From NCBI GenBank assembly GCA_021613535.1, contig CP075493.1, positions 17,918,001-17,982,000 on the forward strand: DNA of 64,000 nucleotides, written 5' to 3'. This stretch comes from Adineta vaga. Its lineage: Eukaryota; Animalia; Rotifera. A program made the position numbers and the translations under genes. The first letter of the stretch is position 1. The number at the start of each line of letters is the position of its first letter. Shown here in pieces: positions 1 to 64,000 of the stretch. The notes beneath the pieces were generated by a model that had not been told where the DNA came from, made no database searches, and saw only the letters and a list, made by a program, of their open reading frames with translations.

Positions 1-179
1 TGTTTTATTTTATGTATTCATTTTTGAAATCATATCTATTTTAACATTCATGTGATTTGTATCAAATCTGATTCTTTCCTTTGTAATTGTTCTATACAAT
101 TTTCGACTAACAATATTAGATTCCCTTTGCACATAGTTATGAACAAGATGAATATTAAATCTTTCTGACTGTTTTGTTC

Positions 180-310
180 GTTCGATCTATAGGTCATTTC
201 GTCCGTTTTATGCGTTCGATCTATGGGTCATTTCGTCCGTTTTATGCGTTCGATCTATGGGTCATTTCGTCCGTTTTATGCGTTCGATCTATGGGTCATT
301 TCGTCTGTTT
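180..310. repeat. 34-bp tandem repeat, about 4 copies (GTTCGATCTATGGGTCATTTCGTCCGTTTTATGC), probably a subterminal repeat of the adjacent MULE element
   Basis: Units start at 180, 214, 248 and 282 and are near-identical. Confidence 0.85.
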
Positions 311-659
311 TCTTAGAAGATGAATCAAATCTTTTATATTCTATGCAACATGTATTCGAGTAATGCCTGGATTCAATTATATTCATCAAATACTTTCTTT
401 CTTTGGTGATATTGATCGATCTATTCACAATTATTTCTTTGTTACCCACTATGTTTATATTTCTTTTTTTCCTTCATATCGCTCATGACTTTTAACAAAT
501 GCTTATCTAAGTATTAACTTTGATTTTTTCAAAAAAAATTAAAACCATCATCTCGTGAACCTCAATTTATATTTATTGTTATATACTCAACTATCAGTAA
601 GAAAGTGTAGTATATTTAAGTGTTTTACTGATTTTTTAATTTGATTGTTAGGTACTACT

Positions 660-2571
660 ATGAATCAAACATTTTCTTCCTACACATCCAGATTATCAAG
701 AACATCTTCATTTTTGACACCAACTAACAATGACGATCAAATATTAGATCTAATACAAGTGTCTCATGAAAACGATCAATCTACCGATAGCATTTTAGAT
801 TCTGAATCTGAAGTGGATTGGTTGGATAATAGTGAATACTATGAAGTTGTAGATAAAAATAACATCAATTTTGGAACAACAAATAGAAATGGTCGAGAAA
901 TGTATATGTGTGGATATTCATATCAAGTGAAAACAGCAAATGTAGTAACAACGCGTTGGAGGTGTATAGTTCGGAAACCATCTTGTGCAGCTACTATTTG
1001 TACAAATAATATTGATGACAGCTTTTCTGATTGGAATGGTGTCCATCATCATCATCCACCAGATGCAAATCGTGAATTGATCAAAGCTATTATGACAAAA
1101 ATCAAAGCAAGAGTTGCAGTCGAACCATATCCAGTTCTTATTATAGCAGAAGAAGAAATTCGTAAAGCAAAACTGACTACAACACAATTAGCAGTTATGC
1201 CACTTCCTTGTCAATTAGGTATGTTCCATCCATATCTATTATCAATGCTTTATAATTATTTTTATAATCTTCCAGAGTCCGCATTACAAAAACATAGACG
1301 GAAAAATATTCCAGCACTTCCGACTTCATTATGTTTTGAAATTCCATCGCTTTATAAACATACGTGGTCAGGTGATCGATTTATTTTAGCTGATGTACAG
1401 AAGAAACGAGTTGGTGGACGTCTTATTATGTTTAGCTCTCCTCAACAAATAGAAATATTGTTGAACAGTTCCATATGGTTTTGTGACGGCACGTTCAAAA
1501 CTTGTCCGAATTTGTTTGGACAAGTTTATATCATTCAATGTTTGGTTGGTAATCAAGGTACGTTTAAAATCGATTTCTATTTGTTGTTATCATAAGAAAG
1601 AGGTTCTCTCTTACTCTGTTCAGCGTTACCAGTATTATATGCTTTGACAGCTAATCGTAAAAGGAAAATGTATGAAGAAATGATTGGAATTATTATTAAT
1701 TTAGCAGCTAGTCGAGGGAGAACTCTTGCAGTTGATACCGTGGTGTCTGATTATGAAGATGCTTGGTTACGTGCAGTAGCAAATACAGTAAGTATTGTCG
1801 TTAATACAATGTTGAACGATTAATTTAAATTTATCTAAAACGTATGTTTTCTTTTTATTCGTGTAGTTGCCTAATGTATCACGACTCGGATGTTGGTTCC
1901 ATTATACCCAAAGCTGTTATCGAAATATCAAAAACTTAGGATTATCTGGTTTATATGATAATGAACCAGATGTGAAATTAGCCTTAAGAAAATTTCTTGC
2001 TTTGGCTTTACTTCCACATGAACAGATCAAAAGATGTTTGAAACAATTGTGTAATCATATTGATCCGCGTTTACAGTCCTTTGTTGATTATTTCAAAAAA
2101 CAATGGATGTCTGCCATGGGACCAGACTTATGGTGCGTGGGTGAATCGGAAATTAGAACAAACAACAGTTCGGAAGGTAAATGCAAAATCTTTAAAAAGA
2201 TTGAACGTTTATGTTAACCTGTGCTTTAATTTTCAGCATACAATCGTCGGTTTAAAAGTAGGATGGTCAGTATCCATCCTAACATTTGGAGGTTTATTCA
2301 TACATTGAAGAATGAAGAACAAAACATGATTCATCGAAATATACACCTTTTGATTGGAAATACATTTGATTTTGCATCGTCGATGCGCAAGCGTTCCAGA
2401 AAAGCATTGAAAAAAACTCAACAAATCAAAAACTTACATCGATTATTTTTCGCAAAAAAGAAAACTTTGGATGAATTAATACATGGTTTATCATTTTTAG
2501 TCGGCGAACCGATTTCAAAGAAGAAAATTAAAAAGAAAAAATTTCAATTAATTGAAACGAACCTTTCTTGA
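660..2571 (+). CDS. MULE (Mutator-like) DDE transposase with N-terminal FLYWCH-like zinc finger, 5 exons
   Basis: GT-AG introns at 1219-1275, 1558-1623, 1788-1866 and 2177-2236 join an open frame. Motifs: WRC...C...HHH (FLYWCH-like), WFCDGTFKTCP, VVSDYEDA, GCWFHYTQ, RTNNSSEAYNRRFK. Confidence 0.9.
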
Positions 2572-2815
2572 ACCTTTTTCTTTTGCATATACAAAAGAAA
2601 GGAATCATCTTGTAATCCTATATGTGAATGTGATGCTTGTAAATTCTTTGAAATATTAAAATGGTCGTGATTTAATTGTTTTTTCCTTGATTTATTAAAA
2701 TAAAGGTACTATTAATTCATTTCTTCTAAATAGAAATATTTCATTTTGTTCTTTGTCCGCGATTTGTTTGTTGGTTTAACACGATTCAATTAATATTTTT
2801 GAAATATTTAATGTT

Positions 2816-4344
2816 ATGGTTCAATGGCGTTTTATCTTCGGCCAGTTGAATAATATTGGTGAGTAAATATTTACATATCTTCTTGGTAAGCGTTAATCAT
2901 TTGACAACCGCTGTTTTCTAACATTTTATAGATTGATTGATTGTTAAATGTTTGAATAATATACCACAATATGGGCAGGCTTATCCAGCAGCTAAATCAG
3001 ATGTATCTGCATCACTTGAGCGTATGGTTGAAAAAGGATTTCGCTCAAATGAAAATCTTGTATGGCACAAAATCACTCATGGTCAAAGACGATATTATTT
3101 AATTAAAACGGCAAATGATGCTGAAGAAGTTCGTGTAAGAATTGGTCACAGTGTATTTGGAAAATCAGGTAAGCGTTTCTTCTTCAATCTTGAATTAACA
3201 GCACCTCTGTTACCGACATTAAGTTTTTCTATATTTTTTATTGGTAGATCGTGATTTAAAAATATTGAAATCACGAGACGAATGTCACAGAATTATTCGA
3301 CAGTTTTTAGTTCGTTGGAATAACAATGGTTCTTTACCAGGATGGAAAACAATATGGTCAGTATTCAATGTTGCTAATTATGATGTAAGCGAGAGACGAA
3401 TCAAACTGATTTACAAAATCATTCAAGATAATGTTACACGAGAACCAGTTAATACTGATAATATCGATGATAGTAATACTGAGTGAGTTTTTCTGAAGTT
3501 TATTTGCTTATTACATAACAAAATATTATTATTGTCCACTTGTTTTATTTGAAGATCAACGATTGATAGATCAATAAATCTCGATGATTTTGATGGTCAA
3601 AATCAAGATAACGAAGATTCTTCTCGAAGCTTTGAACGTATCGATAGCTACAACGTTCTACAGTTATTGCTTTCTAATGAAGATAATGGGTAAGAAATAT
3701 ATTCTTTCCAATTGGAGAGTTATGCTTAATTCTTTATCTCATTTCAATTTGTTATGTGTTGAATTAACTAATATCAAATAATATTTTTTCTTCTCTATGT
3801 TCATTTGATTTTTGGTTTTATATCATAGTCAAATTCAATCATCATCACACAGTCATCGAATTCCATCATCAATTATAAATGATTCAACCGTTCAAGTAGA
3901 AGAAGCAGACAACATAGAACCAAACGATTTAACATTGTCAAGGCATACAACAACTTCGTTAATACCACCTCCATCATCGAAAGATAAAAGACCAAATATA
4001 ACTTCCTTCCTTGACTTAGATGATACAAATAAAGAAAACAATCTTCATTGCGAAACATCGTAAGTCTTTACAACCTGTTCTATAGCCAACAATATCTTTC
4101 TGAAACCCGCTTCAAACAATTTTTTCTTTTAAGAATTGTTGGTACAAAAACATATGAATCTACAAATTCTTCACTGGGTCTTCTATCATCATCTAATTCA
4201 TTAATTCATTCTGCATCAACTTCATTAACACAAAATAATCCAACAATTACTACTAAACAAAAACGACAACGTCGTATCTATGCTACAAAAGGCACACCAT
4301 ATGCAACCCGACGGCAAGGTCAACTAACAGCTAAACAAGCATAA
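2816..4344 (+). pseudogene. Second spliced ORF inside the MULE element; unknown function, probably degenerate
   Basis: Chain of same-strand ORFs (2937-3254, 3241-3486, 3812-4063, 4048-4344) separated by GT..AG intron-like gaps. Candidate first exon MVQWRFIFGQLNNI, with an in-frame TGA at 2934. Basic C-terminus KQKRQRR. Confidence 0.45.
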
Positions 4345-4860
4345 AAAATGAATGAATAATAATTTCAATACAATAAACATTACTATTGTGCTTCATATTT
4401 CTTAAAGATTCAAAATGTTTGAGGTTATTCTAGCGCTTTTCTTTATTCACTGATGGATATTGAATAAAATTCAAATAAATTAATGAACATGAACTAACTT
4501 CACACGTTCAATCGTGATAAGATTTCTAAAAATGTCACAGATAAAAAGGCTTCTAAAACATCTGAATGGAAAGTGGGGAGAATGCATTTTCTAGTTAACA
4601 TTTATGCAAACTGTTGGATATGCATTTTCTAGTTAACATTTATGCAAACTGTTGGATATGCATTTTAGATGATCGTACGACAAATACAAAATTGAATGAA
4701 ATGTTTCTAGTATCACCTTAGCTTATAACCAGACGATCGGCTCACCATTCAATGCTCGGCACTATGTCATACTGCTTAGCACTATGCATTTTGAAATTCA
4801 TGTTGCTCAGCACTATGAAGTCACTAATTGATAATTAATTAAATCTAATTTAATTAAGAA

Positions 4861-4971
4861 TTGGACCGAAATTTCGTTAATTTTTCGTCCCTGGACCCAA
4901 ATGTCACCGGAATTTCGGACTGGGCCGAAAGTCTGGGACGAAAAATTCCTGGACCGAAATTCCGGGTTCCC
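4861..4971. mobile_element. Probable right terminus of the MULE element (GGACCGAAA-type motif cluster), abutting a 5'-truncated hAT transposase
   Basis: GC-richer block with repeated ggaccgaaa/ggacgaaa motifs ending ...CCGGGTTCCC; hAT coding sequence starts abruptly at 4972. Confidence 0.5.
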
Positions 4972-6610
4972 CAATTATTTAATGACATTCATGAAATTAT
5001 TGTCCATTTAAGATCATCTCACAATCAATCAAAATTGTCCAAAAAGTTACAATTATTTTGCAAAACACGTTGGAACAGTGCCTATGATATGATTTGTAGT
5101 TTTATTCATGTTTTTCCTGAATTAAGTAGCGTTATTACTGACAAAGATCGAAAATCACTTCTTGCTGGAATTGATTTGCAGGAATTACTTACATTTGCCA
5201 AATATCTGAAGCATTTTGTTGATGCAACAGAACTTTTAAGTGCAGAAAAAACTTCCACAATTCATTTAGTTTTACCATTCAAACAACGTCTTAGAAATTT
5301 GTCTAAACAAAATGAAAATGATCTTGAATCAATACAGAAATTCAAAAGATACTTTGAAAATCAAATTCCATCGTATTGGGAACTTGATGATGTTCACTAT
5401 ATGAGTGCTATATTACATCCCAACATGAAACATTTACAAAGTTGTGCAAACAAAGATAAGAAAAAAGCTTATGATTTATTGAAAAAACAAATTAATAAAC
5501 GACATGGTAAATAATATTTATTATCTATCAACAAAAAATTGATCGATGATTTCCTAATTATATTTTTTTTTCTCTATTTCAGTTGATACAGTACTTACAC
5601 CAGCTGATTTAGAAATTCAATCACAAAAACAAGCATCGTCATCATTACCAAATGATTCAAATAGTTTTTTAAATTCGTGTTTTGATCAACCTTCCACAAC
5701 TACACATGTATCTGCTAGTAATGATGAACTTAAACGATATTTACAATCAACTGATAATTTAATTGGTGATGAAGATTTATTAACGTATTGGAAACGACAT
5801 AAGATTTCATATCCAGTTCTTTATTCAATAGCTCGTGATATTCTTATTATTCCAGCTAGTAACACAGCTGTTGAACGTTTGTTTTCAGCTAGTGGAAAAA
5901 CAGTAACATGCGTACGAACTCGTTTAGCAGCTCAAAAGGTAGATAAACTAATGTTTATCAAAAAAAATTTGTCAATCCTGAAAAGTTTATTTGATAAAAC
6001 TGGTAATTTAAACAATTCTGATGAATGTCCACAGTCAATGGTCCATCAAAATAAAAAACGATCCTATGAGAGCTTATCAACAACTAATGATAATATTCTT
6101 AACATTAATGACAATATTTTCAACATTGATGACTTCAGTGATAATGATGAAGATTAAGATAATAAACTGATAGTGTTTATTTTGTTCCATGTATATATTT
6201 TTGTGTTTGTTTTACCATTGTTTGAAGTAAAACTTTAGTATTTTTTGTTTTTATGGTTGAAAAAGCTTTAATACTTATTGAAAGCAAATGTGAAAAAGCT
6301 TTAATACTTATTGAAAATAAATGTGAAAAAGCATCTTTAATCAGAAATAAATTCCTTTAAATTATTTATAAAACAACAAGTCTATAATTACTTTATTTTA
6401 AAGACAAGATCGAGTACGGTAGTCATTATATAGCGGTTATAGACTTTTACTACGACGGAACCGGGATCGGGACCACTGCAAAATTTTTCGCCGGGACCGG
6501 GACCGGGACTGACTGAAAAAGCTTCATCGGTACCGGGACCGGGACCAGAAAGATTTTACCGGGACCAAACTGGGACCGGGACCGAAAAAAAGTGATTTTG
6601 CAGCTCCCTA
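4972..6610 (+). mobile_element. hAT DNA transposon, 3' part: transposase C-terminus with hATC dimerisation domain plus right end
   Basis: KTRWNS motif. Intron 5507-5582 joins to ...YWKRHKISYPVLYSIARDILIIPASNTAVERLFSASG (hATC). Stop at 6157. Subterminal CCGGGA repeats at 6460-6585 and a terminus ...CAGCTCCCTA (TAGGG on the minus strand). Confidence 0.9.
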
Positions 6611-7248
6611 CCTATGAGTCAATACATAAAGCTACGACACAAGTTCCTCAATTTATATCTCATATTTCGATGAAATTTTGTCAGAATGTAGCTCTAAGTG
6701 AGATATGAAAACGCTAAAAATCTCAGCTTGTAAAAGTCTTTCGTTCTCAAGATATTCAAAATTTACTGGCTGAATTTTTCATATGACATGCATATGTAAA
6801 ATACGTGTATGTATATGAAATTTATAAAAAATACCCTAGCATTGAAACTCATTTTTTATTCAGGAAATATCACGACCTAAATCTGTACTGATTGCCATTG
6901 TGATGAAAAAGACTTTATTGTGATGAGAAGAATGAGATGGAACACACACTGAGAATCAGAAGCACTGCTCTTATATACTGTCTGTGATCACATGTATATG
7001 ACTCAAGTATTCGATTCATATACATTTGACTCATACATTCCTTGACTCATGAGTTATCATGGCTGAAGGCCATGACAGCCATCAAAAACTCCGCCGAAAT
7101 AGACGGAAAGTTTTTTTTTGAAAATTGCTGTACCCTCCTCCAGATCCAAGATATCATAAGTCCTGTACCCCGCTACAGCAATTTCGAAAAAAAAGTTTTC
7201 GATTTCATAGGACTTTTCGGTGGAAGTTAGTAGAGGCCTAGTTGCTGA

Positions 7249-7563
7249 TGTTCAGAGAATAGAAATCGAGTTCAAATGCTAATACACTTATACATATATT
7301 CTATATATCAGATCAGATAGGTGCCTTATCTGTTACAGATTGTGACGATTTCTGATAGAAGACTTGCTTGCGCTGATGACATGACGCTTTCCTTTATTTC
7401 TTCTACTCAAGAATCGTCTCGTTTATATACAAAAACACATAGTTATATGCGCAACCAAAAGAGAAAGAACGTAGGCGACAAATATATCGGAGAAAGATAT
7501 AAATAACAGAAAGAGAAGAACCAAGAAAAAGGATAGAACGATATCGTCACAGATATCGTTACA
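7249..7563 (-). mobile_element. Putative solo LTR inserted at the 3' end of the RTE ORF
   Basis: Minus strand reads TGTAACG...GAACA, flanked by TCTG/TCAG (a 4-bp TSD with one mismatch). Removing it restores an RTE-like ...ANICN end. Confidence 0.45.
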
Positions 7564-8960
7564 CAGATGTTAGCTAACGTGATGCGCCAATTCTTCCAAT
7601 CTTGTGCTGCGTGAAGAAAGTCTATTTTCGTGTAACCCTGTTTTTCAATCCAAAGGTTCACGTTTTCTAGATATTTGATTCTCGGTCGGCCTTTATCTTT
7701 CTTTTCATTGATTTTTTCACTCGATACCAGATGTTCTAAGCAACCTTTACGAATTATATGGCTAAGGAATTTTAGTTGCCTATAACAGATGGTATTGATT
7801 AAAAATCTTTTCGATTTCGTTCTTTTTAATATTGATTCGTTTGTTTCTCTAGCAATCCAAGGTACATTAAGCAGTCTTCTGAGAAACCACATCTCAGTAG
7901 CCTCTAAGTGTTTTACCATTTCTTTACTGATTGTCCAACATTCGGAACCGTATAATAAAATCGACCAAACGTAACATCTGAGTACTCTTGTTTTAGTGTC
8001 GATCGATATGGTTCTATTTTTCAGAACTAGACTCATCTTTTGGAACGCTTGTTTAGAGAGAGCTATTCTCATTTTGATGTTTTCATCGCATCTACCATCT
8101 GAGGTTATGATGGATCCCAAATAATGGAAGCGATTTACTTGCTTGACTGGTTCTCTATTTATGTAAACTTTGCATGTCGGTATGATTTTATTCTTCGAAA
8201 CACACATACATTCTGTTTTCTTGACATTGAGTGATAGTCCCATTTTTATGCTTTCTTTTGAGACTATATTAATCATTTTCTGTAGATCTTGTTCATTACT
8301 TGCCATTAATACGGTGTCGTCTGCATATCTTATATTATTACAATTGTTACCTCCGATTTTTATTCCTTCAACGTCTTCTAGATTTCTAAGTATCATTTCA
8401 CTATATATGTTAAAAAGATCAGGAGATAGAACACAACCTTCTCTGACACCTCTCTTTATACTTGTATACTCACTGGTATCGTTATTTATTCGTATGGCAG
8501 CTTTTTGATCCCAATAAAGATTTCGAATTATTTGTAGATCCTTGCCATCGATTTCAAGTTTTTCCAAAATTTGGAATAGACTGTCGTGTTTGACTTTATC
8601 AAAAGCATTTGTGTAGTCAATGAAACATAGGTATAGGTCATGCTTGACTTCAATTGATCTTTCGATTATCATTCGAAGGATGAAGATTGCATTTCTAGTG
8701 CCCTTATCAGGCATAAATCCATATTATTCTTTTGCTATTTCTGGCGTGATCTTATTTTTCATACGCATCATTAGAATCTTAAGCAAAACTTTTGTGATAT
8801 GACTCATGAGACTGATTGTGCGATGTAATTCACATTCAGTAGCTCCAGACTTCTTTAGAAGTGCTGTGAATATTGATTTTGTTAGATCTTCCGGAATTTC
8901 ACCTGTATCATATATTTTTTTTATTAATTTTCTCATGATATCTACACCGTAGGGATGCAC
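7564..8960 (-). mobile_element. RTE-clade non-LTR retrotransposon, 5'-truncated RT pseudogene
   Basis: HRTISLMSH, CFIDYTNAFD, GVREGCVLSP, RYADD, FHYLGS, LLYGSECW. In-frame TAA at 8724-8726 splits the two ORFs. Confidence 0.93.
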
Positions 8961-9690
8961 CAGTCCCAGTTATAACCGGCACCCAGTCATGACTGGTCCT
9001 TAGACCATTCGAACTTCATGCTATTATCTTCTAGATATTTCCTTGTTTCCAGATCTATATATAGAATGTCCATAATCTATATATATAATATCTATATATC
9101 CACGTAATGTTGAATATATGCTTCTCAGTTTCTTTGTGCCAGGTAAAGATCAGAGATCAAAGATTATAGATTCTAGAATTTTCCAGAACATTTGAGAAGT
9201 ATGTATACAAGATTTGAGTTTCTAGACTTCTCTAGAACATTCTTTGATAACTTTGAAAAGCTCCTGAGTTCAAAGGTTAAAGATCGATCGAAGATGATGC
9301 TCCAAGAAGATTCGATGATAGAGTAGAAAGGCGTTCGTGTGGGTTCAACGCGTATCGTACAAGAATACTCATAGGTTCACCAAAACTGTATAATGAGAAT
9401 AAGGCTAGGTCTTGAAGAACCATCTTATAGAAAGTCCGCAAAAATTATGAGTACCATCTACTTTTGACCCCTGACATTTGATCTTTAACGTTTGACCTTT
9501 GAACTCAGGAGCTTTTCAAAGTTATCAAAGAATGTTCTAGAGAAGTCTAGAAACTCAAATCTTGTATACATACTTCTCAAATGTTCTGGAAAATTCTAGA
9601 ATCTATAATCTTTGATCTCTGATCTTTACCTGGCACAAAGAAACTGAGAAGCATATATTCAACATTACATGGATATATAGATATTATATA

Positions 9691-11089
9691 TCGGCATAAC
9701 CAGCGTTACGGAATTTCATTTTGTCAAATTGCAATGCCCGTAGCTCGTCATTAATGAATGCAAATTCATTAAAATTTTTATGGTATATAGAGACTAACTA
9801 GTTCTAATATCGGTATAAATTTCATCTATTTTTCTCTACGCAAAGAGAAGTTATTGAAGAAAATATTAGTCGTTACGGAATTTCTCAAAAAGCCTTCTTT
9901 TTCAGGGTGATCTGAGAGTTTAGTGTTTTTCTACAAAACAAAACAATATAGAAATAAATATTGTATATAAAAGTTGTATAGTTCTATATAAGCTTTTAAA
10001 ATATCAGGTTAGTATTCGAAAACTTAGGTTGGTCGAATAAAAAAATACACAATATTGTCCGTTACGGAATTTCGTGCGTTACGGAATTTCACCTTTTTTT
10101 CATAAAATCACATCCGAGACTAGGTAATGAAAAGAAAAGTTCAGAAAAACTATTTGATAATTCTCAGCGTTCGATTCTGAATAAAATGCCGAGGTTTTTA
10201 TAAGAATTCAATAAAATTGATTTTTCGACCTTTTGACCCCTGGAAATTTTCGAAAAAAATCAAAGTTGAGGTTTTGAAAAAGTAAACATTCTATCCTGTT
10301 CACAATTCAATACTGAGTCTTAATGTTATAGAATATGTTACAGGCATGTACACGACATGCCTTCACACACTCTTCTCCATCTGTTTCTCTTATCGTTTCT
10401 ACACATTCTCTTTCATATTATTCGAATAAACAGATTAAGATTTGATTTCTCGAAGAGAGTCGTCTCTAATAGAATATATGGATTTTTGTAAAGATAGATA
10501 GCATAAAATCCCTCAATAATATTTAAAAAGGCGTTTTTATGATTATAGTGAAATTCCGTAACGGAGTAATCTTAAAAAAAGCACGTGAAAATTAAACTAA
10601 TGTTTCACAAAAGTAGTACACATGATAGATCCTTTAAACGACTATCTAACTGTAACGTTTTTGAAAAAATGATTTTCAATATGACCGAATAGAACACACT
10701 ATAGGCCGTTTTCGTTACGGAATTTCTTGAAAAATGGATATAGTTCCTGCATCTATGCATAACCTATATAATAATTGAAACCATCTGCGAAGCTTATATT
10801 CTTAAAGAGCAAATCAAACTCTATCCTACTACCAAATTTGAATGAATGAAGTTTATTTATCAATTCACAGTAACAGCTTCTTTGTGGTACCCCAAAATCT
10901 TTGGTTTAATATCACGTCGTTGAAAAAGAAAAGAGCTTATAATCCTGTTTCACAATCATGCATTTAGCGCTTAGCGACACCTATTTTATACACTGTGGGC
11001 AATGCACTTTTGATTTACAGATCGAGCTTTCTTTACTTTTGATATCGAACCTTCCTCATAGATGGGTGACTGCTCACTGGTTTTGTCGA
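9691..11089. mobile_element. Non-autonomous TIR DNA transposon with repeated CGTTACGGAATTTC motifs
   Basis: Imperfect TIR TCGGCATAACCAGCG / TCGACAAAACCAGTG with TATA on both flanks. The motif occurs at about 9704, 9871, 10060, 10077, 10551 (reverse complement) and 10712. The right end is homologous to 31180-31535. Confidence 0.75.
10336..10471 (+). mobile_element. Short (136-bp) solo LTR or TRIM-like insertion
   Basis: TGTTA...TAATA termini, 5-bp TSD GAATA (10331-10335 and 10472-10476), internal AATAAA. Confidence 0.6.
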
Positions 11090-12151
11090 TATATAAATTA
11101 TGGACATTCTATATATAGATCTGGAAACAAGGAAATATCTGGAAGATAATAGCATGAAGTTCGAACGGTCTAAGAACCAGTAAAAATAAAAACTGAATCG
11201 ATAGCTTGTATCTTGAGTACTTCAGTCAATAAAGCACTACTTATACTTGTTGTAAATCGATAAAAACCTTCTCCTTCTATATCCAGAACATTTTCTGGTA
11301 TACGATTATAATTATCATTTATAACAGCTGCAGCCATAATTTAATCATTAATTATTCACTATGTATAGCAAAATCTAGAATAACAAATTGAATTCATGAT
11401 ACATCAACAATAAAAAACAAATCACAAGAAATGAAATATTTTTTCCATTATTACTTTCACACGTGTAATATTTGTATAAAATATCTCACAACGATTAACT
11501 TAGTATTCTGATGAAAGCAATTAATGTCTATTGAATTTCGTTTCCTACCATTTTCTATGCATAAACTTCAGATTTAAAAAAATAGTTTTGAGTGACGATC
11601 AATTAGAACTTATTCGAATGAAACTTGATACATTTGTACGTATAGTATTATAAATAAAAGTACACATCTCTTTATTTGAATGAGACAGATAACATTGATT
11701 TTCACTGATGAAAATATAATGATCTTTTGCTTTGTATTTAATGTTTATCGGAATACAGAACGTGATTTGGACTGAAAAGAAAATTCTCTTGTCTGATCAC
11801 GATATGCATTTTTTACGGTTATGCTGAACATCGTTGCTTTTGTAATGTAGAAGCACATAGTTATCTTATTGACTTTGAACATTAAATAGTCAAATTAATA
11901 AACTAAACGTGAAAGGAAGGAAAGAAAAGAATATTAAGCTAAATATATATAACTATCAAGCCCTTTTCTTTCTACTTATACTGTTTCCGTCCATGTTGTA
12001 TAATGTATGTATTTGACCACGAGATATCCCTAGATTTAATTATTTTTTCTTTACCTCGTTTCGACGTTTCTCTTTTTTAAAATTCCTTAATCATATCTAT
12101 CGTGTTGAACGTTGAACATACGCTATTACTACTCTATTAACTATATACAAT

Positions 12152-13713
12152 ATGTCTCTTTGTAATGTACCACAGTTGCAAGAATTATATTTCCATCCTT
12201 GGAAATTACCCTCGGAAACATCAACATTAGTTGATGATCAATTTTATTCTTTTATCGAATATATGGCTGGTTCAACACTATCAAATTTACTTCGAGTACA
12301 AGAAATAAATTCTGATCCAATTCTTTTATTAACAGCAGATGTTTTTGAATATTTGTTTTTAAAAATCAATGATCCTCAAACTGATTTATTACGTCAAGAC
12401 ACACTTTTACAGATGGATAATAATACTTCAGTTGTCAAAAGTGCTAATCGCACAAAAATTAATTGTTTACTCGGTATCTTGAAGATAGCAAGTGATCGTG
12501 TACATAGAGAAGGACAACGAATTGCAACAAACAACAGATCAATTATTCTTTATTTACAACTCCATCAGCAACACCAGCTATACCAACTACTAATACATGT
12601 ACTACTCTTACAGTTAACCCTTAAAAGCCGAAGAGGGTTCCTGTGAAATTTTATAAGAATAAATAGCATAAATAGACTTTTGAGACCCTCAATATGCACA
12701 AACTGTGGTCAAAACTGCGGGTTGGGACAACAAAGTTTTCCCACCCAGATGACCTGGGTGAAGTATGATTTTTGTAATTTTTTGCCTGGGTGGGTCTGTA
12801 GGATGGTTCAGAATCATTATAAGTTCATTCTGATAATATTTTAAGATATCTACAATTATATATTAAACCAAAAATCGAAAATAACCGTGCTAACTATGCC
12901 TAAAAGAACCTCAAAAATAGCACTTTTTCCAACCGTCAAAATATTTTATCAGAAGAGTTAAAAATGTGGAAAGTTGTTTTATTCTATAGTTTACAATTAT
13001 ATCTCACGATTTCACTCAAAATTTAGATTGTATATATGAATGGATAGGAGAAAATGAGAAAAACCCACGTAACGATCTGTCCTGAAAAATTCTAAATTTG
13101 CAAAGCAATATTTAAGTATTTGACGACCGTTTTAGCATATTATTTTTCTATGGTGCTCTTGCCTTGACTGTCTTCGTCAGAAAAAAACAATAGCTTTCAT
13201 AGAAAAGATTCAATTTTTTCGTTTTATAGCGATTAATGCAATGTCCTCTGGAGAGGACAGTCGGCTTTTAAGGGTTAATGATGAACGAAGCCATTTATTG
13301 AAATGCATCGATGATTGGTCATCTTTAAATGATACGCTTTTGAATCTGAAAAATTTTAAATTAAAAGAAGGTTCTAATTTTAAATTAAACGTAAAGACAG
13401 GTACTAATGGTATTCAAGCATCAATTGAATGTCAATGTAAATCAATTATCACATTGGGAAAACATCAAAATAGATTAATACCATCGAATTTTTATCGGCA
13501 TTTAAAATCACCGGGTTGTAAACACATCAATCGTTTATTGAAGGAGCAGGAATCTGAAGAAACGAATAGAAACAATTCTTATTCAACATCAACATCATCA
13601 TCAAGTTAACTTATTAATAATAATTCACAATCGTCTACAGCTGTTGTTCCTAATCGTAAACGTACATTTGGATCGGTACATGATATCAATAGTCAAAAAC
13701 AACGAAAGAATTG
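12152..13713 (+). pseudogene. Hypothetical protein gene (probably TE-associated) disrupted by a piggyBac-like MITE, a frameshift and a stop
   Basis: Removing 12618-13278 gives the continuous frame ...TNTCTTLTVNDERSHLLKC. Frameshift near 12525, TAA at 13607, and a C-x-C...H...C motif in the 3' part. Confidence 0.6.
12618..13274. mobile_element. piggyBac-like MITE
   Basis: TIR CCCTTAAAAGCCGA / TCGGCTTTTAAGGG with TTAA on both sides. Confidence 0.9.
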
Positions 13714-14134
13714 ACATTATTGACAAATTTTTATGTGATAGCTATACTATATTGTTCTATTTTGGATCATAGTTTGTATTGTATAATTTAATCATTTTTT
13801 GATGTAGATATTTTTTTCTTTTTTTGTGTATGACATATTTTATCAATTATATGGTACTTTAACCTTTATTTACAAACTACATTATTAGCACTTTTTTAGG
13901 ATATAAATATGTGGACAAATTTAACCATAGAAAGAAACCAAATATTTTTCTTCATTCGAAATATATTCTATACTAAACTTTATTCTCTACATTAAAGAAT
14001 TCACGCTTTTTTAAATAATACTTTTGTAAAAAGTATCCTCGTATTAACAATGCGTTTTTATATATACTTATACAGAAGAAACTTTTATGTAATTATGAAT
14101 TTTTTTTATAGTATCATTCATTATACTTAAATAA

Positions 14135-14260
14135 AGTGATTAGATTTGGTCATTGTTTGATTAATAGTGATTACTAGTGATTAATATTGATTACTGGTGA
14201 TTACTAGTGATTAATATTGATTACTGTTGATTATCAGTGATTAGGATGATTAGTGGATTT
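14135..14260. repeat. Degenerate 10-bp tandem repeat (TGATTACTAG/TGATTAATAT)
   Basis: Seen directly. Confidence 0.7.
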
Positions 14261-14269
14261 GTAATCAGC

Positions 14270-14510
14270 TGTTTCCCCCTTGACCGCTCCTCAGGGTTCG
14301 CTTGGTCAAAAATGACTATTTTTTCGCTTACTCATCTATTTATTGACGGATAGTTCTCATCTTCGAACTCGACCAAGATATTGATGAGACTAAACTGTGC
14401 AAAAAATTTCACCATTATCTGGCTCTTCGATCGGAAGTTATCGTGTAAACGGACGAACGGACGGACACACAGATCGATTCTATAGTGTACTCACTTTTTG
14501 AGTACACAAT
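14270..14510 (+). mobile_element. Helentron/DINE-1-like non-autonomous element, 3' part
   Basis: GGAC-type microsatellite at about 14450-14470 followed by a terminal hairpin GTGTACTCA-ctttt-TGAGTACAC (14485-14507). Confidence 0.55.
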
Positions 14511-14650
14511 AATCTTGTGATCACCATTAAAAAAGGTTTTTGTCTTTGTTTATTTTCTCAAGATAAATCAATAAAATATTAAATTATGTTGTTCTGTAGT
14601 ACTCGTCGTAAGCTATCTGTTAGTATATAAAACATCTTGGAAGTAACATA

Positions 14651-15019
14651 CTCGAGCAGACAAGAATTGCCAAACACGCGTGTAAACGCCCAAAAAAGTG
14701 TGTGAAAATCAAAGAAAGTGGGCGCGTTTTGCCTGCAATCGCGGTCCCCGATTGTGAGTGAACACGGCTATTTTTCACGAATTTTGTGCGTTTACTTCCG
14801 TGTAAACGTGTCTTTGGTCAAAAGATGTGTGTAAAGACGTAAAAATAAACACTAATAGTGACCACACTTTCTGCGCACGGGATATTAACAATAATGCCAG
14901 AGAAACTTCTCATCTGTAAAAAATGCGGCTACTATTAGTGTTTATTTTTACGTCTTTACACACATCTTTTGACCAAAGACACGTTTACACGCGTGTTTGG
15001 CAATTCTTGTCTGCTCGGG
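14651..15019. mobile_element. MITE with TA TSD
   Basis: About 37-bp TIR CTCGAGCAGACAAGAATTGCCAAACACGCGTGTAAAC / reverse complement ending ...GCTCGGG. Additional internal inverted repeat at about 14800-14860 versus 14930-14990. Confidence 0.85.
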
Positions 15020-15497
15020 TATCTAAACCGATATATTTACACAGCAAGATGTGCGAGTTTTTTTGCAAACACCTGTAAATTTTTGTAAATAAATTCAAAA
15101 AAGTAACCCAATATCTTTACGAATTCTCCTAGTACATTATCTGACGAAAAAAAGTCAACTAGAAATGTCAATGATTCATGACTATGGGTACACTCAATTC
15201 AGCTCATGAACCGACTCAAACGTTCTTTAGAACTGTTAAATTCGTTCGATTCGAATGAACTGAACTGGTCGATCAGTTCTTCTGAAAGAACTGAATGTTA
15301 ACATCAATTCAGTTCAAAAGAGCTGAACTGTTTGACCAGTTCTTTTGAAAGAACTGAATGTTAACATCAGTTCAGTTCAAATGAGCTGAACTGTAGAAAA
15401 AGTTCATCTCGTTCGAAAGAACTGCTGAGTGTCTTCAAATGCTTTAATACAGCGTATCCTTTAGTCCTCTAGTCCTACTATATGGGATACTTATTGG

Positions 15498-15910
15498 CAG
15501 GGGTGGCGCGACCGGGGGGGTGTCGGGGGCGTGACACCCCCTCAATCTTTGGAAATTTTGTGTTTTTGCTCGATAAAATTGTGAAATATTACCCGTTTCG
15601 CGCAAAAACTGGTTGAGGAGGAGCACAGCTTTTTTTTTTACTCACCAGTTTTGGTTTTCTGGAAAACTTTTTGTAATCCGAAGGAAAAAATTTCCGTAAA
15701 TCGCAAAATTTCTGAAAATTTTTGGACAAATAGCATTTTTTTCCTATTTCTCTTTTTTTAGAATACCCTGCCTGCTTTAACTTCTTCGTGCCGCCACTGT
15801 TTTTTACTAGAAAAATTTCCGACACTCCATAAAAAAATCGCAAAATTCGACATTCTACTGTAAAAAATCTCTTACATCCCCCCAATGTTGGCTGACTCGC
15901 GCCACCCCTG
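15498..15910. mobile_element. hAT MITE nested in the larger hAT element
   Basis: TIR CAGGGGTGGCGCGA; TSD CTTATTGG/CTCATTGG. Confidence 0.85.
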
Positions 15911-16020
15911 CTCATTGGTCCTCGAAAGCATGTTCCCTGGATTGAAAGGAGGGTGTATACGGGAAAAAATGGCAATGCGTTTCTATGTATATCTGTCGCA
16001 GGTCGACGGTCCTAAAAGAA

Positions 16021-16160
16021 AAAAAATCGACCAATCGGATTTCGACATCATAAAAACCGACCAATCAGGTATCGACATCATAAAAATTGACCAATCAGAT
16101 TTCGACATCATAAAAACTAACCAATCAGATATCAGAAATGTAAAAACTGACCAATCTAAT
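16021..16160. repeat. 30-bp tandem repeat, about 5 copies, each with a CCAAT box (GACCAATCAG-like)
   Basis: CCAAT at 16031, 16061, 16091, 16121 and 16151. Confidence 0.85.
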
Positions 16161-19100
16161 TTTTGTATCTGAAAAGTTGTGGTGATACGAATGAGAATTG
16201 ATAATATCACTCTAACTAAACGAATCACAAAGGTCCATGTGTTCACAACCTCAGGATAAGCAGTTATGCGTTGTTTCGTTGTTAGGAATGCGTGGTTGAG
16301 AAGACGCGGTCGCGAAACGGGAAGCCGGTTTATCCGTAGCAAGGCGTCATGACCGCGGTCGGGAGTCGTGGGCCAGAGAGACGTTGATGACAGGCTGCTC
16401 AATAGTAGATATAACGCTTAATAAGGGGCAGTTTAACAAAAGATCAAGGTAACGCATCTCTGATTAAGTGTTATTTGCATGCCTTCAACTGTAAGTGAGG
16501 ACATTTACAGGAAGAAAAGTAAAAATGCATTTATATGTATGCTTAGATATATGTCGCAGGTCAGATATCATGGTGCAGAAAAATTGACGAATTAATCACT
16601 GACTGAGAACCATAAAACCAAAATAGTCTCATACGAGGGTTATAACAGCTGTACAGTTTGGCTTAGCGGCTAATAAAACAGAATAGTTATGTAAAAAAGG
16701 GGGAAGAGTCGGAGCGGCTAGTCATGAGTAGCGCCCCTACGACTAGCGACTCCGAGCAGTACGTTTTGTTACGTTGATGAAAAAAATTGAAGGTTCCGCT
16801 TCAAATTCATATACAACTCTGGTATTTCCTAGCATTCACGCTTGTTTCATATAATAAACACATGTTTTAAATGAAACGATAAAGATAATTGTTCGGTGCA
16901 GATTATCGTTCCGTGAAAATAGTGATTATCATTTAACAACATTAGATAAATAAGAGCGGTAGTATCAACTTCTAAAATTCGTTCTTGTAAGAATGTAAGT
17001 ACGAATGACGATAGTGCATTAGACGGTATTTCTATGCGAATGTTTCTATTTTTTCCGGAAGAAATGCACTTTAATATTATTTTATATTTAATCAATTATT
17101 CAGTTGAGGATCAAGCGAGTCAGCCTCGACGCGGATTACCTGTTCTTTCTGTTTTGGTTGAATAAATAGGTGGTGTGTATTTGTATCTAAAAGTGCGGGT
17201 TTTGTGCAGAAGAAATAAAAGAAAGCACAGAACTATCAGTCAGAAGTGCTCAAATACGATTACAAATTGTATTGTTGATTTGTATACAGTGTATATGTAT
17301 ATACATATCAAGTCTATCGTTTTATAATTCCATGTACTGACATTTTTCATATTATTTTCTGACCAATGAGTGAAGTGCGAATGCATAGTTAATCAGATAA
17401 TATGTATTTGCTAGATTTTCCTGTAAGACAAGGAGGATGACGCATATAAGAAAAAGTAACGGATCTAAGTAGGATTGTTTGCGGTATCGATATTCATAGA
17501 GTCAGCTTTGAAAATAAATATATAGAAATACGAATGGAAATAAAACCATAGATAGATTTTTTACTTATAATTTTAAGGTATCATTCCATACGCAAAATAC
17601 AGCTATTGAGAAGTCTCGAAGCATAAAAGTGAAGAAACTTTACTCGACAGTTCAGTTCAGTTCCTACGCAATCGTACATGTTGTTACTGGCAGCTTAGTA
17701 GTATTCCATCACAGACTATGATAGGTAGCTTTTTTTCTTATCGTTGCGACTGGAACATAGAACAAAATATTGCTACGTGTTTTCAACTCCAACTATTATT
17801 CACATATAACATAGCACTTTCTGTCGTGGTTTTTGGAATTTGTTTTTCGACTTAATTATTTAAAGTTACTGTATGCACGTCCTTCCACTGTCATCAGATT
17901 ATTTATCAACGCCTTCCTTTTTATCTTCTAAAAGTATTCAATCATGAATAGTCAGTTCACTTGTAAACAGAGAGCCATACAAAATTTGCCAGAATTGACA
18001 AAGATATCATCTACATACAATTAATAATCTTACAAACATATTACAATAAACCCTCGATTACGTGCCATAGATAAGATAATCTGAAATTCACTTACGAAAA
18101 CATTGACAAAAAATATATACATCCTCAGCTGATTCATATTAAACAACAGATTCAACGCTAATTACACCTTGGCAAATGATTAACATCTGTTATTTAACTT
18201 CGTCGACCTACCAAAATTTCTCACAGAAGCTAACGACGTCAAATCCAAGGCATCATTTCGATAATCAGAATTACTTAGTAACAGATTTCAAGATTGCCTG
18301 TTGTAACACAAATTCCATCTACATGAAAAAGCTTCAATCAATTTAGATAGTACTACAGACCATTCATTAAAATATATTGATACTATTAGATTTCGAGAAT
18401 CTAAGAGTGTTCCGTTATTATGGGACTTGAGAACCTAGAGTATCTTCATACAGTAGGACTAGAGGACCCAATGATGCCTCATATAATAACACTTGAAGAC
18501 ACTCAGTAGTTCTTCCAGAAGAACTGATCGAACAGTTCAGTTCAGTTGAACTGAATTGATGTTAACATTCAGTTCTTTCAGAAGAACTGAACTGATGTTA
18601 ACATTCAGTTCTTTCAGAAGAACTGAACTGATGTTAACATTCAGTTCTTTCAGAAGAACTGATCGAACAGTTCAGTTCTTTTGAACTAAACTGTTTGAGA
18701 AGTGAGCGGTTCTGAACTTGAGCTGAACTTTGTAGACCCCTATTCATGACTGAAAATGGGTGCTGACATCTATTTTTGACTAGCAACAATTGAAAAATAA
18801 ATATGACAGAAATATTATAAAACAATTCTTTATTGAAACTATTTTTTTTGATAAAAGCTGGTTTCATGATGATGGTGGCGCTATAATAAACGCCTTTTTT
18901 ACATAATATTTCGTGGAAAAAGATGGAATTTATGATAACTCTTTGGTTATATTTGCAAGATGAAAAATAAAATTACGAATATTTTAATTCAGGTGTTTTC
19001 TTTATTTTTTAAAAATTTCAGCTTTTGATTTTGAGTTCTATCAAAGTGCATAAGTGTATTTCTTGACTGCCCACCAACTGCATTTTCATCTGTATGTGAT

Positions 19101-19377
19101 AACTGACTATTCGTGAACTTTTAAGAATTTAGAAATATTTTTAAAATTCCTAAAAAAAATATTCATAAAGTGATGAGCAAAAAAATTTGAACTTTCAAAA
19201 AATTGAGGTGTTGTAGTTTCATCGAGTTATATCTCAGCCTAATTAATAGAACATAAGGAAACGAATCCTTGATTAAATGAAATCTAATAATTGGTATTTT
19301 CTAAATAGATGTCTCGTTATTCCAAGCGATAACTCATTTTTAAGTAGGTATGTAATCTAACAATGAATTAAGTGCTA

Positions 19378-20679
19378 ACAGGTGGGACAAAAGCCTTGCA
19401 TTATGTATGTATTTTGTATAACTCTGCGATGGAGTATGATAGCGATATGAACTTTTTTTCTTGTTAGAAAGAACAGTCTCTGATACAAAAGTGTATAAAA
19501 GAAAATACTTGAAAAAGCTTTTTGAAGATCACAAAACTTTTATAACATGATGAGGTGAAAAAATCGGTGTGAAGCTAGCAAGACGAGCTAGCACGATGAA
19601 ACAGATATTTAGCTAAAAAATTTTTTTAGAAATAAGTCCATAAAAACTAGTCCATTCGATTTAGAATTTAATTTTGCATCGAATGGTGATACTTTTATTC
19701 ATGGGACAAACTTTGGGAAAATGCTAATTGGATTTTCTTTGCCTATATAGGAGAAGAACAAAGGTGTAGGTAAAAATTTTCCGAAGTTTGTCCCATGAAT
19801 AAAAGTATCACCATTCGATGCAGAATTAAATTCTGAATCGAATGGACTAGTTCGTATGGACGGGACATATTTCTAAAAAAACTTTTCAGCTAAAACTCTG
19901 TTTCGTCGTGCTAGCTCGTTGTGCTAGCTTCACACCAATGGTGAAAAATGCTTCAGCAACGTTTTCTGACTCAGAAAATCTCGGTAAATTTCGACAGGTT
20001 ACCTTACTACTCATGTAACCAGAATTTTAATATACTAGGAAATGCGTGTTATTGCTGTACAAGAAAAGAAATCTTCTTCACAATTTATCAAGAATAAGAT
20101 TACAGATTCAAAAGAATTTATGGAATATCGACTTTGTATGTCTGTTAATAGTGCTTGGAAAATTTAGCTTTAATCTAAGAAACAGACTATCAAAAGATTT
20201 GTGTTCTGTACGGAAAAGAAACATCACTGAGTCCACTACCAAATGTCATTGTTTGTTAAAGAAGGTAGCGCTGTTGTAGGATAAACAAACAATAGTTTGT
20301 TTTTATAATGAAAAATTTTAGGGGAACAACTAATATTTCCAGTAAATTTGCTTTCTGTTCATAGTCTTATCCGATATACCAATTAATTCAGTGTTATATG
20401 AAAGCCTTCACTACAACGAACAACTGCGAAAGCCCGTGATAAAATAGCTAAAATAACATTTTTTGGATACAAAGTGCCAAATGTTGTAGAATCATTTTTC
20501 ACCTCATCATTTTATAAAAGTTTTGTGATCTTCAAATAGCTTTTCCACGCATTGTCTTTTATACATTTTTTTACCAGAGACTTTGTTCTTTTTAACAAAA
20601 AAAAAGTTCAACTCGCTATCATGCTTCGTCGCAGAGTTATACAAAATACATAATTAATGCAGAGCTTTTGCCCAATCGT
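19378..20679. mobile_element. Old non-autonomous TIR element (Tc1-like ends) with about 200-bp imperfect inverted arms
   Basis: 19380-19560 is the imperfect reverse complement of 20495-20680; TA on both flanks. Confidence 0.65.
19563..19939. mobile_element. Palindromic MITE with a 9-bp TSD (MULE-type)
   Basis: TIR AT(C/T)GGTGTGAAGCTAGCA, arms of about 155 bp, TSD GGTGAAAAA (19554-19562 and 19940-19948). Confidence 0.85.
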
Positions 20680-21096
20680 TAATTTCATGTTGGGAAATTG
20701 TTGCCCACTAAACTTCTAATCGCTTGAGATCTATATCCTAGTCTATTTTCTTTTCGCATGCACATGAAGATCTTGGGTTTCTGAATGAAGAATGTGCCAT
20801 GCTAATGACACATCTTGAGACCTGTCTGTTTTAAGAGTGACCAAAAAAGGCTCGCCTACAGTATATTAAATGTTATATTATTCACTTTTTATCTTTGTTG
20901 TTAATTTATATTTAAAATTGAATTTCCTGTTCTTGTCTTTTGTTATTTTTTTAGTTTACGCCTAGGTAAAATCTCGTTTTTCAAAGTTTTTTTCAAATCT
21001 AGCCAACTTTGTCCATTTGTCTGGAAATCCTGGGCATATCACTGTGGGATTTATCATTCTCATCTATATATTTTTATAATAGTAGAATTTCTGCTA

Positions 21097-22691
21097 ACGG
21101 ATGCGCCAGGTAAAATGAGCCCCTCAGTATTGCAGCGATATCTTTTTCAATTTTCATCGGATTGGGCCCATTTTTTTTAAAATTTGGCATCTCGAGCTCT
21201 ACAAACCCCCCTAATTAAATATCTTAATTTGTGATCATCGGTCGTTTTCACATAATAAAAAGGAAAGATTTTCAAAATGTTGTACTTTCAAAGTACCAAA
21301 ATGATGATACTCCAAGAGAGATTCATCGTGATTTAAATGGTGGTATTGGATTATCGCAGAGCTGGGCAACTCAATTCAAAAAGGTGTTCAATTCAATTCA
21401 ATTCATTGAACAAAAAAGTCAACTCAATTCAACTCAACTATATGATGTTTCAAAAAATTTCCAACTCAACTCAATTCAATTCAACGGTTTCAAGAAAATG
21501 TTCCCAATTCAATTCGTTCAATTCAAGTATATTGAAAAAATTTTCCCAACTCAATTCAACTCAATTCGTCAACTCCGAAAAAATCCTTCAACTCAATTCA
21601 TTTCAACTCAAGCATTGAATTGAGTTGCCCAGCTCAGGATTATCGACAATCAAGGGGTGGTGCCAGATGGTTCGTCGATGTGGTTCTATCTAACAACGAG
21701 GTGTACGAGGTAATCCACGTATTATTAGGACTGAAGAGAATATTCGAAAGGTCAAAAACCGTTTACGCCAAACTAAAAAAGGAATATAATCGCGGATATT
21801 ATCTAGGGATCTTGGTATTTCTAAAACAAGTATTAGGTGAATATTAAAAGTCCATTTAGGACTGAAGCTCTATAAAAAATTAATCGAACCATTAATTTCC
21901 AATGATCAGAGGATCAAACGGGAACAGTTTACGAACTGGGTTCGAACAAACTTTCGAAAGAAGATACTTTAAAAAAATTTTTTTCTGACGAGAAATTCCT
22001 TCATATCGACGGCTTGTATAACACTCAAAATGATCGAGTGTGGGTAGTAAGTCGTGCTGATGCCGGTTCCAAAGATGACATTAAGCAAAAACGAAAGTTT
22101 GCACAAAAAGTAATGATGTGGCTGGAGGCTGTTCCAAAGGTATCATACCTTTGGTGATCTTTGATAAAGGAACTGTTGATCATGAGTCTTACATCAACAA
22201 AGTTCTTCCTGTAGCCTTGAAGTATACGAATAAAGGTTTTGGTAATAACTGGATCTTTCAACAAGATGTCCCAAAATGACACCAATACCATTTAACTCAA
22301 CAATGGTGTCAAAATAACTTTTCATCATATATTGAAAAAAATCGTTGGCCTCCAAATAGTCCAGATTTAAACTCTTTGGCCTATTCAATTTGGGACGAAC
22401 TGATCAATGTTATGGACCAGAATAAAGTCCAATCAAAAAGAATACTAATTCATCAACTAAAGTCCTCTGTAGAAAAAATTCGTGAATCAGTTGTCTTTAA
22501 AAGTTGCAATGTTTGGAGTAATCGAGTGTACCGCGTTTCTCAAACTCATGGAAATTATTTACGTTACATAAAACAACATATTTTTGTGTAGCTCGAAAGA
22601 GCGAATTTTAAAAAAAATTAGTACTATGCGATGAAAACTAAATGAGCTATATCTAAAAGACTGAGAGGCTCATTTTACCTGACGCACCCAT
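21097..22691 (+). mobile_element. Tc1/mariner DD37D (maT-type) transposon, degenerate
   Basis: TIR ACGGATGCGCCAGGTAAAATGAGCC with TA TSD. Relics FFSDEK..NTQNDRVW and WIFQQD-(37 aa)-[D>A]YSIW with WPPNSPDLN. Stops and frameshifts present. Confidence 0.9.
21357..21637. mobile_element. hAT MITE (CAACTCAATT-rich) inserted in the mariner ORF
   Basis: TIR CAGAGCTGGGCAACTCAATTC; perfect TSD GATTATCG. Confidence 0.9.
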
Positions 22692-22693
22692 TA

Positions 22694-23181
22694 CAGTAAA
22701 ACCTCTCTATAGTGGACATCATCGGGACCTTCCAAAAGTGTCCAGTGTAGAGAGGTGTCCACTATATAGAAGTGAGATATTTTGTAGAACAGCTCTTCCA
22801 TAAGCAGTGTAAATATGTTTTGTGTATATCTAAAGGTTCCTAGTAAACGATACAACGCGCTACTGCTTATGATTACTGTTTTTACATTCATTTTTCACTC
22901 TTCATAACTGAATAAATGTCAAAATCTAATCAAATTTTTCTTATGAGCATCAACAGACTTTTCAAAAATCTTCATCGTATAACGCTGTATGCAAATGTCC
23001 ACTATGGAGAGGTACATTTCCTGCAAAAACTAACATTTGGGACTTTTCAAAAGCGTCCACTATACGGGTGTCCACTTTGTAGAGGTTCGATCCCAGCAAA
23101 AAATGCTCCGTTGGACCTCAAAGTGTCCACTATACGGAGGTGTCCGCTATATAGGAGTGTCCACTATGAGGTGTTTTACTG
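22694..23181. mobile_element. pogo/Tigger-like MITE
   Basis: TIR CAGTAAAAC.../...GTTTTACTG with TA TSD (sharing the TA of the mariner right flank) and repeated GTGTCCACTAT motifs. Confidence 0.85.
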
Positions 23182-23368
23182 TATATAAATCGCCGAAACC
23201 CTTCAAAAGTGCCCCTATTTAAAGTTGAAGCCATTTCTAGCCAATCCTTTTATGAATCAAGTACATGTGCTCTCTGGGCATCTAAAGGCTCATAGTAAAT
23301 AGGATAGTATATAAATGTTTAATCTGGAAAAACTAACAGTTGTGAAATATTCAGTCAGATGCTTCTTG

Positions 23369-24902
23369 AGGTCCCTTAGAAAACTCGATTTTTGAAAAAA
23401 GAATGAAAAGAAACGTCAGATTCTTCTCTTTCAAAATATATATATATTTTTGAAAAACAGCGAATTTTTCGCAGACTTGTCAAGTAATAATTCTCCGCTA
23501 CTACCATATTTATTGAAGTTTTCATGGTTTTTTTCAAAGTTTTGGTTTTCTGGAAAAAAATTATGTAGGATCTTAAAAATTAGTATGCTATGATAGAAAG
23601 GAGCCATTGCACGAGAACCACGACCAATTCTCATAGAGAGCTGCTAAATTAGGTTCTCAGTTTTCCGTGGGACACATATCATCTTATGGAGCACAAGATT
23701 TAAGCGATAAACCAAATTTTTAGCTTTATCCTATATTCTTTTACGGAAATACTTCCATTCTGAACGCGAATTTTTCACAAATGAGGTGCTCAAAAGTCAG
23801 ACAGTAAATTTTGTTACTCTATCCAAACTCATCGTCCATTTATCGCGAACTCTATTCGCTGACCGATTAAAGAATACGCTTCACTCCGAATCTTGTATTT
23901 ATCTCTCAATGCTCATTGACTTTCCCAATCACACTTAGAACAACTGATATGAGCCATTACACAAAACTAATATTCGATACCGTTCTATTGCATATCTCAA
24001 AGTTCTTTTGTTACTTTTAGATAGCATTCGATGAAAGATCGTTGCATAAAAAGTATCAACAAATTCGCTTGAGCTAATCTGGAGAAAACCTGTTTTCAAA
24101 ATTTGTTGGGAAAAAATAATGGAAATTTATATTTGAATAGGCTTTTTTCAAGTCAGCTAGACAGAATTCGCTCAAACATTTTCTTTTGAAAGATTATTTA
24201 CTAAGGGTTATGAGAAAGAGATAACAAAAGTTTTGGATTTCTTATTGAGCTGAGTTGGTTGCGACTCTCGTGCAGTGACTCATAGTGACATATAGGTTTG
24301 TTTCTAATGAGTCTTCAAAAGACTCTAATACAACATACCGAAAAATTTCATCTTATTGTGGTTTTACTAAAGTTTATATACAGGCTCACTTTTGAAACTT
24401 ATTTTGCTGTTTTCTCAAAACATGAGTCTCAATTAGAAAAATTGGAATAACTTAATCAATTTTCAAGCTATGCCCAATAGTTTTTTGTTTGAAAGGTGTC
24501 AGCAAGACGGAACTTTTCGTCAGACGCTTTTTTAAAATCAAATTCGGGACTAACAAAAGTGGGATTTATTGTCGTTAGATCACCATTTTTTAAATATATC
24601 TAGTAAAATATCCATAGAGGAACCAATAATCAGTCATTCTAAAAATTTTTTTGATGAAAAGCTGTGCTTTCACATGGGCTTTAATTTGAGACGAGCCCGA
24701 GCTCTGTACTTCGTGCAGTGACCGAGTCATGTCAGTTTTTTTGAAGGCCAAAATGGCCTGTAAATTATCAGTAAATCCAACATAGTACGATCAATCAAGC
24801 TGAAATTTTTACCAAAAGCCTATCTCACCAGGACCGCTCACCCCTAAGAATCTCAGCTCAAAACGACCATTCTAAGTAGGAAATCGTTTCTAATGGACCC
24901 CT
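23369..24902. mobile_element. Old non-autonomous TIR element; its right part is related to 53990-54400
   Basis: Imperfect termini AGGTCCCTTAGAAAAC / GTTTCTAATGGACCCCT. Shares AAAAGTGGGATTTATTGTCG and CTCACCAGGA...TCAGCT blocks with the NRPS intron copy. Confidence 0.45.
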
Positions 24903-27096
24903 TAAGGACATTATCGGGGTTTTCAAAAATTCTCATCATATAGAAGTATATCAAAATGTTTACTGTGGAGAGCTTCATTTCCACCAAAAATAATAATATT
25001 TTGAACTTTTAAACCTGTCGAGGATCAAGATTATCTAATAAACTTAACTTGCCCTCCCTCTCCATATTACAACTTCGGAGAATCTTCTATTGAGTCCCAA
25101 AAACCCCATAAATTGTAATACAAAGTCTATTTAAAGCATAGATAGCGATTTTCAAGCTTTTGATGAATTTTTCAGAGAATTTTTGGTAGTAGTTACAGAT
25201 TTTAGTACAGTTGGGCAGGAATCAACCGAATATATACCTTCCAATAGAAAAGTTTCATATACTTTTGAAAAATAAATAGGCCAGCTTTTTATTACAGAAG
25301 CGGATGGACGCTTTACGAATGATGTACTCACTAAGAAAGTCACTACTCTCTAATGTGTTGTAAAACTACTTTGATAGAAAACAAACGAGATTTCCAGTGA
25401 GAATGTTTCATCCAAGGGGAGAAAATCTCATTCGCGGTCATTCGAATGTAGCGAATGAGTGGGAATGGTTGAGAATGGACGGAAATGACTCAAAATGCGA
25501 GAAAGTGGTTCAGAACAAAATGAAATGGCACCGAATGTCCCATGAGATTTTTCCTCCTTGAGTTTATTCCATATATACAAGCTGTAAATATTAAAACATA
25601 GGAATCGTTTAAAGACTTCTGGGACATCTATCGTCTGTATAGATATAAAAGAAAATGTTTGTCTGCTCGCTATGTATTCAATTGCTGTAATACCTACCGT
25701 CATTGAACTTTCCACAATATTTCTCTAGGTTTAGGGGAAGATTGAGAGGAGACTGGTATGATCGTTGGAAGTTTAACTAAGAAGTGTGGGTGAAATTTCA
25801 CCTAGGTAGTTTTGTGATAGCTAAGATCACCAAACTGTCCATAGTACTTTCGTATGTACAGGGAAAAGTCGAAAGAGGTTGCGAGATTGAATTTGACATT
25901 TGACCCTATTTCGATTTACTCATTTTATCGATCTTTAAAGTATCTATTTATTACTATATTTTCGCACTGGTCTGATTGTGTTACACGGAAGTATGGGCAG
26001 TCCAGAAGTAAAATACTCACCCCTAAACAATATCCAATTTAGGTATTGTGCTATATTATGAACATGTGTGTATTCGCGATAGATAAAACTTCAACCCGAA
26101 ATTTAAGGCTTTTTGGTCTGAACTTACCTGAAGTGATGATAGAGATGGAGCAAGATCTGTAAGAAAAAGAGTGGATTTGACAACGAGAACTATGAAAAAA
26201 GGATGCATTTTGTAGCGGAAACTGTCAAATAAACAAAGGATTTTGCAGCGGGGACTGTCGAATACACAAGGGATTTTGAAGGGGGATCTGCAAGAAAATG
26301 ATTAATTGGGAATAGAACATACCATAAGGTGTTCTATCTTAGTCTTAAAGAGCATGATAATTTATGATAATCATTGGAATTTTTTAAGCATAGCGTTCTC
26401 TGTATTCTCTGCCGTTTTCTAACACATGACGTTTCCCGTTTGGAGAGCTTTAAACCAGAGACTAATACGCTCTGCTTTAGAACTATACTTTGAAGGTCAA
26501 CAGCGGGTGCGCTCACTGTAGAAATATATTTTCGCGATCAGCACCGGATGCGCCCGCTGCTTCTTCGGCGACATATCCCATGAAAGTTGGACTTTCATAA
26601 GTCCATTCGCCTTTCATCGAGAATTCTAAATTACTCTTTCAATTTTTCAACGAAACCATGAATAAATCAAATAATCATATAACTATTAACCATCTTCATC
26701 TTTAGAATTGTAGGATCAAATGTTCTTTGATTTCGTTTGAGTATAACTATGTTTCTTCCGTTTTAATTTTGACATCCCCTTAATAACCAATCGTACTTGA
26801 AGCATATTTAACAAATTTTCCATTAAAAAGCGCTACGAATTGAATCACAGAAAAAGCTTTTTAACGTTCGCTCAAAGCATATGAGCACATTCACAAACAA
26901 ACTAGTACAAACCTGCTCAACAAATACAACATTCGCTGCTCAATAAAATTGCTCTTTCAATCATGTTGTATATTCATATAATCCATTAATGCTGATCGCA
27001 CTTGAACAATGTAAAATAATTTGGCGGATTGATATTAAAAAACCGTGACAATTCCCTTTAATTTGAATCATCTAATACTCAGAAGCACGACCTAAA

Positions 27097-27364
27097 TAAT
27101 TGTCAGTGGCAAGCCTTAACCGAGTGTCTCCAATGTCGGACACTACCCTACACTCTCTAATTATTAATGGCAAGCACTAACCGAGTGTCTCCAATGTCGG
27201 ACACTACACTACACTCACTAATTGTTAGTCACAAGCCTTAACCGAGTACCTCCAATGTCGGGTACTACACTACACTCACTAGATGTTAGTTGGTAGCCTT
27301 AACCGAGTGTCTCCAATGTCGGACACTACTCTACAGTCGCTAATTATTAGTTGGGAGCCTTAAC
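27097..27364. repeat. 61-bp tandem array, 4.4 copies, each with a hairpin AGTGTC-N10-GACACT
   Basis: Units start at 27097, 27158, 27219, 27280 and 27341. Copy 3 has AGTACC-N10-GGTACT. Confidence 0.9.
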
Positions 27365-27728
27365 AGAGAGTTACTTAGATAGAAATTTGTCACGGCTAAC
27401 CTGATTGTATTTGAATTTTTAATTGTAATCGTTATAAGCACTAAGATGATCATTGCATGAATATGAAGTTTTCCGAGTAGATTCAATATTGCCGAAATTC
27501 GGCGCATGTTTAATTTTCTGGATTTGATAGAATGAACTTTTGAAACGATGTTGAGGATAGCAATCGTTAACATACATGTATCTGATGAGATTTTCAATTG
27601 GGCAGTCAATTGTTTTCGTTTCATAACATAGCGTGTGGTTGTTGTGTTGAAAACGATGATATTTTTGACTATCCTGAAGTGATCATTTTTATCTTAATAG
27701 TAAAATGAAAATTATATATAAGAATATT

Positions 27729-29263
27729 CCCTCGACTGTAGGGAGGGTCATATGAAATAAAATAGGTTGTAAATTTGTTTGTTTGTGGCAAGGTCAAAGG
27801 TCAAACACATATTATCGTACATTTTGGTGGTTTCCACCGGTACTCCTAAGGCGCATTTCGGGGGTATGCATGAGTCATCAAGTCGCGCATCGGTGCCGAA
27901 TGCATTGTCCGTATGCTGGCCGCTTTCCAGGCATCTATGGGTCCCTATATGACCCACTGTGGGCTGGCTGATGAGTCTCCATGCCGCGTACTCTTGTCGC
28001 ACTCCTAGGTGTATATGTGGCGCATTTTGACGGTACCCTTAGGTTTTCCAGTCGCATAATTTCGCGGTCCCCTTGAGTCTATATGTGGGTCATTTTTTGG
28101 GTATCCAAGAATCCTCATGTCACCCACTGTGGGCGGGCTGATGGGTCTCCATGTCGCGTACTATTGTCGCACTCCTAGGTGTATATGTGGCGCATTTTGG
28201 CGATACCTATAGGTGTTCCAGTCGCGCAATTTCGCGGTTTCCGTGGGTGAGGCTGAAGGTGTATGAGGAGCGGGCGAGGGTGGGGGGGGGTGAAAGGTCA
28301 AAAAAACATTTTTTTCTTGAATTTCTAAAACTCACTAAAACGTCGAAAAAGTGATAATAGGGTGGGTGTAGGTCTAGTATGAGTTAGGGGAGAGTAGTGG
28401 GGTGGCGGGTGTGACGGGTGGAAGACCAAATAAACATTTTTTATGAAATATCATTTAGCCCTCAAGTCCTTTAACATGGGGGCGCCCAAGGGTTCGCAAA
28501 TCTTATATATTAGGGGTATCCGGGGATCCTAAAGTGGGATACTATGACGGTATGGGTGAAACTGAAAGGTGTGGGGTAGTGGCGTAACCAGGATTTTATG
28601 GGGTATTAGATCTCTGCTTTAGAGTTTGGGTCCCAGTTGAAACTTATGCAGGATGATCATGGTCACAAATGATGAGTTTCTATCAACTGATTTCTACGAT
28701 CGAAATTTGCTAAAAAAAGTAGCATTTTCCTGCGCCCCACCAGAAAATATTCAATACTGTTAATAGTGTCTTCTTTTTGAGAATGCCACAGGAAGCTACA
28801 AAAAATTTAATCGACAGATTTTAAATTTCATGTTAAAATGCATTTTAACATGAAATTTAAAATCTGTCGATTAAATTTTTTAGCTTCCTGTGGCATTCTC
28901 AAAAAGAAGACACTATTAACAGTATTGAATATTTTCTGGTGGGGCGCAGGAAAATGCTACTTTTTTTAGCAAATTTCGATCGTAGAAATCAGTTGATAGA
29001 AACTCATCATTTGTGACCATGATCATCCTGCATAAGTTTCAACTGGGACCCAAACTCTAAAGCAGAGATCTAATACCCCATAAAATCCTGGTTACGCCAC
29101 TAGTGTGGGGTTTAAGGGGACTGGTCGACGGATGAAACTGAACGATTAATCAGAGTCAGTGATTGACTAAACAAATAAGGAAGCGGGTGTTTTATTTGTT
29201 TGTTTGGGAAGAAAAAAAGCTGAAGCTTCTAGAAAAAGAATATCTCTCCTCCACAGTCGAGGG
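27729..29263. mobile_element. Non-autonomous TIR element with CCC termini (piggyBac-like) and an internal about 178-bp duplication
   Basis: CCCTCGACTGTAGGGAGG / CTCCTCCACAGTCGAGGG. 27950-28065 is repeated at 28125-28240. TSD is degenerate. Confidence 0.55.
28577..29102. mobile_element. hAT-type element that is a spacer-less 526-bp palindrome
   Basis: TIR TAGTGGCGTAACCAGG and perfect 8-bp TSD GTGTGGGG. Axis at 28840/28841 (AAAATG|CATTTT). By eye the arms differ only by a 2-nt indel. Confidence 0.92.
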
Positions 29264-31179
29264 TTAGGTGAGTCGGTACGACGAGCGCTACTTGTTACTT
29301 ATACTATATGTAAATTAGAGAAACATCCAAAATATTTACCCTCAATCAATTCGTTTGATGGAAATAACGTTAAATGAATGGTTGGAACACATCATACAAT
29401 TATAGTGTTCGTCATCTTTTTTTTAACATCGATTTCATATTCAACGTATACTGTCGACACTATTGAGTTTATTGTTGAAAAAAATGCAACGTCATAAAAT
29501 ATATCCTATGCAGTATTATATGCTTGTTTAATGTTTGCATCGATATGATAAAAATGAATATGAAATCATTAAAGCATAACCGTATGGCAAGCAAACAAAA
29601 GCACATGTATAGTTCTTTTTCATCGCACATCGCAGTGGAGAAAGAAGAAAAAGTCGTTTTCGATATAACTATCGAGATAAATTATTCGATTCTTTTGTCT
29701 ATTTTTACATTAAATATATCCTATAGAAATTAACCAATCTTTGATGTTTTCAAAAAAATAATTAAATGAAAGTTTATTCTTGTATAGTTCATCGAACAAT
29801 TATCTTGCATGAATCTGTAATATGATATAAAATATTTAGGTTTTAGTTTGAAATGCTTTAGAAGATATTAAATGTAAGTGGATGATGTATTATCTTGGAC
29901 GAATATAACATTTTCATATACGAATGTATATGTTTTTATGAAAGAAAATATTAGAAAACACTAAACAACCTTTAGATACGAAGATTTTGGAATATTGAGG
30001 AAATTCTGTAATGAAGTACTTTAAAAAATATATGCATCAAAATAGAAATCAAGGCTCAAAAATTAGTAATTTTTTCGATTTACTCAGGATTTATGGAGTC
30101 TTTAAAAGGTTGCCTTTTCAGTTTTGTAAAGCTTTTATTCTGAAAAAGCGTGTAAAATGCTATTGATCAGATTTGGAACCGGATAGATCGGTCTTCACCA
30201 GTCTTTTTTTAAATTAAAAAATTTTTCAAGCCAACATAACTTGCCTATTTTGCTCGTCTGTAATGGTTTTAATGATTTTAATCATTGAGGAATATGATTC
30301 TAAGAGTTTTTAACTGATAAATTTTTACTTTTTATCGAAATTCTCGCTTTGTACATTCGCTAGCACTTTTTCATCCTAGGATGAGCGCTTCGGATCATGT
30401 ATGGTTAATTCTTCAATGCTCACGAATAGTTAGCTAGATATTAGAAATTGATATCGCCTGAAACTGCAGATTTTCCACCTCCAAATTTTGAGCTTACTTT
30501 ATTCGAGTAATTTTGACTTATTTTCATAGAATCACAATAATTAGTAGTTTTCAAGCTATACTTTCATACCGAAACATCAGAGATGATTACTTTTTCTTGC
30601 AGAGAGTTTATTGCAAACTGACATCGCGTAACTATGAAAATACTTAGATATTAAAAGTTTTAAATTAAAAGTTTAATATGAGAACGGTACATTTCAGCAT
30701 CACTTACCGTTCTGTTTGTAGAGTACCGTCATTTTTGTAGATTGATGCTTCTCAACTATATTAAATAATTATTTCAAACAAAAATAGATTAACTTATCAA
30801 TTGTAAAGAAATCATATTCCTATTGAAAAAGTCTCAATCAGAACATAGTTAGGCGTTGTTCAATATTAGTTGCTGTAAGCTCTTAGTCAAAATTTTTTTT
30901 ATAGGAACCTTTGTTCATTCTTAATGTTAGCACATAATAGATGGCGGGCAAAATCGAAGCTATTACTATTATAAACTGCAAGAATTATAACTTTGACATT
31001 GAAGATCTTTGTCAAAGTGAAGTAATAGACTGTTATTCGAAAGTACTGATGGATTAGTTGACGCACGAAATACACCAGTTTTTTGCCAGTAAAGCAAAAT
31101 ATTTGGATCGGCGGTTCCTGCCAGTCTGAGAAAATCAGGCCACTTTCAAATCTGCTCTTTTCGTTACCGAATTTTTTCA

Positions 31180-31535
31180 AAAATGGATATATTTTCTGCA
31201 TCTATGCATAACCTTAATAATATCTGAAATCATCTCTAGAGTTTATACCCTTAAAGCGCAAATCAAACTCTATTCTACTGCCGATTTTGAATCAATAAAG
31301 TTGATTTATCAATCACTAGTAATAGTTTTTTGGTGGTAACCCAAAACCTTTGGTTTACTACCACGCCATTGAAAGAGAAATGAGCTTAAATTCTATCTCA
31401 CAATCGAGAATTTAGCGTCTGACAATATCTATTTTATATATTCCGTAATGTACTTTCGATTAACAGATCGAGCTTTCTTTACTAATGATATCGAACCTTC
31501 CGCATAGACAGGTGATCGCTGGCTGATTTTGTCGA
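31180..31535. mobile_element. Diverged right-end copy of the 9691-11089 family
   Basis: Colinear similarity to 10730-11089, ending ...GATTTTGTCGA. Confidence 0.75.
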
Positions 31536-31862
31536 CATCTATCATAGATCTCTTTTAGATTCATGAAGTTGCTTACGATCTTAATGCCTTTAAATACATA
31601 CATAAATTTATTCAAAAATAACTTATGAGAAATATTGCCTATGAAAATATTTCTCATTTATGATGGTGAATCTCACGCGCATACATGCTAAATTGATTAA
31701 CCTCTCATACACTTTTTGTAGTACATATAACTATCGGATAAAATCCGAAGTTTCCGCATTTATTTATTATGAAATTAATTTGATGTACAAAAATGGATTC
31801 ACATAAATTTTCCCAACGAAAATAAGATTCAATAGCTCAGTCGTCAGAGTTGCAGCACCGTA

Positions 31863-32282
31863 TAGACTTGGAACCGGTCTAACTTTTTCAGACCGAACGG
31901 GACCGACTGGTTTAGCTTTTTCGATTGGATCGAAACGGCCAGTCTATACTCTTGCTTAGACCGCTGAATGCCGGCAAAAAACCGGCCGTTCTAGTAGTAA
32001 AACTCAATCTTGAAAAACTAGCAACTCAAAATTAACTAAAAGATGGCTTTTTTCTGGTAAATGTCACGTTCTAATGTTTTCATAATTGTATTTGTGGACT
32101 TACACACTCAGAAAAAACTATTAGTTGGCATAGCATTTGCAAAAATTCGAAAATTTTTATATTATTCTATATAGCAGTCATAAAAGTCAGAAGATTTTAG
32201 TAAAATAAGACTATGCCGGTCTTCATCGGTCTGACAAATCAGATTGGAACGGACCGGATCAGCCTGTCCGGTTACGAGTCTG
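31863..32282. mobile_element. hAT-type MITE (ACCGG repeats), possibly inserted in a tRNA-derived relic
   Basis: TIR TAGACTTGGAACCGG / CCGGTTACGAGTCTG; imperfect TSD GCACCGTA/ATACCGTG. Confidence 0.65.
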
Positions 32283-34249
32283 ATACCGTGATTGATACAT
32301 TTATGATTCAAATTTCTATTTCTTATTTGCTCTTTTAATAAAATTAATTATATCAAGATATGAATGATACAAAAAGGAAAAATTGATTGATGATTTATTA
32401 ATTTAAAATGAATTTAGATAATTTAAAACTCACGGAAATCAAACACTGAAAGGTGATTTTACAGCAGTATACGATTGCTATTTTCTCTACAAATATGAAT
32501 TCATTACATCGATACCTACTCTGTAAAAAAAGACGCCGTTGTGAATCATTACAGATTTTAGCAACGCCTGAAACCTTCTATAGTTCTATATTTGAATCCA
32601 AAGGAGAGAATAGCAAATCCTACTATCTAAAAAGATCCAATAGACTTTATAGAATTCAAGATCCGCTTATTCTCTTCTTTGAGTCCTATTTTTGAAACCT
32701 CTTTTATAGTTTGTATTTCTAACTAAAGTTGTTTAGTTATAGGTTTCTTTTGGTAGGACGAAAAGAGGTAGGCATGCACCAAATTCCAGTCGGACTATGC
32801 TGATGCATGCCTAGTTATCATTGATACACTACTTTTCCTGGGGATATAAGTAAGTACTACATATATAACCGTCACACTTAATGGTTATGACGTATTTATT
32901 ATTGTCTTCATACATGCTATACTTTTTTCTCTCATCTGTTCTCAATAGTATATTAGCCTCCTTTTATCGTTATTCATGCTTTATTTTGTTAATTTATGAG
33001 ACAAATTCGACATATCCGTTACATTCTAAAGTAAGTTTTAATTTTTTAATTTTTTATAAGTAGTGCAATATCTAAGGCTTCATACGGAACTTCTCTAATG
33101 AAATTCGTTGCGCAAGTGTTTTTATACTACGTCGAGTGTAATTTGAAAATCTAATTAAAAATCGATGAGACAACGAGAAAGTTCTATATAAGTCAATATT
33201 GAAAATGGAAAAACAATTGTTTTATGCTATAGATTGGTGTCTGTTGTGTTTTGATCTACTTGGTAGAGAAGAATCTTTAATACAATACAGGTTTTCGATG
33301 GACGAGCCCATCAATTCTTCGAGATGTGATGAAAGATTATCGAAAACAACTCTTAAGTTCTAAATAGACGACCAGATACAGTTTTAATGCTGATGACAAA
33401 TTTGGCATTCATTTCACACGAAAAGAACTTTTTAATCAAGAAATAAAATTTTAAACTATCTGAAAGTCGTGTTTTAAATGCTTTAAATAGAAAATTTCTT
33501 TAAGACATGTCCCAACATATAACATTCAATGCAGAATTTCACTCTCTACAAAATGGGTATGTTTTGCGGGGTTATTGTAGTCAAAAGGCAATTTCTGCAC
33601 TACTTTAAGTTCGCAGCTTACTGCTCAGAATGGAAGCTTCTTTATAAAAGTATCGATTCCTAGGAGAAAAACGACACTCCAACAATACTATATAATGTTC
33701 TGATTTTATTCTAATATGTACTGAAATAGCTTGGGAGTGCTGGAGTACGGAAGTATTGCCTTTTCGTCCTAGGCAAAAATCTTTCTGTGGATCGGATCCG
33801 AATCTGAAGCGATACAGGTTTTCCAGACTTCGTGCCAAATTTTATCCTACCTCACTTTCAGAACCAATGGGAAAGCATGATTTTACCTATTGTACACGAA
33901 CCGATTCATTCGTATTCTATTGTTTTCATTTACAATTCTCTAATTACAATCAAATTAAATGGCATTTTAATTCGTTCTATTACTCTTTTTGTCTAAATGA
34001 AATATCTGTTTATTTAAGAATTAGTTTTGCATAAACAATTGAGAAAATGCACTCTAAAAAAAATAGGCGTTTTACCAAACCTAAATGGTTTTACAAGCTC
34101 GGACCGACCGATTTTAGGTTTAGAAATGTTGAAAAGATTTCGTACTCCAACTGTCCAACTTAAAATAGCTCGGTCAGGTTGAAAAGGTTTGGTAGTTTAC
34201 AAACAAAACCTCGTAAAGGTTTTTTACGAAGTACAGAAAACCGGTTGAC

Positions 34250-35669
34250 TATCATTTACCCCAAATTCTGGTCCCCAGATTCGTCCCCAAATTAAGTCCC
34301 CACTTGGGGTAATTAATCAAATTTCTCATTATTTAAAGGATTGTATATATTTAAAAAATATCGATGGTTCTGGTGACCAATTAGAAATATTTTAAGCTGA
34401 AAAAACTAATAGGCTTAGAACGATGTCCAATTCTTTGATTATATGATTTAGGATGAACCAAGTTGAGAATTGAGTCTTCGAAATAGCGTCTATTTTGAAG
34501 AACTGGTGACTAGATTTTAAGAATTTATCAGAGTTGATTATAAATTTTGAATGACTATCATTTGCTCTAAACTGTAGTTCTCAGAATGGTCCCTAAAAAA
34601 GTCTATACTATATGACAAAATCAGTGAGATATACACAATCGGTAAATGATAGTGTTGTACTGTAACACAGAACAACAGAATGCATTATTTTCATTATTCC
34701 AATGCTGGAATAAGTTTGTGTATAATGCTTCATTGTTTTTTTCTACTGAATCGATTCTATTAAACATAGCTAATAAAATTGTTTTATCATAATTTTTAAA
34801 AAATTCTTCTACTAGTTCTATATTATATTTCTCACAGACTAAATAGCAAACACTTTTCTGGTGACCAAACAGATGATTTTTGTTATGACAGTTCCTACAC
34901 ATTTTAATATTCAATATTATTTTGTATTAGTTGATTACAGCAATTAAATAAAAACCTCAAAACTGAATCTTTCGAAGTTCATCACTTCAGAATTGATTTT
35001 CGTAGCAGTCAATCGAAGACACATCTGGTAACCAGAACATATTTTGAGTTCGCTAAATGACAACTTTAAGCATGAAAAAACGTCGTGCTAATGTCATAAA
35101 TACTTTGACTCAAATATTAGTGCTTATAAATTCATTCTGGACACCACATTGGTTATAAAGTACTGCAACATATTTTAGCTAGTCAACTAAAAACTTTTGA
35201 TAATTAGTACTTCGAACTTGTCCAAAAATATTGAGGAAGAACTTTAAATATTTTGCATTAGCACTTATACTCTATAGCGAGACATGAGACAAAACTAGAC
35301 CTTTCACCAAATGCAAAATGTACAAAAATTTCGCATCTGATCACCAGAATTTCGATAGACGTTAAATTAAGCAAACGCATGAACATGATTTAAAAACTGA
35401 GTTGGGAAGATATAGATAGTGACAAATAATATCTGTTCATAAGTATGATTTAATGTTTCTTACTTCGAAGAATTACACTTTCAACATTACATCATTATCA
35501 AATGTAGGAAGAACTATGACAGTATTCATTTAAAAATATCCCCAGTTCAAAAAGTCCCCAAATAAAAAACCCCACTTGGTCAATAGTTTTTATATTTTTT
35601 GATTAATTGCCCCAAGTGGGGACTTAATTTGGGGACGAATCTGGGGATCAGAATTTGGGTAAATGATAA
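34250..35669. mobile_element. TIR element with about 70-bp inverted repeats
   Basis: TATCATTTACCCC...GGGGTAATTAATCAAA versus its reverse complement at 35598-35669; AC on both flanks. Confidence 0.75.
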
Positions 35670-36595
35670 CACACTAGAAAACCATTGATAGTTTCGAAGT
35701 GTGACGGTAGGTTTCATGTATTTTCTACTAAACCTTGCCTGGTTTCGTACGCTATCACATGGTTCAAATCTTCTTCCACGATACTAGCGAAGTTTTGTCA
35801 GTTTTCAAAAAGTTCAGAGCATTTCTAACTAAACCAAGCATGGTTTGGTATAAACACGAAAGTTTCACTGCCGCTTGCACCAAACCTATCATATGTTCGC
35901 TAATCCTCAAAAGTTCAGCAAAATTTCTTCGAAACTCCTGATGGTGCCGTAAGTTTTACACTAATTGCTACTTAGTTTCGTATAACTTCTACGAATCCTT
36001 CAAAGCTTCGAAAATTTCTAAGAAGTTTAGCAGATTCATCATGGAACTGTTTGTGGTTTCGTACATTCTCTGCAGAACCAATGTCCATTTACTTATGCAT
36101 GCAATGGTTTGGTACAGTCCATACGATACTTTTCGTTTTCAGATTTTTCAAACGAACGTTTCGCTTCCATTATACAGAACCATATTTAGCTTCGCATTAT
36201 AACGAAGGGTTCCACGCAAACTTTCTGAAACCCTGAAGAGTTCTGCACACCCGCAGACGCTTTCACACACCTATTACGAAACTATCTATGGGTTCGTATT
36301 CTTCCATAAGGATTCCTGGAAACATTTTTGAACCATAGATAGTTCGGTAGTTATTCAAATGGTTCAACAGATATTTTTCAAAACTACCGATTGTTCTGCG
36401 TTGGGACACAAGGTTTAGCGAGATTCCCTCTGAACTATAAATGGTTGCGTATTTAATCGGATGGTTCGGTACAGGTTTCTTAAAACTATCAATAGTATGG
36501 TACTGAAGCATAAGGTTCGGTAGAATTTCTCCTGATCTATCGATGGTTTGAGATTGTGACGGAAGGTTTAGTAGCATTTCTCCATAATCCTTGAT

Positions 36596-36927
36596 CAGAG
36601 GTGGGTAATTCAACTAAAAAATATCCCTAATTCAATTCAATTTGTAGAAAAATTTCTAACTCAATTCATATAACATGAAAATTTCTTGCGACTCAATTCA
36701 ATTCAATTCATATTTAATTGAATTGAGTTGAATTGAGTCTCGAATTGTGCGATTTTTAGCTAAAATATACAGCTTTTATGAGCAGAAATTGCAAGAATTA
36801 CATTCGACAATGTAGAAAAACATTATTAAACAACACACAACACTTTATTTTGATATGTTTTTACGAAATAGGTTTTTGTCCTGCTCAATTAGTAGAATAT
36901 TTTCTTGAATTGAGTTGCCCAGCTCTG
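36596..36927. mobile_element. hAT MITE of the same family as 21357-21637
   Basis: TIR CAGAG(G/C)TGGG...; perfect TSD TCCTTGAT. Confidence 0.9.
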
Positions 36928-37958
36928 TCCTTGATGATTTCAACATCGGACTAAAGGTTCAGTCCATTTTCCGCTGAACCTTCGGTGGCTTCGCATTTGT
37001 TTTATAGTTCAGTGGATCTCCTCCGGAACTCTCGATGGTTTCGCACTGTAGTACAAGGTTTAGTAGAATTTCTCCAGAACCATGGATAGTTCCGTTGTCA
37101 TTCACATCGTTCCGTGCAGTTTCTTGAGAAACTATGACTACTTCTTTTGTTCGGTAATAGCTTTCTAGGATTCATTCTTAAGCATTAGTTGCTGCATAAA
37201 TGCTGCAATAGTTTTGTATAGTTTTCACCGATCTATCATTTCCTTTGCGTGTTCAGTCAAAGTTTGCCGGGATCGGTTTCGTCAGACGATACGTTGATTT
37301 ATTTTGTAATTTGTCGCTACGAATATCTCTATAGTGATCAGTGACGTTTATTGGATATTATCCATTTTCGATATAGCTATGACTATAGTCAATATAGATA
37401 ATTCAATTGAGATAGGTCTCCACTCAGTATTCCTATACGATATAAATATGACTGTAGTCAATATGCATAGTGCATATAAATATGACTTTAGTGAATATAC
37501 ATATTCCATTTTGAAGGTAGATTCCATTGTTAAGTATTTTCGTTTTTTTAGTAGGTTCAACTAAATATGGCTTGAAATTCCTGGGTGATCGTGCAGGTAG
37601 ATATATGATATTGAAGTTATTTGAATTTAGGAAACTAATCTAGTGTTATATTATTTAGGTACACGGCGGATCGTTGGCGATTGCGTTTGAGCTAAGTAAA
37701 CGAGATCTTTTCTACATTTGATACTGTTCTGTCTGTTTTTCCGTTTAGCTGAATTAAGATCTACTTGGGTGTCTTCATGAAATTTGATATCTATTCGGAA
37801 GGTAAGCTGTTTCTAACAAACAATGTTTTTCTGTATTTTATTCATAGATTCAAGCGTGAATTGAATGCAGCATTGGCAGTCAACATCGAAAGTAATCGAA
37901 GCATATACGAGTAAGTTGCTTTCTTCCTACTTTATCAGAGATTCTTTGAGGGGGTGTA

Positions 37959-38922
37959 TTAGTATTTCGTCGTGTCAGTACAGTCACTTGAGTTCGTGAG
38001 ATCGCATAGTCGTGGTTCCTACTAGTACTCTCAATTCAGAGAAGGATACGCATAGATACTCACACACAGCCACTTTGTCCAACTCATGAGGAGAGAAAAC
38101 ATCCAAGAGAAGTAAGAAATGACTATCGTCGACACAATCATCTAGTATCTGTTTTGAAATCATAACAACTAATATTGTGAGTCGACACTAAAACTTACGC
38201 GATTTGTAGAACTATGTTTTGAAGAAGTAAAAGAATGAAATATGTTTAAGAATACTGGCTCGCATGAGCAGTTCTTTAGTACAACATAGTTCTAAATCGT
38301 GTCTACTCGATCTTAAAACGAATATAAGATGTTAATGACCTGTCTCAATGAACAAAATATCTCAAAGTTACCAGTTCTAAGTCATTCTTATAACGGATGT
38401 TCTCCTCATAATGTTTCGACAATATCTATAAACATCCTTCTCTAAAGGACTCTCCAGTTCTCTCTAAAGTCATTCACATAGATCGATACCTTTCAGTACC
38501 GAAAACACTCAGTCCTTACCAGTTCTTCAAGTCATTTAAACTCAGCATCAGTCAAGCTAAATAACGCTACTCTCAAAATTGGAAGAACTAAACATAAAGT
38601 CAAGAGGACTGGATGGAACTGGTAAAAAATCAGAAATTTTCGGTTCTTTTTCCGGTCCCACCCAGTCTTTTTTTTCTTTCTATCTATTTCTTCCAGTTTT
38701 GAGAGTAGCGTTATTTAGCTTGACTGATCCTGAGCTTAAATGACTTGAAGAGTCGGCAAAGGCTGGGCGTTTTAGATAGAAAAAGTTATTCAACTATGTG
38801 CACGACTATGTAGGACTGGTGCACCCCTACCCGGTCCTTCTCTGAATTGAGAGTACTAGTAGGAACCACGACTATGCGATCTCACGAACCCAAGTGACTG
38901 TACTGACACGACGAAATACTAA
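37959..38922. mobile_element. TIR/foldback element with about 88-bp near-perfect inverted repeats
   Basis: 37959-38046 is the reverse complement of 38835-38922; inner IR at about 38525-38580 versus 38695-38750. Confidence 0.8.
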
Positions 38923-39232
38923 AAAGCGTACGAAACCCTCATTACGGAACCCTAATATGCTTATCAGAAAAGGTTCGGCAACGAACCTTACCTTTGAAAC
39001 CATTTGGTAGCTGGGTTCAGAAGATTTTGTACCGAACCTCTTGCACGGAACCATTTACTTTCGTGAGCGAAAAGGTTTGGGGCGAAACCTTTGATATCGA
39101 ACCAGTATTTCACATTTTCTCAGGAAAGGTTCTATCCTAAACCATTTTCTTCCAAAACCTAAAACGGATCGGATCCTGTATCGAGGGGAAGATCCTTTTT
39201 TGGTTCGGTAAAAATCCTTTTTTGTGTAGAAT

Positions 39233-40904
39233 GTACCTTACATGTATTTTAATCCCAAAACACATAAGGTAAATAAACAACTCATTGTGCTATTTCAAAT
39301 TTTCAAAAACATTAACATATTTTCTGTTCTGAATAAATAGGATGGTACACCATTTCGACCAATCATGTATACTATTGCTTCGCCTACAACGAACATTTCA
39401 CTTCTGTTAGATCGATTAATTCGACCCATATTTAACGCAAAAGTGCAAAAAACTATCATCATTGATGTCGTTCAACTTATTAAACAACTTCAGAAATATG
39501 CTAATGATGGTCATTTAAAACCAAACACTTTATTTTGTACTTTTGACATTAATAATCTATATACCATGCTACCACAACAAGAATCACTTGAAATTCTTGT
39601 AGAACCTCTTCAAACTTTTGAACAGTCACATATAGGACGAATGGACATTGCAACTATTCGTGAATTAGCCCGTATTGTCATTGAAGAGAATGTTTTCGTC
39701 TACCGCACCAAATATTATCAACAGGTTATCGGCGGTGCAATGGGCTCACCATTTACAATAACTTTAGCAAATATCTTTATGTGGAAATGGGGAAAAGAAT
39801 CCATCTGTAGAGAATTGCGTTTGAATGAAATTTATGGGCGGTATGTGTGATACATGTAAAAGTTTCATACATTTGATATCTGTTTCATAATTCTAGATAT
39901 ATTGACGATATTTTCTTCACATGGAATGATACCAAAGAGAATCTTGAAATATTATTTAAAAAATTAAACATTCATCATCCAAATATTAAATTAGATTATA
40001 AAATTGGTTAAAGTCTTTCATTTCTTGATGTTCATCTTACAAATAATAATGGTATTCTTTCAACATCTGTCTATCGTAAGCCAGCTGCTGAACCTTATGT
40101 GGTACCATTTACTTCTGATCATCCTCGACATATGCTTCGAAATACTATTCAAGCAGCTCTCGTACGCACTTTGCGATATTCATCAACATTCGAAGCATTC
40201 AATACTGAAAGACGCAATATTCGATTGATGCTATTGTACAATGGGCGAGTCAAATAATCTAGAAAAGGGCATACAGAATAAATTCAGAAACTTCTTTTCT
40301 TCAATGTCTATTTAGTTACCCATCCACATACATAGATAAGGAATTTCCCACGTTCTTTGATCGATTCCATCAATACGATTCATGCTCATCAGTTTTACCA
40401 ATGACCAAAGACGAAACTCAATACAATTCCATACATAACGATTTTGCATCAAACCTCACACATAGACAATCACAAATGACTACAGATATAGTATTATCTC
40501 AAATTACTGATAACGATTATGACACGTTAAAACAACTAACGGCTCCAAATCCAACTGTGAAGAGAAAAGATAAAAAAAATCAGCTTAAACAATGTCTGTT
40601 TCTACATCCCATGTATGAAAATCGATTGAAACAACTCAAGGGTGATCTACATAAAATCTATCGAAAACTATTACAGATCCAACTGTCAGTCAAGTTAAAA
40701 TGATTATCGGCAATCGGAATAATCCAAAAGCAAAAACGCAATTCATCCAAAGAAAACGTCCACATGATAAATTCCGCCGACATGATTATCAACCAAGTAT
40801 GTGTTGTCATGTAGCAACTGTATTTGCATAGTTTTTCCCAAAATATAATATTATTATCTCATACAGAACGCACCCGGCAACACCGAACTAAGAAAACAGC
40901 CTGA
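39233..40904 (+). mobile_element. Penelope-like, endonuclease-less (Athena/terminon-type) reverse transcriptase with introns; 5'-truncated pseudogene
   Basis: YFNPKTHK|DGTPFRPI (intron 39269-39340), TFDINNLYT, GGAMGSP, YGR|YIDD (intron 39841-39896), YRKPAAEPYVVPFTSDHP, and C-terminal IIGNRNNP...RKRP. No GIY-YIG domain. Stop near 40009 and frameshift near 40665. Confidence 0.85.
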
Positions 40905-41361
40905 ATTAAAACATTCGACATCATTGGAGACATACAACAACCAACTACACTATGCTCTCTTTTTGAAAACCCTACATGAAATAAATAAATCTACTGAAAC
41001 TACTGAAAAATCAATAGATTACTATAAATAAAAAAACAAAAGATAAGTAATCTTTGAAATGTTCTAGATATACACAGAAAACAAATACTTACATTAATCC
41101 AAATCAATCCAACCAAACTTCCATTCCAACCATAACAAACAACAAAGAGCAAAAACAATATTACAACAGACCCAATCGATCACCGCACGAACACGTAAGT
41201 AACCTTCCGGTCGTGGTATGCTCTCTAAATTATATATTTTGTATATATTTCTATATGAATATATAACTGAAAATTTTCTTGTGAATTTCGATTCATGAGA
41301 ATGTTATTGCCATTTGATAAGTTTCTTTAGTCTGAACGAAGTCGCGATCATGGTAGCTGAT

Positions 41362-41383
41362 CTCACCCTCACTCTCACCCTCA
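41362..41383 (-). repeat. Short telomere-like tract (CCCTCA)n, i.e. (TGAGGG)n on the minus strand
   Basis: CTCA-CCCTCA-CTCTCA-CCCTCA, about 460 bp downstream of the Athena ORF end. Confidence 0.45.
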
Positions 41384-41937
41384 AATCTGACATTTTCTTG
41401 ATGAAGAAGCTTGATAATTGTCATCGAAATCCTATGACTACTAGTCAAAAACATGGCTGTTTATGGCTCCCTGGACATTATTCGCTTCGGCTGAGTGCCT
41501 TGCCCACGAATAAACCTCGATCAAATGATACCATTTTGTAGAGCTGTCTATGGACTATCAAACTAGGTGAAATTCAGAGTGGACCGCTGTCGTTCTATAT
41601 CATCTATAGGAGTCTTAAGAGCCCATCAACGTCAAAACCATGGGTTTCGGGCTCAGATGGATATTATATCCACTAGGGGGAGAGTCGGTGGTGCTAAAAG
41701 AGTTGTAGAGCTCGAAAAGTTGCATCAATATGGACATTTTTCAGGGCGGATCGCTATCGTTATGCGTCATCTAGAGAAGCTACAAAGGAACCACTAGCGT
41801 GGAAACCATGGGTCTTGGGCAGTTTTTGACCTGAATGGGTATCACACCCACCTCGGAGCGCATTGGTACTGTTGAGAAAGTTGTAGAGCTTAAAAAGTTA
41901 CATCGATATGGACATCTTCCAGAGCGGACAAGCATCG

Positions 41938-42562
41938 CAGTGGCGGATCTAGGATTTTCGAAGGTATTATATTTCACGTTCAGAGCATGGGTCCCATATG
42001 AAACTAATGGTAGATGATATCGGACCTGAATAGATGTTTTTTACACAAAAAAGTTTTTGTTCTGAGTTTGCGACAAAATTTTCGTTTTTTGGATCGCCCC
42101 CCCCCCCAACTTTTTTTTCTGTTGAGCGATAATCTGCTTTTGAGAATCTCACCATAATCTACACCGAATTTCATCGACAGATTTCAATTTTCATCGAAAA
42201 ACATGCTTCCGTTCAAGAGTTATAGCATTTTGAAGTTTTGTTCTGTTTTTTGGGATATTAAAAAAAATTGGAAATTCGATAACTCTTGAACGGAAGCATG
42301 TTTTTCGATGAAAATTGAAATCTGTCGATGAAATTCGGTGTAGATTATGGTGAGATTCTCAAAAGCAGATTATCGCTCAACAGAAAAAAAAGTTGGGGGG
42401 GGGCGATCCAAAAAACGAAAATTTTGTCGCAAACTCAGAACAAAAACTTTTTTGTGTAAAAAACATCTATTCAGGTCCGATATCATCTACCATTAGTTTC
42501 ATATGGGACCCATGCTCTGAACGTGAAATATAATACCTTCGAAAATCCTAGATCCGCCACTG
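41938..42562. mobile_element. hAT-like foldback MITE with about 285-bp near-identical inverted arms
   Basis: TIR CAGTGGCGGATCTAGG; arms 41938-42223 and 42278-42562; no clean TSD. Confidence 0.85.
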
Positions 42563-43110
42563 ATGAGTATCGTTTAGGTATATTTGTACACATTTAGGCT
42601 AAAAGAGATAAAAAATAGTTAATTATAATTCATCTCTGGCTATAAAAATCGCCTGGAACTTTAAAACCATTGAATTTGCTTGGTAACCGCGTACCATCAA
42701 TAAGATAAATTTGTACGCGTAACGCGTTTAAACAAATTACTACATCTAGATATCACTCGTATGCTTCATCTATTACTTATATCACCTAGTATATGTGATA
42801 TAATTTTGAGACCTAACGGACGAACTATAAGATAAAAATCAAAACAGATACTGTTTTTCGTTACTTTTGGGCCACCCTGTATTTTCATAAAATATCAGTT
42901 CCCTCGTTAACAGTCGTTCGAGTGGTCGGAAACTGTTCATCGAAATGACATAACTTCGAGGGCTCGATCTAGGAACTTGATACCGAACGTTAGCTAAAAT
43001 CGACGAGTCGAAATGCCTATCGGATGGTCAGTTGGATATCTTGATTGTAAACATGAATCTTTTATACGCTTTTCTTCTATCACACATCATTTCTTTTTTT
43101 CCTTCTTTAG

Positions 43111-45986
43111 ATACGATGATTGAGCAGCAAATGTCAATGACCGAGGCTAGTATGTTTTGGCTTGATGTTCTTCATGATTACAAGTTCGATCATTCTCTAT
43201 CATTACCATTTGATCGGTATCGTCTTTCGGATGAAAATCGAACTGGTCGCGGAATATCCGTGTCCTTCGACTTCGGTGAAGATCTCTCACATCGCTTCCT
43301 TTGTTATTCATCATCAATGAATATAAAACTGGAACATTTTGTATTTGCCACTTATTATGCTTTCATGTTCAAGCTGACAAATGGTCAGAAGGATTTGTGT
43401 GTTGCAGTTAACATCGATAGTCGATCTAGAGACAAACTCAAAACAATGGTTGGTTTTGTCGAAAATGTTGTTCCATTACGATGTCAGTTAGAACCGCATT
43501 GGTCTTTTCAACACCTGGTTGAACACGTTGATGAAATAATAATAAGTACTATGAAGTATTCTTATTTTCCTCTTCAACGTATTCTTGCTCAACATCCTAA
43601 TGCTTCAAAACCGACATTTCTCGACACATCATTCGAATTCCTGTTAAACGAAAATGGCAAGAATGAAGTAATGATCGGTAATAGTCAAGTTCATGATATG
43701 TCGACGTCGTCGATCAAAATTAGTGAAGATGAAATCATGAGCAAGTTTGATTTTTCTCTTATCATTCAACATGATCTCGAAACTAATCAAATATCATGTA
43801 CAACTCATGGATCAGTTGACTTATTCAATCTTGATACGATCGAGAAGATTACACAACGGTTTCATTCAATATTAGAACAAGTACTACTATTTTCTGAAGA
43901 TCAGATGGATAAACCAATCTATGAGTTATCATTAATATTACCAGATGAGCGAATACTGACGAAATCCCTGAATAATACACAAATACCATTTCTCGATGGC
44001 ACTTGTATTCATCATCTCTTTACTAGTCAAGCGATAAAACATTCACAAAAGTTTGCAGTTGAACTGGATGAACAATCTCTCACATATTCTGAACTTTTAT
44101 ATTCTGTTCAAGTATTATCTTTAACTCTTCTTAATGAATATCATGTGCTTCCAGGTGAAATAGTTTGTCAATATGTTGAGCGAAGTTTGTCAATGGTAAG
44201 TTAATTAAGATAAATAACCATAAATGAGAGTTTGAGATTGAGTTTTGATTAGGTGATTGGTATAATGGCGATAGAAATGAGTGGTGGTGTCTATTGTCCA
44301 TTGTCACCTCGAGATCCACAACATCGTATACAAGCTCTCATAGGACAAATAGGAAGTCGTCTTGTTCTTTCTCACTGGTTAACAAGAAAACAATTTAGTG
44401 ATAATAATCTGACATTTGATATTAGTTCAATATTGGTTAACAATGTTATTTATAGCAGTGTTGATATTGATCAGTTGTCGCACATCATAGTTAAACCAGA
44501 TAATATAGCTTACATCATTTTTACAAGTGGTTCAACTGGAATACCAAAAGCGGTTAGTTGATATTTAGATTATTGGTATCTGAATGAATTTTATATTGTT
44601 TTACAGGTTCGGGTTCGACATAACAATTTTATTGGATTTATGTATTCGTTTACTTATGGTAATGTGTTGAGCGAAAAGGATTCAATCGTTCAGATCGCAC
44701 GTTGTTCTTTTGATGTTCATGTCCGAGATATAATGGGCACTTTTATGATTGGAGGTAGCCTAGTTATGCTTCATCCAAGAGGAATCATGGACTTTAATTA
44801 TCTGGCTCGTGTTATGAATGAGAAGAATATAACTTGTATCTCAACTGTTCCAACTATTATTCATAATTTCTTTACTTTTCTCCAACACATAAATCAACCA
44901 AATCCTTTACAGTGTTTACGAACACTTTGTAGCGGCGGTACGTAACCTTTGTGTAAAATTAACTATTTTGCATATTATTTGACTTCATTTGTAGGTGAGC
45001 CTTGTTCTATAAAACTAATAAATTTAATGTTGAGTACTGTAACACACACTTGTCGTTTATGGAACATGTATGGTCCTGCTGAAACAACAATTGATTGCAC
45101 AAGTCGTCTTTTGCATAACATAATGGAGACTGAAAAGATTCCGATAGGCATGCCTCTTTCAAATTATCAACATCTAGTTTTGACTGAATTCTTACAAAAT
45201 GCCTTTATCAACCAAGAAGGTGAACTGTTTGTGGGAGGAGTAGGTGTTTTCGCTGGTTATCTTGGCCGTGATGACTTAACTTCAAAAGCGCTTGTTGAAA
45301 TAGATGGTCGGCTATACTATCGAACAGGTGATCTTGTTTCAATTGATAACAATGGTCTTTTGTATTATCAAGGAAGAAAAGATCATCAAATCAAATTACA
45401 TGGACAAAGAATTGAATTAGGAGAAATTGAACGATGTTTACTCAACACATCCATATCTGCTTGTGTTGTCATCAAATGGGGTGATGATCACCTAATCGCT
45501 TATGTTCAAAGTTCTAATATTAATGAGAAACAATTACGTGAACATTGTCAATCTCATTTACCATTTCACATGGTTCCATCGATGTTCATTATTCTTGAAC
45601 AGCTACCATTAAATGCTAATGGAAAAATAGATCGAAAACGTCTTCCTTCGCCTAACTTATCGTCATTGACTTCATCGTCACCAAATGCATATAATGCCCC
45701 GCTAAGTTTATTAGAAGAACGTGTGCACGATATTTGGTGTCAAGTTCTGAAATATGATGGACATTATCTGGTAACAAATAAGAGTTTCTTTGCTATTGGA
45801 GGTCATTCTCGTTTATTTATTGAACTTTATCATCGTTATCAAAGTTTGTTTGATTTTGATAGTCGTACATTGTCTATTGTTTCATTTATCCAACAACCAA
45901 CTATTATTGAACATGCAAAATTATTGGAAGTATTCGCAATTGATGGTATACAATCGAAAGAAAAACATGCTTTACATATTAACCAA
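43111..45986 (+). CDS. NRPS module 1: C-terminal half of a condensation domain, adenylation domain and thiolation domain
   Basis: LSLPFDRYR...YPLQ-type C-domain motifs; A3 YIIFTSGSTGIPKA; A10 NGKIDRK; PCP FFAIGGHS (Ser at 45807-45809). Three short introns. Confidence 0.9.
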
Positions 45987-48900
45987 AGTCAAAAATTCGA
46001 AACATTTCCTGCTACAGAAATACAACAAGCATACCTTGTAGGACGAGGAGGTTTTATTGAACTTGGCCATGTTTCTTGTTTTCTGTATGAAGAATATGAT
46101 TTGCCATCAACATTTGATATTGAACAATTAGAAAAGGCATGGAATCAAGTAATTCAACGTCATGAAACGTTACGTATTATCTTTCCATCCAATACAGAAC
46201 AAAAAATCTTAGAAACAGTGCCTTATTACACAATACCTATATTGGATTGGAATGATATTCTATCGCCAGATGAATTATTAATAGAACGACGAGAGCAATT
46301 ATCACATCAAGTTCGACCAGCAGATCAATGGCCACTTTTTGATATTCAAATGACTCGTTTTAATATTGATAACGAATATTATATACGTTTGCATATTGGC
46401 TTTGATCTTCTCATATTGGATTTATGGAGTTTAAACTTAATTATGAATGAATGGAGTCAATTATATCTTATTCCAAATATTCCTTTGACAGTTTTAAATC
46501 TTTCTTATCGAGATTATATTTTACGTGAACAACAAATTAAAACCACGATCAATTATCAGAATGATAAACAATACTGGATGGATCGTTTAAATTCTTTTCC
46601 ATTAGGTCCTAATTTGCCATTACAATGTTTACCAAATGAGATACATACACAAAGACATTGTAGTTCATCTTTAGTATTAGGGCAATCAATATGGCAGAAA
46701 TTAAAACAACGTATTATTGATCATCACTTGACACCAGCCAGTTTTTTAACATCTATTTATGCCATAGTATTATCTAAATGGAGTGAAAACAAACATTTTG
46801 CTTTGAATTTACCAATTTTTAATCGATCTCCTATTCATCCACAAATTAATGACATAGCGGGAGATTTTACAACAATTCTACCATTGGAAATCAATTTAAA
46901 TGAGCGAATTAATTTTGATCAATTTTTTGAAACTGTTCAAAAACAAATATGGAGTGATCTTGAACATAGATCTTATAATGGTGTATCATTTATTCGTGAA
47001 GTGATGCAAGTACATAAAACAAGAGAAATAGCCTTTCCATTTGTTTTCACATGTGGAATAGATCTACGTGATACGAATGAAAACGACATTCAAGAAAATT
47101 TCATTTTTGATCACTTCTTTGTGTATTCGATTAGTCAAACACCACAAGTTTTTCTCGATTACATAGTATTTGAAAAAGATGAACAATTATTAACCAATTG
47201 GGTCTATGTAGAAAATTTATTTCCATCAGAAATGATCACTGACATACATCATACATATATTGACTTACTTCATCAATTGGCTTTGTGCGATGATTTGTGG
47301 TACAAACCTCTTTCGATTTCAGTACCAATTAAACAGCAAGAACGAAGAGTCAATTTTAATCAGACACAATGGGAATCAGGGGTTAAAGAACAATTACTTC
47401 ATTTATCCGTCATCGAACAAGCTCTACAAACACCTGAAGCTTGGGCTATACTTTCTTCAAGAGAAAACTTAACATATGAACAGCTAATGAATCGTGTTTA
47501 TTCATTGGCATATCATCTACAACAGCAAGGTATACAATCCAATCAATTAATTGCTATTCTCATGGAAAAAGGTTGGGAACAAATCGTGGCTTGTTTATCA
47601 ATTTTAATCTCAGGTGCTGCTTATTTACCTTTGGATATTGATTCATCATATGATCGTCTTTCTTCATTAATTCAAGAAACTAATGTTAAAATTATTCTTA
47701 CACAATCACATTGTCATCATACGTTTACACATGTAACAACTATTGCAGTTGACACATACTCTAATAATAATTATCCTAAACCATTTCCTTTCAAACAACA
47801 ATCATCAACTGATTTAGCTTATGTTATGTATACATCTGGTTCTACAGGTAAACCCAAAGGTGTTATGATTAGTCATCAAGCTATTTTAAATACTATTCAA
47901 GATATCAATTTAAGATTAGATATTTCTTCAAATGATAAAATCTTTGCATTATCACATCTCAATTTTGATTTATCAGTTTATGATATATTTGGAATATTAA
48001 TTGGTGGTGGAACTATAGTAATTCCAAATCATGAAGATTATAAAAATCCTCAACATTGGTATGATATGATAATTAAACATCAGGTTACTATATGGAATAG
48101 TGTTCCAATGTTAATGCAAATGCTCGTTGAACATCTCAAACATACAAATAACCATAATCAATTACGACATATCTTATTAAGTGGTGATTGGATGCCGTTA
48201 TCTTTACCTGAATCAATACAAAAAACATTTGGTGAACAATTAGCAATCACTAGTTTAGGCGGTGCAACAGAAGCATCTATTTGGTCAATTGCCTATACTC
48301 TGCCAAAAGAAATACCACGAGAATGGAAATCAATTCCTTATGGAATGCCATTACGAAATCAGCAATATTATATTTATGATATTCATCTCGATGATTGTCC
48401 TGAATGGGCCACTGGTGAATTGTATATTGGCGGTGAAGGTTTAGCTAATGGCTATTGGAATGATGAAGAAAAAACACAATCAAGTTTCATCATTCATCCA
48501 GTGACTAATAAACGTCTTTATCGAACTGGCGATTATGGTCGATTTGTACCTGATGGATATATAGAATTTATGGGACGAAAAGATTTTCAAGTCAAAGTTC
48601 ATGGTCATCGTATTGAACTTGGTGAAATCGAATATCATCTACAACAACATTCTGACATTCATCAGGCTGTTGTTACTGTTGATAAATCATCACAACGCTT
48701 GATAGGATATATTATGCCAAAGAAATATTCTGCCATTGATGGTGATTATAATGAAGCAGAAATTTCAATTACCGATCCCATTGAACGTACTAATTTCAAA
48801 CTTGCGAGACATGGAATACGACATGAATATCAAGGTGAAAAGAGTTATTTGTTGATAAAACCGAAGATAACAGAAGCACTAATCAATACTTACTACACAA

Positions 48901-51900
48901 GCAAAAGTTACCGGCAATTCACAAATGGAATCGTTGAAAAATCTACTATTGAACATTTATTAAACAAATGCTACACTAGGAACAATACTGAACAACTGCC
49001 TCAACAAGATTTTGATTTGAATGTTCTTAGTCAGTTGTTATCGTTGTTGACACCAATCAATGTTTCGAATCAACCATTACCAAAATATCGGTATGCATCA
49101 GCGGGAAACCTTTATCCTGTTCAAGTATATGTGGAACTTCATGCATCTATCGATCATCTTTCTTCTGGTCTTTATTATCACAACCCAGATAAACATACTC
49201 TAGATTTAGTTAGTGTTTGTATGGACGACCATAGTAAGAATATACGATTACGTCTCATCGGTCGATCGACAGCAATCGCTCCTCTCTTTGGACGCGCATT
49301 AGGTTCACAATTATGTGTATTAGAGTCAGGATATATGTTGGGATTACTTCAACAAGAAGCATCGAAATTTGGCTATTCATTACCCATCATTGCTGATAAT
49401 GATGCTAGAAACTATGGAAATTTTCTGTTCGATGAATATGACACTCATTATTCATTTGAGATTTCATCTGAAAAGGAATGTTCATCTGATCGTGTAAACA
49501 ACAATGATTTTCAATGTGTTGTGTATATAAAATCTGTGGAATATGGAAGACATGAATGGTTTGTTTACGAGAAAGAGAAACTCATTCTCACTCCAGTTGA
49601 TATATCGACAGAAATCATCGAACAACAAACACCATTATTGTTTGATGATGATAATGATGATGACACAAAAGCCATATTTTCTGACTGTCAATGTGCCATC
49701 TTCTTTACTGGACAGTCTGAGCATAGACTGGAGACTGGTGTGATATCACATTTATTGATGAATCATGGTTTAGAAATCAACATTGGCATGTGTCCGATCG
49801 AAACTCGATCCAATTTGCCCGTATCAATCAATAAGACTTTAGATGCTGTTATGACAAAATGTAAACTCATTGACAAAAGTACAGTATTACACACATTACT
49901 GATTGGAAAAATCACTGATAAACAAATGTATGAACGAGTTATGTCAACATCGAAACCAATGTCAGATTGGAGTAAAACATTGAGAATGTATCTGCGTTCA
50001 AAACTTCCAACATATATGATACCATCACATTTTATAATTGTTTCAACATTTCCATTGAGTCCAAATGGTAAAATCGATCGAAAATCATTACCAGAAATAT
50101 TTCCTTTGGTGATGCAGAAAGATGATATGTGCGTAGCACCAAGTACTGATCTAGAAAAGAGAACCGTGAGTATTTGGCAAAAACTACTATATTCGCACCA
50201 GTCGCCGACATTTATCGATGAGAGAACATCTTTAAATGATCATGGAGCGTCTCATTTGTCGAATAGAGAAGAAACAGTTCCTGATATATCTATGACAAGT
50301 AGTTTCTTTGAACTCGGTGGCAACTCTCTCCTTCTTATTCAACTCTATCAGCATTATCAAGCACTGTTTCATTTTGATAATGAAACACAAACTGTTCGAC
50401 CATTCTTCGAGTATGACACTGTAACTGATCATGCGAAATTGATAGAAGGATTAATGAGAACTAATATACCCTCGAAGCAATGGCATACATTACACATCAG
50501 TCAAGGTATAATGTTTTTATCGTTTTTTTTCTACAGGTAAAATAGTTTTCTGTTTAAACTTTAGGTATTACATCGTTTGCACAAGAACGTATTTTTCTTG
50601 ATGAACAAGTTCGCTTATCGAATCAAATAGCTATTTACAATGAATTAGTTGCCTTTCGATTGGTTAGAGGTTCTCTATCGACAGATAGATTATTGCATGC
50701 ACTTCGATTAGTTTTAAACAAACAGACAGTATTACGTACATCTCTCAGTTTTGCTAGCGAAAGTGGTACTATTCAACAATGCATAACTGACAATCATAAC
50801 ATGTTCATGTTAAACGACGCACAAACATTCGAAAATGAAAGCGAACTTAAAGAATTGATATATCGAGCTCGTATCGATCCCAATTTACTCGATTTGACGA
50901 CTGGTCGTGTTTTTCATTGTCAAGTACTTCGACAAAACAAGTTAATCAATCATAGTAATGGAGATAATTCCATTTCAAACTCTGATGTTCTCGTGCTTGC
51001 TTTTCATCATGTCGCATATGATTGGTCTTCTTATCAAATCTTTATCAATGATCTTACCATGGCTTATAATAATCGAACAACAACAACGTTATCAGATGTG
51101 CAATCATTGCAATATATCGATTATGCTGTCCACGAACATCTACTAGATATGAGAGAATCAAAGGACTTTTGGCATACGAAACTTCAAGAACACAATTTAG
51201 AACATTCTCTCTCCTTACCATTCGATCGACATCGTGCTATTTATGGTGAACGATCTGACTTAGGTTCAGTAGTCGAATTCTCTTTCGATAACGACATTTT
51301 GACATCGTTTTTACGTTATACTTTTATTCATCAAGTTACGATATTTCAACTAAGTTTGGCCACATTTTATGTATTTCTGTTCAAATTAACACATGGTCAG
51401 ACTGATCTATGCATTTCCTCTCTGAATGTCAATCGATATCGAAATGAATTACAAAATATGATCGGAATGTTTGTTGCAACATTACCATACTGTATACAAC
51501 TTGATTGTCATTGGTCATTTGACAAACTTATTAAACATGTTCAAACTGAATGTTTAGCCATTTTAGACCATTCTCATTATCCTCTTCAACACATTCTTGC
51601 TGATTTATGTCTTAATCATTCAAACGTTCCTTTTCTTAAATCGGTCTTTAACTTTGTCATTACGTCGTCAGACACGGATCAGCTACTGCTCGATAGAGCA
51701 AGATTTGAGCAAGTCTCATTTCAAAAATCCCTCGACGTGGCAAAGTTTGATTTTGACCTGTTATTTGATTACAAGGGAACATCAAATGATGGTAAACTAT
51801 CATGTCGTTTTGTTTGTTCACGAGATCTGTTTGACGAGACAACAGTTATCAGCATTGCACGTAGATTTCAACATCTTTTATCACAACTTTTCTCTTCAAA

Positions 51901-54900
51901 GTCCACAGATGCCGAACTTAAGGAATCTTTCACGTCTGTGAATAAACTCTCTCTTATTCTGCCAGAAGAAGCCGAAGAACTCCAAAGAATAGTTTTTCAA
52001 AGATTACCGGATGTTATCAGTGAAGGTATGTATGGTTGCCTGTTACTTAATGTAAATTTACGACTAAAAATAGCGCTCAGTTTAAAACGCCATAGTATTG
52101 ACTGCAGAAAAGTTGATTAACGAGAAAGGAATGATTCATGGTTCTAACTTTCACACACTGAAAATTATTTGGCGTGATGAATAATCAGAAAAACCGTTTT
52201 GGCGTCAGCTAGAGACGGTTTTTCGCTTTTCTGCCTATTCAAAATTGCTTCGAGAACGTTGTTAGTAGAAAAATTTCCAAAGTCTATCTGTCCGAATGCA
52301 AAAACAAGAAAGAATTATCGAGTTTCAGTTCGATCAGAAAACCTGAAATCTATCTTTGAGAACCATAAGTGTTCGAAACAGGGTTTATTCAAATCAACCT
52401 GCTCGATGCTTTGTAGTTCTGGAAGATAGATTTGATATCTTTCAGCCGGACTAAAACCTCATAGGGCTGTTTTTCTATTGCATCCAGATAGATCGGTTTT
52501 GTGAGTTTAATTAATGAAAAACGTTCTTGAGACAGTTTGAAGCACGTTGAAAATCTCATACCTATTTTTGGCCAACGTTGAAACGTTTCCCAGTTCTTTA
52601 TTGCATGAGATCTTTTCCATTGTAGACAAAAAAGAGATCCTCAAGATCGTTAGATGTTCAGCTACTTTGGAACTTGACAGTTTATGTTTTGAAAGGAGTT
52701 TGTTCGAAACTTCTGCACGTGATAATGCAAGCGTGTCGACAGTGTAAAAAATAGGTGTAAAGTGACCAACCCTTGAAAAGGATTTATTCATTTTATAAAC
52801 CCTTCGATATACCCTTTCAGTTCCATAAACCCTCTCATATACCTTCAGAGATATAATGAATTTCAAATATCCTTTTTCTGTTTATTAACTTCATCAACGC
52901 TGTACAAAAGGATTTAGTAATCTTCCATTTTCATTATACCATGGGTTGTTAAACTCTTATTTAAAGCGTTGATGAAGTTAATAAACAGAAAAAGGATATA
53001 TGAGAGTGCAGTAAATCACATACCTTTCGAGGGTAGATGGGAAAAAAAGGAGACGAGAGGGTTTATGGAACTGAAAGGGTATATCGAAGGGTTTATAAGG
53101 TGAATAAACCATTTTCAAAGATTGGTTATTCTACACTTATGCTGTATACTGTAGAAAAGTGCGCCGAAGATTTCTCTTTCTGAATATACGTAGATTTTTG
53201 CAAACCGACCGGAATTTCACGAACATATTGATAGAAAAACATTACCTCCTACTATCGAGTTTTGCGAAAATTTTTACAAATTTTATAGTTTCGAAAATCT
53301 GAAAAAGAGAGGAGCGTAACTGTTTTATCAGCATATTAGATGGTGTGGTGCCATCAGGTTTATTAATGAACCTTGAAGTGAACAACGAAGCTCTTAATAC
53401 ACAGATCCTTTGCTTTCAACAGTCATAGGAAAAAAAAAAAAAACAAAACATATAAGAACATAGAAAAAACTAACAAAAAATTAATGATTGGTTTGATTCA
53501 TTGTTGATGTTGTGAATCGAGCAGAAGAACAATATTTTGTTCGGTTACTTCATCTTTCGTTTGTCGACTGCTAACAAATGCTCGTTTAGTGAGATCTGTA
53601 ACATATGAACGAAGATATAGAATGTTGGTCAACTTGTGGATGCAGGTGGCTGAAGTAAAATGAGGTAGATGGAGAGCTGCTCTAAGTGCTTTGTTCTGGA
53701 TAATCTGTAAACTATTCCAAATTTGATCTCCGCCATTGAGACAGATTGAAGAACCATATGTCAGAACCGGTCTTATAAGTAAGATGGTGTCAGCCCACTG
53801 TGACTATCACGTGTTGTAAATACGTTCAACTAAATATATTGAAAGTGTGCCTTTTGACTGTGTTTTAGAATATGAATATAAAACTCATTTCTAAATTTAT
53901 TTATCTTTTTTCATAGCATATGGTTTCTAGTCAGAAAAATGTGAACTAGTCTCTCGAGATTCTATACGATAATTAATATTTTTTTGTTTTCAAGGTCTAA
54001 ATCGGGACTAGCTTTTGTCCGAACAGAGCTTTTGTAGATCGTTTCTGGGCTGGAAAAAGTGGGATTTATTGTCGCGCAACAACCACTGTTTCCATGGTGC
54101 TTTAGAATATGTATCCAAAAATTCTGAAAAAAATTGGGTCTCTTTAAAAAATCTGTTCGGACGAAGACTGCGCAATAAGACTAGCTGTAACCTAACACCG
54201 TCCCGGCCTCGCTACTAAGAATCACAACAGAGTTATATCGATTCCAAGATATAAGTCACAAATCAGCTGAAACTCTACTCTAACGTGTTGTGGAGGGTAG
54301 AACGTTTTTATACAAAGCGCATCTCACCAGGATAAGTCATCCCCAGAGATTTCAGCTAAAACCAATGGTCTAAAGCGAGAAATCATTTTTGAGAAGGCGT
54401 TCGAAAGTAAAATCGTACATGAAATAGTATTATTTGGGTCGTTGAAGCACGTCTCAATGAGAGAGGCGATGTCACTAAAACCATAAAAAATTCGAGCAAA
54501 AAGTCGTACAAGAATAACATTTTTGAAAATACCTTCATATGTTATCGAACGTAACAACACATATAGAATTTCAAGTGAAATATGCTCAAAGAGTTCGAAA
54601 TCTTGCTTGAGAGTTTAGTCATACTCATACGATGTTTACGCCACAGGAGTCATCTGATACACATTTCCATCAATAAATGTAGCTATCTATGAGCACTGAA
54701 AATCCAAATAAATCTTTTCAACAGCCACTTTCCAACAGTCCCAATGATCGATGATACACTAAGATAAGCCGCCATATGCTCTACTACGAATAAATTGTAG
54801 CGCAGTAGTACATAATTGTAACTATACTACAATCCATAGCTACGAAAAACGACACCGCAGTTCGGCGTAACTATCGACCTTTCAAAGTAACTGTGCCATT

Positions 54901-57900
54901 TACGATGCAGCGATCAGACTTCTGCGTCTTTTGCCCTACGCTCAATGAAATTCTTTCAGCACTAATGAGTAACTATGGATGTCGCTTTACAAGTCAGTGC
55001 AGGTATAACAAACATACAGCAGCTATCAACAATCATAGCAAAAAACAAACCCCGTCCGTAACTGCGACTCTACCCCGAGAGCACCATTGACATCAACTTT
55101 TTCCGCTGCCCTAACCCTTTCTACTTCAGCGAATCTGTGCTGTGATTCAAATGAAACAACTTTTTGCGCGATGTTCTGATTTCGAATATCCGAAGTACCA
55201 CTAGTAGTACATGAATATAGAAACAATTAATAAGAAAGAATGAAGGCTGACAATACGTACAAACAAAAAAACCGACAAAGATCACAAAAAAATATGCCAC
55301 GACGCATGAGGTACACATCTCTACCATACCTCGATTCTATTTGTTTCTTCTAGCACCGGCTTCCTTTGCTCAAGCTCGTATCTGGCTCGATGAACGACTT
55401 CGATTCGATCCAGACCATCCACAAGTGGCTATCTACAATATGCCTTTCGTCTATCGTCTTTCTCCACACGACACTCTCTCGATTCAACAACTTCATCATG
55501 CTCTACAACTTGTTGTCAACAAACATCCATCACTTCATACAGCACTCGTCTTTGATTCTGACAAACATCAACTCATTCAAAGAATTCTTTCTCACAAAGA
55601 TAACAACAACGACAACAGAACTCTCTTCTCCTTTACTCAAAGTACTTATGAAACAGATGAAGAACTCCATGATATCTTACATGATGAACGAAGAAACACG
55701 CAACATTTCGATCTCGATCATGGTCTTGTCTTTCGATGTCATCTCGTACATTACAAAGAGATTATCCCATCGAATGATCTTCTTTCTCATCAACATCTTC
55801 TCATCTTTAGTTTTCATCATGCTTTGTTTGATTTTCTATCGATGAACATCTTTCTTCATGATCTCAATCAAGCATATACCACAAGTCAATTATCCACTGA
55901 TGATGACTATACTACTCTTCGTTATTTCGATTGTATGTTATCCTAGCTTCTCATGTGTACTTTTCTTCTCTACCACATTTTCTTCTCTATTATATTCAGA
56001 TGCTGCCATCGAACAACAACTGTCAATGACTGGTGCACAGATGTTCTGGCAGGATACACTTCATGGTTGTCAACTCGATCAACCTCTTTCCTTACCCTAT
56101 GATCGACATCGTCTTTCGAATGAACATCGAACTGGTCGTGGAACATCGATTTCCTTCGATCTTGGTCAACATCTGTCACATGACCTTGTCACTTATGCAT
56201 CATCAAATCATATCGAACTAGAACATCTAGCTCTTGCAACCTACTATCTCTTCTTATTCAAACTGACCAATGGAGAACAAGATCTATGTATTGGAATGAA
56301 TACACATGGTCGATATCGAAATGAACTTCACTCAATCATTGGCATGTTTGTCAATGCTATACCAGTACGATGTCAACTAGATTCTTGTTGGTCTTTTGCT
56401 CAACTACTTGAACATATTCGATCGATGATAGTCAACTGTAGAAAATATTCATATTATCCACTTCAACGTATTCTCTCTCAATATCCTCATCTCTCACATC
56501 CTGCATTTCTCGATACATCATTCGAATTTATCTCATCATCATCATTATCGATGGGAAAAGATGATCGAAATGAGATTATGATTGGTGATAGTCGACTTTC
56601 TCTCCTATCTTTCGTTACGAATATCAATGAAGATGAAGTGATGAACAAGTTTGATTTCATTCTCAGGATTGATCATCATCTGATGACAAATGAACTGTCA
56701 TGCACCCTTTCTGCATCCAACGATTTGTTCAATGTAGAAACTATCTTCCAGATGGCACAAAGATTTCACACAGTAGTCCAACAACTATTCATATCTGTTG
56801 ATACAAGCATGAGGAAACTACTTTCTGAACAATCATTGATGTTGAACAATGAAAGATTACTCATACAATCAATCAATCATACACAAACATCTTTTCCTCC
56901 CGTGAAGTGTATTCATCATGAGTTTGTATGTCAAGTGATAAGACATCCACAGAAACTAGCTGTTGAACTCGATGATCAATCGTTGACATATGCTGAACTG
57001 TTGCACTATGTGCAACTATTATCGACACGTCTTCTAAGTGATTAAACATCCTTCCAGGTGAAGTGATTTGTCAATGTGTGGAGAGAAGCATATCAATGGT
57101 AAGTAGTTGATCAAAGACATGTGAATGTGAAGTAGAGATTGTTGTTGTTGTTGTTGTGGATGCATAGGTGATTGGAATGATGGCCATCGAAATGGTAGGT
57201 GGTGTTTATTGTCCATTATCACCTCGAGATCCTCAACATAGACTTCATGCACTCCTACAACAAACACAAGCTCGTCTAGTTCTTGTTCATTGGTTAACAG
57301 CAGACAAGTTTCACGATGCAATGGCTTCACTTGATATTAATATCATCTCCTTTGCGAATAATATGCGTCAGGCTGTTGATGTTCATCGTTGGGATGATGT
57401 CATAGTTACTCCCAGTCATGTGGCCTATATCATTTTCACTAGTGGTTCAACTGGAACACCTAAGGCGGTTTGTTGAGTCTCACTTCAGTTGTTACTATGT
57501 ATGAGTTTGCCTTTCGGTTTGTTGTTGTAGGCGCAGTTTCAACATCATCATTTCATGAGTTATATGCACACTTGGAGGTTCGCTGCAGCATATGATGGGA
57601 ATGACATGGCTATACAAGTGGCACGATGTTCATTCGATATTCATGTTCAAGAAATACTTGGTATCTTGACATGCGGAGCAACAGTGGTGATGCTTCATCC
57701 TCAAGGAACTCTAGATTTAGAATATCTGTCACACATCATGCATGAGAAACAAATCACATACCTGCACGCTGTACCTAGTTTAATTCAGAGTCTGTTCCCT
57801 TTTCTCGATCGCTCTCAAAGTTCGCATGCGGTAACGTATCTTCGATCAGTGTGTAGTATTGGTGAGTGATTGAAGAACAGAGTTGACTACTATGCTGATA

Positions 57901-60900
57901 TTCTGAACTAATCCCCTTCTAGGTGAACCATTCCCAGCCAAACAAATCGATCTAATCCGAAATGCTTGTATACAAAAGTGTACTGTATGTAATCTCTATG
58001 GTCCAGCAGAAATAACCATTGGTTGTACCTTGTTTCATGTTGACGTCACATCAAAAGCGGTTGTTATCCCGCTCGGCAAACCACTCCCTAGTTACAGATG
58101 TCTAGTTTTGGATCATTCCATACAACCTGTTGCATTGTATCAACAAGGTGAACTGTGCGTAGGAGGCGTAGGTGTGTTTGTTGGATATCTTGGACGAGAT
58201 GATCTCACAGCCAAGGCACTCATCGAAATTGATGGTGAACTATTCTATCGAACAGGTGACCTCGTTCGAATGGATCATCAAGGTTTTCTTCATTACATTG
58301 GTCGACAAGATCATCAAGTCAAACTTCGAGGACAACGCATTGAACTTGGTGAAATCGAACGATGCCTGCTCAGCATCTCTACCATCTCTGCATGTGTTGT
58401 CATCAAATGGAATGGTGATCATCTCGTGGCTTATGTTCAATGTTCTCATAACATACACGAACAGCAACTGAGAGAACATTGTCAATCTCATCTTCCACCA
58501 CATATGATTCCATCGTTCTTCGTCATCCTCGAACAACTACCTCTGAATGTCAATGGAAAGATCGATCGAAAACGGCTTCCTTCACCCGATGTCTCGCATC
58601 TGTCTTCATCAGCACATCATACGAATGACGACAATAATGAATTCTCACAACCAACCAATGACATCGAACAGATCATTCATGACATGTGGTGTGATATTCT
58701 TCATCAAAAACAGATCTCCATCAGCACCAGTCTTTTCACCATCGGTGGTCATTCTCTCCTAGTCATGCAACTCTTTCATCGATACAAGATCGACTTTCAT
58801 CTAGAATCGAGTTCTTCCTTTTCCATCTCTACTTTTTTTCAACATCCAACCATCAAAGAACATGCTCATCTCATTCATCAGACTCGCAACATCCACACCG
58901 AAGATGTCGATCATCATCAATGGCTCCCACTACATGTCACTCGAGGTAGTTTACATCATGTATTTGTCTTCATCATCCACTCCCTTTTCTGTTTGTGTTC
59001 TAGCAAGAGCATCCTATGCACAGGAACGTATCTTCTTAGATGAACACATTCGTTTCTCCTCATCCACAAATACCACCCATTATCGTATTCATCATAATAT
59101 CTATGTCATTCCATTATTGTATCGTCTCTCATCTTCTCATTCTCATCTTTCAATCTCAAGACTACGTTATGCACTGCATAGTCTCATCATCAGACACAAC
59201 ACTCTTCGAACAGCACTCTACCTAGATGATGTCGATGGTAGTATTGTACAAGAATGCTTCGATCAATCTCGCATTAGCAATGATATGATATCATGTCGAT
59301 TTATTGTTCTTGATCTTCACAACAATAACGATAAGGATTGCGAGCGACAGGAGATTGTCGAGGATATACTCAATCAAGTGGATCTCTTTGATCTATCTAA
59401 AGGACATGTCATCAATTGTCATCTTCTTCTCGGACATCATCCTTCTCCAGAGGATGATGATTTGTTGAATGAAAACGATTGGATCTTATTTACTCTCCAT
59501 CATGCAGCATTTGATGGAGCATCCACATCGATCTTTCTTCGTGATCTTGCTCTTGCTTATGATCAAGATGAGAACTTCTTGGTTGAGACTAATGCATTGC
59601 AATACATCGACTATTCTGTACATGAACATTGCATGGATATGACATTATCTCGACAATTCTGGCATGATCAACTGCAAGGATATGATCTGCAAAGTCGACT
59701 AGCATTGCCGGTTGATCGACATCGTGCTTCAGCTGATCAGCGCTCTGGACTGGCGTCATCTATTCAAGTGACACTCGATGATGACATATGTACATCCTTT
59801 CTTCACTATGCATCATCACATCATCTCACTCTCTTTCAACTTGGCTTAGCTACATTCTATGCATTTCTCTTTCGACTAACTCATGGTCACAGTGATCTAT
59901 GTGTATCTTCGATTAATGCTAATCGATATCGAAATGAACTTGTCAATATGATAGGCATGTTTGTGTCAACATTACCATATCGTCTTCACATCGATGATCA
60001 TCAATGGTCCTTTGGTGAACTTGTCCGACATGTGCAAGAGAAATGTGTATCTATTCTAGAACATTCTCATTATCCATTACAAGAACTCTTCTCTCACTTT
60101 CATGTCAATCAATCGAATGTTGGATTTCTCGAAACGGTGTTTGATCTAATACATGTGTCTCCTGAACAAACACAGTTATCTTTGGGTGAAACAAACTTAG
60201 AACAAATATCATCAGACATATCATATCGAATGGCGAAATTTGATATCATGTTCACATTGGTTTATGATCGAACATGGCATGATGAGCGATTATCATGCAG
60301 TTTTGTCTGTTCACAAGATTTGTTTGATCAGGCATCCGTTACACTTCTAAGTCAAAGACTAGTACACTTCTATCGGCAGCTGTTCTTATCTGATGGCGGT
60401 GGTGGTAGAATGGAGAGTTGGTCATTACCTTTATGTGATCTAGTTCTCATTCTACCGGAAGAAGCTAGAGAAATAGAAGACATTGTGTTTTGTCCACAAC
60501 TACATGTGATAGATGAAGGTATGTGTGATTGTTCGATGACTTTTGTTCAAATATGCACATGGATATCGGAGAAGATGCGAACTGTCTGTAGAGAAGTGTG
60601 CGAATATGTAAGAATCAACATGATACTTGAGAATGACATCTGATAAATGCTAAGAAAACGATGATATTAATAGATTATTTGTAGAAACTTTGCTGTCTAG
60701 CGGTTTAGCAGTAATTGGACTATTTCCTCAGTTGAGTGTTGTAGAGTGACGAGCAGTTTTTACTTCTGAAACATTTTCTTTCGTATTAAGTGTAATTCAT
60801 GAGAGTTTCTCTTGTCCTTTCTACTTATGCACATAAGTATAGGCTAAACATATTTCACAAGTGTATTCGTAAGAGGAAGACTGTCTGAAATGTTTCTGTC

Positions 60901-63900
60901 GTCGGCTACAAGATGCTATGCGTTTGGATGAGTGTCCCTCAGTGTGAATGGGGTTACACGCATGGAATAGACCCAGTTCGTATTTTGATGCGTTCTAGCA
61001 GGGAATTCGATTCGTTTTGCGCTTCTCTTCATGCATACAGAGGAGAACTAGTCGGTAGTTTTATCTACCTTCCTGGCTTTGTTTTCTGGTAAGAAGCGGA
61101 AATGATTTTGATCAGAGACAGAACTACTTATTATAAGATTACAAAAAACTACACATTAATCGCAAAACCATGATAAAAATAGTCATCTACAAACGGTACA
61201 GTGTGATTCGATGAAAGCTGGTATTATATAGTGAACTGAAATAAGAAGACAGGCCAGAGACTATCTGCGTAGTGTGATGGATTAAAAGAGCGAATTGAAA
61301 AACAAAAGAAGGATATCGAGCACCAAGGATGAAAAGCCACATCTATATAGGTGATAGCAACAAGTATCTTAATATACACATTTCAGTGTAAGATGTGTTG
61401 ATCATAAGTCATATGATTGTTTTGTTTCCTTGCTATCCTCAACTAAATACTTCATTGTTCCACACGCGCATTTTCCTGGATCTTTGTCTTTGTTTTCTTT
61501 CTTTCTCATTTCTATGTACACCAGTACAAACACACCTGTTCACCTCCAATCGACAATCCCTCTTCCACTTGAGCGACTAGTCTAAGACATGACATCGAAC
61601 CGACAGAACATACAACATTAGAATAAAAACTTCCATCACGGAAGTTCCATGTGGCAGCTTCCTACCAACCAATCATACAATGAAAACACAAGCGAAATTC
61701 AGTTAGATACCGTCTGATTCGACACATCAGCATGAAAATATTGTGAAGTAAACTGAGAAGCAAGTAGAATTGAACGAGATCACAGTGGGTTTCATTCTTG
61801 AAAATCAGAATCGTCGGCAACACAAATGCCAAGGAATAATTTATCGGGAACAAATTTATTGACCGGTTAAACAGATGAAATGATCAGTAATAAAATGGAT
61901 AAATGATCAGTTCGAAGTTTGAATGATCGGTGCTTAGAATAGCAGTAAATAATATGAAAATGATCAGTCTATAATATGAACCATCCGTAAAGACATCATA
62001 TTTATAACAGTAAAAAGTAGCAATTTGACAAGTAAAAAATCCAAATTTGATTAGTAAATAATGCATGTTGTACCAACAGAAAAAAAAGATCGATCTGTAA
62101 GACACACCCGAGCACGAGACGAAGAATCTAATTGAAGCCGTCTAAAATTCGAATCACTGCAGCATCAAAGCTGGTTTAGCTTTTGCTGGCCGGCCACTCT
62201 TTCGTTTTTCACCGATCGGCACTGTCTTGGCTGGTGATGGTGGTCTGCAGTACTTCAAGCGAATAGCCATCCCAACAACGTGCTTGCAAACATAGTTTTT
62301 CAAAAAGGCCGGGCAGTTGCATTTTGATTTCTTCCAGTCTGTATCATTCGGCATTTCTAAACACCATATATCATAGGATTTCTTGAACTGATTAAAGGTA
62401 GTCCATTTTCTATTGATATATTTATTTACATCAGTTTGTGTAATATCTTGTATATCACGAGCTGGTATATAATGTTTTTGAACCATCATTCGGATAGAAG
62501 ATTACATCTGTTGATGACTTGTCCATTGATATGAAGAAGTCCATAGCTTTAAACTTATCGTCGCTTCTATGACAAAAACTTTTGCATTTATTGAAGTGGA
62601 ATCACGTTCTATTGACCAGTTGTGAACAATCCTTGAAGCTATTGCTAAAAATCTCGATAAGACATAACGTTCTTGGAAAGTCCCTTCATCTTTTATTGTC
62701 TTGTTGGCTGTCTCCAGGATTTTGTTCGTAATCGGTGTATATAACTGGATACCTTCGTACCAACCGTTATTGGATTCAATCCATTCTTTGTCGAAATACG
62801 ACAGATTTTCTTGTTTCTGGTACGTCCTCCTCTACTAAATCACTTTCGTATGAAGCACCTCGTGCAGCTTCCATCGGTTTTACTTGTTAGCACCGAGATG
62901 GACGTGAAAGAAAGGATAGAAATAACGAATATGATGGCTGGATTTATAGTTGAATCTCGCGATTACAGAGAAATAAAAAAAAGTAGCCATCAGTCACTGT
63001 ACGACTTATTGCAATTTCTACAGTGATCCTTGCATATAATCTCCTAATAATGTATTTTATTTACTGATTATCAAATTAATTAACTATACAATCTCTTGAA
63101 CTACTGTTCCTTTATATTGTTTACTGACAGTTCAACTTCTTTACTGATCATTCATCCAATTAACTGATTTTGAAATATTTCATCTCACTGATCATACCAT
63201 ATTTTCTACTGATAAACTAAATCCATGCCTAATTTAACGGGATCGAGCCGCAACAAGTTTGCTTCGATTGAAACATGAATAAGGTTCAGACAAAAAAGAA
63301 TCATGGTCCCGTCAGATCTGAATCCATCGATATCATAAACCCATACCATTGTAGTATCCACTTAACTGTATTTAACTATACGATGAATGTTGGATCAAAG
63401 GCGACAGACAATCATTTTTGCAGTGCGATCGACCATGATCATGCTTCTTCTTCTTCTTCTCATTTGTTCTTTTTCATCGTCGCCATCGTCGTCGTAGCAC
63501 CAGCATCCTTTGCTCAAGCTCGTATCTGGCTCGATGAACGACTTCGATTCGATCCAGACCATCCACAAGTGGCTATCTACAATATGCCTTTCGTCTATCG
63601 TCTTTCTCCACACGACACTCTCTCGATTCAACAACTTCATCATGCTCTACAACTTGTTGTCAACAAACATCCATCACTTCATACAGCACTCGTCTTTGAT
63701 TCTGACAAACATCAACTCATTCAAAGAATTCTTTCTCACAAAGATAACAACAACGACAACAGAACTCTCTTCTCCTTTACTCAAAGTACTTATGAAACAG
63801 ATGAAGAACTCCATGATATCTTACATGATGAACGAAGAAACACGCAACATTTCGATCTCGATCATGGTCTTGTCTTTCGATGTCATCTCGTACATTACAA

Positions 63901-64000
63901 AGAGATTATCCCATCGAATGATCTTCTTTCTCATCAACATCTTCTCATCTTTAGTTTTCATCATGCTTTGTTTGATTTTCTATCGATGAACATCTTTCTT
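43111..64000 (+). CDS. Spliced multimodular non-ribosomal peptide synthetase: (half C)-A-T-Cy-A(Cys)-Ox-T-C-C-A-T-C-C...; incomplete at both ends, one frameshift
   Basis: Exons 43111-44195, 44253-44552, 44607-44937, 44995-50505, 50565-52025, 55354-55932, 56000-57098, 57168-57467, 57531-57861, 57923-58945, 59004-60518 and 63498->64000, all with GT-AG introns. Core motifs TSGSTG.PK, YGPAE, YRTGD, QIKLHGQRIELGEIE, NGKIDR, GG(H/N)S and HHxxxD. Confidence 0.93.
45987..50505 (+). CDS. NRPS module 2: heterocyclisation (Cy) domain, Cys-type A domain with embedded FMN oxidase-like insert, and T domain
   Basis: FPATEIQQAYLVGR, DLLILD (DxxxxD, 46404-46421), GDFTT, SISQTPQVFLD. A-domain code residues D-L-Y-N-L-S-L-I-W-K. 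Insert with PKYRYASAGNLYPVQVY and GLYYHNP. PCP FFELGGNS. Confidence 0.9.
50565..58945 (+). CDS. NRPS module 3: tandem C-C, A and T (frameshift at about 57043)
   Basis: C1 SFAQERIFLDE...FHHVAYD; C2 SFAQARIWLDE...FHHALFD; A YIIFTSGSTGTPKA and YRTGD; T LFTIGGHS. Confidence 0.88.
53450..53785 (-). mobile_element. 3' fragment of a Jockey/I-group-like LINE in an NRPS intron
   Basis: Minus strand translates LIRPVLTYGSSICL...LQIIQNKALRAALHLP, a typical post-RT LINE C-terminus. Confidence 0.7.
59004..64000 (+). CDS. NRPS module 4 start: C1 (HHAAFDG) and the first exon of C2; continues beyond the window
   Basis: SYAQERIFLDE...LHHAAFDGAS; intron 60519-63497; exon from 63498 APASFAQARIW...HHALFD. Confidence 0.88.
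61833..63224 (-). mobile_element. Internally deleted MULE with a SWIM zinc-finger transposase fragment, in an NRPS intron
   Basis: Minus strand YFDKEW...GWYEG...TNKILETANKTIK and CNCPAFLKNYVCKH (SWIM). ACTGATCA subterminal motifs in opposite orientation at both ends; imperfect GG...CC termini. Confidence 0.75.

Follow-up and report, generated by a model that had tools for sequence, protein, structure and literature searches.

A bacterial-type Cy-A-Ox-T module in frame in an intron-bearing bdelloid NRPS gene of Adineta vaga

The locus and its host DNA

The window, that is, the whole 64,000-nucleotide stretch of Adineta vaga contig CP075493.1 analysed here, carries an NRPS gene whose first surviving exon begins 43 kb into the sequence (Table 1). 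A stop-free frame spans 44946-50540 and contains a complete Cy-A-Ox-T module in frame at 45999-50450, while the host gene as a whole has 11 GT-AG introns and a reading frame that stays open for 3435 codons across six introns. These introns, together with bdelloid paralogues, bear out the description in an earlier note on this DNA of a spliceosomal-intron gene in a rotifer-like genome, the host being a bdelloid, and the exon edges it gave (44937/44995 and 50505/50565) are indeed GT-AG intron edges. Pfam at E<=0.001 left Ox and T2 uncalled, and Rfam gave no match in 30000-64000.

Table 1. Features of the NRPS gene in the window
Position	Strand	Feature	Basis
43111-44195	+	First surviving exon: C domain (second half) and beginning of backbone A1	Pfam
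44196-44994	+	A1 exons with three GT-AG introns (44196-44252, 44553-44606, 44938-44994)	
45696-45935	+	T1 carrier domain, GGHS then Arg instead of Leu	PF00550
45999-47315	+	Cy domain: D487xxxxD492, Thr702, Asp738; Ile740 at helper Gln position	
47406-48731	+	A2 core, cysteine-type pocket DLYNLSLIW(K)	
48771-49985	+	Embedded oxidase (Ox) insert, A8-A9, predicted pseudodimeric nitroreductase fold	
49986-50105	+	A2 subdomain end: A9 LPTYMIP, A10 NGKIDR	
50151-50450	+	T2 carrier domain, GGNS	
50506-50564	+	GT-AG intron, module end	
50565-52025	+	First of two tandem C domains, HHVAYDW	Pfam
52026-55353	+	3.3 kb GT-AG intron with repeat remnants	
55354-60518	+	Second C (HHALFDF), A3, T3 and next C; six exons	Pfam
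63498-64000	+	Next repeated module begins, 99% identical to 55351-55650 over 300 nt; leaves the window	

The module is encoded by the bdelloid itself, as indicated by spliceosomal introns, host-contiguous DNA and bdelloid paralogues. Contigs from independent DNA runs bridge both T1-Cy (45620-46721) and Ox-T2-intron-C (48605-52822) with 0 other letters, and the GC content of the module (0.31-0.35) is the same as that of the flanking domains. The earlier note had named a contaminant chimera as a possible refutation, and an intronless 4.5 kb block of bacterial type is what bacterial contamination or misassembly might look like. However, independent runs yielded contigs that span both junctions, the GC content does not depart from its surroundings, and the 31 Cy domains from entries named Adineta or Rotaria are 53-80% identical compared with at most 43% for bacterial ones; the explanation was rejected on the crossing contigs and the bdelloid Cy relatives, and its chance of being right is negligible.

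The 5' end of the gene is incomplete. Relatives such as P0005, P0017 and P0145 possess a starter C domain and the front half of the second C, both of which are absent here: six N-terminal queries (tblastn, E<=0.5) all matched downstream and found nothing in 1-43110, and no NRPS exon lies in the 43 kb of window upstream of 43111. The surviving exon directly follows a splice acceptor AG at 43109-43110 and holds an in-frame ATG at 43116. The intact assembly line supposed earlier is thus not supported for this copy. Transposon remnants were also seen upstream of the first exon.

Reads across 44937/44995, which the earlier note had looked to as evidence of splicing, have a partial counterpart in contig X16 record 4, where intron 44938-44994 before the Cy exon is spliced out with 0 other letters, at a depth of 3 and with an RNA status that is a guess. 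For 4 of 24 possible-RNA runs, no close match to Cy, A2 or Ox occurred among the contig pieces listed, a result that carries no weight. A Cy-type A. vaga gene model, g48794, which is not mapped to this locus, showed zero expression in all four conditions.

Heterocyclising and cysteine-activating domains

The Cy domain announced in the earlier note proved well founded. Its motifs lie in frame (FPATEIQQAYLVGR at aa 354, DLLILD at 487, GDFTT at 639, PFVFTC at 698 and SQTPQVFLD at 730), with DxxxxD (aa 487-492) standing where HHxxxDG would be. The eight best of 28 PDB matches have E values from 2e-73 to 2e-45 (the eighth at 2.4e-45), comprising the Cy domains of HMWP2, BmdB, EpoB and PchE, whereas the ninth falls to 1.5e-13, and this gap excludes a chance match. 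By sequence, the domain is therefore placed in the Cy class, nearer to Cy than to other C subtypes. Both DxxxxD aspartates are found in 43/43 family Cy rows, and the catalytic dyad, present here and intact in 33 of 43 rows, corresponds to HMWP2 T1830/D1862, whose roles are defined in PMC9547227. The helper Gln is replaced in this copy, and BmdB likewise does without it.

A2 is a predicted cysteine-activating domain, in agreement with the code read earlier as DLYNLSLIWK. Its nine pocket residues (aa 1008-1113) are the same in the cysteine-loading BmdB and recur in 40/44 family A rows, all five PDB matches of the pocket region at E<=1e-20 are Cy-module NRPSs, and the domain, which closes with the A10 motif NGKID at aa 1707, groups with Cys A domains. 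In T2 (GGNS at aa 1791), local scores of 134 against T1 and 175 against the P0145 T2, as opposed to 92 and 84 against two bacterial T domains, indicate a closer resemblance to rotifer backbone T domains than to bacterial ones.

The oxidase insert and the condition of this copy

Between GHRIE and LPTYMIP (A8-A9) lie 467 aa, including an Ox insert of 405 aa with the motif YASAGNLYP at aa 1384; the earlier placement between A8 and A10 was right about its embedding in the A domain and is here narrowed. The insert matches BmdC in sequence (E 3.8e-7), and its profile scores remain below curated cut-offs (TIGR03605, 43.2 vs 78.4; PF00881, 15.6 vs 23.5). It is predicted to fold as a nitroreductase pseudodimer (pLDDT 80, pTM 0.85), in keeping with the oxidase fold proposed before; the top structural match is Anabaena 3eo7 (Z 20.0, rmsd 3.7, 303 aligned), and those to BmdC and ThcOx reach only residues up to 236. 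Of the former label "nitroreductase/McbC-like", the first half stands, while the insert is nearer to BmdC, ThcOx and 3eo7 than to McbC.

For BmdC, the general base is proposed to be Tyr260, while the FMN phosphate is held by Arg145 (PMC8795117). When residues were mapped to BmdC through a bacterial Ox aligned to it, Ser1319 (nt 48900), Phe1448 (49287) and Glu1619 (49800) were found at the positions of Arg145, Tyr260 and Gly294, respectively; the motifs read SKSYR and GMCPIE, departing from the FMN-binding R-R/K-S-x-R and N5 Gly. Across 51 family Ox domains, Arg, Tyr and Gly are kept at these positions in 49, 47 and 45 cases, respectively; 23 domains are intact, including P0123, P0008 and P0009, and no bacterial row with a located motif lacks the Tyr. 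The Gly294 contact may run through the backbone and could then tolerate Glu. The oxidase of this copy is likely damaged, and the loss of three residues used by BmdC makes thiazoline likelier than thiazole here, contrary to the thiazole outcome considered before.

A fully active module yielding thiazole, or an intact paralogous Ox oxidising the ring in trans, appears improbable. The Lys, Ser and Arg of RKSYR and the SAG loop are kept, the fold is predicted to be intact, and the 23 intact family domains could act in trans; however, the putative general base and the FMN-phosphate ligand of BmdC are both replaced, the former being invariant in the located bacterial motifs, and a partner could probably not complete the Ox site because the pseudodimer would close its own.

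The alternative that the module is genuine but that this copy, truncated at its 5' end, is decaying as a duplicate and yields no product, with the chemistry left to intact paralogues, is more serious, although less likely than not. The missing 5' exons and the odd T1, whose Arg after the carrier Ser occurs in 1/59 family T motifs, suggest that the gene may be decaying. The start at an internal splice acceptor, the empty upstream 43 kb, the three Ox changes, the upstream transposon remnants, a published cluster of matching layout marked as frameshifted and the silence of the unmapped g48794 point the same way. Plain counts of departures from conserved columns rank the window copy 5/36 for Ox, 11/43 for Cy and 13/44 for A2, and in these counts Ox has not decayed much further than the other domains, a pattern as compatible with general decay as with an Ox-specific loss. 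On the other side stand the long open frame across six introns, the correctly spliced contig and the full set of catalytic motifs kept in Cy and A2. The window holds a single slip, at 57044, and this frameshift was rejected as proof of a pseudogene, the extra T being present in 4/4 sequencing runs at full depth, in a multi-copy region where contigs may be collapsed.

The reading we prefer, with a probability of roughly 0.55, is that a bacterial-type Cy-A-Ox block sits in frame in an intron-bearing bdelloid NRPS and is predicted to convert Cys to thiazoline onto the preceding residue, Ox in this copy probably omitting the thiazole step. A1-T1 would form the starting module, with translation presumably from the ATG at 43116; A2, given its BmdB-identical pocket, would activate Cys and load T2, and Cy, judging from its intact motifs, would condense and cyclodehydrate. 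The Ox pseudodimer would offer one FMN site in a single chain, as proposed for IndC, here lacking the FMN-phosphate Arg, catalytic Tyr and N5 Gly, with a probable loss of activity. The chain would then pass to repeated C-C-A-T modules, giving a peptide with an N-terminal aminoacyl-thiazoline, a layout that we take, by analogy, to resemble the start of bacitracin.

Relatives, origin and significance

IndC, the indigoidine synthetase, is not known to have a Cy domain and oxidises glutamine. By description, it shares with the rotifer module an Ox insert that is larger, consists of two halves and sits at A8-A9; this form has been proposed to keep the synthetase monomeric. The EpoB-type modules of myxobacteria and cyanobacteria share the Cy-A-Ox-T order and the A8-A9 insertion, but they are bacterial and intronless, and their Ox covers no more than about half the rotifer insert. 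BmdB module 2 with BmdC (PMC8795117) likewise has Cy-A(Cys)-T second in line, the identical pocket and a nitroreductase-type Ox; however, BmdC is a separate homodimer, whereas the rotifer Ox is embedded, doubled and changed at the Arg145, Tyr260 and Gly294 positions, and the rotifer line continues through many C-C-A-T modules.

The module belongs to a bdelloid-wide family, is not a one-off, and represents, in an animal, a real variant of the heterocyclising modules of bacteria. Forty-three such Cy domains form one clade, 31 of them named Adineta or Rotaria; the breadth of this family had escaped the earlier note. Trees of Cy, of A and of Cy-A-Ox each gather the bdelloid sequences into a single clade, and the backbone A domains lie far from it. 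The bacterial origin suggested before is supported. The sister of the bdelloid clade is the Pigmentibacter ruber (Silvanigrellales) NRPS WP_158996978.1, to be understood as the closest sampled relative and not the donor. This protein has the Cy-A-Ox-T order and an Ox doubled in the same way, with 37% identity across the insert, but it is short, has what we read as an acyl-activating-like start, and keeps RKSYR, Tyr and Gly. P0161, sister to the bdelloid clade in early trees, was displaced once P0308 was added, and a genome scan with it returned generic NRPSs and named no donor. In metagenomes, a first scan for bdelloid loci found no relative, and a second gave, among the matches listed, only bacterial-looking loci at <=38% identity.

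The gene family, intron pattern and tandem C domains are shared with the known bdelloid NRPSs (PMC11258130, PMC10531068, ACD54728.1), and GenBank entry ACD54728.1 already contains a Cy-A-Ox-T module. Full novelty, as the earlier note had considered, is not sustained: a supplementary table of Nowell et al. 2024 (PMC11258130) labels bdelloid CDSs, including those of Adineta vaga, as "Heterocyclization", "Cyc_NRPS" and "Nitro_FMN", and includes a cluster matching this layout marked "3 frameshifts". The main texts of that study and of Suring et al. 2023 (PMC10531068) leave heterocyclization and thiazoles undiscussed, and neither was found to offer a survey of the family, a donor lineage, a pseudodimer or variation in the Ox. 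In the literature searched, sulfur-ring-from-cysteine chemistry was not found discussed for animals, nor was an identified bdelloid NRPS product found.

The block would have entered bdelloids once, apart from the backbone, and then been duplicated and varied. More broadly, the odds are about even that bdelloids make thiazole or thiazoline peptides with their own genes, a Cy-A(Cys)-Ox block having been transferred once, long ago, from a relative of the freshwater Silvanigrellales and spliced into an NRPS backbone acquired independently. The oxidase would since have been switched on, off or out, so that paralogues yield either aromatic or reduced rings. When azole rings turn up in animal extracts, they are usually attributed to symbionts or diet; given a conserved Cy-A(Cys)-Ox family present in many copies in two bdelloid genera, the prediction is that the animal itself makes them. 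Such a family would provide a mass-spectrometry handle for bdelloid NRPS products (sulfur, a ring at residue 2 and a 2 Da pair) and may represent a biosynthetic line built within an animal genome from two separate transfers.

Module layout and gene integrity

The window carries a genuine heterocyclization (Cy), adenylation (A2), embedded oxidase (Ox) and carrier (T2) module, which is part of a bdelloid-wide family; the layout of the module is given in the table, and all the motifs listed in the earlier note were found in the window.

Module domains and transposon remnants, in window coordinates
Feature	Position	Detail
Single stop-free frame	44946-50540	order: end of A1, T1, Cy, A2 core, insert, A9-A10, T2
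Coding portion of this frame (exon)	44995-50505	
Cy	45999-47315	
A2 core	47406-48731	
Ox insert	48771-49985	405 aa
Transposon remnant	4858-6157	hAT dimerisation domain
Transposon remnant	7443-8723	reverse transcriptase
Transposon remnant	39341-40703	RT-like stretch, no Pfam match
Transposon remnant	62154-62831	SWIM-finger ORF within last intron

The gene has 11 GT-AG introns. Starting from an ATG at 43116, its frame remains open for 3435 codons and ends in a slip of one base at 57044, where an extra base is present at full depth in all four DNA runs examined (24 listed). Contigs bridge both the T1-Cy and the Ox-T2-intron-C junctions with 0 other letters. In a 477-nt contig from run X16, possibly RNA (depth 3, 0 other letters), position 44936 is connected to 44994 and the 57-nt intron preceding the Cy exon is missing; a DNA contig retains this intron. 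That this copy is decaying is rather unlikely. It is still a serious rival reading, because the 5' end of the gene is absent and an Arg follows the T1 carrier Ser (1 of 59 T motifs): six N-terminal queries had no match in 1-43110 at E ≤ 0.5, while all six match downstream. In relatives such as P0005, P0017 and P0145, two condensation (C) domains precede A1-T1-Cy.

Backbone modules at 50565-56900 and 59004-64000 carry tandem C pairs (HHVAYDW or HHAAFDG in the first domain, HHALFDF in the second), the two members of a pair being separated by 3 kb introns. The first C of each pair is possibly epimerase-like or inactive; the C-C-A-T pattern also occurs in the relatives. Consecutive modules share 99% identity across 300 nt (55351-55650 and 63495-63794, spacing 8144 nt), and read depth at 55.5-60.4 kb is several times that of the Cy module, which points to recent tandem amplification of modules. 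Near-perfect long inverted repeats (41938-42562, 9081-9691 and 28577-29102), one directly upstream of the truncated gene start, are probably non-autonomous DNA transposons.

Predicted chemistry of Cy, A2 and Ox

The best 8 of 28 PDB matches to Cy are to HMWP2, the bacillamide synthetase BmdB, EpoB, PchE and 6lta, which we take to be FmoA3 (E 2e-73 to 2e-45), and at rank 9 the E-value falls to 1.5e-13. The A2 pocket reads DLYNLSLIW, its nine residues identical to those of BmdB, and the pocket region has five PDB matches at E ≤ 1e-20 (BmdB, PchE and 6lta); A2 is predicted to activate Cys. Passages of PMC9547227 describe a Thr/Asp dyad in Cy catalysis, together with a helper Gln that is also absent from BmdB; the window Cy retains the dyad (Thr702, Asp738) and has Ile at the helper position.

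The Ox insert matches BmdC, the separate oxidase of bacillamide synthetase, at E 3.8e-7, and TIGR03605 under the profile's cut-off. An AlphaFold model built from a 35-row alignment (pLDDT 80, pTM 0.85) has 3eo7 as top structural match (Z 20.0, rmsd 3.7, 303 aligned), and BmdC, ThcOx and McbC match it up to residue 236 only. From this model the insert is read as a pseudodimer, like that proposed for IndC in passages of PMC8795117, which also give Arg145, Arg146, Ser147, Arg149 and Gly294 as BmdC FMN contacts and Tyr260 as the probable base. With BmdC positions located in the family through alignment of one bacterial Ox to BmdC, the window is seen to carry Ser in place of Arg145, Phe in place of Tyr260 and Glu in place of Gly294. 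At these positions Arg is found in 49, Tyr in 47 and Gly in 45 of 51 bdelloid-type Ox rows (window included, near-copies P0243 and P0245 excluded); all nine checked positions are intact in 23 of the 51, and P0243 likewise has Phe in place of Tyr. The three codons all lie inside contig 48605-52822, with 0 other letters, and are therefore not assembly errors.

These residues tell against a thiazole, which the earlier note had allowed beside a thiazoline: the likeliest working product of this copy is predicted to carry a thiazoline, not a thiazole (probability roughly 0.55), and an active oxidase in this copy is quite improbable. In raw counts of departures from conserved columns, the window's Ox stands at rank 5 of 36, its Cy at 11 of 43 and its A2 at 13 of 44, which speaks against an Ox-specific change.

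Published labels

The strings heterocycl, thiazol and oxidase have 0 matches in the searched main text of Nowell et al. 2024 (PMC11258130). Entries in its supplementary file 4 include six A. vaga 'heterocyclization' matches, two CDSs with that label, 'Nitro_FMN' in four regions and 'Cyc_NRPS' in one. Its region1.9, marked '3 frameshifts' and 13,683 aa, has a 5592-nt 'Heterocyclization' CDS, and its entry mentions no Ox; this CDS and its neighbours agree with the window ORFs in length and spacing. 'Thiazol' has 0 matches in the supplements readable as text, figures aside. Main-text passages and one supplement of Suring et al. 2023 (PMC10531068) do not discuss Cy domains, and the portions seen of PMC3846280, PMC10510592, PMC10212144 and PMC11869996 hold nothing further on the topic. 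Searches outside subscription papers, on rotifer or eukaryotic heterocyclization, NRPS or thiazol, Adineta NRPS and bdelloid natural-product clusters, returned nothing whose title or abstract dealt with this subject. GenBank ACD54728.1 already contains such a Cy-A-Ox-T module. The novelty that the earlier note referred to a literature check thus stands in part: as far as searches reach, the bdelloid-wide family is labelled in a table and otherwise undescribed, and those labels are already published.

The bdelloid family and its origin

Using the Cy and Ox regions as queries brought up many bdelloid proteins, with Cy identity of 53-80% versus at most 43% to bacteria. The 43 bdelloid-type Cy domains, window included (among them 22 from Adineta steineri, 5 from A. 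vaga, 2 from A. ricciae and 2 from Rotaria), form one clade (FastTree 1.0) in a 131-row tree that took in 88 of 276 bacterial-type rows, and 40 of 44 bdelloid-type A domains share the code of the window A2. In a 60-row A tree, bdelloid Cys domains fall within the bacterial ones (SH-aLRT 99), and backbone A domains occupy a separate long branch. The top bacterial match to the whole insert, in a search spanning 1.84 billion representatives, is P0308, a Pigmentibacter ruber NRPS (WP_158996978.1; 37%, E 7.5e-47). In Cy-A-Ox trees it comes out as sister of the bdelloid clade, both under LG+G4 (100, 34 rows) and under LG+C20 (99, 20 rows); its composition was flagged as odd, and other AT-biased rows stay outside that clade. 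By score, T2 resembles rotifer T domains more than bacterial ones, suggesting that Cy-A-Ox was likely the unit acquired and that it was fused to a pre-existing backbone.

The relatives P0111 and P0006 are without the insert (A8-A9 distance 79-105 aa versus 467 in the window), and the SAG loop is altered in many other family members. Cy-bearing A. steineri NRPS models P0137, P0139, P0147 and P0252 also have methyltransferase Pfam matches, and PF00856 is present in P0018, P0057 and P0139. The bacterial proteins P0314, P0336 and P0347 have the same doubled Ox within the first A domain with no preceding Cy, which is a different use of the insert. Some bdelloid models (P0123, P0002 and P0131) contain two Cy-A-Ox modules, and in P0123, from A. 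vaga, all nine positions are intact in both Ox domains, which would permit two thiazoles.
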